From: Gammaproteobacteria bacterium
GTDB taxonomy: Bacteria > Pseudomonadota > Gammaproteobacteria > Pseudomonadales > Pseudohongiellaceae
Direction of reading: 5' to 3'
Assembly: GCA_963854365.1 (NCBI GenBank)
Contig: CAWKZI010000001.1
Coordinates: 1 to 51,260, forward strand
Length of the DNA: 51,260 bases
In this document: in pieces, positions 1-51,260 of the stretch
Layout of the letters: every line of letters starts with the position of its first letter
Position numbering within the stretch: position 1 is the stretch's first letter
The notes under the pieces: model-generated
Database searches by the model: none
What the model saw: the letters and a program-made list of their open reading frames with translations, nothing else
Told to the model about the DNA's origin: nothing
Translations under genes and position numbers: made by a program

Positions 1-741
1 AAACAGCCAATGGTTGATAACTACGATATTTCGAGTGTGCGACTAATTAGCAGCGGTGCCGCTCCATTAGGTCAGGAGTTGGAAGCGGCTTGTGCAACGC
101 GGATGAACTCGGCCATATATCAGGGATATGGACTTACAGAAGTTAGCGGTGCTTGCCACATTACTCGCCTATCTGATGGCTTTGATAAGACCGGCGCGGT
201 AGGGCCGACGCTTCCTAATACCGAATCTAAAATAATAGATAGTGAAACTGGTGAAGACCTAGGAGTAAACCAACGTGGCGAAGTTTTGGTACGAGGCCCC
301 CATGTGATGGCTGGCTATTTAAACAACCAAGCGGCAACCGATCATTCTGTTGATGACGAAGGCTGGTTTCACACGGGCGATATTGGCTATGCCGACGAAG
401 ACGGGTACTTCTACATCGTAGATCGGGTAAAAGAGCTCATAAAATACAAAGCCTACCAGGTTGCTCCAGCCGAGTTGGAAGCTGTACTCCTTGGCCATCC
501 TGCCATCGCAGATTGCGCTGTCATACCCAGTCCAGACGAAGAAGCTGGCGAAGTACCCAAAGCGTTTGTCGTATTGAAAGAAGACACGTCTCCTGAAGAA
601 ATAATGACTTACGTGGCCGAAAAAGTTTCACCACACAAAAAAATTCGTCGCTTGGAAATAATTGATGAAATACCAAAATCAGCCGCGGGAAAAATCTTAC
701 GCAGAGTGCTGGTTGAGAGAGAACGTGAGAGTTTGGCGTAA
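1..741 (+). CDS. AMP-dependent acyl-CoA synthetase/ligase (4-coumarate-CoA-ligase-like), C-terminal fragment; 5' end lies outside the window
   Basis: The reading frame is open from base 1. It carries ANL-superfamily C-terminal motifs GWFHTGDIGY, DGYFYIVDRVKELIKYKAYQVAPAELE and the terminal catalytic-Lys block SAAGKILRR. Confidence 0.85.
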   Translation, partial: KQPMVDNYDISSVRLISSGAAPLGQELEAACATRMNSAIYQGYGLTEVSGACHITRLSDGFDKTGAVGPTLPNTESKIIDSETGEDLGVNQRGEVLVRGPHVMAGYLNNQAATDHSVDDEGWFHTGDIGYADEDGYFYIVDRVKELIKYKAYQVAPAELEAVLLGHPAIADCAVIPSPDEEAGEVPKAFVVLKEDTSPEEIMTYVAEKVSPHKKIRRLEIIDEIPKSAAGKILRRVLVERERESLA

Positions 742-959
742 ATAACTGTAGCTAGCTGCAACTACTTTTATCAATTGGAAACGCAGAAATAGCATGTCAA
801 TCCAGTCTGTGAAGTTGAGGAGGAGGTATAAACAAACTACCTAGGTCAACATCATTAAGTGAAATTGGCTTCTACTTTGAGCTTCTTTATCGGAAAGTAG
901 CGAGACGCTGGAAAAAGTCGTAACCTTGGTTTTCGATAAACTCTACAACAGGTTCCATT

Positions 960-2558
960 ATGAAATTTGGCCATTTGCTACCCTCGTTACTAATTGCCCT
1001 ATTTAGCACTAGCATTATCGCTCAAAATACGAGCCAGTTTAGTGGCCTAAAGGCCGATGCAGCCGAGTCAGTTGATTCCATGTCCAAAATGACTCAGGAG
1101 ATTGTAGATACGCTCTTTTCATACTCGGAGCTCGGCTTTCAGGAATTTGAGACACAACGATACTTAACCGACATCCTTGCAGAAAACGGCTTCGATATTG
1201 AATTGGGTGTGTCAAACATACCTTCGTCGTGGTGGGCCAGTTGGGGCAGCGGTGAACCTGTTATCGCTCTAGGCTCAGATGTCGATGGCATCCCTCGCGC
1301 CTCTCAAATGCCAGGTGTTGCCTACAGACTGCCCATGATAGATGGCGCGCCGGGTCATGGCGAAGGTCACAACTCAGGTCAGGCAGTAAATATTGTTGCA
1401 GCACTTGCTGTAAAAGAGATCATGGAACGAAATGGCTTACCCGGAACAATCATATTGTGGCCTGGTATAGCAGAAGAATTACTGGCAACGAAGGCTTGGT
1501 ATGCTAGAGATGGGTTATTCAATGGTGTCGATGCAGTTCTATTTACCCACGTATCTAACAATCTAAGCGTGTCTTGGGGGGATGCCCGCGGCACTGGTCT
1601 TGTGTCTGTGGAATATCTTTTTGATGGCGTAGCCGCTCATGGCGCCGGCGACCCCTGGAAAGGACGCAGCGCGCTGGATGCCGTTGAAATCATGAATGTC
1701 GGCTGGAATTTCCGCCGTGAACACTTGCACCCTCTACAAAGATCACACTACGTAATTAGCAATGGAGGCGACCAACCCAATGTTGTGCCCTCCTATGCCA
1801 GTGTTTGGTATTTCATTCGAGAAATAACTGCAGAAAACATTCGTAATAATTTTGCAACACTACAAAGAATTGCCGAAGGTGCTGCGATCATGACTGATAC
1901 CAGCGTTAGCCGACGGATTGTCGGCGCAGCATGGCCGCGGCATTTCAATCAGCCTATCGCCATTGCTATGAACGAAAACATAAAAGCCGTTGGACTGCCT
2001 ACTTGGTCTGAAGACGATCAGCGATTTGCGAAGGCCTTACAAACTTTGATGGGATCAGAAGACCCGCAAGGCCTGGCAACTGATTTGTCAGGAATCGGCG
2101 AACCTCCTGAAAGCCCAATTTCTGGTGGCTCAGATGACATTGGCGATATTTCCTGGAGCGTGCCAACGGTAACTCTTCGATACCCTGCTAATGTGAGAGG
2201 ACTGCAAGGCCATCATTGGTCCAGTGCCATGGCAATGGCTACTCCTATAGCGCATAAGGGTGCTACAGCGGGAGCCAAGGTGGTTGCTGCTACCATGTTA
2301 GATCTCGTAACAGACCAAACTCTAGTTGAAGATGCCCATGATTATTTTAAGGAGGTGCAAACTGCCGACGTGCAGTACGAGCCATTTATCGGGCCAGATG
2401 ATGCACCCGCTATCGAGAAAAACGCTGAGATCATGGCACAGTTTAAACCATTACTGGAAGAGCTGTATTATGATCCCTCCCGTTACGAAACTTACCTCGA
2501 TCAATTAGGAATTGAATATCCGCAGCTGGAACCTAATCTTATTCAGCGAAATAATTAG
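960..2558 (+). CDS. Exported M20-family amidohydrolase (AbgB-like aminoacylase/peptidase)
   Basis: 532-aa ORF with an N-terminal signal peptide (LLIALFSTSIIAQ). The metal-binding block GAPGHGEGHNSGQ and the overall length are typical of AbgB-type M20 enzymes, as recalled from memory. Confidence 0.7.
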   Translation: MKFGHLLPSLLIALFSTSIIAQNTSQFSGLKADAAESVDSMSKMTQEIVDTLFSYSELGFQEFETQRYLTDILAENGFDIELGVSNIPSSWWASWGSGEPVIALGSDVDGIPRASQMPGVAYRLPMIDGAPGHGEGHNSGQAVNIVAALAVKEIMERNGLPGTIILWPGIAEELLATKAWYARDGLFNGVDAVLFTHVSNNLSVSWGDARGTGLVSVEYLFDGVAAHGAGDPWKGRSALDAVEIMNVGWNFRREHLHPLQRSHYVISNGGDQPNVVPSYASVWYFIREITAENIRNNFATLQRIAEGAAIMTDTSVSRRIVGAAWPRHFNQPIAIAMNENIKAVGLPTWSEDDQRFAKALQTLMGSEDPQGLATDLSGIGEPPESPISGGSDDIGDISWSVPTVTLRYPANVRGLQGHHWSSAMAMATPIAHKGATAGAKVVAATMLDLVTDQTLVEDAHDYFKEVQTADVQYEPFIGPDDAPAIEKNAEIMAQFKPLLEELYYDPSRYETYLDQLGIEYPQLEPNLIQRNN

Positions 2559-2629
2559 GCTGCCCTTTCAGGTCAGAAGAATGACAGCTTCTGCCACTAT
2601 AAAACATATATCGAGAAAATCTATATTTC

Positions 2630-3268
2630 ATGAATTTAACGCGCTCAAGTTGTTGCTTCCTCTTACTTCTAACAAATCTAGTAGTCGCTCAATCTAATTT
2701 TGAACCAGCGACCATAAGCGATCGCCTCGAGCAAGAAAAAATCTTAAATCAAGTCCGAGAAGAAACTGCAGGCCGTCCTAATATAATAGCTAACACTATA
2801 TCTCCAGAAGAAATTGATCGCGCTGTATTAAATAAATTAATGGAAGAAATTGCCAGTCGACCTGCAGTTGCTAAACGCAGATTAAATGTTAGTAATAATC
2901 AGCTACAAGACATATTTATAATAATTTCCAACGCGAGAAGCTTTATTAATGGGGATAAAATGGCTGCAATTCGATCAATGTGCGAGGCCTGGAAAAGCTC
3001 CTCACTAGATGATGAAGAAAAAGTTGCAGAAGCATTGAACGCATATGAACGTCGCGAACAATTTACCAGAAATTTTATTGCCAAATATTATGCAGTGGTC
3101 CTAAGCGATATCGAAACTAATTTAAGTGATCCTGCAAAAATTTCATTTACTGCCTATATGGACGATCGTAGAAGGCGAATGACAAATGCCGGAGTCACAA
3201 CATTTAGTTCCATGATTCAAAATATATCCAATGGAAGCGACTCCATTGATTTTTATTGTCGTGGTTAG
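2630..3268 (+). CDS. Hypothetical secreted protein
   Basis: 212-aa ORF with a signal-peptide-like N-terminus (CCFLLLLTNLVVAQS). The rest is predicted helical and charged. No family recognised. Confidence 0.45.
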   Translation: MNLTRSSCCFLLLLTNLVVAQSNFEPATISDRLEQEKILNQVREETAGRPNIIANTISPEEIDRAVLNKLMEEIASRPAVAKRRLNVSNNQLQDIFIIISNARSFINGDKMAAIRSMCEAWKSSSLDDEEKVAEALNAYERREQFTRNFIAKYYAVVLSDIETNLSDPAKISFTAYMDDRRRRMTNAGVTTFSSMIQNISNGSDSIDFYCRG

Positions 3269-4164
3269 TTACTGCTATTTTTAAGTTAAAGTTGGAGAAA
3301 TTTCTTTTGAATTATAAGTGTTTCGAAGTAAATATTGAGAATAACATTGCCCATATTGTTTTGAATCGTCCAGAGAAACGCAACAGTATGATTCATGAAT
3401 TTTGGGATGAATTGCCGTTTATCGTCAAAGAAATCGACAATAACTCTCAAGCAAGGGTCATTGTAATATCTTCTACTGGCCCACATTTTACTGCTGGTTT
3501 GGATTTGTCAGTTTTTGGTAGTAGCATCAAAACCAGTTCGGATACTGATACCCAAGAGAAACTTCAACGTCAGGAAGGTGCAAGGTTTTTTGACACGGTA
3601 AAGTACATGCAAGAAACTTTCTCCTGCCTCGATAACTGCCGCTTACCTGTATTGGCAGCGATTCAAGGTGGCGCCTTTGGTGGCGGAGTTGACTTAATCA
3701 CCGCTTGTGATATGCGCTATATGACCGCTGACGGATTTATTACTATTTATGAAATTAATATTGGCATGACTGCTGATGTTGGCACTTTCCCCCGCATCAC
3801 TAAATTAATTCCTGAAGGAGTAGTCAAAGAACTTGCCTATACTGGTCGTCGTCTGACTGCAGCTGAAGCCTTAACTCATGGGCTAATCAATGAGATTTAT
3901 CCCGACCATGAAACCATGCTCAAGGGCGTTATGAATACTGCCGCCCAAATAGCGTCAAAAGCTCCTCTCGCCGTCTATGGAAGCAAAAGAATAATTAATT
4001 ACGCCAGAGACCACTCCACAAGTGACACCCTGGATTACATTGGAATCTGGAATGCCAGCATGCTGCAAAGCGGAGAGATCAAAGAAGCGATTACAGCGGC
4101 AGCAGAAAAACGTGAAGGAGATTTTGCTGACTTACCGATCAATAGAACTAAGCTGGCAAACTAG
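3256..4164 (+). CDS. Enoyl-CoA hydratase/isomerase family protein (ECH1-like dienoyl-CoA isomerase)
   Basis: Crotonase motifs VLNRPEKRNSM and the oxyanion-hole block GGAFGGGVDLITACDMRY, plus a C-terminal RDHS...WN pattern. The ATG at 3256 overlaps the upstream ORF. An in-frame TTG at 3307 preceded by GGAGA (3292..3296) is a plausible alternative start. Confidence 0.85.
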   Translation: MSWLVTAIFKLKLEKFLLNYKCFEVNIENNIAHIVLNRPEKRNSMIHEFWDELPFIVKEIDNNSQARVIVISSTGPHFTAGLDLSVFGSSIKTSSDTDTQEKLQRQEGARFFDTVKYMQETFSCLDNCRLPVLAAIQGGAFGGGVDLITACDMRYMTADGFITIYEINIGMTADVGTFPRITKLIPEGVVKELAYTGRRLTAAEALTHGLINEIYPDHETMLKGVMNTAAQIASKAPLAVYGSKRIINYARDHSTSDTLDYIGIWNASMLQSGEIKEAITAAAEKREGDFADLPINRTKLAN

Positions 4165-4310
4165 TTCTTTTGCTGCTAAAGACAAAAGACTAAAAACAGA
4201 AAGTTAAAATAACGATTCCATAGAATCTTCCTACTATGTGCATATGGACTTTTGCTGGCGGCACTAATATTCTTAGCCATTGTCCTGAAACACTAATAAA
4301 AGAGCAACTA

Positions 4311-5381
4311 ATGAAAAGTTCAAAAAAATCCATAAGTCCTTGTTTCTTTTGTCTATTAATATTCTTGCTAAGTATTCCCTCTCTCTCGGTGAATGCTCAA
4401 CAACCTGATTTGGGGAACGTGAAAGTAACTCGTCTGCTAGATCGCACTTTAATTGGTCCCGACATTCACCCTAGTGTGGGCATCAACATTCAAGGCCCAT
4501 CAATGATCAAAGTACCTGAATGGGTACCTAATCGCCTCGGCAATTATTATCTTTACTTCGCTGACCACAAAGGTCTTTATATTCGCCTTGCCTATGCTGA
4601 TAGCATCATTGGCCCATGGCAGATTCATGAATCTGGCTCAATGAAAATTGAAGATTCGTTCTTCGCTACCGCTCGTCCACCAATTGCTGAAGAACGACTT
4701 GCCGAATTAGTGGCGAGCAGAGTGGCCAGTGGAGTCAAAATGTCTCATGATTATGCGCTAGAACTAACTGAACCACATATCGCCTCACCCGATGTCCATG
4801 TGGATGAGGAAAGCCGACACATTATTATGTACTTTCACGGTTTAGAGGCAGCAGCGCAACAACACTCTCGTGTGGCAACTTCCCCAGATGGAATCAATTT
4901 TACAACGCTGCCGGAAAATATTGGCAGAACCTATGTCCGAGCTTTTAAACACGCCGGAATGACATACACCATTGCAATGCCCGGTCAATTTTACCGATCT
5001 GCTAACGGGCTAACAGATTTTGAGACCGGCCCCTTACTATTCGAATCCACAATGCGTCATTCGGCAGTCATTATCCGTGGGAATTACCTCTATGTATTTT
5101 GGACTAGAGTCGGCGATGCTCCAGAGACTATAATGCTTTCCACTATTGAATTAACCGACGATTGGAATGATTGGCAAGAAAGCCCTGAAGTCGAAGTTCT
5201 GCGCGCAGAATACGATTGGGAAGGGGCTGATGCTCCCATCGAACCGTCAGTGCGATCAACCGCCTATGGCCAAGTAAACCAATTACGCGATCCTTCGCTG
5301 TACGTTGAAGATGGAGAGGTTTATCTACTCTATGCGGTAGCAGGCGAAAGTGGTATAGCGTTAGCTCGAGTAGACTTTTAG
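4311..5381 (+). CDS. Hypothetical exported protein, possibly a beta-propeller (GH43/32-like) fold
   Basis: The internal ATG at 4311 gives a classical signal peptide (MKSSKKSISPCFFCLLIFLLSIPSLSVNAQ), whereas the ORF-track start at 4236 does not. Blocks such as GPSMIKVPEW...YYLYFADHKG...GPWQ loosely recall propeller glycosidases. The family call is weak. Confidence 0.45.
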   Translation: MKSSKKSISPCFFCLLIFLLSIPSLSVNAQQPDLGNVKVTRLLDRTLIGPDIHPSVGINIQGPSMIKVPEWVPNRLGNYYLYFADHKGLYIRLAYADSIIGPWQIHESGSMKIEDSFFATARPPIAEERLAELVASRVASGVKMSHDYALELTEPHIASPDVHVDEESRHIIMYFHGLEAAAQQHSRVATSPDGINFTTLPENIGRTYVRAFKHAGMTYTIAMPGQFYRSANGLTDFETGPLLFESTMRHSAVIIRGNYLYVFWTRVGDAPETIMLSTIELTDDWNDWQESPEVEVLRAEYDWEGADAPIEPSVRSTAYGQVNQLRDPSLYVEDGEVYLLYAVAGESGIALARVDF

Positions 5382-5390
5382 GAGAGCAGC

Positions 5391-6257
5391 ATGAAATCAA
5401 TTCGTAACATAGTCGTTGTCTTACTATTTGCCAGCAGTATTGTTCTCGCTGGAAATCAGGGAAGTGTTAATTGGGGTGGCATGCCTCTTTTTATGATTTG
5501 TGCCAGCGTTGGTTTTATATTGCATTGGCTAGTTTTCATTCCGGCCTATATTTATCAAACCGAACACTACTTTGATCTTACTGGCTCCCTATCTTATATC
5601 GCAGCTCTAATAGCTGCAGTCAGTCTACACCCCAGTCTCGATGCCCGCGGCTTGGTTCTAAGTATGATGATAGCTATCTGGGCAATTCGGCTGGGTAGCT
5701 TTCTTTTCATGAGAGTGAAAAAAGCGGGTCAAGATAGCCGATTCTTAATAATGAAAACAATTTTTCTACGCTACCTTTTTACTTGGACCTTAGGCGGTTG
5801 CTGGGTATTCGTCACCATGGCAGCAGGCTTAGCTGCCATAACCTCAACGACCCAAGCTGGGATCGACGCTTTTTTAATTATTGGTTGTAGTTTATGGGCC
5901 TTCGGCTTCGGATTTGAAGTGATTGCCGATAGGCAAAAAACAACTTTTCGAAAAAATAGTGAAAATAGTAATAGTTTTATAACAGCTGGTTTATGGTCTA
6001 TAACGCGACATCCTAATTATTTTGGAGAAATTATTCTCTGGGTAGGAATTACAGTTGCTGCTTTTCCCGCGCTATCAGGCTGGCAGCTTATAACTTTGAT
6101 ATCGCCTATCTTCGTAACTTTATTATTAATTAAAGTTAGTGGCGTCAGACTATTAGAAGCAAGTGGACAGGAGCGCTGGGGATCTGATCCCGAGTATCAA
6201 AGTTACTTGGCAAATACCCCAGTTTTGGTACCCTTTTTGGGTCGCACTGCTAAATAA
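5391..6257 (+). CDS. DUF1295 / steroid-5-alpha-reductase-like integral membrane protein
   Basis: Multi-pass hydrophobic protein with the characteristic ITRHPNYFGEIILWVG motif. It starts 10 nt after the upstream gene. Confidence 0.75.
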   Translation: MKSIRNIVVVLLFASSIVLAGNQGSVNWGGMPLFMICASVGFILHWLVFIPAYIYQTEHYFDLTGSLSYIAALIAAVSLHPSLDARGLVLSMMIAIWAIRLGSFLFMRVKKAGQDSRFLIMKTIFLRYLFTWTLGGCWVFVTMAAGLAAITSTTQAGIDAFLIIGCSLWAFGFGFEVIADRQKTTFRKNSENSNSFITAGLWSITRHPNYFGEIILWVGITVAAFPALSGWQLITLISPIFVTLLLIKVSGVRLLEASGQERWGSDPEYQSYLANTPVLVPFLGRTAK

Positions 6258-6280
6258 ATTACCTTTTTGAAAAGGATAAT

Positions 6281-7867
6281 ATGGATATGCCTAAATCAAA
6301 ATTCGCAAAATTCTTACTTTTCATTAGCCTAATTGGCGCAAGCTCACTAGCCAATGCGCAAAGCAACCTACGTAGCGCCTGCGCCCAACTTACTAATTTA
6401 ATATTAGAGGATACAACAATCTCAGTTGCCCAAGTGGTAAAAGCGAATTCATTTCGCACACCGGGCTTGAATAGCTCCATTGCCCTGCCAGAGTTCTGCC
6501 GCGTTATTGGAGTATCTTCTCCAGCAATAAATTTCGAAGTTTGGCTACCCATGGCAGAGTGGAATGGCAAATACCAAGGTGTTGGTAACGGCGGAATGGC
6601 TGGAACTATAAGCTATGGTGCTATGGCTGCTGCCGTGCGTCGTGGTTATGCCACTGCAAGCACGGATACCGGTCACAAGGCTGGGCCGATTCCTTTTGAC
6701 GCATCCTGGGCCTCGGGCAGACAAGATCTAATAGAAGATTTCGGACACCGCTCTCTGCACCTTACAACTGTGAACGCCAAACAAGTAACAGAAGCTTTCT
6801 ATCGCTCTCCTCCTAACCACTCCTATTACGTCGGCTGCTCCAAAGGCGGCCAACAAGGTCTGATGGAAGCACAGCGATATCCTGATGATTTCGATGGTAT
6901 TATAGCTGGCGATCCAGCCAATGATTGGACGCGGTTCTATGCTGGCGCCCACCTATGGTATTCCCAAGCGATGCTAAGCGATGAAGAAGCATGGATTCAA
7001 CCGGCTAAGCTAACGGCGCTGGGCAATGCGGTGAATAATGCCTGTGACGCCATTGATGGCATAGAAGATGGCATCCTGCAAAACCCTTTAGCTTGTAAAT
7101 TTGAGCCTGCCACACTTACTTGCCCTGCTGGCATCGATAACAATTCCTGTTTAACACCTAAACAAGTTTCCGCAGTTGAGAAGATTTGGTCAGGAGTAAA
7201 AGATTTTTCTGGCGAAGTAATTTATCCCGGCCTGGTTCCAGGCGGAGAAGCCGCTAGAGGCGGCTGGTCTACCTGGGTGACAGGAGCTGAGCCCTATAAG
7301 TCACTGCACTGGCGTGGTGGGGAAGGCTTCTTTCGCTGGTTTGTCTTTAATGATCCTGAATGGAATTTCCGCGACTTCGATTTTAACAATGACCTCGCCT
7401 ACGCCTTGGAAAAGGTTGGACCTGCTGTGGATTCTGACAACCCAGACCTGCGCGCGCTTCGAGATAAAGGTAGCAAATTGATTGTTTATCATGGCTGGAG
7501 TGATCCAGATATCTCTCCTGTTGCATCTATCAACTATTTTGAAGAAGTAGTTGATATTATCGCCGATGATATTCAGGCGCCTAACTATCAAGCAGCACTT
7601 GATTCCACACAAGATTTTTATCGGTTATTCATGGTCCCAGGCATGGCTCATTGTAGCGGCGGCCCTGGGCCTGATAGTTTTGATGCACTATCTGCCTTGG
7701 AAGATTGGGTGGAGCGTGACATCGCTCCAGAATCGATTGTGGCTTCAAAAGTAATTGATGGTGAAACTGTGCGAACTCGACCTTTATGCGTCCATCCCGC
7801 CGAGGCGATTTACAATGGCAGCGGCAGCACTGATGTGGCAGAAAACTTTAGTTGTCGAGTCCCATAG
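6281..7867 (+). CDS. Secreted tannase/feruloyl-esterase family alpha/beta hydrolase
   Basis: Signal peptide (LLFISLIGASSLANAQ). Nucleophile block YYVGCSKGGQQGLMEAQRYPDDFDGIIAGDPA is typical of the tannase/feruloyl esterase family, and PGMAHCSGG lies near the C-terminus. Confidence 0.85.
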   Translation: MDMPKSKFAKFLLFISLIGASSLANAQSNLRSACAQLTNLILEDTTISVAQVVKANSFRTPGLNSSIALPEFCRVIGVSSPAINFEVWLPMAEWNGKYQGVGNGGMAGTISYGAMAAAVRRGYATASTDTGHKAGPIPFDASWASGRQDLIEDFGHRSLHLTTVNAKQVTEAFYRSPPNHSYYVGCSKGGQQGLMEAQRYPDDFDGIIAGDPANDWTRFYAGAHLWYSQAMLSDEEAWIQPAKLTALGNAVNNACDAIDGIEDGILQNPLACKFEPATLTCPAGIDNNSCLTPKQVSAVEKIWSGVKDFSGEVIYPGLVPGGEAARGGWSTWVTGAEPYKSLHWRGGEGFFRWFVFNDPEWNFRDFDFNNDLAYALEKVGPAVDSDNPDLRALRDKGSKLIVYHGWSDPDISPVASINYFEEVVDIIADDIQAPNYQAALDSTQDFYRLFMVPGMAHCSGGPGPDSFDALSALEDWVERDIAPESIVASKVIDGETVRTRPLCVHPAEAIYNGSGSTDVAENFSCRVP

Positions 7868-7929
7868 CAAACCCTGCTTAACAGTGCTGCGATCGCGGAA
7901 CTGCACCATCAATAAACTCAAATCGCTCG

Positions 7930-7953
7930 GGTCCTTGTAAATCGACAAGGACC
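7930..7953 (+). terminator. Hairpin downstream of the tannase-like gene (possible terminator)
   Basis: GGTCCTTG-taaatcga-CAAGGACC forms a perfect 8-bp stem with an 8-nt loop, 63 nt after the stop codon. No T-run follows, so it is weak as an intrinsic terminator. Confidence 0.3.
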
Positions 7954-8037
7954 TGCCCTCATGCGGCGCGCAAAACCTCTGAACTTGCACCTACACTTCG
8001 ATTAATTTACCTTTATCGCCCCAATACGGAGAAGCAG

Positions 8038-9597
8038 ATGTCCTGGCAAAAAGAAATAGATGAATTGAGACACAGAGAAGAGCTAGCCAAAAGGATGGGC
8101 GGCGAAGAGCGAATTCAACGGCAGCACGATAATGGCAGATTAACAGTACGCGAGCGCGTCGAGTTATTGGTGGACAAGGATTCATTCCATGAAATTGGAG
8201 CACTCGCTGGAAAAGCAATTTATAACGACGATGGCAAGTTAACTGATTTCACTCCTTCTAATTTTGTTTTAGGCACTGCAGACTTGAACGGACGTCGAGT
8301 AGTTATCGGTGGAGATGACTTCACTGTTAGAGGTGGCGCCGCTGATGCCAAAGTTGGTAACAAATCAGGCTATGGAGAAAAATATGCACTAGAAATGCGC
8401 TTACCCTTGGTACGACTAGTTGATGGTAGCGGCGGCGGTGGCAGCGTTAAAACTCTTGAGATGGTTGGCCACTCCTACATACCCGCATTGAAAGGAATCG
8501 AAACCACGATGCAACTCATGGGACATGTTCCCGTTGTCTGCGCCTGCATGGGGTCAGTTGCTGGATTAGGGGCTGTTCGAGTCACGATTTCACATTTCTC
8601 ATTAATGATAAAAGAAACCAGTCAATTGTTTGTTGCAGGGCCACCAGTAGTCGAGCGGGGCTTCGGCAAACCAGTTAGCAAAAATGATTTAGGAGGCTCA
8701 CAAATTCATGCGAATGGCAGCGGAGCTGTAGACAACGAGGTTGATACAGAAGAAGAAGCTTTCGTCACAATTAAAAAATTCCTTTCTTATCTTCCGCAAA
8801 ATGTTTGGCAAGTGTCTCCTAGGATTAAAACTGACGATCCTATAGATCGCAGAGATGAATCTTTACTCTCCGTCATTCCTAGAGACCGCCGTCAAATGTT
8901 TCAAGTACGCGAGGTTATTCATTCAGTCGTCGACAAAGATTCATTTTTTGAGATCAGCCCTAATTATGGTGAAGCCTTAGTTGTTGGTCTAGCTAGATTA
9001 GATGGTTACTCGGTAGGGGTAATGGCTAATGATACCTATCATCATGGTGGTGCAGTTAACGCTAGCGCTTCAGAAAAGATGATGCGCTTTGTCGATCTTT
9101 GCGACACTTTCCACATCCCTGTACTCAACCTAGTCGACAACCCGGGTTTTCTTATCGGCACAAAAGCCGAAGAAGAAGGTACCGTGCGCTTAGGGAGTCG
9201 CGCGCTTATGGCAATCTACCAATCTTCAATTCCTTGGCTTGCGGTAATTATTAGACGCTGCTATGGAGTCGCCGGTGGCGGCCATGGCAAATCTGATGGC
9301 CTTAATCTTCGCTACGCCTGGCCATCCGCAGATTGGGGCTCTCTACCAATTGAAGGGGGCGTTCAAGCAGCTTATAAGCGCGATATCGAAGCAGCTTCTG
9401 ATCCAGATGCTCGTCGCCGGGAACTCGAGGGCATGCTCGAAAAATATCGCTCCCCTTTAAGAACCGCCGAAGCTTTTGGTGTTGAAGAAGTTATAGATCC
9501 GCGAGACACACGCCCCCTTCTGTGTGACTGGATCAAACTCGCCTATGAAATTATTCCGACACAGTTGGGTCCCAAATTTCGGTCGACTCGGCCATAA
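8038..9597 (+). CDS. Acyl-CoA carboxylase carboxyltransferase (beta) subunit
   Basis: 519 aa. The N-terminus MSWQKEIDELRHREELAKRMGGEERIQRQHDNGRLTVRERVELLVD is typical of propionyl-/acyl-CoA carboxylase beta chains, and both carboxyltransferase halves are present. No biotin carboxylase gene lies nearby. Confidence 0.85.
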   Translation: MSWQKEIDELRHREELAKRMGGEERIQRQHDNGRLTVRERVELLVDKDSFHEIGALAGKAIYNDDGKLTDFTPSNFVLGTADLNGRRVVIGGDDFTVRGGAADAKVGNKSGYGEKYALEMRLPLVRLVDGSGGGGSVKTLEMVGHSYIPALKGIETTMQLMGHVPVVCACMGSVAGLGAVRVTISHFSLMIKETSQLFVAGPPVVERGFGKPVSKNDLGGSQIHANGSGAVDNEVDTEEEAFVTIKKFLSYLPQNVWQVSPRIKTDDPIDRRDESLLSVIPRDRRQMFQVREVIHSVVDKDSFFEISPNYGEALVVGLARLDGYSVGVMANDTYHHGGAVNASASEKMMRFVDLCDTFHIPVLNLVDNPGFLIGTKAEEEGTVRLGSRALMAIYQSSIPWLAVIIRRCYGVAGGGHGKSDGLNLRYAWPSADWGSLPIEGGVQAAYKRDIEAASDPDARRRELEGMLEKYRSPLRTAEAFGVEEVIDPRDTRPLLCDWIKLAYEIIPTQLGPKFRSTRP

Positions 9598-9613
9598 GAC
9601 AACTGCAAGTTTT

Positions 9614-10726
9614 TCAGGCGGCGCAGGCTTTTTGAAAGCTGGCAAAAGCGATATCTTCCGCCTGCTGCAGTGCCTGCTCTTGGTTTGGTTGTATCTTTTG
9701 CCATTTTGATTCGTATTTCGCAAACGGATCTTCGATTCCACTAAACTCGCCAGAGAGTGCTTCGATAATAGCTGTGCCACAAAACGGTACATAGCCAGCT
9801 GAATATCCACCCTCATGGCATATCACTAGGCGCCCTTTGCAGAGATTTTCCGCTACTGCAAGTAATTGCTCAGTCATTGCTCGATAGTGAGACGAGAGCA
9901 ACATCATATGGCCTAGAGGATCCCAAGTACTTCCATCTAAGCCAGAAGCGACTAAGATGATATCTGGCTGAAATTGATCGAGAGCAGGGAGGACTATTCT
10001 ACGCATTGCCGCATCATAAGCACCACCGCCACTACCTGGAGGTAATGGTATATTCATATTAAAACCTAACCCATCACCTTCACCACAATCTTCAACAGCC
10101 CCAGAATTGTGGGGGTAGAGTGAATCTTCATGCAGTGAAATTGTTAGGACATCAGGATCATCATAGAATACTGTTTCCGTACCGTTGCCATGATGAACGT
10201 CCCAATCTACGACAGCTACCTTGTTCACATCATCGCGTAATAACAATTCACGTGCAGTGATAGCCAAGTTAGAGAAAATGCAAAATCCTCGCCCGCGATC
10301 TGGTTCAGCATGATGTCCACATGGTCGAACCAAGGCATAGGCATTCTGAACCTTACCTTCTAAGACCGCCTCGCAGGCACTAATGCAACCACCAACTGCC
10401 AATAAAGCAATCTCATAACTACCAGAACCAAAAGGGGTCAGCTCTCCTGCATTGCCGCCGTTTTCTGCACTGAGTTTACGAATCTTTTCCACATATTCAG
10501 GAGTGTGCACTAGCAACAATTGCGCTTTAGTTGCGGTCATAGGATCAAGCGGCAACAAAGCATCAGTAAATTTATAGGCGTCAAGAAGGTTTTTTAGCCG
10601 GCGCTTAGTTTCCGGGTTTTCGAAATGGACCCAAGGCTCGAACTCGCCTGTTGAAGGCAAAACCCCTAAAGCAGGGCCAGTATCATGCCACATGTATTTT
10701 TCGTGCCAAACAAAGCCTGTACGCAA
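9614..10726 (-). CDS. Histone-deacetylase-family amidohydrolase (acetylpolyamine/acetoin-utilisation type)
   Basis: Motifs RPCGHHAE, VAVVDWDVHHGNGTE and EGGY are present. There is no signal peptide. Confidence 0.85.
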   Translation of the reverse strand: MRTGFVWHEKYMWHDTGPALGVLPSTGEFEPWVHFENPETKRRLKNLLDAYKFTDALLPLDPMTATKAQLLLVHTPEYVEKIRKLSAENGGNAGELTPFGSGSYEIALLAVGGCISACEAVLEGKVQNAYALVRPCGHHAEPDRGRGFCIFSNLAITARELLLRDDVNKVAVVDWDVHHGNGTETVFYDDPDVLTISLHEDSLYPHNSGAVEDCGEGDGLGFNMNIPLPPGSGGGAYDAAMRRIVLPALDQFQPDIILVASGLDGSTWDPLGHMMLLSSHYRAMTEQLLAVAENLCKGRLVICHEGGYSAGYVPFCGTAIIEALSGEFSGIEDPFAKYESKWQKIQPNQEQALQQAEDIAFASFQKACAA

Positions 10727-10747
10727 AGAGCTTTCTCCTTGTTGTTT

Positions 10748-12361
10748 CTAGCGGGATTCCAAATAGAGCTTCTCTAAGCGATCAAGGTTGGCCTTTTTCG
10801 GATGCTCTTCAGTTCGAATTGTAGCATCGAGAATTTGGACAACATCAGATTGAGCGTCATAGCTAGGCCAATTTGGCAAGCCATCACCATTAGGGTTGCC
10901 GTCTCTAGCAAAACTAATCCAATAATCCGCAACAAGTTTTGATAAGCGCCGATCATCATCGTCCCAACCAACGCCTACTAAATCAAGATTATCGAATACA
11001 TAAGCTAAGTCACCGGAATGGTAGGCACCAAAATGACGCTGACCACCATCACCATAAAGGTCTGTTTGTTCTGGCATATAAAGTCTAAACACGGGCGCTT
11101 CCCGTGAAAAAAAATACACATAGGCATTGCTTCCGCGATCAGCAACAAGCCGTCCCCATATTCTTGCCGCGAGCAAAAAACTATTGTCCGTAGTAATGTC
11201 CTTACGAGCATCTAGTGGAGAACTTGCCAGCGAGTCTAAATAGCCACTCTTAATATTCCCTGCCGACTCACCGAAGGCGCCCTGCAAATAATCATCTAAT
11301 GCCTGCTCAGTAATTTCATCTGCTGTGTGTTGCAACCCATGATATTCATTAGCAAGGCCGCCGACCATAACCGGAATATTGTTGTGTCTACCCGATTCTA
11401 ATAAGTCATAGGGCGCATCAGGAATTACCCATCCGTCAATAATAGTAGAGCCACCTACGCCGGGAGTCGCGATAACGACTTCTGCATCTAAGGACCGAAG
11501 TTCAGCCAGGGATGCTGAACTATTGCCAGAAACACCTAGTCGGCTGGCAAAAGCTTCGCCACCCGCATGAGCTGAATTTTCCCCTTCATCAAGTCGGCGA
11601 TCTAATTTTATGCACCCCGGGGACTGGCCAATTACACCTGAAATCATTCCCTCAGTGAGCGGCGAAGACATAAGCAAGCACACATCCGTGCCACCTGCGG
11701 ATTGTCCAAAGATAGTAACCCGATCAGGGTCTCCACCAAAATTCGTGATATTATTCTGCACCCATTTTAATACTTCAACCTGATCAAGAATTCCATAGTT
11801 TCCCGATGAGTCATTCTCTGACTCTGCTGTTAAAGCAGGATGTGCAAGATAACCAAGTGAACCAAGGCGATAATTTGCAGTAATAATTACTGCACCTCGA
11901 GCCGCTAGATTTGAACCATCAAAAATTAACGGGCCACCATGACCTGCCGTGTTGCCACCGCCATGAAACCAAACCATCACCGGCAATGAAGCTGACTCGG
12001 TTTGTGCACCACTAAATACATTGAGATACAAACAGTCTTCAGAGCGCTGCAGGTTTCCCCTTGCATAGAGAGAATTATCTGGATTTCGCATTTGCCAACA
12101 AGCTGGACCAATATTATTGGCTTGTCGAACACCCGCAAACGGAATGGCAGGGGCTGGTGGCGCCCAGCGCAAATCACGCACTGGCGGCGCCGCATAGGCA
12201 ATACCTTTAAAAACATTTACCCCGGGCTGATGCGCAGATCTGCTACCTGAAAAAATACCACTGTCGGTACTGATGGTTTCGAAACTAGCCGCCATGCTTT
12301 GACCTGAAAAAAGTCCAACAATTAGTGTGCTTAGTAAAGCGGCTGAGAAATATTTAAGCAT
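10748..12361 (-). CDS. Secreted type-B carboxylesterase/lipase
   Basis: Carries the classic EDCLYLNVF signature and the nucleophile elbow FGQSAGG. The start is chosen at ATG 12361 (AGGAAA lies 9 nt upstream), which gives the signal peptide MLKYFSAALLSTLIVGLFSGQSMA. The ORF-track start at 12448 adds a non-signal extension. Confidence 0.85.
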   Translation of the reverse strand: MLKYFSAALLSTLIVGLFSGQSMAASFETISTDSGIFSGSRSAHQPGVNVFKGIAYAAPPVRDLRWAPPAPAIPFAGVRQANNIGPACWQMRNPDNSLYARGNLQRSEDCLYLNVFSGAQTESASLPVMVWFHGGGNTAGHGGPLIFDGSNLAARGAVIITANYRLGSLGYLAHPALTAESENDSSGNYGILDQVEVLKWVQNNITNFGGDPDRVTIFGQSAGGTDVCLLMSSPLTEGMISGVIGQSPGCIKLDRRLDEGENSAHAGGEAFASRLGVSGNSSASLAELRSLDAEVVIATPGVGGSTIIDGWVIPDAPYDLLESGRHNNIPVMVGGLANEYHGLQHTADEITEQALDDYLQGAFGESAGNIKSGYLDSLASSPLDARKDITTDNSFLLAARIWGRLVADRGSNAYVYFFSREAPVFRLYMPEQTDLYGDGGQRHFGAYHSGDLAYVFDNLDLVGVGWDDDDRRLSKLVADYWISFARDGNPNGDGLPNWPSYDAQSDVVQILDATIRTEEHPKKANLDRLEKLYLESR

Positions 12362-12467
12362 CCCATAAACTTTCCTAAGTCGCCGATCGATAAACACAAA
12401 ATTCGCTTTTGACTGCATGACGATTACTACCTCATTTTTGCTTAACAATTGATACTTGGCCTATGGT

Positions 12468-13757
12468 TTACTGAACGACTTCTTCAAGTCGCAATAGGGC
12501 ACCATTTGGTTCATCAATCAATACGTAGAGATATCCATCAGGACTTTGAGTAATCCCTGTGACTCGCTGTCCAAACTCTCTTAACAGACCTTCCCGTCGT
12601 ATTTCATCACCACGGCTGTTGAAAACCACCCGCTCAATATGGCCAGTGCCTGGAATTCTGCCTTCCATCATAGAACCTACAAACATATTTCCCTGCCAGC
12701 TTGGAATTTTGTCGCCACTGTAGAATGCCAGCCCTGAAGGCGCTATCGAGGGCCACCATAGAACTTCTGGATCAACGAATTCGCTACTCCAAGGCTGATC
12801 GGACACTCTGTCACCACGATACTGTCTACTATAGGAAACTATAGGCCAACCGTAATTCTCCCCTGGGCGAATAATATTGGCTTCATCACCACCTTGAGGC
12901 CCATTTTCTGTCGCCCACAAATCACCAGTTTCTGGATGAAAAGACAATCCAATTTGATTGCGGTGCCCTACCGAATAGACTTCCGGCAAATATTCTCCAC
13001 TCTCAACGAAGGGGTTGTCCTCAGGCACAGAGCCGTCTGAATTGAGTCTGAGTAATTTTCCAAAGTGATTGCTAGGGTCTTGCGCAAGATCGCCACTACC
13101 TGCGTAAACATAGGCACCACCGATAGACATCATAAGTTTATTATCAGGTGTAAACAGTAGTTGTGAGGCAGCGATACTGCGATCATAACCAGCAGCAGAA
13201 AATATCTCCTCGACATCTGTCAATTGATCTTCAATCAATCGGCCTCGCGCCAAAGTAACCTTCTGCTCTGCTTCTCCATCCACCATCACGGCCTTGTGAT
13301 AGGTCAGATAAACCAATTGATCATCATCCGGATGCAAGGCCACCGCCATCAATCCAGCACGGAAAATTTCCCCATAAACTTCAGGTACGCCACCAATATC
13401 TTGATCAAGCAAGCGACCATCTCGAACGATGCGCAATTTACCAGTGTATCTTTCGGTAATAAGTATGTCGCCATTGTCCCTAAATGCCATGGTAAAAGGA
13501 TTGGCAAGACCAAGTGCAACTGGCACGACTCGAATCTCGGGAACCTCATGCGTACTTATGATTAGAGGTTGGGCAAAAGGCGACAACTCTTCAACTTCAT
13601 CGGAAGATAATGTTACTGCAGCTGCTTCGGATGAACTAGATTCCACTACCGCAACAAGCTGCGATGATTTATCCATTTCAGTGCCCGAACCGAGCAGAAG
13701 AAATACACTAACACCAACACCGAGTACTAGCAGCCCAACTTTCAGAAAATTATTCAT
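12468..13757 (-). CDS. Exported PQQ-dependent sugar dehydrogenase (soluble glucose/sorbosone dehydrogenase family)
   Basis: N-terminal membrane anchor or signal, then the block GHRNQIGLSFHPETGDLWATENGPQGGDEANIIRPGENYGWP, which is typical of sGDH-type six-bladed propellers. Confidence 0.8.
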   Translation of the reverse strand: MNNFLKVGLLVLGVGVSVFLLLGSGTEMDKSSQLVAVVESSSSEAAAVTLSSDEVEELSPFAQPLIISTHEVPEIRVVPVALGLANPFTMAFRDNGDILITERYTGKLRIVRDGRLLDQDIGGVPEVYGEIFRAGLMAVALHPDDDQLVYLTYHKAVMVDGEAEQKVTLARGRLIEDQLTDVEEIFSAAGYDRSIAASQLLFTPDNKLMMSIGGAYVYAGSGDLAQDPSNHFGKLLRLNSDGSVPEDNPFVESGEYLPEVYSVGHRNQIGLSFHPETGDLWATENGPQGGDEANIIRPGENYGWPIVSYSRQYRGDRVSDQPWSSEFVDPEVLWWPSIAPSGLAFYSGDKIPSWQGNMFVGSMMEGRIPGTGHIERVVFNSRGDEIRREGLLREFGQRVTGITQSPDGYLYVLIDEPNGALLRLEEVVQ

Positions 13758-13799
13758 AATTGCTTCTCAACTTCGAGTGGTTTTTTGATGAAATATCAC

Positions 13800-14906
13800 T
13801 TAGTGGCGATGTCCAGATCCATGCTCTGATGCAACCGCATCGTAATGCATACGAATCAGATCACGGCCGAAATCACCCATATAATCACGCCACACCAAAT
13901 GGACATGATTATTATTGTTTTGCGTATTATCGTATTCAATCAGAAATCCAGGTCCCTGCACGCGAAAATAATGACCTTCGCCACGAGCTGTACTGCCAAT
14001 CCACAAAAATTTGATACCAGCCAAACCACTTTGACGAATTACACTTAAGCGCTCATCAGCAATAGCCCTTGGTTGGGACGATGCCAATTCTTCGATAAGG
14101 CTCATCAACATAGCTTTTTGATTAGTATTCATGGAGTAATAACTGAGGCCTAAATATTCCAGCGGTCCAACTTCTTTCTCTGCCGCAGTAAAAATATCAC
14201 TTGGCGCTTCTTCATTAATTATTGCCTTACGAGCTTGTATCACATCCATCGACATTACCAGACTGCGAGCAAGATCCTCTTCAGTGGAGAGAACTCTTGT
14301 ACCTATTCTCGGGCCTTGTCTTACCTCTGCTGGATTACTACCAAAAAACTGCGGAGAACTGGATACCCCCTGCCCACCTATAAAAGTCCAATTAAATGCC
14401 AAGTGATGCCCTTCATAACGCAGCGCCCAGTCGTTTTCCAAACCAGGCTCGCCAAAAACAGTAATAAAATAGAGATCTGGGTCGCGATCAAAACGACCAT
14501 TTACTTCTATCTCCGCCAGTACCAATTCCAAACTACGAACGTTTTCTGCTTTTGCGTAACCCTCGGCGCTAAAAAAAGTTTGTATAAGTTCGCTGGCAGA
14601 CTGCTTTTGGGCATCATTCATACTCTTAAACGGAACACCTTTGCGATCCCGTGGGATAAAATGCCAATTTAATCTCTCTTCATCATTAAACTCATAGCTA
14701 GCACTGTTACGCTGAAATTGACTGAGATTAGAAAGGAAAGAGTTCGTCGCATTGACCATCTCTTCGGTCAGATCGATTCGAGCCTGGGCTGCAGCTGACT
14801 GTCCATAAGAGGAGCCAGCCATCAGCGAAATTGAGCCTGCGATCACGAAAATCGCGGCAAGTTTACTTATTGTGAATTCTTGAATCTTAAAATCAGTAGT
14901 GAACAT
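13800..14906 (-). CDS. DUF3500 domain protein (exported)
   Basis: Signal peptide, then YEGHHLAFNW and the C-terminal HYFRVQGPGFLIEYDNTQNNNNHVH pattern that I associate with DUF3500. First gene of a four-gene same-strand run. Confidence 0.65.
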   Translation of the reverse strand: MFTTDFKIQEFTISKLAAIFVIAGSISLMAGSSYGQSAAAQARIDLTEEMVNATNSFLSNLSQFQRNSASYEFNDEERLNWHFIPRDRKGVPFKSMNDAQKQSASELIQTFFSAEGYAKAENVRSLELVLAEIEVNGRFDRDPDLYFITVFGEPGLENDWALRYEGHHLAFNWTFIGGQGVSSSPQFFGSNPAEVRQGPRIGTRVLSTEEDLARSLVMSMDVIQARKAIINEEAPSDIFTAAEKEVGPLEYLGLSYYSMNTNQKAMLMSLIEELASSQPRAIADERLSVIRQSGLAGIKFLWIGSTARGEGHYFRVQGPGFLIEYDNTQNNNNHVHLVWRDYMGDFGRDLIRMHYDAVASEHGSGHRH

Positions 14907-15073
14907 GGCGAATTCCTCGTTCTCTAGTTTTATTGTTGTTTCGGTTTGTCAGAAGAACCAAAGAGAATAAACCCGCAGTCACCGCCAGTCTAGAGGTGAC
15001 TTACATGTATTACCAATTGTCAGCATTAACAATTTCTGCCATAAATAGCAGTTTTTCAACCAAGGAAGTATCC

Positions 15074-16042
15074 ATGAAAGCGGTAAGAGTCAAAGAATAC
15101 GGTGGCCCTGAGGTCATGTCCTATGAAGATATAGATTTGCCTGCTCCTGGACCAACAGACGTTCTCGTAAAAATTGCAGCGGCAGGCATCAACTTTATAG
15201 ACACTTACCAACGTTCAGGACTGTACCCTGTCCCCCTTCCCCTTACTCTAGGCTTGGAAGGTGCAGGTACCGTTGAGGAAACTGGCGCGGAGGTATCGCT
15301 ATTCAAAAAAGGCGATCGTGTCGCTTACACCAGTGTTGCTGGATCGTATGCAGAATATGCCAGTGTGACGGAAGATAAGCTTGTACGTATTCCTGATGGT
15401 GTGTCTTTCGCTCAGGGAGCGGCTGCAATGCTGCAAGGATGCACCGCGCATTACTTGAGTCAAAGCACTTATCCGATCAAAAATAATGACAGCTGCCTCA
15501 TTCACGCGGCCGCCGGTGGTGTTGGTCTATTGCTCACGCAAATGGCAAAAATGGCTGGTGCTTTCGTTATCGCAACAGTATCCACCGAAGAAAAAGCAGA
15601 GCTTGCCAAAGGAGCAGGTGCTGATGAGGTAATCCTTTATTCGGAGCAAGATTTCGAAGCCGAAGTAAAACGCATTACTGAAAGTAAAGGAGTCAACGTT
15701 GTTTACGATTCTGTAGGCAAAACTACTTTCGAAAAAAGTATAAACTGCTTACAACCGCTGGGTTATATGGTGCTCTATGGCAATGCCAGCGGTCCGGTAA
15801 CAGAATTTAATCCAGCATCACTGGGGGCTAAAGGTTCACTTTTCTTAACTCGCCCCACTCTGTTTTCTTATACCGCAGATCGCGAAGCGCTAGACTGGCG
15901 CAGTGGCGATGTATTTGAGTGGGTTAGGGAAAGCAAACTAGATCTACGAATCGAACATTTTTTTCCATTGTCGGAAGTTCGCGAAGCACACAGCGCTCTG
16001 GAAGGCAGAGAAACTACAGGAAAAATCATTCTAACTCCCTGA
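15074..16042 (+). CDS. qor: NADPH:quinone oxidoreductase (zeta-crystallin type MDR)
   Basis: ATG 15074 is preceded by AAGGAAG. The N-terminus MKAVRVKEYGGPEVMSYEDIDLPAPGPTDVLVKIAAAGINFIDTYQRSGLYP and the nucleotide-binding loop AAAGGVG are present. The ORF-track start at 14933 adds a 47-aa non-homologous extension. Confidence 0.85.
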   Translation: MKAVRVKEYGGPEVMSYEDIDLPAPGPTDVLVKIAAAGINFIDTYQRSGLYPVPLPLTLGLEGAGTVEETGAEVSLFKKGDRVAYTSVAGSYAEYASVTEDKLVRIPDGVSFAQGAAAMLQGCTAHYLSQSTYPIKNNDSCLIHAAAGGVGLLLTQMAKMAGAFVIATVSTEEKAELAKGAGADEVILYSEQDFEAEVKRITESKGVNVVYDSVGKTTFEKSINCLQPLGYMVLYGNASGPVTEFNPASLGAKGSLFLTRPTLFSYTADREALDWRSGDVFEWVRESKLDLRIEHFFPLSEVREAHSALEGRETTGKIILTP

Positions 16043-16062
16043 AAAATTATGTGGAAATAATG

Positions 16063-16083
16063 GCTATCTAGTCCATAGATAGC
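16063..16083 (+). terminator. Hairpin after qor (possible terminator)
   Basis: GCTATCTA-gtcca-TAGATAGC forms a perfect 8-bp stem, 21 nt after the stop codon, followed by tatgtttct. Confidence 0.35.
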
Positions 16084-16211
16084 TATGTTTCTACTAGCTA
16101 GATATATAACAATATCTGCACGTTCTATAATAATTGCTTTAATGAACAAACTACTTCTAATACTTTGGCGAATAGATAAACTATTAATTAGCAAACCGAT
16201 AAGGAACTACT

Positions 16212-17096
16212 ATGTTAAAACTTAAAACTCTGCTACTGGGTGCTTTGGTTATGCTTGCCAGTGGTGTGGCAACTGCACAATCAATTGATTTTGGTCGTGG
16301 CGACTTACCCGTAACTGTTCCAGAAAATTATTCTTCTGAAACACCGACACCACTCATCGTATTATTACATGGGTACGGCAGCACTGGAGCTGGCCAGGAT
16401 TCTTATCTAGGCTTTAGCCGAGTTGCCGATCGCTATGGTTTTCTTTTTGTTGCGCCTGATGGCGACCAAGAAGCCAGCGGTCGCCGCGCTAGATTTTGGA
16501 ATGCTACCGATGCCTGCTGCGATTTCTCTGGGGCGGATAACGGCGACTCAGATTACATTCACGGCATCATCAACAAGATGAAGGATGAATACAACGTAGA
16601 CTCGAGCAGGGTTTATCTTGTTGGTCATTCCAATGGTGGCTTCATGTCTTACCAAATGGCTTACCTACATTCAAATGACATCGCCGCAATTGCGAGTCTT
16701 GCTGGAGCCAGCCACTATGAAACCCGAGATGCGCCTGGTAACCCAATACACGTCCTACAAATTCATGGCACTAACGACACAACAATTGTTTATGAGGGTG
16801 GTGATATTCAAGACAATAGTTATCCCAGCGCTATGGAAACGGTTACCCAATGGGCAACTTACAATGGGTGTTCTACAGAAGGCGCTGGACGCGAACTGCG
16901 AGATCTCGAGTCAAGTTTGGATGGGCATGAGTCGGAAGTTATACTGTTTGAAATAGGATGTGATGCTGGAGGCTCAGCCGAACTTTGGACAATTAAAGAC
17001 GGCTCTCACGTACCAAGAGTCTCGGAAACTTTTAGTTCACAGGTTGTGGAATGGCTATATGCCCACCCGAAGGCTAGCGAAAGCTATTCTGACTAA
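16212..17096 (+). CDS. Secreted esterase of the PHB-depolymerase/feruloyl-esterase (LpqC-like) family
   Basis: AAGGAA ribosome-binding site and a signal peptide. Motifs LIVLLHGYGSTG, WNATDACCDF and the nucleophile elbow VYLVGHSNGGFMSY are present. Confidence 0.75.
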   Translation: MLKLKTLLLGALVMLASGVATAQSIDFGRGDLPVTVPENYSSETPTPLIVLLHGYGSTGAGQDSYLGFSRVADRYGFLFVAPDGDQEASGRRARFWNATDACCDFSGADNGDSDYIHGIINKMKDEYNVDSSRVYLVGHSNGGFMSYQMAYLHSNDIAAIASLAGASHYETRDAPGNPIHVLQIHGTNDTTIVYEGGDIQDNSYPSAMETVTQWATYNGCSTEGAGRELRDLESSLDGHESEVILFEIGCDAGGSAELWTIKDGSHVPRVSETFSSQVVEWLYAHPKASESYSD

Positions 17097-17180
17097 ACTC
17101 TTTTAATTCTGACAAAGAGTCCCGATTCCTTTGCTAAAAAAGTTAGGGGTTTTTTAATTATTTATCTAAGTGAAAAGCAA

Positions 17181-18002
17181 ATGTCCTATTCTCTCCAGTT
17201 AACAAATCAAATAGTTAAACAATCCAGCACGTTGCTGTTTTACCTTATAATCTCAGCGATATACCTGCTGCCATCAGCGAATGCTCAGGAAGGCGAATGG
17301 ATTGATTTATTCAATGGTGAAAACCTTGATAATTGGCTAATTAAGTTTACTGGGCAGAACTTAGGCATAAATTTTCGCGATACCTTCCTAGTTGAAGATG
17401 GGCTTCTAACTGTTTCCTATGACAACTGGGAAAATTTTAATGGTGAGTTTGGTCATCTATTTTATGATCAAGTTTTCTCTCACTACCTCTTACGAGTGGA
17501 ATATCGTTTCACTGGCGAACAGGTAACTAATGGCCCGAGCTGGGCCTATCGTAACAATGGCTTGATGTTGCACAGCCAAGACCCACGAACTATGACCGTT
17601 AACCAGGAATTTCCTGCCTCCATAGAATCCCAATTATTGGGCGGCAATGGAAGAGATCATCGCACTAACCTTAATGTTTGTACGCCCGGGACCAATATGA
17701 TGATGGCGGGAAAGCTTATTCTTCAGCATTGCACCAACTCAAACTCCGGTACTTTCCACGGAGACCAATGGGTAACTGTGGAGATTGAGGTTAGAGGTAG
17801 CGAAACCTTAATTCATCGAATAAATGGTGAAAAGGTTTTTGAATTGACCGGCATCCAACTCGATGATCGAGACGCGGACGCTCAGGCATTGCTGGAAAAA
17901 GGCGCGTCACTAACTCTTAAAGAAGGATACGTGGCACTACAAGCAGAAAGCCATCCAACGCAGTTTCGCAAAATTGAACTTCTTCCATTAGAAGCTAATT
18001 AA
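17181..18002 (+). CDS. DUF1080 (3-keto-disaccharide hydrolase-like) exported protein
   Basis: Signal peptide, then WIDLFNGENLDNW near the N-terminus and GYVALQAESHPTQFRKIELLPL at the C-terminus. This is the typical DUF1080 layout. Confidence 0.8.
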   Translation: MSYSLQLTNQIVKQSSTLLFYLIISAIYLLPSANAQEGEWIDLFNGENLDNWLIKFTGQNLGINFRDTFLVEDGLLTVSYDNWENFNGEFGHLFYDQVFSHYLLRVEYRFTGEQVTNGPSWAYRNNGLMLHSQDPRTMTVNQEFPASIESQLLGGNGRDHRTNLNVCTPGTNMMMAGKLILQHCTNSNSGTFHGDQWVTVEIEVRGSETLIHRINGEKVFELTGIQLDDRDADAQALLEKGASLTLKEGYVALQAESHPTQFRKIELLPLEAN

Positions 18003-18034
18003 GTTAGCCCTTCCTCATTTACTATGAAAGGCAT

Positions 18035-19888
18035 CTACAATAGCGCTTCGATTCTATCCATTAGAGAAGACATTCTTCGTAACACGGGCTCATAGGCTTC
18101 AGGTTGGGTCATATCCAAGCCAGCTTCATTCAGTAATATATTGTGAGGATAGTCGGACCCGCCAGCACTCAACACGCGAATAAACGCATCACGCACTTCA
18201 TCATCTCCTGCAAGAAACTGCTCGGCAAACCACGCAGCCCCGCTGATTGATGTCGCATACTGAAAAACGTAAAAATCTAAATAGAAATGGGGAATAAATG
18301 CCCATTCCACAGCATAGGCATCGTCAATAGTAAGCACTCCTTGATCATGACCGTGATAACGCTTTAATAGTTCTGCGTAGATTTCAGTAAATTTCGGCCC
18401 GGTAAGAGGCTGGCCATTTTCGGCTGCTTCATGGATTGCCTGCTCAAACTCTGCAAACATCGTTTGCCGGAAGAAGGTGCCACGAATCTGTTCCAAAGCT
18501 CCGCCAAGATAAAATAATTTCTCTTCATCGCTACGAGCATTTTCAATCATGTATTCCTGCAATAGAATTTCATTAATTGTTGACGCCATCTCTGCAGTAA
18601 AAGTGGAATAACCTGCAGTCTCATAGGGATTATTGGTATTAGAGAGCAAAGAATGAACCGCATGGCCCCATTCATGAGCGAAGGTGGACATGGATTCGTA
18701 GTCATCATTGTGGTTCAACAATACATACGGGTGGACATCATAAATCGAGCCATTCATGTAGGCACCAGAACGTTTGCCTGGCTGAGGATGACTATGCATC
18801 CAATCTTGAGATAGTCCGAAAGCTAACAAATCGAGATAAGTTTTACCAAATGGTCTAAGTGCTTCGAGAGTTATTTCTTCAGAACGATTAAGGTCAAACA
18901 CCCCCGTATCAACTTCTACCAATGGTGGGTAAATATCGTAATAGCGGAGATCCTCAATTCCCAGCATTCTTCCACGCAGAGAAAGGTAGCGATGAAACAC
19001 CGGCAAGGATTTATTTACCTGCGCCACAAGCTGAGTATAAATTTCAGGCGGCAGGCCATCATTAAACAAATTGCTGGCCAACACTCCATCATGATTTCTT
19101 ACTCGAGCTGAAAACACATTGGACTGCACTTCAGCAGCAAGAGTTGCACCCATACCATCGGCAAACTGGTCCCAAGTCGACCAGAAAGTATCGAACACTA
19201 ATTTGCGATCATCCCGAATTGGTGCTGCACGCCACAAACCATAACCGGCCTGACTCAGGGTAACTTCCGTCCCCTCACTTAAAGTGATAGTTGGCCAGGG
19301 GATATCAGCGTTAGCGTAATTGCCATAAATTTGCTGCGGTGCAGAGAGAATCATACCGGCTTGTGCAAGAACTGCCTCGGTTCTTTCATCCAATGTATGG
19401 GGAGCATTGCGTAGCGTGTCTCGGAAAATAAATTCAAAATCTGCGAGTGCTGACTCTTCCCCGAAGAACTGACTAATTCGATCTTCACCAATACTCAGTA
19501 GCTCAGGACTAATCCAGGATGTTGCCTCATTCAAGTTATTAAACATTTGTCGCGCCAGCCCAAATCTAGCTTGCGCTTTTGGCTCTCGCTGATCTGCGTC
19601 GCGGCCCAGACTGGTATATACATAGACTCGAGCAGATTCTTTATTCAATTTGGAATACTTCTTAAAGCCTGCAAGCATCGTCTGGGCACTATTGCCAAGC
19701 GTACCTTTATACTTCTCCAGATCTTCGATCTCTCTATTAACTGCTTCCAAAGCATCTTCCCATTCAGCAATCGTGGGATAGATTTCCGTCAGATCCCATT
19801 CGTAGCGGATTACCTCTTCTGTTTGCCCAATACTAGTAGATGCCTCGAGTAGAAGGCACACTCCAAATAGCGCGGCTAGTAATTTCAT
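18035..19888 (-). CDS. pepF: M3B oligoendopeptidase F family metallopeptidase with signal peptide
   Basis: 617 aa. Zinc motif FAHEWGHAVH and a signal-like N-terminus MKLLAALFGVCLLLEASTSIGQ. Confidence 0.85.
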   Translation of the reverse strand: MKLLAALFGVCLLLEASTSIGQTEEVIRYEWDLTEIYPTIAEWEDALEAVNREIEDLEKYKGTLGNSAQTMLAGFKKYSKLNKESARVYVYTSLGRDADQREPKAQARFGLARQMFNNLNEATSWISPELLSIGEDRISQFFGEESALADFEFIFRDTLRNAPHTLDERTEAVLAQAGMILSAPQQIYGNYANADIPWPTITLSEGTEVTLSQAGYGLWRAAPIRDDRKLVFDTFWSTWDQFADGMGATLAAEVQSNVFSARVRNHDGVLASNLFNDGLPPEIYTQLVAQVNKSLPVFHRYLSLRGRMLGIEDLRYYDIYPPLVEVDTGVFDLNRSEEITLEALRPFGKTYLDLLAFGLSQDWMHSHPQPGKRSGAYMNGSIYDVHPYVLLNHNDDYESMSTFAHEWGHAVHSLLSNTNNPYETAGYSTFTAEMASTINEILLQEYMIENARSDEEKLFYLGGALEQIRGTFFRQTMFAEFEQAIHEAAENGQPLTGPKFTEIYAELLKRYHGHDQGVLTIDDAYAVEWAFIPHFYLDFYVFQYATSISGAAWFAEQFLAGDDEVRDAFIRVLSAGGSDYPHNILLNEAGLDMTQPEAYEPVLRRMSSLMDRIEALL

Positions 19889-20415
19889 CTAGAAAAATCC
19901 CTTAGTAAATACCTGTTATTTACTTTAATTAGTTGTAGTGTAGATTTGAAAATCACTTAAGATAATAGCTCAATTCTAGAACGAAAACAGAGTCGATCAA
20001 TTTCAATTCATCGCCTCTGCAGTTACTAAATTTCTTGTAGAAACCGGTGGAAATGGCAATAAAAAGCACAGTTCCAACTTTTCATGTACAAAGCTCTCTG
20101 TTTTGGAATGCGTCCTTTAATATTTAGGGGTTACATTTCAATGACGAAAGTCGTCGAGGCATTGAAGTCAAAACTCTAACTTCACTTCCTTAGAGGAGTA
20201 GCATAAATAACTCCGCTTGAAGGAAGAGAGCACTCTGGGACTAAACTTTAATTAGCCTCATTGCCTCTATTACTTTGTATTTTCCACTTCAAAACTCAGA
20301 ATTATTCAGTTCTTGAGCCCCAAAATTGAACAAATATACCAGCATAACTATTAGACAAATCAACCAATTAGCATTAGTCTTTCCGATTAACAAAAATAAA
20401 CCTTTGGGTAATAAA

Positions 20416-21789
20416 ATGAAGCTCCCCACAAAGCAACTATTCGCAACACTGATGGGCTCTTTAGCACTAGCTGTTTCGGCCTCAGCGACTGCTCAAGATG
20501 CGGCTCCCACGTTCTATGCAGATGCCCTACCGGTGTTTGAGAAAAATTGCGTGGCCTGCCACCAACCTGAAGGTCCAAAAGTCGGCGGAATTTCAGCGCC
20601 TATGTCCCTGCTCGACTACGATCAAGCACGAATTTGGTCTCCCATGATCAAGAATGCTCTGATCACTGGATATATGCCTCCTTGGGGTGCCCATGAACGG
20701 CATCGCGGCGAATTCAAGGATGAACGCTACATCAACCAGAAAGAATTAGATTTACTTATCGCTTGGGTTGATGGCGGCTCACTAGAAGGTGATCCGGGAG
20801 ACGTAGCTGATAAAGATGGTCTCATAGCCAGCGGCGGAGGCACTGTCCTACCCGAGTCAGGCTGGTGGATTGGCGATCCAGACTTAGTTGTTGAATTTGA
20901 ACGCCCCGTCTACGTTGAAGACAGCATTATGGACTGGCAACCAACAGTCCAATTCCCAGTTCCTGAAGGCGCACATTCTGAACCAAAGTGGATTGCTAAA
21001 GCCGAATTAGCGCCGGGCGGATCGTGGGTACATCATATAGTTTCAAGCCACATGGGTGTAGGAGTCCCAGGACGGGGACCATTTACCTATCCTGAAGGCT
21101 GGGGAGTACTCCTGCCTGAAGACCCATTCATAACTGCCAATATTCACTACCACAAGGACCCAGGCGAAGGTACAGCCGTGACTGACCTAACCAAAGCTGG
21201 CTTTGTATTCTACGACGATGGCGACGTGATTGACCACGTAGTTGAAACTAACCTGCTTCCACACCGGGGCTGGACGATTCCTGCTGGCGATCCTAATTAC
21301 GAGGTGAACAACTCTTTTGAAGTCGAGGAAGATATCTATCTTCTCTCCATGGGCCCTCATATGCATTACCGCGGCAAAGCTATGCGTTATGAATTGGAGT
21401 ATCCAGACGGCGAGCGAGAAGTTCTTTTGTGGGTGCCAGACTACGACTTTAATTGGCAGTTCCTTTACGAATACAATGAACCAAAATTTGTTCCAGCTGG
21501 CTCCACCATGCATATGAGCTGGTGGTTCGACAATTCATCAAACAACCGTTTCAACCCAGACCCATCTAAAGATGTTGTCTACGGCCCTGAAACGACTGAT
21601 GAGATGGCCAATGCACGAATCTACTACGCACCAACCACACCTCGAGGCATAGTTGTGGGCGACGAGCTACCAGCAGATGTTTTAAAAGCTGCTCGAGATG
21701 ATGACAAGCTGCGCCGAGAAAGAGCAAATTTACTGGATCAAAGCCAAGATGATTTTTCTTGGTTAACGGAAGGTGAGAACAGCCGGTAA
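20416..21789 (+). CDS. Periplasmic fusion protein: N-terminal c-type cytochrome domain + peptidylglycine/dopamine-beta-monooxygenase-like dicopper domain
   Basis: The start at ATG 20416 gives the signal peptide MKLPTKQLFATLMGSLALAVSASATAQ. A heme motif CVACH sits in a PSCyt1-like context (FEKNCVACH...YMPPWG...LIAWVDGG). The putative Cu ligand blocks are VHHIV, NIHYH, GPHMHYRG and TDEMANARIYY. Confidence 0.7.
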   Translation: MKLPTKQLFATLMGSLALAVSASATAQDAAPTFYADALPVFEKNCVACHQPEGPKVGGISAPMSLLDYDQARIWSPMIKNALITGYMPPWGAHERHRGEFKDERYINQKELDLLIAWVDGGSLEGDPGDVADKDGLIASGGGTVLPESGWWIGDPDLVVEFERPVYVEDSIMDWQPTVQFPVPEGAHSEPKWIAKAELAPGGSWVHHIVSSHMGVGVPGRGPFTYPEGWGVLLPEDPFITANIHYHKDPGEGTAVTDLTKAGFVFYDDGDVIDHVVETNLLPHRGWTIPAGDPNYEVNNSFEVEEDIYLLSMGPHMHYRGKAMRYELEYPDGEREVLLWVPDYDFNWQFLYEYNEPKFVPAGSTMHMSWWFDNSSNNRFNPDPSKDVVYGPETTDEMANARIYYAPTTPRGIVVGDELPADVLKAARDDDKLRRERANLLDQSQDDFSWLTEGENSR

Positions 21790-21862
21790 GGAGCTCTCAA
21801 TAAAGCCAAAAGATATTAATAGAAATATCATGAGCACAACCCAATACGACGAGGAGAATTCG

Positions 21863-22846
21863 ATGAAGACAGTTAGGTCAGATCAATTGAAACCGCGCCT
21901 ACTCCTTGCGCTTCCGCTGGCTCTGCTGGCTGCTCCGTTATTTGCCCAAACTTATGTGGTTGGTAGAACAGTTGATGGCCAGCCTGATCTTCAAGGCTTG
22001 TGGACTAACGACACCATTACTCCAATCGAACGCCCTGCATCTATGGAAGGAAGAGCATTCCTCTCTGAGGATGAAATCGCTTCTATGGAAGCAGGAACTG
22101 CTGAACGCAGAGAATTTTCTGATAACAATATCGTCGTCGAAGTTGGCGGCAATATCGGTGGCTATAATCAAATTTGGATGGATTCTGGAGACACAGTACT
22201 TTCTACTGGCCAAACCTCAATGATCGTCGAACCAGCCAATGGTAGAGCCCCCATTCGAGAGGAAGCCGCCGCAAGAAGAGACTATGGTTTTGCTAACGTA
22301 GAAAATCATTATATTCACCATACTGTTTGGGATCGATGCATAACTCGCGGCGTACCAGGCTCGATGCTGCCAGCAGGCTACAACAACGCCTACCGCTTCA
22401 TCCAGACTGAAGATTCCTTCACCATTATTCACGAAATGATTCACGATGTTCGTGTAATTCCTCTTAAGAAAGACGCACACATCGATTCCAAAGTTAAACT
22501 TTGGATGGGTGATTCTGTCGCTCACTGGGAAGGCGATACTTTAGTTGTCGAAACAACTAATTATAACGATCGCGGAATGATTGCCAGCAGTGGTGCCGGT
22601 GGCAGGCTAAAAGGTATTCCAGTATCTGAAGACCTACATGTTGTTGAACGTTTCACTAGAGTGAGTGAGGGCACAATTATGTGGGAAGCTAGGGTTACTG
22701 ATCCAGAAAACTATACCCAGCCATTTACCATCACAATGCCTCTCACTCAGGATGATGAATACATTATGTATGAATATGCCTGCCATGAGGGCAACTATGC
22801 TATACCGAACATTCTTAGCGCTGGCCGAGCGAATGACGCCGATTAG
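21863..22846 (+). CDS. Exported protein of unknown family (YEYACHEGNY family, copy A)
   Basis: ATG 21863 has GAGGAG 8 nt upstream. Signal peptide LLLALPLALLAAPLFAQ. It is clearly paralogous to 35705..36742, sharing the blocks GQPDxxGxW, EMIHDxRxxP, HWxGxTLVVET, ERFTR and YEYACHEGNY. Confidence 0.6.
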   Translation: MKTVRSDQLKPRLLLALPLALLAAPLFAQTYVVGRTVDGQPDLQGLWTNDTITPIERPASMEGRAFLSEDEIASMEAGTAERREFSDNNIVVEVGGNIGGYNQIWMDSGDTVLSTGQTSMIVEPANGRAPIREEAAARRDYGFANVENHYIHHTVWDRCITRGVPGSMLPAGYNNAYRFIQTEDSFTIIHEMIHDVRVIPLKKDAHIDSKVKLWMGDSVAHWEGDTLVVETTNYNDRGMIASSGAGGRLKGIPVSEDLHVVERFTRVSEGTIMWEARVTDPENYTQPFTITMPLTQDDEYIMYEYACHEGNYAIPNILSAGRANDAD

Positions 22847-22969
22847 TTTTATTAGTCGGTAACGTTTAAGGAAGACCTTTCGTAAAAAAAACGCAACTAA
22901 ATTCGAGATAATAAGAAACGATGTAAATTGTTGCTCAATTACCTGTTCATACTATCCTTTTCAGGACTA

Positions 22970-24982
22970 CTAACCGACCGCAATCGGTGTCCACGTCTTA
23001 TGTCTCGAACTTACTTCTTCAACCGTGTGTTTACAGACTCCGGCCTTGGTGATTAGTTTGCTTTCGCAGATATCGCAACGTACACACTCTTTAAAATCGA
23101 TCACGTGTCCATGGATAGCTCCTGTAGGACAAGCATGCTCGCAGACTTTACAAACTTGGCATTGCTGCACTCGCTCTATCTTCCAAGGCGAAAGAAAGGA
23201 AGCAACGCCTAAAGCTGCGCCCAATGGGCAAGCGTAGCGGCAATAAGCCCGTTTTACGACAGTAGAAGCCAGCAAGATAACCACAAGTATCCCCCACAGA
23301 ACCGCCGAACGACTGATATAGAAAACCGTACCGAAAGGTTCAAAATACTGGAATAGACTCAGTTCACTATAGAAAATCGCCATGAGAACCAGAAAAGCCA
23401 ATACCCCATACTTTATGTAAATCGCTTTGTCATGCATCGCCTGTGGTAGTTCTTTTTGGAATCGCTTGGGTACAAAGTGTGCAATAAAGTCCTGTAAAGC
23501 ACCGAAGGGACAGAGTGAAGAACAAAATACGCGCCCCCAAAACAAGGTGGTCACTATTGTGAAAATTATAATGAGCAACAATGGCAAGTCGTTAAGAAAC
23601 ATCGATGGGCCCAATTTAATTCCGTTGGTGATATGAGAAACTGAAACGAAGCCACCATCCATCCACCCTAAATAGAACAGCGTCATAGTTAGGGCAGCCC
23701 AGCGAATAGTTGAACTCTTGCGCAGGAATGCAGTCATTACCAAAGCAAACAACACCAGTAAGGCAAAGACCTCTGCCCAAGGCGCGTTATTTATCAGGCT
23801 TGCCCATACTCCTTCCTCTCCGTAGTTCTCCGCATCATCATCAGGAATAGGCAAGAGATCAGCTGGTACCGGATTACCCTGAGCTAAAGCTAAGGGTATC
23901 GGTGGGACCGAATATTCCACTGTTTTGATGTAGTTAGAATTCGCCAAGGTATCACTAACGTTATAAAGGATATTGAACGGCTGAGAAATATCCGTCGATG
24001 GGTCCAAAACCATGGCGCCAGCAAAACGAACTCTTCCGGCTATCTTGCCATCGTCAGCAGAACCAACATAAACAAAACGACGGCGTTCAATTTGATAGAC
24101 ACTATTACCCTGCTCTATCGCCAACCTTTCCTGACGAAACGGTTGGGACGCATCGCCATCAATACCCACAAGAACCATGTTGCCATCTTTAACCCGATTA
24201 CTGGCTTCTCTGTCTGCTCGTGAATAATCATTACTACCGACTAGTAAATCTCCCAAACCATCATGCCCCATGAAAGCGAGAGACAAACGCAACTCAGTCC
24301 CATCAGATAAATCAATATCCATCTGTTTCACCATGCCGTTTTCCAACATGTCATCCCAGCTTTGTTCGGCCAGAAGCCGCAATGCTATGGCATCACTGTT
24401 AGTGGCATTCACATAGTCGGAGTCACTCAGATAGGCCTCTGCCACGCGACGCGCGGCATTTCTGACGCCTCGGGAAACAGCCCAACTAGTGATTGTGGCC
24501 CGCGAGATTCCATCAACATCCCTACCTACACGAAAGCCTTCGATAATGTTTTTTTCTTCAAACTGATTGGGGAAGCGTTCAGAATTGATAAAATCGCCGC
24601 GGATACTTTTATAGGATTCGCGATAATAGAGAACCTTGATGCCGGTGAGCATTCCGGTCAAATCTATACCTACTAAAACGTCAATTGGCGCGCTGTAGCC
24701 AACTTCTTCCGGTGGCAAGTCAGTTGTTTCAAATAAGTAACCTATCAACTCTGGCTCAGCATTATTTGGATCAGATCGAAATGCACTATATACCGGCGGT
24801 TCTCCCGCTTTCTCAGAAAAATGAGTCGCATCCGGCATGAGCTCATTCATTAGCTCAATATCCACTTCAATCAAATCAACCTGACCGTAAGCAAAGGGAA
24901 CAGCGAGAAACAAGGAGCTGAGTGAGAAAAAATAGAGAACAATTATTCGGAATCTTCGAGATAACCAACTACTGCCTGGCAT
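22970..24982 (-). CDS. NosR/NirI-family membrane protein (periplasmic FMN-binding domain, polytopic core, cytoplasmic 4Fe-4S domain)
   Basis: FMN-bind/flavinylation-type motif DVDGISRATITSW. Two membrane-flanking CX3CP motifs (FCSSLCPFG, YCRYACPLG). C-terminal ferredoxin cysteine clusters CQVCKVCEHACP and CVRCDIC. AAAGGA ribosome-binding site. Confidence 0.8.
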   Translation of the reverse strand: MPGSSWLSRRFRIIVLYFFSLSSLFLAVPFAYGQVDLIEVDIELMNELMPDATHFSEKAGEPPVYSAFRSDPNNAEPELIGYLFETTDLPPEEVGYSAPIDVLVGIDLTGMLTGIKVLYYRESYKSIRGDFINSERFPNQFEEKNIIEGFRVGRDVDGISRATITSWAVSRGVRNAARRVAEAYLSDSDYVNATNSDAIALRLLAEQSWDDMLENGMVKQMDIDLSDGTELRLSLAFMGHDGLGDLLVGSNDYSRADREASNRVKDGNMVLVGIDGDASQPFRQERLAIEQGNSVYQIERRRFVYVGSADDGKIAGRVRFAGAMVLDPSTDISQPFNILYNVSDTLANSNYIKTVEYSVPPIPLALAQGNPVPADLLPIPDDDAENYGEEGVWASLINNAPWAEVFALLVLFALVMTAFLRKSSTIRWAALTMTLFYLGWMDGGFVSVSHITNGIKLGPSMFLNDLPLLLIIIFTIVTTLFWGRVFCSSLCPFGALQDFIAHFVPKRFQKELPQAMHDKAIYIKYGVLAFLVLMAIFYSELSLFQYFEPFGTVFYISRSAVLWGILVVILLASTVVKRAYCRYACPLGAALGVASFLSPWKIERVQQCQVCKVCEHACPTGAIHGHVIDFKECVRCDICESKLITKAGVCKHTVEEVSSRHKTWTPIAVG

Positions 24983-25429
24983 TCTTATTATCCTTTTTAT
25001 TGTCCAATTCAGAACTCTTGAAGGCTTCGCTATCCATTAGCCCAGAATCACTAAATAGTTACTGGGTTGGAAAAGCCTAAGTGCTTGGTATTTAAACAAA
25101 TAAATCTGTATGAGTACATGCGAATTAGGGCCGTTAATTCAATAAATTGTGTCTTATGATAAATCATCTGTAACAGAGCAATCCCAGAGAGGCAGCCGCA
25201 GTGGTTCCAACGGCTTAACTTTCTGAGAAAATTCTGCACGAACTAGAATTCGAAGAATAACTACGACTTAAAGAGTCGAATCTCTAGCAAATTTTAGGGA
25301 TAGTTGTTAAAAAAGATTTTGGTTAATTGACAAAACATGCATCAGCATTGAGTGATACCCCTCTAGCTCGCCTAGTTGATGGAGTGGGTCAAACTTAAAA
25401 TCGGCGCAGAAAAGAGTGATCATCTTTAA

Positions 25430-25588
25430 GATGAAACGAAATCGATCTTTGAAAATTTAGAAGGCCTAATACCTGTTTGTACAGGTTGCAAAAATATTCA
25501 TGATAATGGTGGGTGATAGACTAGTTAGGAATCATAAATTAAACAGTATACAGATACCGTGTTTACTCGCGGTATTTACCCTAATTGA
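25430..25588 (+). pseudogene. Decayed C-terminal fragment of a signalling protein (ICxxCKKIRDD...FSHGICPxC-type tail)
   Basis: A single frame reads DETKSIFENLEGLIPVCTGCKNIHDNGG**TS*ES*IKQYTDTVFTRGIYPN*. Five in-frame stops interrupt it, and four of them fall where the remembered consensus has Y, W, Y and C. Confidence 0.5.
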
Positions 25589-25721
25589 AAAGCCTTACCC
25601 TGCTATAGGGCTAGGAAACAAGTCAAAATCTTCTTAGTATAGCTCGACTCCAAACCTAGACTCTCTATCCAAGACTGTTTATTCTCTTTGGCAATCACTG
25701 ACAACACCGACATCTGAACTT

Positions 25722-27509
25722 ATGACTAATGATCATCGTTTCGCCTCCATACTGAAGCTGCTTGTCGCTGCAAGTTCTGCGGTAGCTGTTAGTAGTACCC
25801 TCGCACAAATTCTAGACTATGAAACCGTTACCGATGAGCTTTTGCAAAGCCCTCCATCCGGTGACTGGTTAAGCTGGCGTGGGCAGCCCAATAGCTGGGG
25901 TTACAGCGAGTTAGATCAAATAAACACAGGCAACGTTAATGAGCTGCAATTGGTCTGGTCCTGGGCAATGGATGATACCGGTGCCGGTCAAACCGCACCC
26001 CTTATACATAATGGTGTTATGTTTCTTCCTGGTCCACGTGGTGTCATCCAGGCGCTGGATGCGTCCTCTGGCGATCTTATTTGGGAATACCGTCCGGGAA
26101 TTACGCCGATTGTTGAAGGTTCCGGCGCTGTCGCCATAGGCTCTGTGCAACTTGGTAGCGCGGCAATGCCCGCGACAGCCTATGCAGGGGTGGGTCGTGG
26201 AGTTCAAAAGAATATCGCTATCTATGGCGATATGATTTACGCCGCTACAGAAAATGCTAGCATCGTTGGAATCGACGCACGTACAGGCAGATTAGCCTGG
26301 GAGTCAGCCACTGCTGACCCTGCTCTAGGATATTTTTATACAGCAGGGCCAATTGTTGCAAATGGCGTTCTGGTTACTGGAATCACGGGTTGTGAACGTT
26401 ATAAGAACGATGTTTGTTTTATAACCGGACATAATCCAAATACTGGCGAGGAGCTGTGGCGCACGGATACCGTCGCTCGACCCGGATCTCCTGGCGGCGA
26501 CAGCTGGGGTGATCTGCCTCTGCAGTTCAGAGCCGGCTCTGACTCTTGGGTTGCTGGGAGCTACGATCCGCAAACCAATCTAGTCTTTATGGGAACATCT
26601 CAAGCAAAACCTTGGGCCAGCGCAGTGCGCGGGACTGATGGCGAAGCCCTCTACACCAACTCAACCCTTGCATTAAACCCACAAACCGGTGAAATGAAGT
26701 GGTACTACCAGCATCTTCCCGCGGAAACTCATGACATGGATGAAGTATTTGAGACAATCCTTATTGATGTTGGTGGACGTCCAAGTCTTTTCAAAATGGG
26801 CAAGCTCGGAATTCTTTGGCAGCTCGATCGCTCTACAGGCGAAATAATAAAGGCTACTGACATCGGCTATCAGACCATTGTCAACATTAACCCAACATCC
26901 GGACAAGTTAACTATCGTGATGGCATGATGCCAAGAATCGGTCAGCAAATAGATATGTGTCCCAGCACGTCTGGTTTTAAAAGCTGGCGTGCTATGTCTT
27001 ATTCACCACAAACCAGCGCCTTATATATTCCAATAGCACTTAATTGTGAATTAGCGACCTTTGGCCCAACAGAACAAGTATTGGGCGGAGGAGGTACCGG
27101 ACCCGTGCGGCGAATAAACTACCCTCACCCTGCCTCGGATGACAATTTGGGTGAAATACTGGTTTTAGATGTCCCCAGTGGTGAAGTGAAGTGGCGCTAC
27201 CGTTCACGCGCACCGATTAACAGTGCCACACTCACAACAGCCGGAGGTTTAATGTTTGCTGGTGATTGGAACAGAAACATGTTTGCGTTTAATGCAGAAA
27301 ATGGAGATATTCTCTGGCAAACAAGAGTAACAACGTCAGCACAAGGATTCCCTATTAGCTACGAAGTTGACGGCCGACAATATGTCGCTCTCCCTGCCGG
27401 CGTCGGCGGCGCAAGTTGGTCAGGTATGCTCCCAAGGGATTTAGCTCCTGAATTAAAAACACCCAGAAATGGAAACTCGATGAATGTATTTGCCCTACCT
27501 CAAAACTAA
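25722..27509 (+). CDS. Periplasmic PQQ-dependent dehydrogenase, methanol/ethanol superfamily, atypical subtype
   Basis: 595 aa with a signal peptide. Eight-bladed propeller repeats are present (e.g. ALDASSGDLIWEY, GIDARTGRLAWE, ALNPQTGEMKWYY, VLDVPSGEVKWRY, AFNAENGDILWQT). The active-site region reads THDMDEV. There is no vicinal Cys-Cys pair. Confidence 0.85.
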   Translation: MTNDHRFASILKLLVAASSAVAVSSTLAQILDYETVTDELLQSPPSGDWLSWRGQPNSWGYSELDQINTGNVNELQLVWSWAMDDTGAGQTAPLIHNGVMFLPGPRGVIQALDASSGDLIWEYRPGITPIVEGSGAVAIGSVQLGSAAMPATAYAGVGRGVQKNIAIYGDMIYAATENASIVGIDARTGRLAWESATADPALGYFYTAGPIVANGVLVTGITGCERYKNDVCFITGHNPNTGEELWRTDTVARPGSPGGDSWGDLPLQFRAGSDSWVAGSYDPQTNLVFMGTSQAKPWASAVRGTDGEALYTNSTLALNPQTGEMKWYYQHLPAETHDMDEVFETILIDVGGRPSLFKMGKLGILWQLDRSTGEIIKATDIGYQTIVNINPTSGQVNYRDGMMPRIGQQIDMCPSTSGFKSWRAMSYSPQTSALYIPIALNCELATFGPTEQVLGGGGTGPVRRINYPHPASDDNLGEILVLDVPSGEVKWRYRSRAPINSATLTTAGGLMFAGDWNRNMFAFNAENGDILWQTRVTTSAQGFPISYEVDGRQYVALPAGVGGASWSGMLPRDLAPELKTPRNGNSMNVFALPQN

Positions 27510-27948
27510 AATACAGAAAATATTCTCAATAAGGTTAGTGAAAACTGGCACTCTCCTAGCCATGGCTTTTACCATCTCGAATTTCAGCTCAGCACAGTCC
27601 ACGAGCCCAATCCACGATGGTATTTTTAGCGATGCACAAGCAGCCCGTGGCGCCGAAGCTTACAGCGCCAACTGCGCTTCTTGCCATTCTGTCGACTTAA
27701 GAGGCAATAGTAATTCTCCCAGCTTGCTTGGTCTAAGTTTCATGTTTATCTGGGAAGGAAAATCATTAGGTGATCTTTACACAAAAATGAGCACAGAAAT
27801 GCCAACTGATCGACCCGGCATTTTGACTCAAAAGGTCTATGCAGATATTCTCGCTTTCATTCTAAAATCAAACGAATTTGCCACTGGTGATAACGATCTC
27901 ACCAGTGACACTTCATTTCTGGACGAAATCCCAATAACATCCCAATAG
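27484..27948 (+). CDS. Monohaem c-type cytochrome (probable electron acceptor of the upstream dehydrogenase)
   Basis: Heme motif CASCH, a distal Met candidate in STEMPTDRPG, and a signal peptide. ATG 27484 overlaps the dehydrogenase by 26 nt. GTG 27538 with an upstream AAGG is an alternative start. Confidence 0.8.
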   Translation: MYLPYLKTKIQKIFSIRLVKTGTLLAMAFTISNFSSAQSTSPIHDGIFSDAQAARGAEAYSANCASCHSVDLRGNSNSPSLLGLSFMFIWEGKSLGDLYTKMSTEMPTDRPGILTQKVYADILAFILKSNEFATGDNDLTSDTSFLDEIPITSQ

Positions 27949-28000
27949 ATTAATAAGATTACTTATTATCCGCGAGCACATATCATTTTAAAAATCGGGC

Positions 28001-28163
28001 ATGTTGTTGACCCCGAATCAGTTTCAATCATCGAAAACGTCTGAGAGCGTTATTCTGAATATCAATGATGCCGAAATTCTTTATCTGATTGCTTATGGAT
28101 GCATCTGAAAAGCATATTAGCTGCATACATATCACGTCAAAAAATGAGACTACCGGTCCGTGA
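28001..28163 (+). pseudogene. Possible decayed LuxR/GerE-type HTH remnant
   Basis: ORF 28001..28108 ends ...VILNINDAEILYLIAYGCI*. The +1 frame from 28098 continues DASEKHISCIHITSKNETTGP*. Joined, these resemble LT.RE.EIL.LIA.G.S.KEIA..LHIS.KTV. No receiver domain lies upstream. Confidence 0.35.
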
Positions 28164-28302
28164 AACTATTGCTCCATAATTTATGGAACGATCAAGATTA
28201 AGATCAATATATACAATCCTTTACGCATTACAAAATGTCACATATTTTTGTCAATCTTTGAATCACTTGACCGCTACTTAAGTACATAATTAGCCCCTGC
28301 TC

Positions 28303-28379
28303 GATGTGAACTACCTCTCCTTGATGTGAACAAGCTGTGACAATAAGTCTCTTATGTTGTTGAGATGAATTATTGTCAC
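28303..28379 (+). promoter_or_regulatory. Repeat cluster upstream of TonB-dependent receptor 1 (candidate operator or 5'-UTR structure)
   Basis: Direct 9-mers GATGTGAAC at 28303..28311 and 28323..28331, 20 bp apart. They are followed by a perfect 10-bp inverted repeat, GTGACAATAA (28337..28346) / TTATTGTCAC (28370..28379). The cluster ends 49 nt before ATG 28428. Confidence 0.3.
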
Positions 28380-28427
28380 TTCAGTCTCAGATCACGTCGG
28401 CAATTTTTATCCTTTGGAATAATACAA

Positions 28428-30581
28428 ATGATTGAGCGATACAAATCACGGACTTCTCTTATAGTGACAATCTCGGCTTTAACTTTGCTGAAATCATCGA
28501 TTGTGCTAGCCCAAACAGCTGATGACAGCTCAACTGTGACCTACCCTGCAGTCTATTTCGAACAGTATGAACCATTCTCAGTGAGTGATATGTTGGATCG
28601 AATACCGGGCATCAATATGGCCCGAGCTGCAGACTCTCAAGCAAGTGGTCCTGGCAGTTCACAGGGCTCAGACAGGCGTGGGCTGGGCTTAGGCGGCGAT
28701 CAAATTATGATTAATGGCCGACGAATTACCGGCAAAGAAAATGAAGGAAATAGCCAACTTAGCCGTATTCCTGCTAATCAAGTCGAAAGAATTGAAATCA
28801 TTCGTGGCACCTCCGGTAATCTAGACGTCCGTGGGGGTAACCAAGTTATCAATATAGTACTTACCGAATCCGAATCCCGTTCTTCTGTTGCTTATGAAAT
28901 CAGCACCGACCAATTTCATGATGGTGAGGTAAAACCTGGCGCCAAAATTTCACTTAGCGGGCAACAAGGAGCATTCGATTACTTGCTTAGTGCTGAGACC
29001 TCAACTCGTTGGGAATACAGAAAAGGGTTTGAAACTAGCATTTTGGCAGATGGCTCAAGCAACGACATGATCAACAGAGACCAGACTACGGATCAACAAC
29101 CTCTCACCCTGAGTACAAACCTAGGCTATCAGTTTTCTAACAATGACCTCGTTCATTTCAATGCCCAATTCAATCAAAGTGATGCTCCAGTAGATGAAAG
29201 ACGAAGAGTTACCAATTTTTTAACCTCACCTTCGAGCATAAATTTACAATATGATGACATCGGCTCCAAGTCTGACTTCTGGGAAATCGGGGGAGACTAC
29301 GAACACACTTTCACCAGCGGCAACCGATGGAAATCTCTTTTTATTGTAAATCGTAAGGAAGATGATCGATTAAGAGAAAGGTTTGATATCGATAACGACA
29401 GTAGTAAAGACCTCTACCTAGGTAATTTTAATCGCTATCAAGAAAGAATCCTTCGCAGCTCCTATTCGATGAACCTCAGTCAAACACAAGATCTTGAATT
29501 TGGAATTGAGCGCGCTCAAACCATCCTCGACTCTGAACTAAAGCTTGGCCTTCCAACATCCTCAGGGGCTGTATCAACCGAATTTGGAGGCTTAACGCCG
29601 ATCACCAATTCAAATGCTACCGTTGAGGAAATTCGACTTGAAGGCTTTGTGGTTCATAATTGGCAAATCAATAGTCGAATGTCTTTAGAGAGCACACTCA
29701 TTGTTGAACAATCCGAGATAAAACAATCTGGAGACATCAAAAAGAAACGCGACTTTGACTTTGTCCGGCCAAAATTAGATTATCGATTCGATATCACTCC
29801 ATCATTGCAATTCCGTGCTACCGTCGAAAAAGACGTTGCTCAATTAAGCTTCAACGATTTTACAACTAATATTAATACCTTAGATGATGATCAAAATGCC
29901 GTAGCTGGTAATCCCGATCTCAGACAGGAGCAATCTTGGAGGTATGATTTAAATCTTGAATATCGTTTCAATAATGAAAATGGCGTACTTAATACCAACC
30001 TCTTCTATCATGACCTTGAAGATGTAATTGACAAGATTGATGTTTCTACTACAACAGCAATTATATCTGCGAACGGTAACCTTGGTGATGGCGAGCGCTT
30101 TGGTGGCAGCATTGACGCAAGTTTACGTTTAGGAATATTTGATCTTCCACAACTACTAGTCACTTCTCGCGTAGACGTTGAAGATTCAAATGTTACGGAC
30201 CCCTTTCTCGATATAGAACGCCGAATTATTCGTCAGGGCCGAGGTAGATATCGATATGGCTTCCGTCATGACCTGATCCGCTTTAATCTTAATTATGGAG
30301 TTAATGTAAACGGTAGCTTCGAAGGTGGCAGCAGAATTCATGACATCGATAAAATCGAAGATTACAACAGCGATGACTTTTTGGTCGCTTTTGTCGAGAT
30401 GCAAGGCTGGGGCGGTTTGACTTACCGTTTCGAGGCAACCAATATTCATGAATCTATTCGTTGCAGAATTCGCACACGCTATATCAATGGTACAATTGGA
30501 ACAGGCACTCTGAGCGAAATAGAAGATTCTTGCAGCCATGCAGGTGAGCAGTATGGAATAAAAATTCGGGGTACTTTTTAA
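28428..30581 (+). CDS. TonB-dependent outer-membrane receptor (copy 1)
   Basis: The start at ATG 28428 gives a signal peptide ending IVLAQ. Plug motifs DMLDRIPGI, IMINGRR and IEIIRGTSG are present. A long beta-barrel ends in the aromatic terminus IRGTF. Paralogous to 42308..44506. Confidence 0.85.
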   Translation: MIERYKSRTSLIVTISALTLLKSSIVLAQTADDSSTVTYPAVYFEQYEPFSVSDMLDRIPGINMARAADSQASGPGSSQGSDRRGLGLGGDQIMINGRRITGKENEGNSQLSRIPANQVERIEIIRGTSGNLDVRGGNQVINIVLTESESRSSVAYEISTDQFHDGEVKPGAKISLSGQQGAFDYLLSAETSTRWEYRKGFETSILADGSSNDMINRDQTTDQQPLTLSTNLGYQFSNNDLVHFNAQFNQSDAPVDERRRVTNFLTSPSSINLQYDDIGSKSDFWEIGGDYEHTFTSGNRWKSLFIVNRKEDDRLRERFDIDNDSSKDLYLGNFNRYQERILRSSYSMNLSQTQDLEFGIERAQTILDSELKLGLPTSSGAVSTEFGGLTPITNSNATVEEIRLEGFVVHNWQINSRMSLESTLIVEQSEIKQSGDIKKKRDFDFVRPKLDYRFDITPSLQFRATVEKDVAQLSFNDFTTNINTLDDDQNAVAGNPDLRQEQSWRYDLNLEYRFNNENGVLNTNLFYHDLEDVIDKIDVSTTTAIISANGNLGDGERFGGSIDASLRLGIFDLPQLLVTSRVDVEDSNVTDPFLDIERRIIRQGRGRYRYGFRHDLIRFNLNYGVNVNGSFEGGSRIHDIDKIEDYNSDDFLVAFVEMQGWGGLTYRFEATNIHESIRCRIRTRYINGTIGTGTLSEIEDSCSHAGEQYGIKIRGTF

Positions 30582-30718
30582 CTATTAGAATTACTGTTCT
30601 ACATATTACTATTGAGGGTTGAGAGTAATAATCATGAGAATTAGATCAATAGTGTTAACAAACATTCTCTTTATTAGAACTTAAAGAAGAGTATTTAAAA
30701 GCTCTTGTTAAAATTAAC

Positions 30719-31009
30719 ATGAAATCAAAGATGAGTATAAGATTGATATTAGTATCTGCATTGCTCGTACTCGATGCCTGCAATACCCAACGAATAAATT
30801 ATAATTCAATGAGTGATTTAGAAATCAAAAATTATAATTTGACCGTCGGGCAATGGGATAAAGTCTATTGTAGTATGGAAATTAGGCTAGAAAGCCGAAT
30901 CCCTCGACGAAAATGCGCAACACTCTTAGAACTTCAGGGACAACAAATTGGCGATATCAGCAGAATTAATACTGCCAATCCCGGTAGTAGTAAATTCGGT
31001 GTAAATTAG
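30719..31009 (+). CDS. Small putative lipoprotein
   Basis: 96 aa with the lipobox-like sequence LLVLDAC (Asp at -2 is atypical). No family recognised. Confidence 0.4.
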   Translation: MKSKMSIRLILVSALLVLDACNTQRINYNSMSDLEIKNYNLTVGQWDKVYCSMEIRLESRIPRRKCATLLELQGQQIGDISRINTANPGSSKFGVN

Positions 31010-31147
31010 CTTGCTATTAAAAAAAGTATCAACGCATTGCAAAGACTCACCGCTCCTCCCTGAATTGGATTAATTTAGATCACAGTTAGAAATTTCCACT
31101 GAAGCAGTCTTGATACAGTCTCTGCTGCCGCCGAAGCGATTTACAAT

Positions 31148-31163
31148 TTGGCTTTAAAGCCAA
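31148..31163. promoter_or_regulatory. Perfect 16-bp palindrome TTGGCTTTAAAGCCAA
   Basis: Read directly in the 431-bp gap upstream of the esterase gene, about 280 bp from its ATG. Candidate binding site for a dimeric regulator. Confidence 0.25.
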
Positions 31164-31440
31164 TAACATTTCGCAGCTCGCATGACACTTTAAAAGTAAT
31201 TTCATTAGTAACATTGCTACTACTACGGGGAAATTTCAAGTTTAAAACTGGTATAGCGAGATCAAAAAGTAACTACCAAGTAACCAAACTTCGGTGATTC
31301 CATTGGAAATTCCATGATATTCTAGTTCATTCACAGTAAAGTGCGGAAGCATTCCTATAGACTTAATATAAATGCTTCGCTCTAAACATAAAGCTAACTG
31401 AATAGAGAATCAGTTAACATAGAATAAAAAGGAGAGTCCC

Positions 31441-32343
31441 ATGCTCAATAAGAATTCAGCTTTATTTCTATTACTAAGCCTTACTTTCTTACCGAGCCAA
31501 GTTTTATTAGCACAGCTCTCGGACCGCGCCTCCTGGACAGCAACAGTTCAGAATGATTTTCGAGTCATTCCTAATATAACCTATCAGCAAGCTAACGGTA
31601 TCGAGCTAAAGATTGATGTTTATCAGTCACGCGATAACGACGGGCCTGCTCCTACATTCATTTACTATCATGGTGGTGGTTGGGTTCGTGGCTCGAAAGA
31701 GGCTAACGTGCTGCGAATACTTCCTTATCTCGAGCAGGGCTGGTCAGCGGTGAATGTACAGTACCGTCTAGGAAATGTTTCATTGGCCCCGGCTGCGGTA
31801 GAAGACAGTCTTTGTGCATTGCGCTGGGTGGCAAGGAATGCCGAGGAATATGGCTTTGATAAAGACCGTCTAGTTGTGTCAGGAAATTCAGCCGGGGGGC
31901 ACCTAGCTCTTGTAACAGGAATGTTACCAGCAGATAGTGACCTAGGCAGGCAGTGCTTGGGGAGCGAATCTCCCAAGGTCGCTGCAATTGTAAATTGGTA
32001 TGGCATTACTGATGTTGCCGACCTACTCGATGGTGAGAATCAGAAATCCTATGCCGTACGTTGGATGAGCTCCATGCCAGATCGCAATGAAATTGCCGCA
32101 CGCATCTCTCCTCTCAATTTTGTTAATTCTGAACTGCCACCAATTATTACAATTCACGGTGATGCTGATCCAACCGTACCCTACGATCATGCAGTGCAAC
32201 TACACAGTCTATTAGACCAGACAGAGGTCACCAATGAATTGGTGACCATCCCCAATGGTGGTCATGGTGGATTTCCTGCCAATGAAATGCTCAGAATCTA
32301 TGGTCGAATTTTTCAGTTCTTGAACGAAAATGTTACGCACTAA
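31441..32343 (+). CDS. Secreted alpha/beta hydrolase (hormone-sensitive-lipase-like esterase, fold-3)
   Basis: Strong ribosome-binding site AAAGGAGAG and a signal peptide. Oxyanion motif YYHGGGW, nucleophile elbow SGNSAGGHLAL, and HGDADPTVP. Confidence 0.85.
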   Translation: MLNKNSALFLLLSLTFLPSQVLLAQLSDRASWTATVQNDFRVIPNITYQQANGIELKIDVYQSRDNDGPAPTFIYYHGGGWVRGSKEANVLRILPYLEQGWSAVNVQYRLGNVSLAPAAVEDSLCALRWVARNAEEYGFDKDRLVVSGNSAGGHLALVTGMLPADSDLGRQCLGSESPKVAAIVNWYGITDVADLLDGENQKSYAVRWMSSMPDRNEIAARISPLNFVNSELPPIITIHGDADPTVPYDHAVQLHSLLDQTEVTNELVTIPNGGHGGFPANEMLRIYGRIFQFLNENVTH

Positions 32344-32758
32344 ATTTAGAGAATAACTCACCTATATTTGGACAAAGATTTAAATCGCTCAACAGCAATG
32401 GCAGACTAACATTTGACCAAAACATCTATATTTTTATCCGACAGGATTTTTCAAGTATTTGTGGCTACGCATATTCTAGCCCTTATCCCTAAATTGTGAC
32501 GAAATCAAAAAACTCAGGAAAAATTGCCTGGCTATGGCATGTGTTGCCGGTATCGTAGAATCTATGTTCAAAACCCCGGAGCTATTATTAAGCTTCTATA
32601 CTGATTTGGCCACTTCCCTTGTAGTAAGCTTTTCACTGCAATTTACTGTATTAAGTTATATAACGATACAAAAGCCACTAATGACCAAAAAGACGATCTC
32701 GACTCAGTCGCACACTTTCCTGGGTGAGTGAGTAATCTATAAATAAAGGAATCTAACT

Positions 32759-34747
32759 ATGAAGAATACACAACGAACTTCAAACTTAATTCTTGTAACC
32801 TCAATCTTACTGTTAGCGGCTTGCAATTCTGACACCGATGATCAAGAAGCCCGTGAACCACTGAATCAACCGACCGGTCAATGGACTAGTCACGGAGCTG
32901 ATCACTCCTCATCAAAATATGCAGCCTTAGATCAAATCAATGCTGATAATTTTACAGAACTCGAAATTGCTTGGCGCTGGGAATCAGCAGACTATCGTGT
33001 GCCAGATGATCTGTTGTACTTCACCGGCGACTACCGGGCAACGCCACTCATGGTTAATGGCGTTGTCTACCAAGCCACCAATCATGGACAAGTGGCAGCA
33101 TTGGACCCAGCCACTGGCGAAGAGTTTTGGGTCTTTGATCCTGAATCTTACAAACTCGGACAACCAAATTTTTCGCCAGCCCAGACTCGTGGCATAGAAT
33201 ATTGGACAGATGGCGAAGTCGAAAGAATCTTTATCGCTACGCTTGGCAAACAGTTAGTTTCAATAGACATCACTACAGGTTTACCCGATCCTGATTTTGG
33301 TGACAACGGTATCGTTGACCTTTCGCAAAATCTCGGCCGCCTCGAATTTGAAATGCGCAACATCACCCATGGGGCACCACCAATTGTCGTTGGCAATACA
33401 GTGGTCATTGGCTCCAAAATCTATGATTACATAATGAGTAATCGTAGCCCGCCTGGCCATGTTCGCGGCTACGATGCACGTACCGGGAAGTTTAAGTGGC
33501 GTTTCAATACCATTCCCCAGCCCGGGGAGGATTTTAACGAAACCTGGGAAGATGGTTCGTGGCGCACTGCAGGCAATACAAATGTTTGGTCTTTTATGGC
33601 AGCTGATGACGAGCTGGGGATTGTTTATCTGCCCACTTCTACGCCAACTAATGATTACTGGGGCGGCAAGCGCCTTGGAGAAAACCTTTACGCAGAAAGC
33701 ATAGTGGCGCTAAGTGCTGACACTGGTGAACGCATCTGGCATTTCCAAACTGTGCATCATGGACTATGGGACTATGATGTAGCTTCGGCACCGAACCTTG
33801 TTGATGTCGTGGTCGACGGAAAACCTATCAAAGCACTTGCCCAAGTCTCAAAAACTGGCTTCACCTATGTATTTAATCGGGTTACCGGTGAGCCAGTGTG
33901 GCCAATTGAAGAACGCGCGGTCCCCCCCAGCACTGTCCCCGGTGAACGCGCTCACCCGACCCAACCCTTCCCTACTAAGCCGCTGCCTTTTGAACAAATA
34001 GGAGCGAGTGAAGATGATCTAATAGATTTCACTCCGGAGTTAAGAGCTGAAGCCCTAGATATTGCCAATAATTTTGTCCTCGGTGATATTTTCACCCCAC
34101 CGATTGTTGGTGGCTCCAATGGAAAGCGTTCAACTTACGTAGTCCCCGGTGCTGGTGGTGGTGCTAATTTTCCCGGCGCTTCCTTGGATCCGGAAACCGG
34201 CATTCTTTATATTCAATCAGTGACTCGCCCGACAGGTATGGCGCTTATTGCCCCTCCTAATGGAACTTCTGATTGGCCCTATGTAATTCAATATGATCGC
34301 AGTGGCGGCCCAAGAGGATTGCCATTACTAAAGCCTCCCTATCGACGAATTACAGCAATTGATATTAATACAGGAGAACACGTCTGGCAGATTCCCTTCG
34401 GTAAAGGGCCCACAGATCATCCTGATATTGCGCACTTGAACCTTGGTCCCTTGGGTTCAGTGTTTAGTGACGTAGTTGCGGAGGGTGGCATACTGATCAC
34501 TAAATCTCTTTTAATTTCCTACTTGGCTTCTAAGGATGAGATAGCAGAGGAGGCAGCTGGTTCCTTGTTGGTTGCTCACGACAAAGCTACGGGTGCTCTT
34601 ATTGGCGAAATAGAAGTTGATCGTCGTCTGCATGGTCCGATCATGAGTTATCAGCACAAAGATCGCCAATATTTAGCTGTAGCAGGAGGCGGCCGTAACA
34701 ATGATGCTGAAATGCTAGTTTTTGCCCTACCCGAATCAAACTTGTGA
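32759..34747 (+). CDS. PQQ-dependent dehydrogenase, glucose/quinate-dehydrogenase-like propeller, lipoprotein form
   Basis: AAGGAA ribosome-binding site and lipobox ILLLAAC. Motifs ALDPATGEEFWVFD, VRGYDARTGKFKWRF, LSADTGERIWHFQTVHHGLWDYD and AIDINTGEHVWQIPFG are present. It lacks the N-terminal 5-TM anchor of membrane GDH. Paralogous to 40090..42114. Confidence 0.85.
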   Translation: MKNTQRTSNLILVTSILLLAACNSDTDDQEAREPLNQPTGQWTSHGADHSSSKYAALDQINADNFTELEIAWRWESADYRVPDDLLYFTGDYRATPLMVNGVVYQATNHGQVAALDPATGEEFWVFDPESYKLGQPNFSPAQTRGIEYWTDGEVERIFIATLGKQLVSIDITTGLPDPDFGDNGIVDLSQNLGRLEFEMRNITHGAPPIVVGNTVVIGSKIYDYIMSNRSPPGHVRGYDARTGKFKWRFNTIPQPGEDFNETWEDGSWRTAGNTNVWSFMAADDELGIVYLPTSTPTNDYWGGKRLGENLYAESIVALSADTGERIWHFQTVHHGLWDYDVASAPNLVDVVVDGKPIKALAQVSKTGFTYVFNRVTGEPVWPIEERAVPPSTVPGERAHPTQPFPTKPLPFEQIGASEDDLIDFTPELRAEALDIANNFVLGDIFTPPIVGGSNGKRSTYVVPGAGGGANFPGASLDPETGILYIQSVTRPTGMALIAPPNGTSDWPYVIQYDRSGGPRGLPLLKPPYRRITAIDINTGEHVWQIPFGKGPTDHPDIAHLNLGPLGSVFSDVVAEGGILITKSLLISYLASKDEIAEEAAGSLLVAHDKATGALIGEIEVDRRLHGPIMSYQHKDRQYLAVAGGGRNNDAEMLVFALPESNL

Positions 34748-34803
34748 AATGACTTCACAAATAGTAGAACAGTACTTTAAGAATAAGAAACTCGGAGCCC
34801 ACT

Positions 34804-35526
34804 ATGACAATGTCTCTAATACATAAGCTAATTAAATTCCGTTCCCTCTACACTTGCCTGCTGATGACCACAGTAACTGGAGTGTTTTTACTCCAAACTC
34901 TTACGCCCACCGCAAATGCGCAAGAGAATGAGTTCATCGGCGAGAAGATTGTTCATCTATTACAAGAGCCTCGCCACCGAACTGTGCATGAACAGGACGG
35001 GCTGTTCTTGCTGGATGTGCAAGTCAACCCCGGAGACACCAGCTTTGCCCACATCCATGACCAGGCTATTTTGCTGACCTACATTAATGCTGGCAGCGGC
35101 CCTCGAGATGGTTCTGTGAGCACTAATATTGATTATGCATCTACGCCTCACACACACAAGGTTGCCAATGAAGGCCCTGGACTGATGCGAATTATTGCTT
35201 TCGTGAATAGCGGGCTCGCAGTCTCAGACAGCGATAGCGATGAACCCTCTGGCATGAATAGTGAGCCAAATATCGAGAACCCCTGGTTTCGATCTTACCG
35301 AATAGAATTACAAGCCGGTGAGCAAACTAATATCCAAACCCACAACAATAATACTGTGATTGTTCAAGGCAGTGACGGCCTTGTGCATGTTACACGTGCC
35401 GACGGTATCGCAGCAGAGCTTGATGCTCCAGGCGATTGGACTTGGAGAGATCCTCATTCTCCGTTCATAGTTCGCAATATGGGTCAAACTTCTGTATTCG
35501 TAGCTATAAATGAGGGCCGCCAGTAG
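34804..35526 (+). CDS. Exported cupin-like (bicupin) protein
   Basis: Signal peptide ending TANAQ. The first half matches cupin motif 1, G-X5-H-X-H (PGDTSFAHIH), and motif 2, H-X3-N (HTHKVAN). The second half looks like a degenerate cupin barrel. Confidence 0.45.
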   Translation: MTMSLIHKLIKFRSLYTCLLMTTVTGVFLLQTLTPTANAQENEFIGEKIVHLLQEPRHRTVHEQDGLFLLDVQVNPGDTSFAHIHDQAILLTYINAGSGPRDGSVSTNIDYASTPHTHKVANEGPGLMRIIAFVNSGLAVSDSDSDEPSGMNSEPNIENPWFRSYRIELQAGEQTNIQTHNNNTVIVQGSDGLVHVTRADGIAAELDAPGDWTWRDPHSPFIVRNMGQTSVFVAINEGRQ

Positions 35527-35600
35527 CTTAAGATCCAACTACGATTTATTTCGCGGCAAGTAAGAGCGAAGAGATATTCATTTAATATATTTACACATAT

Positions 35601-35626
35601 AAAAACCCGCCAGTTGGGGGGAGGGG
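35601..35626 (-). terminator. Possible intrinsic terminator for 35705..36742
   Basis: The minus-strand RNA reads CCCCCC-AACU-GGCGGG, a 6-bp GC stem with one C.C mismatch, followed by UUUUU. It lies about 80 nt after the stop codon. Confidence 0.35.
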
Positions 35627-35704
35627 GTAATAGTGCTTAGCCAAAAAACCATAGAACTTTTCATTAAAAGGCTTAAGAAAACCAGCATTTCTGGGATTTA
35701 GTTA

Positions 35705-36742
35705 TTATTGACCGCCTGACTCCGTTGTTTCACGCTCTATGACTCGCTCTCCACGTAAAGTATTTAACATGCCGTAATTACCTTCGTGACAAGCGTATTC
35801 ATAGATCTGACCACTGGTTTTAATCATTGGAACAACTGCTGAGATTTTATCGGTAAACGTTGAAGGGTCTTCAATCGTAAACTCATAAACTACTTCATCG
35901 CTAGCCGTACGAGTGAATCGTTCTATCAAAACCATGTCGTAGTTACGTCCAGTGCTATTGAAGGTTTGCCGATATCCATTAAAGTTCTTGGTTTCAACTA
36001 CCAGGGTGTTGCCGTCCCAGTGTCCTCTCGAATCACCAGACCACATTCTAATAGCGTCATCTAAACCTGGCTTATCAGTAATAGGTACGATGCGCGCATC
36101 GTGAATCATCTCAGTAAGAATAACTGCAGTATCTTTGTTCTGAAAAATTTGTACATTATTGTTATATAAACTAGGCACAAAAGGCGGTCCAGAATTAAAA
36201 CCAACGATACAACGTTCAGATAGGCCTCGGTCTTCAGGGCCATCTTTGGCTATTCCACCTACAGTGAATAGCACTGGTCTAATTTCATCTGGAGTGTCAT
36301 CAATTTGATTACCACGCTGCACCTGCGCGCCTTCTAATGCTGCAGGCACTTTGCCATTTAGGGGGTAAATGATATGGGAAGTCCGCACATTTTCACCTAG
36401 CCCCTTGGTCTCAAACCAAAAGTCGTTATATCCCAAAACCTGAGGTCCAGCTTTAGGCAAGTCTGGATCAGTATTTAGCTGCGCTGCCCTCGCATCGGCT
36501 GCTGCCGCTGCTGCTGATTGTCGCTCAAGCTCTTTGAGAAGTTGCTCGGGAGTTAGAAATTCTTGTGTACCCCAACGGTCAGGGCGTTGCATCGGCGTGT
36601 CTGAAGCAAAATTCCAAACCCCACTGATATCTGGTTGCCCAAATTCGTTTAGTGGGGCCTCGAAATCAGAGTTTGATTGTGCCAAGGCCATGCCAAAAGT
36701 CAGGGCCATTGCTGCGCCCAAGCCTAGTTGTTTAAATTTCAC
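35705..36742 (-). CDS. Exported protein of unknown family (YEYACHEGNY family, copy B)
   Basis: Signal peptide MKFKQLGLGAAMALTFGMALAQ. It shares blocks with 21863..22846 (GQPDISGVW, EMIHDARIVP, HWDGNTLVVET, ERFTR, YEYACHEGNY). Confidence 0.6.
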   Translation of the reverse strand: MKFKQLGLGAAMALTFGMALAQSNSDFEAPLNEFGQPDISGVWNFASDTPMQRPDRWGTQEFLTPEQLLKELERQSAAAAAADARAAQLNTDPDLPKAGPQVLGYNDFWFETKGLGENVRTSHIIYPLNGKVPAALEGAQVQRGNQIDDTPDEIRPVLFTVGGIAKDGPEDRGLSERCIVGFNSGPPFVPSLYNNNVQIFQNKDTAVILTEMIHDARIVPITDKPGLDDAIRMWSGDSRGHWDGNTLVVETKNFNGYRQTFNSTGRNYDMVLIERFTRTASDEVVYEFTIEDPSTFTDKISAVVPMIKTSGQIYEYACHEGNYGMLNTLRGERVIERETTESGGQ

Positions 36743-36901
36743 ACCTTCCCTCGCTCATTTATTGTTCTACTCTTAAATAAGGTAATACCTAGCTCATCAG
36801 CAGTCAATATCTCTTCACCGGGCGACTGCTTAACTTACTCTAGGATGTCTGGAGCAAAAGAACCTCTACAGCGCAAAATATCGATATCGAAAAGGTTCGA
36901 T

Positions 36902-37381
36902 TTATTCTTCAGATACGTTAAAAAACTCTACCATGTAATTCTGGTAAGGGCCCTCTAAAAGAAAATTATTAAATATTTCATGGAGAAGGTTAACTGCTGT
37001 TTTTGCAGCTTCCCCACCATCACCGACTTGAAATCCAATAGTTATCGACAACTTCTCCTGACGGTTTTTGCAAGAAAAGGTAAAACGTTGATCATCTAGG
37101 CGACGATGAAGCGGTACAGATTCGGCAGAACGCTGTTGTAAAAAAATACGGAACTCTTTGTCCATCTCAGAACGAAATGGCACTGCTGGTAAGATGTCCC
37201 TAATTTCTATTTTTGATTTCTGCGCATACAAAGTTAAATTAAAAGGCATCTCTGCTAGCCAGTGAAAACGATATTTTACACTGCCATTACTCGCCTGCTC
37301 CACCAAACTAAAATTTTGAAAGATGCCCCTGTCAGCATAATTTTGCAGCTCTGCGCTCACTACCTTCACAGTTTCTTGCAT
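36902..37381 (-). CDS. Hypothetical cytoplasmic protein (159 aa), last gene of the cytochrome c/ThDP-enzyme unit
   Basis: It has no signal peptide or TM segment and starts 35 nt after the ThDP enzyme stop codon. No family recognised. Confidence 0.5.
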   Translation of the reverse strand: MQETVKVVSAELQNYADRGIFQNFSLVEQASNGSVKYRFHWLAEMPFNLTLYAQKSKIEIRDILPAVPFRSEMDKEFRIFLQQRSAESVPLHRRLDDQRFTFSCKNRQEKLSITIGFQVGDGGEAAKTAVNLLHEIFNNFLLEGPYQNYMVEFFNVSEE

Positions 37382-37416
37382 TAACTTGTCCCGCCCTTTC
37401 CCGAATAAACCCTTAT

Positions 37417-39393
37417 CTACTTATAATAAGCTAATGCTCCGGGGGCAAAATGTCGTGGCATTGATGGTGGGTATTCATTAGTCCAAAATTCCTTCTTGCC
37501 CTGACAATTAATTAGTGTGGAAATGCCTTCCGTCGCTGCCAACTTATATCCCCTCTCTAGGGCAGGCGTAAACTGCTCAGGGCTAGTTACATATTCACCA
37601 TTGCAGCCAAGCGCCTCAGCAATTTTTTCATAGCGTAGATTTTCTTGAAACAAGTACATATGCTGGGCTCTAGTGGCTCCACGGCCTCCCCCGGATGTCC
37701 ATACTCCCCAAGCATTATTATTATAGACGATCATAACCGCCGGTATACGGTACTTACCTAAGGTGTCGAACTCCATAATCGAATAAGCAGCACCAGCATC
37801 ACCGGTGATTCCAATAACTGGAGAACCCTTGTATGGTGCTTGAGGACCAATGCCATTCTGTACTGCAGCACCTACACCTACGGTGTAGCCTATATCTGGA
37901 CCAATGGCACCATACTGATAGGCTCCATTACATATCTGTCCAGGACGGTAGGCTCGGAGATAGCGACGCGTATAACGGCCAATACCATAACCGCCTGACA
38001 CAACAGCAGTTTGTTGGCGATCAATATCCCCGTTATAAAGAAAATCATTCAGTTGGCGACCTATAACCGCCGGGTGAATTGATTCTGTATCTGCGCTGTA
38101 TTTCAAACCAAGTCGATAGTACTCCTCGCTTTGATCATCAAACGCTTTACGCGCAGAGGCAAGCTCATCTCTCCAACCTTGGCGCGTTCTTGAGGGCAAG
38201 GCGTCTTCTAGAGCTTCAAGCGCTGCTTTCTCTGAGCTAACAATGCCCAGATCTATAGGTACATTACGACCAATGTCACTAGCATCCGGATCAATGCGAA
38301 TCCAGCGAGCGTCAGGACCGAATGCAAACTCACCGATAGAAGGCATACAATATTGACCAACTAGAATAACCAAATCTGCACTGCGAATAGCATCGAGTCC
38401 GGTAGAAGCCGAAAGTGAATGACCATCTGAAAAATGACCACGTTGAGGTGCCGATTCCACGACCGCAATATCATTTTTCTCCGCAACTCTCAGTAGGGGT
38501 TCCCAGGCTTTGTCGTAAAAAACCCCTGTACTGGCAACAATCATCGGGCGAGAAGACCGCTGAATCATTTCTACAGCGCGAGTAATGTCAGCAGGATTAG
38601 GATGGGCTTTTGACTCAGTACGATAACGAGTTTTGTCGTAGTAATACTGTAATTCGCCCGGCTCTTCAAATCGCGCGCGCGAAATTTCACCAGGAAAGTC
38701 TAAATGAACTGGTTTCGGAACTCCTGTCTTAAGCTGGCGGAAAGCATAAGCTGAATACTCATAAATTCTGTTCGGGGTAATCATGCGCTTACCCCATTTT
38801 TTCAAGCCATCAGTTTGTGATTGCTGATAGGCAGTTTGAATTCCATGTTCGGTATCGTCCTCGCCAATAGTCTTATTACTAGCAATCACCAACAACGGAG
38901 ACCGTGCTGCGTTGGCAGCACCAATATTCATAATCATATTAGTGAAACCTGGCCCCTCTGTACCAGAAGTTGCTGCAATCTCACCAGTGACACGAATAAA
39001 ACCATCTGCCGCTGAAACCATATTACCCTCGCAGCGTCCGCCATAACTTGGAATCCCCTCGGCGGCTATAGCATTAATCATGTTGTAATTACCCGGGCAA
39101 CAAAAGAACCCTGCAACGCCTTCATCACTACAGAATTTTGCAAACACTTCTGCCCCGCTCATGGGAAAATTGGCCGGCTTAGCGGCTTCAGCCAAGGTTC
39201 GCGGAATTTCTTCAGGAATCTTGATTCCCGGACCATCTTGTTCTTGAGCCTTAGAGGTTTCACTTTGCATCAGAGTAGCAGCGCCAGCTCCAGCAATTGC
39301 TGTACCCTTTATAAAATTACGCCGAGATACAACCGACTCTTGTTCAGCACTGCTGGAGGCTTTCGATTTTTTCGCATCTTCTTTTTTAGACAT
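37417..39393 (-). CDS. Thiamine-diphosphate-dependent enzyme (acetolactate-synthase/pyruvate-oxidase/benzoylformate-decarboxylase superfamily) with twin-arginine signal peptide
   Basis: ATG 39393 has GAGGAA 5 nt upstream. Tat motif [19 protein letters not shown]. The PYR-domain catalytic Glu lies in [14 protein letters not shown]. The ThDP/Mg motif is GDAGAAYS...VYNNNAWG. The protein has three domains. Confidence 0.85.
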
Positions 39394-39409
39394 GAGAATT
39401 CCTCTGAAT

Positions 39410-39832
39410 CTATTCTTCTGTGGGTCGAGTTTCTTTAGGGCCAATATTTAAGATATGTGCAACAATTTGCCAAATTGTTTGATCATCAATCGTATCTTTA
39501 AATGGAGGCATTTCCAAACCAGCCCCAAATTTTATACTACGAAATATATGCAATGGCGAATCACCATAAAACCATGTATCGGGCGAAGTAAGATCAGCAG
39601 CAATGAAATCAATATTCGCCAAAGCGCGCCCATCAGCGTCGTGACAAGACTGGCAGTTTATAAGGTAGTAACTCTTACCTCTGGCTGCCTCAGATTTAGA
39701 ATAAGCCTGGGGGGCAATTTCCGTGGGCATTTCAGCAGCTAAAGATGTTTGGTAAATGAAGGCCAATAATAAAGGGGAAACTCCGGCAGAAAACCGCAGA
39801 AGATAGCTCATTATTTGTAGAGAAAATTTCAT
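39410..39832 (-). CDS. Monohaem c-type cytochrome, exported
   Basis: Signal peptide, heme motif CQSCH and the Met-containing block GLEMPPF. Its stop codon lies 17 nt upstream of the ThDP enzyme start. Confidence 0.8.
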
Positions 39833-40008
39833 AGGGGATTACTAATTAATTCTCGCTGGGCTGTTAGTACCCAAATCGTCTATTTGTTAGCAAGAGCCCT
39901 AGATTAGCTTATTTCTTAATATAGAAAAAGACTCATTCGAAATCAGTAGGGGATATTTTGGAACAAATAACTCTCAACTAATTCCAATCCATGCATAAAA
40001 CAAAATGC

Positions 40009-40039
40009 AAAAAAAAGGAACTGTTCCCAGTTCCTTTTT
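40009..40039 (-). terminator. Intrinsic terminator after PQQ dehydrogenase 40090..42114 (bidirectional architecture)
   Basis: A8-GGAACT-gttccc-AGTTCC-T5. On the minus strand the hairpin is followed by eight U. It lies 51-81 nt after the stop codon. Confidence 0.7.
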
Positions 40040-40053
40040 CCTAAACAGCATAT

Positions 40054-40080
40054 AAACCCTAGTCTAGACGGCTAGGGTTT
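40054..40080 (-). terminator. Second hairpin immediately after the same stop codon
   Basis: AAACCCTAG-tctagacgg-CTAGGGTTT forms a perfect 9-bp stem. No U-run follows directly, so it may stabilise the mRNA 3' end or act together with the adjacent terminator. Confidence 0.4.
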
Positions 40081-40089
40081 AGTATTTTT

Positions 40090-42114
40090 CTAGTGCCCAT
40101 CACCACCTGAATCAGCAGCACCTGGCAAAGCCATTGCTGTTAATGAAGAAGATGTTTGTAGCATGATGTATTGATGACCATCATGCACCCACGAGCTCAT
40201 GCCGTAACTGCTGCGAGATGGAGCCTCAATCTCGCCAATAATTTCACCGGTAGACTTATCAAGCCCCCAGAGCATTGGCGTGCCATCTGTAGAATTATCT
40301 GAATAGATCAGCATATTAGCAGTCACAACCATAGGCACTAATGCACCTGTACCAGTGTTACCTACTTCCTCAAGGTCAGCGCCAGCCGCTTCAAAAGCAT
40401 CTAGGTTGCGCTGAGAAGTTTCACCAGTTGGAATCATCCAAGCGTGATCGCCGCTGTTCATATCGATTGCAGTAATACGGCTATAAGGCGGCTTGAATAG
40501 TGGTACACCAGCAGGATGGCGCGGTGGGCGGGCTGTTGCGCCAGCTACACCATTCGCGTACTGCGCTGTTGTTGCGCCAGTAGAATCTGGGAACAATAAG
40601 TCAGCTTCTTCTCCAGGAATCAAACGCAGTGCGAAACAGTTCTTATGTGAAGAAACATAGAGCATGCCAGTAGTAGGGTCAGCCACAGCAGGAGCAGTAA
40701 TATTTGCTCCGCCAGCTCCACCTGGGCAGTTCATGGCCGCATATTTTCCCATATCATTATTAGCATGGATCGGCGGATTAAAAAGACCACCCATTACGTA
40801 GTCCCCCAACGCTGCAATCGCATCTGCACGCAGTTTAGGCGTGAAATCAACCAAATCATCTTCAGTAACACCCTGCATTTCATAAGGGTCAGGTTTAGTT
40901 ACATGAGGCTGAGTTGGCGACAATACTTCGCCTGGAACAATTGAAGGAGGCACAGGTCTCTCAACGATTGGCCAAATAGGCTCACCGGTGAGGCGATTGA
41001 ACGCGTAAACCCACCCCTGCTTGGTTACTTGCATGACACTAGGAATCGCACCTTGGCCCTCAACATTCAGATCCAAAAGAACTGGTGCGGTGGGGTTATC
41101 AAAGTTCCAAATTTCGTGATGAACCATTTGGAAGTGCCATGCTCTCTCGCCAGTTCGGGTATCGAGAGCAATGATTGCAGCACCATAAAGATTGTCACCA
41201 GGGCGGAAACCCCCATAATAATCAATAGTCGCACTATTGGTTGGGATGTAGACAAGATTATTTTCAGGATCTGCTGACAGAGGTGCCCAAGAAGACACAT
41301 CACCAGTCCATTCCCAAGCATCATTTTCCCAAGTCTCATGACCATACTCGCCTGGCTTAGGAATTACATTGAATTTCCATTTGAAATCACCTGTTCTAGC
41401 ATCATAAGCAAGAATGTCACCTGGCACGTTTTCGATACGGGCCTGGTGATAACCTTGCTCTGCTGAGTTACCAACGATAATAGTATCGTTAACAACAATC
41501 GGCGGGGATGAAGAAGTAATGTATCCAGTTTCTAGTGGAATTCCATTATAGGGATCATAAGGGTGTCCAAGGTCAGCTAGCAGATCTACAACACCAGTTT
41601 TTGGAAATCCGTCAACGGGAATTTGACCGCCAAAACCTTCAATCGGAACTCCGGTATCGGCATCCAAAGCAGTTAGAAAAAACGCTGGCGAGATCATATA
41701 GACAACACCACGCCCATCGATTTCTGCATAGCCAACGCCTTTACCGTAATCGGCTCGCATTGAGTATTCGCCACGCGGAGTATTCGGTTCACGATAGGAC
41801 CAAATAGTTTCTCCATTTTTAGGATCGATTGCGATTACGTGTCGGTTATAACCAGCAACAGTAAAAAGCTTACCATCGATATAGGAAGGCGTAGAGCGAC
41901 CACTCACAGCGCCAAAACTGGCACCATCCCATTCCCAAGCAACTTCAAGATCATTGAAATTTTCTGCCGATATTTCTGCTGCTGGCGTGTAACGCGTATG
42001 GGCAAAATCATTGCCTAAGGTAAACCACTCAATCGAATCTTGAGCGACCAACAAACTTGAAGAACCCCAAAGGATTATACCTAAGAGAATTCTTCCAGAT
42101 TTTAGAGTATGCAT
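40090..42114 (-). CDS. Periplasmic PQQ-dependent dehydrogenase, glucose-dehydrogenase-like propeller (copy 2)
   Basis: Strong ribosome-binding site AAGGAGAAG and a Sec signal peptide. Motifs AIDPKNGETIWSY, ILAYDARTGDFKWKF, ALDTRTGERAWHFQMVHHEIWNFD and AIDMNSGDHAWMIPTG are present. Paralogous to 32759..34747. Confidence 0.85.
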   Translation of the reverse strand: MHTLKSGRILLGIILWGSSSLLVAQDSIEWFTLGNDFAHTRYTPAAEISAENFNDLEVAWEWDGASFGAVSGRSTPSYIDGKLFTVAGYNRHVIAIDPKNGETIWSYREPNTPRGEYSMRADYGKGVGYAEIDGRGVVYMISPAFFLTALDADTGVPIEGFGGQIPVDGFPKTGVVDLLADLGHPYDPYNGIPLETGYITSSSPPIVVNDTIIVGNSAEQGYHQARIENVPGDILAYDARTGDFKWKFNVIPKPGEYGHETWENDAWEWTGDVSSWAPLSADPENNLVYIPTNSATIDYYGGFRPGDNLYGAAIIALDTRTGERAWHFQMVHHEIWNFDNPTAPVLLDLNVEGQGAIPSVMQVTKQGWVYAFNRLTGEPIWPIVERPVPPSIVPGEVLSPTQPHVTKPDPYEMQGVTEDDLVDFTPKLRADAIAALGDYVMGGLFNPPIHANNDMGKYAAMNCPGGAGGANITAPAVADPTTGMLYVSSHKNCFALRLIPGEEADLLFPDSTGATTAQYANGVAGATARPPRHPAGVPLFKPPYSRITAIDMNSGDHAWMIPTGETSQRNLDAFEAAGADLEEVGNTGTGALVPMVVTANMLIYSDNSTDGTPMLWGLDKSTGEIIGEIEAPSRSSYGMSSWVHDGHQYIMLQTSSSLTAMALPGAADSGGDGH

Positions 42115-42307
42115 GTGCTTCTCCTTATTTTATTCTAAACCTGACTGAATTTAGGTGCTTACCGCCTAATTTTAAGCCGAGCACAAAAGTACTATAAATA
42201 AGCCTGAATCACTAATAAATTTGCGCTCTAGGCCTGAAAAAAGCTATTTTTAACTCGAGGCTCATTGCAACAAATAAACAATAAGATATGGTCCTAATGT
42301 CAAACCC

Positions 42308-44506
42308 TTAAAATGTGCCGCTTACACTCAAAGAAAGACTTCTTCCCGAACTACTGCACTGATCCTCTATTTCCTCAAGAATGCCACTAGATATACGCCC
42401 TACATAGCGTTGACGTTCTCGGCAGAATTTAGGGTTGTTAAACCCAGAGATATTTAGACGAAAAGTGATATCGCCAAAAGCAATGACTTCAGCAAAAGCT
42501 AAAGCAAAGGGATCGCCCGCAGACAGCTCAATATCGTCGATATCATAAGTCTTTCTATTGCCATCGAAACTATTGTTCCAAGAAATGCCATAATTCATAT
42601 TCCATCTGGCAATATCATGGCGAAAACCGAGGGAAAGCCGGCCGCGATTATTACGGTTGAATCTGCGATCAATGCCTAGAAATGTATCAGTGATATTAGA
42701 ATCTTCGACATTTAGGCGAGAAGTAAGCAAGAGGTTTGGCATGTCGATCATCCGCATACGAATACTGGCGTTAAGATTCATTCCGTATTTGTAGCCTTCA
42801 CCGACATTGCCGTTTGCCGCTTGCAAACTATCTTCTGAAGCCGATACATCGATTCGCTCTATACGGTCAGTCCAATCTTCATAGAAAATATTACCATTGA
42901 CTACACCAACATCATTAGGTAATCGATATTCTGCATTAATATCATATTTCCAATACCACTCTTGACTGAGGTTCTCATTACCCGCTTGAATATTACTGTC
43001 TTCGTCTCTGTTATCTGTTGCCGCAACAAAATCGTTAAAACTCAATTGCTCGACTACTTTCTCGACCGAACCACGTAATTGTAATCTTGGGGTTAAGTCA
43101 TAACGGAAATCAACTTTCGGTTTAAAAAAATCAAAGTCCCGCTTGTTTGATACATCGCCACTCTGACTAATTTCAGATAATTCATAAAGCAACGAACTCT
43201 CCAAAGACATCCGTGAATTGATCACCCAGTTATGAATTAGAAAGGGTTCATAGCGAATTTCTTCAACACTTGAATTTGCGTTGGAAACATTAACCGGAAT
43301 CAACCCGCCATAAGCAGCTGAAGGCGCACCAGTGCCTTTCGCAAGCCCGAGGGCAAGATTTGAACCCAAAATTGTTTGGGCTCTCTCAGCTCCAAATTCG
43401 ATGTCTTGGCCTTGAGCAATATCCATAGTGTAGGACCCACGCACAATCCTCTCCCGAGTCGTGCTAGATGAATCCAAAAAGAGATTCTTATCTTCGGAAC
43501 CATCTGCTGCCACATTCCATCGGTCTCGCACATTTCCAAAAAAAGCCTTATTGCTGATAAATAAAACCTTAAAGCGATCACCACTCGAAGTGTTGAATTC
43601 GTAATCACCACCTAATTCCCAGTTTTCTGTATCAGTAGGAGTGGCTTCCCGCTGGAGTGCTATTAGATTTGGGTTAACTTTTAAATCTGTAGTGCGACGA
43701 TTCAGTTCTGAATCCGAATTTCCCTCTCTCAATAGGGCATTGAAACGGGCGCTACTATTGTTACTGATCTGATAATCGAGATTGGTACTAAGCTGCGTTG
43801 CGTTGCCATCGGAAACTCTATCTTCCCGAACTAAATCATTAGGAGAAAAATCACCTAGAATACTATTCTCTTTGCTGATGCTATTAAAATACACATCCTC
43901 AGACCGAACATTGAGTAGAAAATTAAGTCCACCCTGCTGGCCACTGTAGGATAAATCTGCTCTTGGCGAAATTGTATGATCCCGAGAACGTTGCACGTTA
44001 GCTTCATACGAAATACTTGAGCTGCTGAGCTGCTCAAACAAAACAACGTTTATAACCTGACCACTCCCGCGAACGTCCAGCTCTCCTGAAGTGCCTCGGA
44101 TGATTTCAATATAGTCCACTTGGTCAGCAGTGATTCGAGTAAGTTGACCTCCTGTACTATTATTTTTACCAGCGGTGCGTTTTCCATTAATTAGAATTTC
44201 ACTCTGGCTACTCCCACTGCCAAACCCTCGACCACCTCGACCACCTCCTCCTCGACTGAAACCACCAGGTGGCCCTCCACCACGAAAGCTTCCTCCACCA
44301 CTAGAACCACCGCTCGCGCCAGGGATGCGGTTAAGCATATCTTGCGCAGAGACTGGACTAAATTCAGTAAAATAGGAGGCAGGATAAACAACCGTCGAGT
44401 CCTCTCCCTGATTGTCTTGGGCTAGTGTCAATGCGGGAATGCAAAGAAGTAAGATTGAGAAAGTAAGCGATACAAGAGTTTTAAAAATATGTCGTGAGAT
44501 CGTCAT
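42308..44506 (-). CDS. TonB-dependent outer-membrane receptor (copy 2) with Gly/Arg-rich insert
   Basis: AAGG ribosome-binding site and a signal peptide ending LTLAQ. Plug motifs DMLNRIPG, ILINGKR and IEIIRGTSG are present, and the C-terminus is SVSGTF. Paralogous to 28428..30581. Confidence 0.85.
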   Translation of the reverse strand: MTISRHIFKTLVSLTFSILLLCIPALTLAQDNQGEDSTVVYPASYFTEFSPVSAQDMLNRIPGASGGSSGGGSFRGGGPPGGFSRGGGGRGGRGFGSGSSQSEILINGKRTAGKNNSTGGQLTRITADQVDYIEIIRGTSGELDVRGSGQVINVVLFEQLSSSSISYEANVQRSRDHTISPRADLSYSGQQGGLNFLLNVRSEDVYFNSISKENSILGDFSPNDLVREDRVSDGNATQLSTNLDYQISNNSSARFNALLREGNSDSELNRRTTDLKVNPNLIALQREATPTDTENWELGGDYEFNTSSGDRFKVLFISNKAFFGNVRDRWNVAADGSEDKNLFLDSSSTTRERIVRGSYTMDIAQGQDIEFGAERAQTILGSNLALGLAKGTGAPSAAYGGLIPVNVSNANSSVEEIRYEPFLIHNWVINSRMSLESSLLYELSEISQSGDVSNKRDFDFFKPKVDFRYDLTPRLQLRGSVEKVVEQLSFNDFVAATDNRDEDSNIQAGNENLSQEWYWKYDINAEYRLPNDVGVVNGNIFYEDWTDRIERIDVSASEDSLQAANGNVGEGYKYGMNLNASIRMRMIDMPNLLLTSRLNVEDSNITDTFLGIDRRFNRNNRGRLSLGFRHDIARWNMNYGISWNNSFDGNRKTYDIDDIELSAGDPFALAFAEVIAFGDITFRLNISGFNNPKFCRERQRYVGRISSGILEEIEDQCSSSGRSLSLSVSGTF

Positions 44507-44700
44507 TTAAATGACCTTAGTTTAGCAATATGAGACCCTACGAAATTAACGCATATTTGGATCATTCTGACCTTGGGATCTAAGAAGTATAAACCAGAAA
44601 ATTATTCTAAATTGTCACAAATTGTATGTGTCTCAATGGTTTGTAGGATTCTTTCCGATAGCGAAAACAGGGAATGCAGCGTTTTACACTGGCCCTCTAT

Positions 44701-46167
44701 TCATGAACTACGAATTCCGCCATCGCCCTGCTCATTGCCCTCTAAATTCGTAATTTGATCCTGGTTAAGTTGAGTTTTACGAAATATTCCAAAGCCCATA
44801 TATGCAAGACCAATAGACAACAGTGGGTTGAGATAGTTAAAAAACGCCCACGGAGCAAATTCCAGCGGAGACATGCTGAGCACACCTGTAATAAACGCGC
44901 CCGAAGTCGTCCATGGAATAAGCGAAGTACTTAAGGTAGCTCCCTCTTCTAGGCAACGCGACAACATGTGCTTCTCTAGACCATCTTCTTCGTAAGAGTC
45001 TTTGAATATCTGCCCGCCGAATATGATAGAAAGATAACCCTCGCCCATACTCATGTTAGAGACAATGCCTGCACCAATCGTGGCAGCCATAAGACTTGCG
45101 GAGCGCTTGATTCGCATCAGTAACCCACTCAGTAGAACTCTAACGAAACCCCCGCGATCGAGAATTCCACCGAGGGATAGCGCAATTAGCGCCAATGACA
45201 TTGTCCCCATCATACTTGTTATGCCTCCGCGAGTGAGGAGTGTATCTAGTTGTTCTAGGCCCGTATTCGCGACATAGCCAGTGTGCAAACTATTTAGTAC
45301 CTCAGTAACAGCTCTATCTTGCATCGCGACAGCCAGCACGATCGCAGTCCCAACACTGGCGAGCATACTTACTTCGGCCGGAGCTCGCTTGAGGCTAAGG
45401 GTAATCAGCACAATTAATGGCAACAGAATCAGAGGGCTGATGGCGAACTCGACATCGAGATGTTGAGTGAATATCAATAACTCTTCGGCAGAGAGGGTCT
45501 GACCGCTATAGTAAAGTCCTAATAGTGTAAATAAAATAATACTGATGATGTAAGTCGGCACACTGGTGTACAACATCGATTTGATGTGAGAGTAGAGGTC
45601 AGTGTCCGCACTCATGGCTGCTAGATTCGTTGTGTCTGAAACTGGCGACATTTTGTCACCAAAGCTTGCACCGGAGACGACCATGCCAGCTACTAATGGC
45701 AGCGGAATACCCAGAGCGGCTCCTAATCCCATAAGAACAACACCAATCGTGGCAATTGTTCCCCATGCCGTGCCGGTCGCCAACGACATAAGGCTGCATA
45801 GTACTAGACCAGCTGGTAGGAAAAAAGTTGGATGAAGTAAGTCCAAGCCATAGTAGATAAGCCCGCCGATCGTTCCGCTTTCAATTAATGCAGCGACAAG
45901 TATGCCAATTAGGAAGAAAATAAAGATCGCGCCCAGACCTTTTTCGATACCCGAAACCATTGCAGATTTGATTTTTAGATAGCTGAAGCCTCGCAGTGAA
46001 GAGTGTCCCGCAACCCACACTAGCGCGATTACCAGTAAGCTATGCAGGCTAATCCCCAACCATAGCATTCCAGAAATGACGATAACGATGACACCACCGA
46101 AACAGATCAGCGAGTGAAGAAAGCTAGGGTCTTGTTGGTCTTGTTGGTCTTCTGTGGAATTAATCAT
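44701..46167 (-). CDS. nhaC: Na+/H+ antiporter, NhaC family
   Basis: 488-aa polytopic protein with the block SGASFGDKMSPVSDTTNLAA, characteristic of NhaC-type antiporters. Confidence 0.8.
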   Translation of the reverse strand: MINSTEDQQDQQDPSFLHSLICFGGVIVIVISGMLWLGISLHSLLVIALVWVAGHSSLRGFSYLKIKSAMVSGIEKGLGAIFIFFLIGILVAALIESGTIGGLIYYGLDLLHPTFFLPAGLVLCSLMSLATGTAWGTIATIGVVLMGLGAALGIPLPLVAGMVVSGASFGDKMSPVSDTTNLAAMSADTDLYSHIKSMLYTSVPTYIISIILFTLLGLYYSGQTLSAEELLIFTQHLDVEFAISPLILLPLIVLITLSLKRAPAEVSMLASVGTAIVLAVAMQDRAVTEVLNSLHTGYVANTGLEQLDTLLTRGGITSMMGTMSLALIALSLGGILDRGGFVRVLLSGLLMRIKRSASLMAATIGAGIVSNMSMGEGYLSIIFGGQIFKDSYEEDGLEKHMLSRCLEEGATLSTSLIPWTTSGAFITGVLSMSPLEFAPWAFFNYLNPLLSIGLAYMGFGIFRKTQLNQDQITNLEGNEQGDGGIRSS

Positions 46168-47098
46168 GTTGCGATATGGTACTCATATATAGAAGGGGCT
46201 ACTAATTCAAATGCTCAGTTCATATCCTACTGTTACAACTGAGTCAGAATACTATAACTATTCTTTATCGGGGAAATAAGGGCCTGAATGCATTTAATTG
46301 ATTAACAAAAGTAAGTGATCCCCCTCGATATACTTTAATTCCGGACACTTTCTTTTATCAGGCCAGGTTGCCCTATTATTATTTTCTTTTGTAAGCTCGA
46401 TTGATTACCCTAGTTATTCCCTGGAATCTAAGGCGTAGAGATTATGAAAGACCGCCAAGATCAATCACAAGAAAAAGACTAATGCTTCCGAGATCCACAG
46501 ATACTAAATCGATTAGAAACAAAGTGAATGTTTTGTATTTTAGAGATTTCTTAATGAGTCTTTTTTAGCTGGGAAAGGTTACTTTTTGATCCAATGAGAG
46601 GAAGCCAGTTCCTGTTTAACCAGTATTCCAAATCAAACATTTGCAAATCATAAGATAGTTTAATGCGAACTTATCATAGAATTTTAGATTGTTTAGCCAT
46701 ATAGAGCAAAACTTAATTTCTATAAACTACCTTATTAATTATCCAATTCCTTTACTCGTTTATTATCGATTTATTCCTAGAAGGTTTGCTTCGCGCTGAA
46801 CAGCTTCATGGTGTCGGTAATATACTTATGTGTCCTCGTTTGAGCACTGTTACAAAATTAAATCTTTATCACAAACATGCACCTAACCGTCACAATTTAG
46901 GATATCCAAGCAACACTCGCCCCCAAACCGCTCCACACACATTGGCTCGGCAAAAACATTCGCATTCGGCGTAGCTAATTCCAAATTCTCACTCAGCTAA
47001 CAAGCCCAAAAATATCGACGTGCAATTAGGACACTGACGAGATACTTTATTAGCTACAAATCGCCATAATCACAATAACAAAGGCTAATCGAGGTCTT

Positions 47099-48691
47099 AT
47101 GAAAATGCTCTCTAAACAATGGCAAGACTATCTTAATTCTCCTTTATCTCGAAGGCACGTGCTACGACTGGGCACGCAGCTTTCTGGCGCTTTAGCTCTA
47201 GGAGCTATGCCGGGATTACTGCATGGTGCTGCACGTAGGTTGACAAGTTTGCAGGCGGACCCATTTACTCTTGGCGTAGCTTCTGGCGATCCCACTGCCG
47301 ACTCGGTAGTGCTCTGGACTCGGCTGGATAATGATATTTTGCGAGAAATGGGAGCTGAGCTGGATACCATCGAAATTGCCTATGAAATTTCTGCTACAGA
47401 ATCCTTCAGCAATGTGCTCCGTCATGGCGTCATCGCAGCGGCTCCTCAACTGGGCCATTCGGCCCATGCCGAAGTTCGTGGTCTGCAGGCAGAAACAGTC
47501 TATTTTTATCGCTGGCAATTAGGCAATGTCACCAGCCCAATCGGGCGAACCAAGACTGCAGCAGCTGCCGATGCGGATATCCAACAACTCAGATTTGCCG
47601 TCGCGTCCTGCCAGCAATATGAGCACGGCTATTTCACCGCTTACCAACATATGGCTGATGAAGATTTCGACCTGATCGTTCACCTCGGTGACTATATTTA
47701 CGAAAGAAGTTGGGGCCAAAATCTCGTTCGCGCCCACGAAGGCCCTGAAATTATAACCCTTACCAATTATCGTGCTCGCTACAACACTTACAAGTCCGAT
47801 CCGGATCTACAAGCTGCTCACGCCTCTGCTCCCTGGATTGTCACCTGGGATGACCACGAAGTGGATAACAATTATGCTGCTGATATTGGAGAAGATGATC
47901 AGACTCCTGAGCAACTGCTAATGCGCAGGAGTGCTGCATATCAAGCTTTTTATGAATTTATGCCGATCCGCTTACCTGTGGGCAGGCAAGGCCCAGATAT
48001 GCCTATTTATCGTCGACTACGGTTCGGCAAACTAGCTGAATTTAATGTGCTCGACACACGCCAATACCGCAGCAATCAAGCCTGTGGCGATGGTCGAAAA
48101 CAAAGCTGTGCGGAACATCTAGACAGGAGCAGAACCTTGCTAGGTGGTGCTCAGAAAGAGTGGCTCTACAATGGTCTAGCGACGGCAGATGCTACATGGA
48201 ATGTGCTGGCTCAGCAGATAATGGTAGCAAGTCTTCGCTCGGTTAGTGATGACGGAGAAGAACTATGGCCCATGGACCTGTGGGATGGCTATCCGTTTGA
48301 ACGACAGGAATTACTAAATATATTAGACCAGACATCAACGCCTAACCCCGTAGTTCTCACTGGCGATATTCACTCTAATTGGGCGGCCAATCTACAGTTG
48401 GATTTCGATAACGAAAACTCGAAAGTCGTCGGCTCCGAATTTGTCGGCACTTCAATTACTTCGGGTGGCGATGGTAGTGATATTTCAGATTATGGCGCTG
48501 CGCTATTAGACAACAATCCTCACGTAAAATTTTATAATGCGCAACGAGGCTATCTAAGCGCAACACTAACACCTGAACTATGGAAAACCGATTATAAAGT
48601 TCTACCACAAGTCACTCAGATCGGTGCTGAAATCAATATACGTAAAACTTATATCAGTGAAGCTGGAAATCCAGGTGTACAAGAAGCGTAA
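47099..48691 (+). CDS. phoD: Alkaline phosphatase D family protein, Tat-exported
   Basis: Tat motif SRRHVLRLG. PhoD N-domain block LGVASGDPTADSVVLWTRL. Metallophosphatase motifs HLGDYIYE and WDDHEVDNNY. Confidence 0.85.
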   Translation: MKMLSKQWQDYLNSPLSRRHVLRLGTQLSGALALGAMPGLLHGAARRLTSLQADPFTLGVASGDPTADSVVLWTRLDNDILREMGAELDTIEIAYEISATESFSNVLRHGVIAAAPQLGHSAHAEVRGLQAETVYFYRWQLGNVTSPIGRTKTAAAADADIQQLRFAVASCQQYEHGYFTAYQHMADEDFDLIVHLGDYIYERSWGQNLVRAHEGPEIITLTNYRARYNTYKSDPDLQAAHASAPWIVTWDDHEVDNNYAADIGEDDQTPEQLLMRRSAAYQAFYEFMPIRLPVGRQGPDMPIYRRLRFGKLAEFNVLDTRQYRSNQACGDGRKQSCAEHLDRSRTLLGGAQKEWLYNGLATADATWNVLAQQIMVASLRSVSDDGEELWPMDLWDGYPFERQELLNILDQTSTPNPVVLTGDIHSNWAANLQLDFDNENSKVVGSEFVGTSITSGGDGSDISDYGAALLDNNPHVKFYNAQRGYLSATLTPELWKTDYKVLPQVTQIGAEINIRKTYISEAGNPGVQEA

Positions 48692-48814
48692 AAGAGCTTG
48701 GATCGAAAAGCCGAGTATTAATAGGGCATAATTACAGGAAGTTCTTAGTGATATCGTACAAATTCAGACTAATAAAACGGGATACGCACTATATTAAAAA
48801 AAAGTGCACGAGTT

Positions 48815-48841
48815 TAGTTATAGTAAGAAAATCTATAACTA
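48815..48841. terminator. Hairpin between convergent phoD and the NHL-repeat gene
   Basis: TAGTTATAG-taagaaaat-CTATAACTA forms a perfect 9-bp AT-rich stem. No clean U-run follows on either strand. Confidence 0.3.
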
Positions 48842-48915
48842 GCACATACATAAAATGGATAAAGTAAGACTTCTGTAGTATTGAGAGCTTGTATTTATTC
48901 CATTTCGGATAATTA

Positions 48916-49932
48916 TTACTTTCGGGAATACTTTCTAAGCGTCATGCCACCGGTTAAAGAACCATAGACATTACCCTCTGCATCGACAGTAACGCCCTCC
49001 TGTGTTCCAACCTCTGAAGGGTCATCAATAAATTCAAACACTTCTCCATCGTTAACACTGCCGATACGAATGCCTCGCTCAAATCCAGGGTTGGTCTGAG
49101 GACTTGAAGAAGAATCGGTGACATAGAGCATGTCATTGCCATCGATATACATACCACTGGGTCGGCCAAACTGACGCCATTGGTCAATAAAATTTCCTTG
49201 TTGATCGAAAATTTGCAATCTATTATTACCGCGGTCTCCTACATATAATCGACCTTGAGAATCCATAGCCAAAGCATGCGGAGTATGAAAGTCACCTGGC
49301 CCCTCTCCTCTTCTACCCCAACTCAATAGAAATTTTCCTTCTGAATCGAACTTCATAATGCGGGCATTGGATGCTCCTCCATGCCCATCACCAACGAAAA
49401 TGTCGCCATTAGGCGCCACATAAACTGAAGAGGGTTGATTGAATTTATCGTGGCCGTCACCGGGCTGCCCAGCTTTACCTAAGGTCATTAAGAGTTCGCC
49501 GGAAGGACTGAACTTAAACACTTGATGACCTTTTCCATCGCGCCTGAAATCTTCTCCATTCGGCCCTTCACCATCAGCAACCCAAACATTTCCCTTTCCA
49601 TCGACAAAATTACTATGAGGACGAATGAACATGTTTTGACCGAAGCTTTTTAGTAAATTTCCAGCCAGGTCAAATTGCATAATTGGTGCAAGCTCTGAAC
49701 CCACACAGTTATTGGCGCCGCAGCGATCGAAAAGCCAGATACTTGATTGGTCCGGGTGAATAAAAATACCGGCAGTAGAACCAATAGCTCGATTTATTGG
49801 CATTTTAAAAAAACTTTCATCCAACGTGTAGTTAAGGCTGGGTATACTCATGGGAGTGGACTGAGCAAACAAGGTAGCACTTACACAGGCAAGCACTCCG
49901 CTTACAAAAACTATCTTATTCAGCCCAATCAT
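48916..49932 (-). CDS. Exported NHL-repeat six-bladed propeller, peptidyl-alpha-hydroxyglycine-lyase (PAL)-like
   Basis: Signal peptide, then repeated NHL blocks (FNQPSSVYVAPNGDIFVGDGHGGASNARIMKF, FHTPHALAMDSQGRLYVGDRGNNRLQIF). It starts 8 nt after the upstream PQQ dehydrogenase stop codon. Confidence 0.75.
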   Translation of the reverse strand: MIGLNKIVFVSGVLACVSATLFAQSTPMSIPSLNYTLDESFFKMPINRAIGSTAGIFIHPDQSSIWLFDRCGANNCVGSELAPIMQFDLAGNLLKSFGQNMFIRPHSNFVDGKGNVWVADGEGPNGEDFRRDGKGHQVFKFSPSGELLMTLGKAGQPGDGHDKFNQPSSVYVAPNGDIFVGDGHGGASNARIMKFDSEGKFLLSWGRRGEGPGDFHTPHALAMDSQGRLYVGDRGNNRLQIFDQQGNFIDQWRQFGRPSGMYIDGNDMLYVTDSSSSPQTNPGFERGIRIGSVNDGEVFEFIDDPSEVGTQEGVTVDAEGNVYGSLTGGMTLRKYSRK

Positions 49933-49940
49933 AAAAAGCC

Positions 49941-51260
49941 CTAATTGCGTAAAGCAAAAGTCGACATCGAGTTACCTGAAATCACCGAAACATATTGCAC
50001 ACCATCTACCATGAATGTAACTGGAGCCATTACAATCTGTCCACCAAGATTTACGTTCCACAATAAATCACCTGTGCGCGCATCGATAGCGTGAAAGTAA
50101 CCTTCTCTTCCCCCGGTAAATAATAAATCGGAACCAGTGGTGAGCATGCCGCTATCACTAACGTCAAATTGGTCATAAGACCAAACTGCTTCTCCAGTTT
50201 GCGGATCCATGGCCTTCAATGAAGCGTGGCCAACTTCATTAGTCCAGTTATTTATCGGATTAGTGCGACCAATACCTATAGTTGGAGCTCCTGGCGCTGG
50301 AGCTAAAACAGAGAAACCACCACCAAGAAAAGCGCGCCCTGGAATATATTCAGATTCTTCCGCTCGATAAATTGTCGCGTAATCTTTCCAAGCACTAAAA
50401 TAAAAATAACCCGTTCTTGGACTGTAGGAAGGTGGATACCAATTCGTACCACCTTGATTTCCAGGAAACGTTGGCAACCCCTCTGGTTGTGGAGTTGGAA
50501 TAGGGCGGCCGTTTTCATCGAGACCACTTGACCAATTCACTGTTACATAAGGTTTACCTTCTAAGAATTGTCCAGTGACTCTATCTAACACATAAAAATA
50601 ACCATTGCGGTTTGCCCACATCATTACCTTCGTCGGTGTTCCCCGAAAATCTATGTCTGCTAGTACCGGTACCTGCACAGAATCGTAGTCATAGGCATCA
50701 TTGGGTGTGAATTGGAAATACCACTTCAATTCGCCAGTGTCTGCATCTAAAGCTATTGCAGAATCAGAATAAAGATTATCCCCAGGTCGCTGACCAGCAT
50801 TCCAATCAGGACCTGGATTGCCTACTCCCCAATAAGTGAGGTTGAGTTCCGGATCGAATGAACCTGTAATCCAAACCGGCGCGCCTCCGTGCTGCCAATC
50901 ATCTCCTTGCCAGCTATCGTGATTCGGCTCACCTGGACCTGGAATTGTATAGGTCTTCCAAACTTGTTCACCGCTTTCCGCATCGAAAGCAGTCACGTAG
51001 CCACGAATGCCAAATTCACCACCACCGACACCAACAATTATCTTGTCTTTAACCGCTAGCGGGGCCATGGTGACAGAGTAAGCAAGATCAACATCACCTA
51101 CTTCCACATTCCAAAGTACTTCACCATTAACTCGATCTAAGGCTACTAACCGTGCATCGAGCGTACCCATATAAACTTTGTCATTGAGTACGGCTACTCC
51201 ACGATTGTTGGCACCACAACATACGAGTGAATTCTCGGCAGGTACATGTCGATATTTCCA
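49941..51260 (-). CDS. Type-I PQQ-dependent alcohol dehydrogenase (methanol/ethanol family); N-terminus lies outside the window
   Basis: The frame stays open to base 51260. The extra 30 codons read WKYRHVPAENSLVCCGANNRGVAVLNDKVY, which contains the vicinal Cys-Cys of type-I enzymes. Also present are GGTNWYPPSYSP and NDAYDYDSVQ (a D-x-D signature). Confidence 0.85.
   Translation of the reverse strand, partial: WKYRHVPAENSLVCCGANNRGVAVLNDKVYMGTLDARLVALDRVNGEVLWNVEVGDVDLAYSVTMAPLAVKDKIIVGVGGGEFGIRGYVTAFDAESGEQVWKTYTIPGPGEPNHDSWQGDDWQHGGAPVWITGSFDPELNLTYWGVGNPGPDWNAGQRPGDNLYSDSAIALDADTGELKWYFQFTPNDAYDYDSVQVPVLADIDFRGTPTKVMMWANRNGYFYVLDRVTGQFLEGKPYVTVNWSSGLDENGRPIPTPQPEGLPTFPGNQGGTNWYPPSYSPRTGYFYFSAWKDYATIYRAEESEYIPGRAFLGGGFSVLAPAPGAPTIGIGRTNPINNWTNEVGHASLKAMDPQTGEAVWSYDQFDVSDSGMLTTGSDLLFTGGREGYFHAIDARTGDLLWNVNLGGQIVMAPVTFMVDGVQYVSVISGNSMSTFALRN

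Follow-up and report, generated by a model that had tools for sequence, protein, structure and literature searches.

The window, i.e., the entire stretch of 51,260 nucleotides of gammaproteobacterial DNA that was analyzed, carries at 20416..21789 on the forward strand an ORF that begins with ATG and encodes 457 amino acids plus a stop codon. The product, for which a sequence search returned more than 1036 homologs, is a putatively secreted fusion of a c-type cytochrome with a PHM/DBH-like dicopper core. An alternative TTG start at 20326 would give a protein of 487 aa; the ATG at 20416 is favored since homologs of 453–462 aa start at this ATG. Residues 1–26 (MKLPTKQLFATLMGSLALAVSASATA; 20416..20493) read as a Sec-type signal peptide without a lipobox Cys, with A-T-A as the final residues, and the homolog alignment showed hydrophobic, variable N-termini with A-x-A at the end. 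The signal peptide was assigned by eye without a signal-peptide predictor, and export itself is inferred. Further features of the gene, all on the forward strand, are a class I c-type cytochrome domain (residues about 30–125; 20503..20790; Pfam and AF2), a flexible linker (residues 126–149; 20791..20862), two β-sandwich domains and a C-terminal tail with a charged helix at residues 420–436 (21646..21786; AF2 secondary structure and alignments). The linker showed low pLDDT, falling below 50 at residues 137–142, and its sequence and length differ between homologs. The tail is kept in the close clade; relatives have EF-hand, esterase, GDSL, DUF2911 or DUF3471 domains at this place. All the motif strings quoted in the earlier note were found in this ORF in the order given there, namely, FEKNCVACH (residues 41–49), YMPPWG (86–91), LIAWVDGG (114–121), VHHIV (205–209), NIHYH (242–246), GPHMHYRG (313–320), and TDEMANARIYY (394–404).

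The target gene is followed on the same strand, after a gap of 73 nt, by a gene for a secreted protein of about 327 aa (21863..22846) with GAGGAG 8 nt before its ATG. No Pfam, NCBIfam or PDB match was obtained for this protein, its PDB profile search was empty, and its AF2 model, which rests on a shallow alignment, had a pLDDT of 38.9. Among the fetched loci (L numbers), a gene of about 330 aa was present after the target in L003 and L087–L090, the homology to the window protein being demonstrated by sequence for L003 only (75% identity). It is possible that this gene is an operon partner of the target in the close clade. The next gene, on the reverse strand (22970..24982), encodes a NosR/NapH-like membrane redox protein (Pfam, NCBIfam) with a periplasmic FMN_bind domain, two Fer4_5 domains and a C-terminal 4Fe-4S domain, an architecture shared with NosR/NapH-like flavinylated proteins. 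Its score with the NosR equivalog model NF046105 was 165.7 bits, far below the cut-off of 1000, and no nos genes were present among the window ORFs scanned. A PQQ β-propeller dehydrogenase (25722–27509) and an overlapping cytochrome c gene (27484–27948), both identified by Pfam, form a module on the forward strand (25722..27948), which was also found in L003. Periplasmic dehydrogenases and cytochromes c are numerous in the window as a whole, and an M3 oligopeptidase gene is placed divergently upstream of the target. The Rfam scan of the window gave no match, and the promoter/terminator scan yielded a lower number of sites than shuffled sequence did.

Cytochrome c domain and putative dicopper core

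Conservation was assessed in an alignment of 105 homologs with 31–80% identity and a mean column identity of 35%. Out of 457 columns, 37 were invariant, including C45, C48, H49, M87, H206, H207, H244, H315, H317, and M397. In the cytochrome domain, PF00034 matched residues 40–119 with 22.5 bits (cut-off 21.3), and the AF2 model showed three helices at 33–44, 68–84, and 108–119. The heme attachment motif C45-V-A-C48-H49 (20548..20562) and the stretch M87-P-P-W90 (20674..20685) were both invariant in all 105 sequences, and M87 is the probable axial sixth heme ligand, a role that is inferred. In the PDB profile search the MPPW stretch paired weakly with RMPGFG of cytochrome c6 (2v07; E 1.2), and the domain showed weak similarity to the cytochrome c tethered in the copper nitrite reductase 2zoo (E 0.03–0.05). 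The resemblance to planctomycete-type cytochromes c suggested in the earlier note found no support, as no PSCyt model (PSCyt1, PF07635) matched at E ≤ 1 in 31 members and the Pfam matches of the domain in these members were restricted to the general models PF00034 and PF13442.

The two β-sandwich domains correspond to the CuH domain (residues about 150–290; 20863..21285; Foldseek and hhalign) and the CuM domain (residues about 291–410; 21286..21645; Pfam PF03712, Foldseek and hhalign) of PHM. Alignment of the family with the PDB-validated rat PHM core (PHMcc) using hhalign gave 94.5% probability (E 7.5e-8) between family-profile columns 183–431 and PHM 32–281, equivalent to residues about 172–408 of the window protein. 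The six PHM/DBH copper ligands, which had earlier been proposed to occur in order in this protein, were each set on their PHM counterpart and are all invariant (105/105). The candidate CuH ligands are H206-H207 (21031..21036), paired with PHM H107/H108 (VHH with VHH), and H244 (21145..21147), paired with H172 (IHY with VHY). The candidate CuM ligands are H315 and H317 of H315-M-H317 (21358..21366), paired with H242/H244 (PHMH with VHTH), and the thioether ligand M397 (21604..21606), paired with M314 in a D-E-M motif common to both proteins. Also invariant are W347-Q348 (21454..21459), of which Q348 is equivalent to PHM Q272, E396 of the D-E-M motif (105/105), and R319, two residues past the second CuM His (105/105). 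Position 242, aligned to PHM Q170, is Q in 77 of the 105 sequences and N in the target. Together with Y351 and N373, the residues Q348, R319, and W347 and position 242 are regarded as second-shell positions conserved along with both PHM-type sites. The sites are candidate copper sites assigned by alignment and invariance; copper binding and ligand geometry are inferred, with no metal data.

The AF2 model of the target had a pLDDT of 85.9 and a pTM of 0.81. When it was compared with the PDB using Foldseek, ranks 1–31 were all PHM or human DBH with probability 1.00 and E values of 3e-12 to 5e-9, and the E values of subsequent ranks were above 1e-5. The alignments to PHM/DBH spanned about 305 columns, and thus both core domains were matched. 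The comparison of the predicted model with PHM therefore agrees in fold with the monooxygenase assignment made earlier. TM scores normalized to PHM were 0.5–0.6 and the rmsd was about 10 Å against most PHM entries, which suggests that the inter-domain angle in the predicted model differs from that of PHM. Invariance, hhalign and Foldseek taken together, the motif set exceeds chance expectation.

Profile models, which the earlier note had put forward as a check on the domain calls, were only partly supportive: PF00034 was above its cut-off, but PF03712 (Cu2_monoox_C) remained sub-threshold and PF01082 (Cu2_monooxygen, the N-terminal domain) was undetected. PF03712 matched residues 304–408 of the target with profile positions 42–139 of 157 at 20.3 bits (cut-off 23; E 4e-4) and was equally weak in all 31 close homologs; the distant relatives P0128, P0135, and P0156 passed the cut-off with 24.0–28.0 bits. 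No match to PF01082 at E ≤ 1 was observed in 31 members, and the equivalent domain was recognizable through hhalign and Foldseek only. PDB sequence searches with the single protein and with the close-clade profile yielded weak cytochrome c matches and no PHM, so that the link to PHM required the deeper alignment with hhalign and the fold search.

The target shares the two-domain β-sandwich core of PHM (the PAM core; 1PHM, 1OPM, 3MLL; Foldseek E 3e-12) and has equivalents of its six copper ligands, Q272 and the D-E-M motif, but the identity is just 13–16%. In contrast to PHM, it has no disulfides, its sole two Cys residues bearing the heme; it is bacterial and predicted to be periplasmic, lacks a PAL domain, and carries a fused cytochrome c that would take the place of diffusible ascorbate. 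The PHM residues R240, Y318, and N316, which we take to be the binders of the peptidylglycine carboxylate/backbone, were traced by hhalign over the 105 sequences. R240 pairs with G313 of the target in a column of M/T/G/Y/L, Y318 pairs with R401 in a column of F/W/R/Y, and N316 pairs with N399, N being found in 18 of the 105 sequences and kept in the close clade only. Judged from these sequence comparisons, the target is not a PHM orthologue, and the absence of the presumed carboxylate binders suggests that its substrate is not peptidylglycine bound in the manner of PHM. In their stead, the family has the invariant R319 two residues beyond the second CuM His.

Family architecture and gene neighborhood

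The family comprises 12,522 clusters at 50% identity, and Acidobacteriota and Planctomycetota predominate among the fetched loci. The best 150 representatives were surveyed by motif counts and a home-made HMM. CxxCH and PHxHxRG were present together in 122 of them; seven others had PHxHxRG without CxxCH and were short (138–415 aa), with matches mostly from the first residue. Among the 108 family ORFs in the fetched loci with a length of 350 aa or more, 95 retained all four motifs. The covalent fusion of a PHM/DBH-type dicopper core to a c-type cytochrome, which was the central claim made from the DNA earlier, is thus upheld by fold search, profile alignment and deep invariance, and its distribution across the best representatives makes the fusion a rule of the family. 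Tandem arrays of 2–6 diverged paralogs are common.

An extra N-terminal thioredoxin-fold domain (AhpC/TSA- or ResA-like) precedes the cytochrome in 56 of the 122 full-length best representatives. It is closest to ResA, DsbE, and TlpA and has CPxA in 90%; hence, its identification as a peroxiredoxin or as a CxxC oxidoreductase was rejected, neither motif being present. Its occurrence in about half of the relatives hints at thiol/peroxide chemistry that is unexplained by a simple monooxygenase picture. The target represents the short architecture without this ResA/TlpA-like monothiol domain and belongs to a gammaproteobacterial (Pseudohongiellaceae-type) clade with the extra conserved His residues H93, H212, and H246.

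The actual family is represented in databases by uncharacterized entries named mono/diheme cytochrome c family protein, thiol-disulfide isomerase or peroxiredoxin, with the architecture redoxin–cytochrome c–Cu2_monoox_C and homology spanning the cytochrome and both copper domains. There was no NCBIfam model for the target or eight diverse relatives, and the literature search found no experimental data on any family member. That the earlier note was aware of no characterized example is in agreement with these results, as neither the literature search nor NCBIfam gave a bacterial cytochrome c/PHM-like protein.

The distribution of the neighboring genes, which the earlier note had proposed to survey, was uninformative in that no conserved family-wide neighbor indicated a substrate or pathway. 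Neither tblastn of the window proteins against 86 loci nor de novo clustering, which covered 3518 ORFs, detected a family-wide partner. Recurrent clusters were limited to the target itself, other-frame ORFs overlapping it, and PQQ dehydrogenases in 12 loci, and the target gene was usually alone, without pathway genes around it. A Prx5-type peroxiredoxin gene is located divergently upstream of the target in several loci of the close clade (L001, L087, L089, and L090), and its product was read as cytoplasmic since it has no evident N-terminal signal sequence. The possibility that it represents the fused redoxin domain encoded as a separate gene was rejected on account of its Prx5 type, the lack of an evident signal and its absence from the window.

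Proposed function and rival explanations

The textbook examples of non-coupled dicopper monooxygenases are PHM and DBH, and the eukaryotic enzymes use ascorbate as reductant. Most bacteria are not known to make ascorbate, and class I cytochromes c with His/Met ligation have potentials fit for reducing type-2 copper. The analysis shows how the domains are ordered and folded, that all ligands for heme and copper align and are invariant, and how large and widespread the family is. Building on these results, we consider it fairly probable, without being assured of it, that the target is a periplasmic non-coupled dicopper monooxygenase of the PHM/DBH class with a built-in electron donor; copper occupancy, the way in which electrons flow, the chemistry with O2 and monooxygenation are all inferred. 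Once the protein has been exported by Sec and its heme attached, the class I cytochrome c domain (His49/Met87) would be reduced by the periplasmic electron-transfer pool, where the donor could be either a soluble cytochrome c or a quinol-linked membrane protein. The heme would pass single electrons to the His3 site (H206, H207, H244), equivalent to CuH, and from there electrons would move to the His2Met site (H315, H317, M397), equivalent to CuM, where O2 may be activated and an oxygen atom inserted into a C–H bond of an unidentified substrate. The tethered heme would thus stand in for the ascorbate of the eukaryotic enzymes. Such a replacement is a reasonable inference from the conserved fusion, with no data on electron direction or copper binding. 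Points that weigh against the monooxygenase reading are the sub-threshold PF03712 and undetected PF01082 models, the rmsd of about 10 Å, the lack of a telling gene neighbor, the thioredoxin-fold domain in about half of the relatives and the absence of experimental data for the family.

The same fold and metal sites could also support an oxidase-, peroxygenase- or peroxidase-type reaction in place of substrate hydroxylation, which appears rather unlikely; electrons from the cytochrome c would then be spent at the copper sites on O2, H2O2 or a small oxyanion (e.g., nitrite), in the service of detoxification or signaling. The AhpC/TSA- or ResA-like fusion in nearly half of the full-length best representatives and the divergent Prx5-type gene in four loci are in favor of such chemistry, as are the solitary placement of the target gene and the PDB entries in the Foldseek list with nitrite, azide or CO bound at the PHM copper sites. 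However, the fused thioredoxin-fold domain has neither a peroxiredoxin nor a CxxC motif, the upstream peroxiredoxin is read as cytoplasmic and is missing from the window, and tandem arrays of 2–6 paralogs better suit diversification of substrate specificity than a single small-molecule substrate. To our knowledge, a His3 and His2Met pair across a cleft is known from monooxygenases only, which also stands against this reading. Very little weight is given to the idea that the copper core, joined to the cytochrome, has no catalytic role and merely binds copper (e.g., to buffer or deliver it) or transfers electrons. Periplasmic copper-handling proteins are common, and no substrate or pathway context was found, but both PHM-type sites and the second-shell residues listed above are conserved across the 12,522 clusters, which argues for catalysis, and tandem paralog arrays are typical of enzymes.

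The electron partners have been considered along with the NosR-like protein, which the earlier note had singled out. As that note stated, a single gene separates it from the target, although the two are on opposite strands. A distance of less than 10 kb from the target was found only in the close clade (at least 66% identity), i.e., in eight distinct loci and the window. It is somewhat unlikely, though still conceivable, that this protein is the dedicated membrane electron donor of the target, similar to the requirement of NosR for N2O reductase activity, the two forming one functional module. The gene is found 0–5 kb downstream in the window and in L001, L003, L007, L087, L088, L089, and L090, and its placement beside the target is at least as stable as beside the PQQ dehydrogenase. 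On the other hand, it is always on the opposite strand with variable unrelated genes intervening, it is absent within 10 kb in the close homologs L005, L006, L008, and L010 and in distant loci, and shared synteny suffices to account for its proximity since all positive loci belong to one related clade. Moreover, a PQQ dehydrogenase was always within about 6 kb of the NosR-like gene in these loci, and NapH-like clusters with PQQ alcohol dehydrogenases occur in 172 genomes (PMC8238504). It is more likely that the PQQ dehydrogenase and cytochrome c are the partners of the NosR-like protein than that the target is, and the NosR-like protein need not serve the target. Reverse flow, in which a substrate is oxidized at copper and the electrons leave through heme c to the respiratory chain with the NosR/NapH-like protein as the membrane acceptor, is judged improbable. 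Fused cytochrome c domains are the electron outlets of quinohemoprotein alcohol dehydrogenases, which provides a precedent. The many periplasmic dehydrogenases and cytochromes c in the window would also suit reverse flow, as would the proposal that a NapH-like protein collects electrons from periplasmic oxidases (PMC8238504). Yet the family's more distant loci lack the NosR-like gene, and a conserved Met thioether ligand is usual in CuM sites that activate O2. We know of no dehydrogenase with PHM-type copper sites, which is a further point against reverse flow. There remains true peptide- or acyl-glycine α-hydroxylation in concert with the PAL-like NHL propeller encoded at 48916–49932, i.e., a bacterial PAM split over two genes that would amidate periplasmic peptides, for which the chance is regarded as slight. 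In its favor, a 160-residue alignment of the NHL protein with rat PAL shows 38% identity (E 2e-28), with PAL H585, H690, and R706 aligned to identical residues; in L011, a PAL-like gene is separated by about 7 kb from family members in tandem, and the M3 oligopeptidase gene upstream of the target is a further point. But the NHL gene is 27 kb away on the opposite strand with unrelated genes between, a PAL-like neighbor was seen in 1–2 of 86 loci, about the chance expectation by rough estimate, and PHM R240/Y318 are replaced by G313/R401, with N316 retained in the close clade only. In the NHL protein itself, PAL Y654 pairs with His, and the stretch of the third zinc ligand (H786) reads Q-E-G by eye, without a computed alignment.

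If the target is a monooxygenase with a built-in donor as proposed, its wider meaning can be given tentatively, at somewhat less than even confidence: the family may constitute a class of periplasmic copper monooxygenases in bacteria, very large and so far unstudied, fed by the respiratory chain through built-in heme c, the paralog arrays having diversified to many substrates (e.g., recalcitrant dissolved or soil organic matter, or periplasmic peptides), and the prokaryotic stock may be the origin of animal PHM/DBH. Enzymes of this kin make amidated hormones and noradrenaline in animals, and all mechanistic study of PHM/DBH known to us has dealt with eukaryotic enzymes that depend on ascorbate. 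A bacterial counterpart with its heme tethered would be self-contained, with electron delivery to CuH trackable optically; it would test the long-debated CuH-to-CuM transfer step and add a new kind of oxygenase to the bacterial periplasm. The family is very large in the sampled soil and aquatic lineages and, if catalytic, may represent an overlooked route of organic-matter oxidation or peptide modification. It also bears on a possible bacterial origin of the animal neuropeptide and catecholamine enzymes.

Related copper enzymes

DBH, tyramine beta-monooxygenase and MOXD1 (4ZEL) share the core fold and ligand set with the target, and DBH was placed at Foldseek ranks 2 and 4 (E 4e-12 and 9e-12). 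Like DBH, the target has an extra domain N-terminal to the core. In DBH it is a DOMON domain, a type that binds heme b in other proteins, whereas in the target it is a class I heme c cytochrome; no Pfam match to a DOMON domain was obtained in the target or in 31 members. The target also differs from DBH in lacking the dimerization domain, and the substrate pockets are not comparable. The design of a periplasmic copper enzyme with a fused class I cytochrome c donor is shared with the tethered-cytochrome copper nitrite reductases (2ZOO, Pseudoalteromonas haloplanktis), which offer a precedent for the proposed function in that the tethered domain of some of them supplies electrons to the copper centers. 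The latter, however, are built of cupredoxin copper domains with type 1 and type 2 sites, which are unrelated to the PHM fold, carry the cytochrome at the C-terminal end, and catalyze nitrite reduction.

Domain architecture of the fusion protein

The target gene (20416–21789, forward strand) is an ORF with an ATG start and encodes a 457-aa fusion of a cytochrome c with a PHM-like region. An alternative, longer reading is possible from a TTG at 20326; the ATG was favored because homologues of 453–462 aa begin at ATG. Judging from its residues alone, the amino-terminus, MKLPTKQLFATLMGSLALAVSASATA, resembles a Sec signal peptide. All the strings on which the earlier note had rested its proposal of a heme domain joined to a dicopper monooxygenase core could be read from the sequence in the order proposed, i.e., CVACH (residues 45–49), YMPPWG (86–91), LIAWVDGG (114–121), VHHIV (205–209), NIHYH (242–246), GPHMHYRG (313–320), and TDEMANARIYY (394–404). 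The protein contains only two cysteines, both in the heme motif.

The cytochrome c domain was confirmed by the Pfam model Cytochrom_C (residues 40–119), with 22.5 bits against a cut-off of 21.3. The resemblance to planctomycete-type cytochromes suggested earlier was not borne out, as the planctomycete cytochrome model was undetected at E ≤ 1 in the target and its close homologues. The Cu2_monoox_C model, proposed in the earlier note as a check on the copper domain, did match residues 304–408 weakly (E 4e-4), but its score of 20.3 bits fell short of the 23-bit cut-off. The same weak match was common to all 31 close homologues (best E 3e-5), and distant relatives scored above the cut-off (24.0–28.0 bits). 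The model of the N-terminal PHM domain, PF01082, was not detected at E ≤ 1 in the target or close homologues, and no NCBIfam model matched the target or eight diverse relatives. An HMMER search of PDB sequences returned weak cytochrome c matches only, one of them to a copper nitrite reductase, 2zoo, which has a tethered cytochrome domain covered by the match.

Fold and putative metal ligands

The AlphaFold2 model of the target, built on a 105-sequence alignment, had a mean pLDDT of 85.9 and a pTM of 0.81, and the 10-residue blocks holding the ligand residues had mean pLDDT values of 87–97. The PHM/DBH-type fold was recovered by Foldseek against PDB, where hits 1–31 were PHM (peptidylglycine alpha-hydroxylating monooxygenase) and human DBH (dopamine beta-hydroxylase) at E 3e-12 to 5e-9, with a probability of 1.00, ∼305 aligned columns, and TM scores of 0.5–0.6 normalized to PHM. 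The next hits were viral jelly rolls with E > 1e-5.

Comparison of the family alignment with the rat PHM core (sequence of PDB chain 4e4z_A) using hhalign covered 235 columns with a probability of 94.5% (E 7.5e-8), and each of the six copper ligands proposed earlier paired with its PHM counterpart. H206/H207 and H244 of the target paired with H107/H108 and H172, the PHM ligands of the His3 copper site (CuH), while H315/H317 and M397 paired with H242/H244 and M314, those of the His2Met site (CuM). Q348 paired with Q272 and position 242 (Asn in the target, Gln in 77 of the 105 sequences) with Q170, both second-shell residues in PHM. In contrast, the residues taken to hold the peptidylglycine substrate of PHM, namely, R240 and Y318 (substrate carboxylate) and N316 (substrate backbone), were unconserved in the target family; they paired with G313, R401, and N399, respectively, the last being Asn in only 18 of 105 sequences. 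Hence, by structure and ligands the target is of the PHM/DBH class, but it is not a PHM orthologue.

The alignment used for conservation comprised 105 sequences with 31–80% identity to the target and a mean column identity of 35%. Only 37 of the 457 columns were invariant, including those of the heme ligands C45, C48, and H49 and the probable heme ligand M87, of the putative copper ligands H206, H207, H244, H315, H317, and M397, and of R319, W347, Q348, Y351, N373, and E396. Conservation of H93, H212, and H246 was limited to the close clade, and the H96 column contained His in just 44 of 105 sequences. The fetched loci contained 108 family ORFs with a length of 350 aa or more, 95 of which kept all four motifs.

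Gene neighborhood and rival readings of function

An M3 oligopeptidase gene on the reverse strand diverges from the target across an AT-rich intergenic region of 527 nt (19889–20415), in which neither Rfam matches nor a convincing promoter consensus were detected. Downstream, a 73-nt gap precedes the gene for a secreted ∼327-aa protein (21863–22846, forward strand), whose ribosome-binding site, GAGGAG, is strong. This protein had no Pfam, NCBIfam, or PDB match, although its family has >8000 matches; it carries a conserved Cys159 and Cys307-His308, the latter in a YACHEGN motif, and its AF2 model was unreliable (pLDDT 38.9). A ∼330-aa gene lies directly 3' of the target in five other close-clade loci (L003, L087, L088, L089, and L090), homology to the 327-aa protein being confirmed by sequence only for L003 (75% identity). 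In the window, the 327-aa gene is followed by a NosR/NapH-like gene (22970–24982, reverse strand; FMN_bind, Fer4_5, and 4Fe-4S), a divergent PQQ dehydrogenase gene with an overlapping cytochrome c gene (25722–27948, forward strand), and a TonB-dependent receptor gene. De novo clustering of neighboring ORFs revealed no conserved partner gene across the family.

The best-supported reading is that the target is a periplasmic dicopper monooxygenase with a tethered heme donor. The analysis supports its architecture and fold, the identity of its ligands and their conservation, and the maintenance of the fusion across the family; copper occupancy, electron direction, monooxygenation, and substrate are inferred. 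The tethered class I heme c would feed electrons to the CuH-like His3 site, from which they would pass to the CuM-like His2Met site, where O2 may be activated. In rival readings, the protein would be an oxidase, a peroxygenase, or a small-molecule reductase, or else a dehydrogenase with reverse electron flow. A non-catalytic copper protein is a further rival, against which stands the invariance of the putative ligands at both copper sites.

In eukaryotic amidation, PAL (peptidyl-alpha-hydroxyglycine lyase) acts after PHM, and the target might be a true amidating enzyme partnered by a PAL-like protein. A PAL-like NHL gene lies 27 kb from the target, and a similar gene occurs ∼7 kb from the family members of one fetched locus (L011). 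PAL-like neighbors of the family are, by a rough estimate, no more frequent than chance would give, and the NHL gene is a lead only; the altered substrate-holding positions also speak against this reading. Another possibility is that the NosR-like protein is a dedicated electron donor of the target. Its gene is indeed next but one, as had been pointed out, on the opposite strand, and in close-clade genomes it occurs 0–5 kb downstream, always on the opposite strand, with variable genes interposed. No NosR-like gene was found within 10 kb in the close homologues L005, L006, L008, and L010 or in distant loci, and the scanned ORFs of the window included no nos genes. In every close-clade case, a PQQ dehydrogenase lies at most ∼6 kb from the NosR-like gene. 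In 172 genomes, NapH-like flavinylated proteins are reported to be encoded in clusters with PQQ alcohol dehydrogenases, and a role in coupling these enzymes to the electron transport chain was proposed for them (Méheust et al., 2021, PMC8238504); the arrangement in the window matches those clusters. Service to the PQQ dehydrogenase is the more economical role for the NosR-like neighbor, and a link to the target is not excluded.

Family distribution and other genes of the window

Both domains of the target are of known kinds. In line with the earlier note, no characterized example of the fusion was found, either as a publication in the literature or as a curated family model in NCBIfam; some members already carry a Pfam copper-domain label in precomputed annotations. 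The first search yielded >1036 homologues, the best 120 of which (69–97% identity) belonged for the most part to Pseudohongiella, Pseudohongiellaceae, and further gammaproteobacterial MAGs and were annotated either as "hypothetical protein" or as "mono/diheme cytochrome c family protein". When 1.84 billion cluster representatives were searched exhaustively with a profile, 12,522 proteins matched at E ≤ 1e-3, and stricter limits of E ≤ 1e-10 and E ≤ 1e-30 left 6,710 and 1,501 of them, respectively; as a rule, the matches covered the cytochrome and both beta domains. Among the 150 best representatives, 122 contained CxxCH together with PHxHxRG, and seven contained PHxHxRG without CxxCH (138–415 aa); the latter look like fragments as they are short and their matches mostly begin at the first residue.

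The short architecture of the target was found in 64 of the 122 two-motif representatives. The other 58 had an N-terminal extension, which in 56 contained an AhpC/TSA-like thioredoxin-fold domain nearest to ResA, DsbE, and TlpA, with a CPxA monothiol in place of CxxC (Cys kept in 90%). These long-architecture relatives include the representatives P0124, P0156, P0162, P0215, and P0258 and ∼50 more; P0124 consists of two complete units fused in tandem. Some relatives bear C-terminal EF-hand, esterase, GDSL, DUF2911, or DUF3471 domains. At least 569 family loci were detected when each species was represented by a single genome. Roughly two thirds of 80 fetched loci were from Acidobacteriota, and the others include Planctomycetota, Gemmatimonadota, Nitrospirales, Sumerlaeota, Armatimonadota, Hydrogenedentota, Verrucomicrobiota, and Gammaproteobacteria. 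Tandem duplication recurs, with two to six consecutive members in 18 of 86 loci, and in the acidobacterial loci L023, L054, L082, L085, and L091, four to six diverged paralogues are arranged head to tail. The L091 array has at least five members, with a B12-binding radical SAM gene next in order. Within this very large uncharacterized family, the target is a gammaproteobacterial member with the short architecture.

Over 160 residues, the NHL beta-propeller (48916–49932, reverse strand) shares 38% identity with rat PAL (E 2e-28); H585, H690, and R706 of PAL pair with identical residues and Y654 with His. Genes with periplasmic scavenging functions are densely packed in the window as a whole, among them those for dehydrogenases, cytochromes c, esterases, and TonB-dependent receptors. 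It encodes four PQQ beta-propeller dehydrogenases (25722–27509, 32759–34747, 40090–42114, and 49941–51170), a GSDH-type dehydrogenase (12468–13757), two TonB-dependent receptors (28365–30581 and 42308–44506), a tannase/feruloyl esterase (6281–7867), a carboxylesterase (10748–12448), a BD-FAE esterase (31441–32343), a DUF3500 protein (13800–14906), a DUF1080-type protein (17181–18002), and a PhoD phosphatase (47099–48691). On the reverse strand, the gene for a 675-aa thiamine-pyrophosphate enzyme (37417–39444) overlaps by 35 nt with the upstream gene for a 140-aa CBB3-type cytochrome c (39410–39832), a pairing that looked unusual.

Follow-up and report, generated by a model that had tools for sequence, protein, structure and literature searches.

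Organisation of the locus

The window analysed here, that is, the whole stretch of 51,260 nucleotides, forms an island of genes for periplasmic oxidation, among them those for four PQQ dehydrogenases, GSDH, a 3-keto-disaccharide hydrolase, and TonB receptors. Three closely spaced genes on its minus strand encode, in order, a monohaem class I-type cytochrome c precursor of 140 aa with a Sec-type signal peptide (39410–39832), a ThDP enzyme precursor of 658 aa with a predicted Tat signal (37417–39393; ~609 aa and 66 kDa when mature), and p159, a protein of 159 aa with no signal peptide (36902–37381), the genes of whose family are always in linkage with those for the cytochrome and the enzyme. The cytochrome stop and the ThDP-enzyme start are 16 nt apart, and 35 nt separate the ThDP-enzyme stop from the beginning of p159, the latter distance being the one described in the sequence-only reading. 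A ribosome-binding site, AGAGGAA (39399–39405, minus strand), lies 6 nt 5′ of the ThDP-enzyme ATG; the mechanical list of open reading frames extends the start to a TTG at 39444, but the orthologues begin just past the cytochrome stop.

An intrinsic-terminator-like hairpin, whose stem comprises 16 pairs and which includes a T run, is positioned at 40008–40043 of the minus strand, between the upstream PQQ dehydrogenase gene and the trio, in agreement with the strong terminator previously read at 40009–40039. The 5′ region was scanned with Rfam (positions 36700–40200) for RNA elements, a TPP riboswitch included, and no credible match emerged. All of the earlier statements on the sequence of the trio were reproduced, save for the size of the gap between the cytochrome and ThDP-enzyme genes, which had been given as 17 nt.

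A ThDP enzyme outside the curated families

The enzyme contains all three domains of a ThDP enzyme, with Pfam scores of 77, 76, and 73 bits for TPP_enzyme_N, TPP_enzyme_M, and TPP_enzyme_C, all far over the gathering scores. The TPP_enzyme_N (PYR) domain spans residues 78–188 (38830–39162, minus strand) and carries Glu122 and an F-C-x-P-G-N-Y loop, the central TPP_enzyme_M domain spans residues 270–395 (38209–38586, minus strand), and the TPP_enzyme_C (PP) domain spans residues 471–620 (37534–37983, minus strand), with the motif GDAG-X23-NNN at 37714–37803. The catalytic glutamate is Glu122 (codon 39028–39030), within GGRCEGN, and the ThDP/Mg motif is formed by G531-D-A-G and N558-N-N. Among 82 family members, Glu122, Gly531-Asp532-x-Gly534, and Asn558–Asn560 are each at least 97% invariant, which identifies the protein as catalytically active and not as a mere binding protein. 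The complete three-domain architecture, catalytic Glu, and GDAG...NNN motif recognised by the earlier reading are thereby borne out, and the architecture together with the Glu and GDG...NN signatures places the enzyme in the decarboxylase (POX/ALS/BFD) superfamily of ThDP-dependent enzymes. Traits specific to the family are the F-C-x-P-G-N-Y active-site loop, an Arg cluster (Arg473, Arg476, and Arg477), and a conserved C-terminal tail.

No curated NCBIfam family fits, with the best score being 177 bits against cut-offs above 450. The scores fall far short for acetolactate/acetohydroxyacid synthase (TIGR00118, 149.8 vs 538 bits; PRK05858, 176.7 vs 587) and for oxalyl-CoA decarboxylase (OXC)/2-hydroxyacyl-CoA lyase (HACL) (PRK09259, 142.9 vs 557; TIGR03254, 130 vs 739; NF058623, 135.5 vs 600), and POX and PoxB models are absent from the best 25 NCBIfam matches. 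None of the closest solved relatives is a redox enzyme: they are HACL, OXC, and benzaldehyde lyase/formolase, matched over the full three-domain fold (7pt2, 2e-39; 4qq8, 2e-36; 2ag0, 5e-34; 8vzc, 4e-32) at an identity of ~30%. The enzyme is not close to pyruvate oxidase or PoxB, lying nearer to HACL, OXC, and benzaldehyde lyase (139 bits for HACL, compared with 48–57 bits for POX and PoxB of the PDB). Whilst HACL, OXC, and benzaldehyde lyase have the catalytic Glu and GDG...NN in common with the enzyme described here, they are cytoplasmic or peroxisomal, non-redox, and act mostly on CoA thioesters, whereas the present enzyme bears a Tat signal. CoA thioester substrates would not be expected in the periplasm.

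The same comparisons bear on whether the enzyme could be a flavin-containing, POX-like 2-oxoacid:cytochrome c oxidoreductase, in which FAD in the central domain relays electrons from ThDP to haem. The loading of two organic cofactors would explain Tat export, every known ThDP oxidoreductase uses a relay, and the central domain binds FAD in POX, PoxB, AHAS, GCL, and CDH, all of which are detectable relatives. However, POX and PoxB are among the weakest of the matches, and the nearest solved relatives of the central domain alone are the ADP-binding OXC and HACL, although sequence comparison does not discriminate between FAD and ADP binding. We regard such a flavoenzyme as quite improbable. An Fe-S relay built from the CC, QYC, and INC motifs was also considered and rejected; only Cys98 and Cys630 are invariant among the 82 members (Cys99, 41%; Cys349, 55%), which excludes a 4-Cys cluster.

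A twin-arginine signal confined to one clade

The first ~49 residues of the enzyme (39247–39393, minus strand) form a predicted twin-arginine signal peptide, comprising a Lys/Ser-rich n-region, the Tat consensus S-R-R-N-F-I-K at residues 23–29 (39307–39327, minus strand), a Gly/Ala-rich h-region, and an S-K-A c-region at the putative cleavage site. The enzyme matches Pfam TAT_signal at 23.2 bits (gathering cut-off 22.7), and the pattern of a Tat substrate is present in the form of SRRNFIK, a 13-residue stretch, and SKA. Arg24, Arg25, and Phe27 are at least 97% invariant in the 82 members, SRRxF is kept in 79 of 81 orthologues (the two exceptions being broken ORFs), and the motif occurs in 16 of the 17 cluster representatives that have an N-terminus. 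It was found in none of the 53 closest non-family relatives checked (26–34% identity), which start directly at the PYR domain and all lack the ~75-residue N-terminal extension. This retention in orthologues and representatives, set against its absence from the 53 relatives, argues that the motif is not a chance occurrence. Among the sequences compared, the Tat motif is conserved and confined to this clade of ThDP enzymes, and the Tat signal proposed for this ORF at the outset appears real.

The enzyme is accordingly a well-supported candidate for export through Tat. That the RR motif is no working export signal, with the enzyme acting in the cytoplasm or at the inner membrane face, is very improbable: the TAT_signal score barely clears its cut-off, but S-R-R-x-F, the uncharged Gly/Ala stretch, and the AxA-like site are kept across phyla while the n- and h-regions around SRRxF diverge among orthologues, the extension is missing from every close relative, and the partner cytochrome c has to be periplasmic for haem attachment.

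The organism also encodes, within the window, a PhoD carrying SRRHVL, a sign of Tat use.

The cytochrome partner and conservation of the three genes

The mature cytochrome is ~108 aa long with a pI of 4.8, and matches Pfam Cytochrome_CBB3 (1.3e-11) and Cytochrom_C (1.1e-4) above the cut-offs, with a faint match to the c550 PedF (E 5.7e-4). A haem-binding CQSCH was read directly at residues 60–64 (39641–39655, minus strand), with CxxCH present in every orthologue; a 14-residue stretch and an N-terminal hydrophobic signal identify the protein as a class I c-type cytochrome. One CxxCH, the sequence GAGx[DE]MP[PAG]F, which presumably provides the Met ligand, and the signal peptide are kept in all 81 loci. 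The earlier description of an upstream monohaem cytochrome c with a signal peptide and CQSCH therefore stands, apart from the distance noted above.

The trio occurs in the same order in ~80 genomes, covering Gammaproteobacteria (Pseudohongiellaceae/OM182), Acidobacteriota, and one member of the Pirellulaceae, with an enzyme identity of 63–70% between phyla and flanking genes that differ completely among genomes. The cytochrome gene adjoins the ThDP gene in 80 of 80 genome loci, directly upstream in all except L061 and L074, and p159 lies downstream in 74 of the 75 loci with downstream DNA present. In a metagenomic subclade at 52–58% identity the trio is kept, with one locus permuted to p159–cytochrome c–ThDP enzyme, and the most divergent p159 members (27–31% identity) are still found within the trio. 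With linkage maintained across three phyla as the flanks change, it is well supported that the genes for the cytochrome c and for p159 are genuine, conserved partners of the enzyme gene and do not adjoin it by chance. The check posed at the outset, whether the RR signal and the cytochrome neighbour persist across genomes, likewise gave a positive answer for both.

Two further ORFs were considered and rejected. A 128-aa ORF in the place of p159 at L056 is no p159 relative (hhalign probability 0.06), and its region resembles an insertion-element remnant. The second ThDP gene at Acidobacteriota loci is not an exported enzyme, being a POX/PoxB-like Rieske–ThDP fusion that starts MDDP... and has no signal. 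The protein p240 gave only a faint Cupin_2 match (E 0.15).

These neighbourhoods also bear on an alternative in which the enzyme, once exported, acts without redox chemistry as a ThDP lyase, decarboxylase, or carboligase, cleaving or forming C-C bonds in acyloins, 1,2-diketones, or 2-oxo acids in the periplasm, with the cytochrome having a structural or regulatory part or serving another dehydrogenase just before or after. Its best PDB matches (benzaldehyde lyase and HACL) are non-redox, no flavin or Fe-S signature was found, and at three soil loci (L084–L086) an RR-bearing enzyme is encoded with no cytochrome or p159 within 4–5 kb. Against this, the cytochrome and ThDP genes remain adjacent in every genome locus of the three phyla as other neighbours change, and the link outlasts permutation of the gene order; there would be little reason for a cytochrome that serves other dehydrogenases to accompany the ThDP gene, and within the window the single PQQ dehydrogenase of methanol/ethanol type already has its own cytochrome (pair at 25722–27948). 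We therefore judge the non-redox alternative unlikely.

The PQQ dehydrogenases were examined as obligatory partners and rejected, as they adjoin the trio only in gammaproteobacterial loci, with the Acidobacteriota trios instead neighboured by amidases, cyclases, esterases, and metallo-beta-lactamase-fold genes. As this neighbourhood is lineage-specific, the PQQ enzymes cannot define the substrate, and the suggestion that the substrates are produced by the neighbouring PQQ dehydrogenases does not extend to the Acidobacteriota loci, where the link is missing.

p159 and its possible role in export

The family of p159, a protein to which the sequence-only reading assigned no function, has ~590 members, all annotated ‘hypothetical’, with no sequence match in Pfam or NCBIfam and E values of at least 0.29 in a profile search of the PDB. 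The AF2 model of p159 has a pLDDT of 92.6, and a single-sequence AlphaFold model one of 44. The only coherent Foldseek matches are type III secretion chaperones (3kxy_B, 2bsh_B, 1s28_A, 9ux0_B, and 2fm8_A), with TM scores of 0.45–0.57 and E values of at least 0.04, and nothing at ≤0.001; those to ExsC and SycT have probabilities of 0.95–0.96 and TM scores of 0.5–0.57, with a weak E of ~0.04. As in the p159 model, the class I type III chaperones (ExsC, SycT, ShcF, InvB, and VecA) have an alpha-beta(3-4)-alpha-beta2-alpha arrangement and a comparable size; however, the fold match is weak and unaccompanied by sequence likeness, no type III secretion genes are present in the window or in the loci examined, and the pI of p159 is not uniformly acidic, with a family median of 9.7 in contrast to the acidic type III chaperones.

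TorD/DmsD and NapD are small, signal-less cytoplasmic proteins, encoded beside a Tat substrate that has a long signal peptide, to which they stay bound while the cofactor is being inserted. In its genetic setting p159 conforms to this pattern without resembling TorD or NapD in sequence or fold, with no TorD/DmsD or NapD match in Pfam or NCBIfam and neither fold among the Foldseek matches. The gene order and the modelled fold suggest that p159 may be a cytoplasmic escort of the ThDP enzyme.

Alternatively, p159 could be a small subunit carried across the membrane by the Tat signal of the enzyme (‘hitch-hiking’), with a regulatory or cytochrome-docking role in the periplasm. p159 lacks a signal peptide and is always encoded 3′ of the large subunit, in an order resembling that of the AHAS large and small subunits, and signal-less partners of hydrogenases and DMSO reductase are established to hitch-hike on Tat. 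Distances among p159 proteins co-vary with those among the enzymes (r = 0.95), although shared phylogeny alone would equally give such co-variation. Neither Pfam (ACT, ALS_ss_C) nor the fold, which is not ACT-like, reveals a likeness to the AHAS small subunit, and the coherent fold matches are confined to secretion chaperones, leaving hitch-hiking doubtful in our view.

A proposed periplasmic oxidation module

Taken together, we consider it an even proposition (probability about 0.5) that the three genes constitute one module, in which a Tat-exported holo-enzyme passes electrons to the cytochrome and p159 serves as its escort. The ThDP enzyme would be made in the cytoplasm, where it would bind ThDP-Mg2+ and form the obligate dimer or tetramer of its superfamily, with p159 probably holding the long signal peptide or N-terminal extension until assembly is done. 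The folded holo-enzyme would then be exported via Tat, and the cytochrome c separately via Sec, with haem attached in the periplasm. There, the enzyme would convert a small carbonyl compound into a carbanion/enamine bound to ThDP; candidate substrates are a 2-oxo acid, which would lose CO2, or else an aldehyde, a 1,2-dicarbonyl, or an acyloin. The cytochrome c would oxidise this intermediate in two one-electron steps and would feed the aerobic respiratory chain, while hydrolysis of the resulting acyl-ThDP would yield a carboxylic acid. Electron transfer to the cytochrome is suggested by synteny, with a flavin relay not indicated, and the redox coupling and the kind of substrate are likewise put forward on indirect grounds. 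As a counterpoint to the redox reading, the closest solved relatives are non-redox, no flavin or Fe-S relay is identifiable, and L084–L086 have no cytochrome within 4–5 kb.

The arrangement has parallels among known periplasmic systems. FccAB sulfide dehydrogenase, PchCF p-cresol methylhydroxylase, and SorAB sulfite:cytochrome c oxidoreductase are two-gene periplasmic dehydrogenases in which the cytochrome subunit accepts the electrons. As proposed for the trio, the flavocytochrome c enzymes (FccAB and PchCF) and SorAB combine a catalytic subunit, which carries a non-covalent or organic cofactor and crosses the membrane folded through Tat, with a small cytochrome c that takes the Sec route; in the trio, ThDP would take the place of FAD or molybdopterin, and p159 is an additional gene. 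A periplasmic dehydrogenase is similarly paired with a dedicated cytochrome c in the PQQ alcohol dehydrogenases (PedE/PedF and MxaF/cL); however, in Acidobacteriota and Planctomycetota it is the ThDP gene that the cytochrome of the trio accompanies, whereas PQQ genes are not its companions. Pyruvate oxidase and PoxB belong to the same superfamily and, like the proposed enzyme, oxidise hydroxyethyl-ThDP and deliver electrons to the respiratory chain, but they contain FAD, reside in the cytoplasm or on the inner membrane face, and reduce O2 or quinone rather than cytochrome c.

A search of the accessible literature found no periplasmic or Tat-exported ThDP enzyme and no system of this layout, in line with the earlier remark that no characterised ThDP-enzyme/cytochrome arrangement was known. 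To our knowledge, the members of this ThDP superfamily are regarded as enzymes of the cytoplasm or of organelles, the oxidative ones using flavin or Fe-S relays, and we know of no precedent for a ThDP intermediate that physiologically reduces a c-type cytochrome directly. It is possible, and we propose it tentatively, that the module represents the first periplasmic ThDP-dependent dehydrogenase, with the enamine oxidised directly by a dedicated cytochrome c and no flavin or Fe-S relay; it would let aerobic heterotrophs of the sea, soil, and sponges respire 2-oxo acids and aldehydes without importing them, and for export it would rely on p159 as the founding case of a new Tat escort family with a type III secretion chaperone fold.

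With three genes, soluble products, and Pseudohongiella-like genomes, the module is directly testable by heterologous expression, and it offers a first functional handle on the ~590 ‘hypothetical’ proteins of the p159 family. If the enzyme is Tat-exported and tied to the cytochrome c, ThDP would be a new cofactor class for periplasmic respiratory dehydrogenases and would pose a new electron-transfer problem for ThDP enzymology. The module points to an undescribed bacterial oxidation of small organic molecules outside the cytoplasm which, if true, would hint at the way in which abundant bacteria of the sea (OM182/Pseudohongiellaceae), of soil, and of sponges obtain energy from extracytoplasmic small carbonyls.

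Gene organisation and conservation of the trio

Three closely spaced genes on the minus strand of the window encode a 140-aa cytochrome c precursor (39410–39832; one CQSCH motif; Pfam Cytochrome_CBB3, 1.3e-11), a 658-aa ThDP enzyme (37417–39393) whose ATG is preceded by AGAGGAA, and a 159-aa protein, p159 (36902–37381), with intergenic gaps of 16 nt (cytochrome/ThDP) and 35 nt (ThDP/p159). A hairpin with a 16-pair stem and T run (40043–40008, minus strand) lies between the trio and the upstream PQQ dehydrogenase gene. The ThDP enzyme opens with a Lys/Ser-rich n-region, after which come SRRNFIK, an h-region rich in Gly and Ala, and an S-K-A site; it also contains E122, the catalytic Glu, and the motif GDAG...NNN. 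The ORFs, motifs, and terminator described in the sequence-only reading are therefore all real, and the TPP_enzyme_N, _M, and _C domains for which it had proposed a search each exceed their Pfam gathering scores, as does TAT_signal.

A scan of a single genome for each GTDB species yielded 226 relatives, and the best 80 loci were retained. These comprise Pseudohongiellaceae/OM182 Gammaproteobacteria (84–97% identity to the window enzyme), the lineage to which the window clearly belongs, many Acidobacteriota (63–70%; Thermoanaerobaculia/‘Ca. Multivorans’, Bryobacterales, Holophagales, and Terriglobia), and one Pirellulaceae locus. A same-strand cytochrome c homologue adjoins the ThDP gene in 80/80 of these loci, lying directly upstream in all except L061 and L074, where another gene intervenes, and p159 follows downstream in 74 of the 75 having downstream DNA. 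In the sole exception, L056, the place of p159 (9950–10500) is occupied by insertion-element- or integrase-like remnant DNA on the opposite strand.

A metagenome scan seeded with the divergent member P0150 (51% identity) recovered the trio in L081, L083, L087, and L088, and in permuted order (p159, cytochrome c, ThDP enzyme) in L090 (2882–5552), such that the linkage outlasts rearrangement. The most divergent p159 proteins (27–31% identity), used as starting points, again led to cytochrome–TPP–p159 trios. In a soil/peat subclade (L084, L085, and L086, at about 4887–6830) the RR motif is kept as PSRR[NS][FL]LAP, with neither cytochrome c nor p159 within 4–5 kb of the enzyme gene. Pairwise distances among the three trio proteins correlate (r = 0.92–0.95), which fits inheritance as a unit, a pattern that shared phylogeny alone would also give. 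We place the probability that the three genes form one unit at roughly 90%.

Tat signal and probable export

S-R-R-x-F-[LIV] is present in 79/81 orthologues (both exceptions being broken ORFs) and is kept while the n-region and h-region sequences drift. Searching 1.84 billion cluster representatives exhaustively with HMMER shows a sharply bounded enzyme family, with full-length members 43–65% identical to the query and the score dropping from 531 to 201 bits at its edge, beyond which lie ~550-aa proteins of 26–34% identity that start directly at the PYR domain. Of the 17 family representatives whose N-terminus is intact, 16 carry an RR motif and, after it, at least 13 uncharged residues, against 0/53 of the nearest outsiders, which points to a Tat signal specific to this ThDP clade. 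The exception, P0152, is a diverged 655-aa paralogue (43% identical) in which Asp replaces the catalytic Glu, the loop has diverged to GTEGPGF, and EEIFLKK aligns to SRRNFIK, and may represent an inactivated or repurposed branch. The organism uses Tat, since PhoD in the window (47099–48691) bears the classic signal SRRHVL. As the RR motif is conserved and clade-specific in an organism using Tat, export of the ThDP enzyme by this route is strongly indicated, and very probable, though not proven.

Nature of the ThDP enzyme

No curated NCBIfam model scores near its cut-off against the enzyme (best 177 bits vs 587), and public records name it only ‘thiamine pyrophosphate-binding protein’ or ‘acetolactate synthase large subunit-like’. 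The closest solved relative is an actinobacterial 2-hydroxyacyl-CoA lyase (HACL; 2e-39), followed by formolase and benzaldehyde lyase, BbmA, and the oxalyl-CoA decarboxylases (OXC), with much weaker matches to glyoxylate carboligase, AHAS, PoxB, and pyruvate oxidase. The central domain alone is closest to ADP-binding OXC and HACL; its ligand could be FAD, ADP, or none, sequence alone being compatible with each.

The family is unusually constrained, with 232 positions at least 97% invariant across phyla and a mean pairwise identity of 74%, compared with 57% for the cytochrome and 48% for p159. Family-specific features include the loop F-C-x-P-G-N-Y (F-G-x-x-G-G-H in relatives), an Arg cluster (R473, R476, and R477), a conserved C-terminal tail (N-C-Q...E-F...P...P-G...Y), and, within the mature protein's N-terminal extension, a conserved I-x-I-P motif. 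A 4-Cys iron-sulfur cluster is ruled out, only two Cys being invariant.

The nearest architecture is that of the flavocytochrome c enzymes and SorAB, where Tat exports the catalytic subunit, which bears the cofactor, and Sec exports its partner cytochrome c. Following that analogy, a small carbonyl substrate would form a ThDP carbanion/enamine that the cytochrome would oxidise, the resulting acyl-ThDP would be hydrolysed, and the cytochrome would hand the electrons to the aerobic respiratory chain. This proposal has one main weakness: among characterised enzymes the nearest relatives are lyases without redox activity, and no electron relay is evident in the enzyme. A serious rival is therefore a lyase or decarboxylase that works in the periplasm without redox chemistry and has the cytochrome as an accessory. 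Electron transfer from enzyme to cytochrome is slightly more likely than not.

p159

p159 lacks a signal peptide and matches nothing by sequence in Pfam, NCBIfam, or the PDB, and a profile search returned 590 relatives, all unnamed. Its confident AlphaFold model from a 75-sequence alignment (pLDDT 92.6, pTM 0.86) has the predicted topology alpha-beta4-alpha-beta2-alpha2. Foldseek against the PDB gave no strong match, the one coherent, weak set being the class I type III secretion chaperones ExsC, SycT, ShcF, VecA, and InvB (probability up to 0.96, TM 0.45–0.57), which bind extended N-terminal regions of secretion substrates. The median pI of the p159 family is 9.7, unlike that of these chaperones, to which p159 is not assigned. 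A role as a dedicated cytoplasmic Tat escort, similar in mode to TorD/NapD with a different fold, is about as likely as not, and fits the strict genetic link to a Tat substrate, the long signal peptide of its partner (about 49 aa), and the absence of a signal peptide from p159 itself. Alternatively, p159 may be a hitch-hiking small subunit of the enzyme.

Genomic context

The trio is a conserved module rather than a chance neighbourhood, with all other flanking genes varying. Gammaproteobacterial neighbours include PQQ dehydrogenases, TonB receptors, a secreted 240-aa protein, and a molybdopterin aldehyde-oxidase-like gene, and those in other phyla penicillin amidase, cyclase, amidohydrolase, metallo-beta-lactamase-fold, esterase, and NHL-repeat genes. 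Because context varies in other phyla, neighbouring genes cannot reveal the substrate, and the PQQ dehydrogenases, earlier suggested as its possible source, adjoin the trio only in gammaproteobacterial loci and cannot define it.

Several neighbours merit description. In L004 (10484–12892, minus strand) and 14 other gammaproteobacterial loci, the next gene downstream of p159, on the other strand, is a molybdopterin-binding one of the aldehyde oxidase/xanthine dehydrogenase family, tying the trio in this lineage to another possible aldehyde-oxidising enzyme. The secreted His-rich 240-aa protein (34804–35526, plus strand), which has no family and matches Cupin_2 only faintly (E 0.15), is found with the trio in 21 gammaproteobacterial loci. 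In L002 (10521–11231), L005, and L006 its gene comes straight after p159 in the same orientation, like a fourth operon member. A secreted, familyless 345-aa protein (35705–36742, minus strand) downstream of the trio has homologues near it in 8 gammaproteobacterial loci, and a 30%-identical paralogue (21773–22846, plus strand) that comes after an ORF (20326–21789, plus strand) whose matches, to cytochrome c and Cu-monooxygenase-like proteins, are weak. The Terriglobia-like contig L096 (5666–10419) encodes, downstream of the trio and in the same orientation, a second ThDP enzyme, signal-less, together with an FAD amine oxidase and a protein of the glyoxalase/VOC family. A second ThDP enzyme also occurs in many Acidobacteriota loci (L037:320–2296, minus strand; L025:281–2251; L026, L032–L036, L044, L046–L050, and L052), about 5.6 kb upstream of the trio on the opposite strand, where a Rieske [2Fe-2S] domain is fused N-terminally to a pyruvate-oxidase/PoxB-like body (PRK08611, 376 bits) without a signal peptide. 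The gene for this fusion, a redox-type ThDP enzyme yet to be characterised, adjoins those for a 3-keto-disaccharide hydrolase and a TonB receptor.

An aimed full-text literature search found no periplasmic, Tat-exported, or cytochrome c-coupled ThDP enzyme, in agreement with the earlier statement that no characterised system with such a layout is known. The stronger reading, in which a ThDP:cytochrome c dehydrogenase works free of flavin and is served by a Tat escort of a new class, is rather less likely than not. The components come from superfamilies already known (ThDP enzymes, Tat substrates, and class I cytochromes), and what appears undescribed is the combination of location, dedicated cytochrome, and third protein family.

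The window further holds four PQQ dehydrogenases (at 25722, 32759, 40090, and 49941), a soluble glucose/sorbosone dehydrogenase (GSDH; 12468–13757), a 3-keto-disaccharide hydrolase (17181–18002), an NHL/lactonase-like protein (48916–49932), the Tat-signal PhoD, DUF3500, three TonB receptors, several esterases, and a 670-aa NosR/NapH-like membrane redox protein with FMN_bind and Fer4_5 (22970–24982, minus strand). At least one of the PQQ enzymes has a dedicated cytochrome distinct from that of the trio, as the dehydrogenase ORF at 25722–27509 overlaps that of its own small cytochrome c at 27484–27948 (both plus strand). This setting fits extracytoplasmic oxidation, within an island of periplasmic catabolism.
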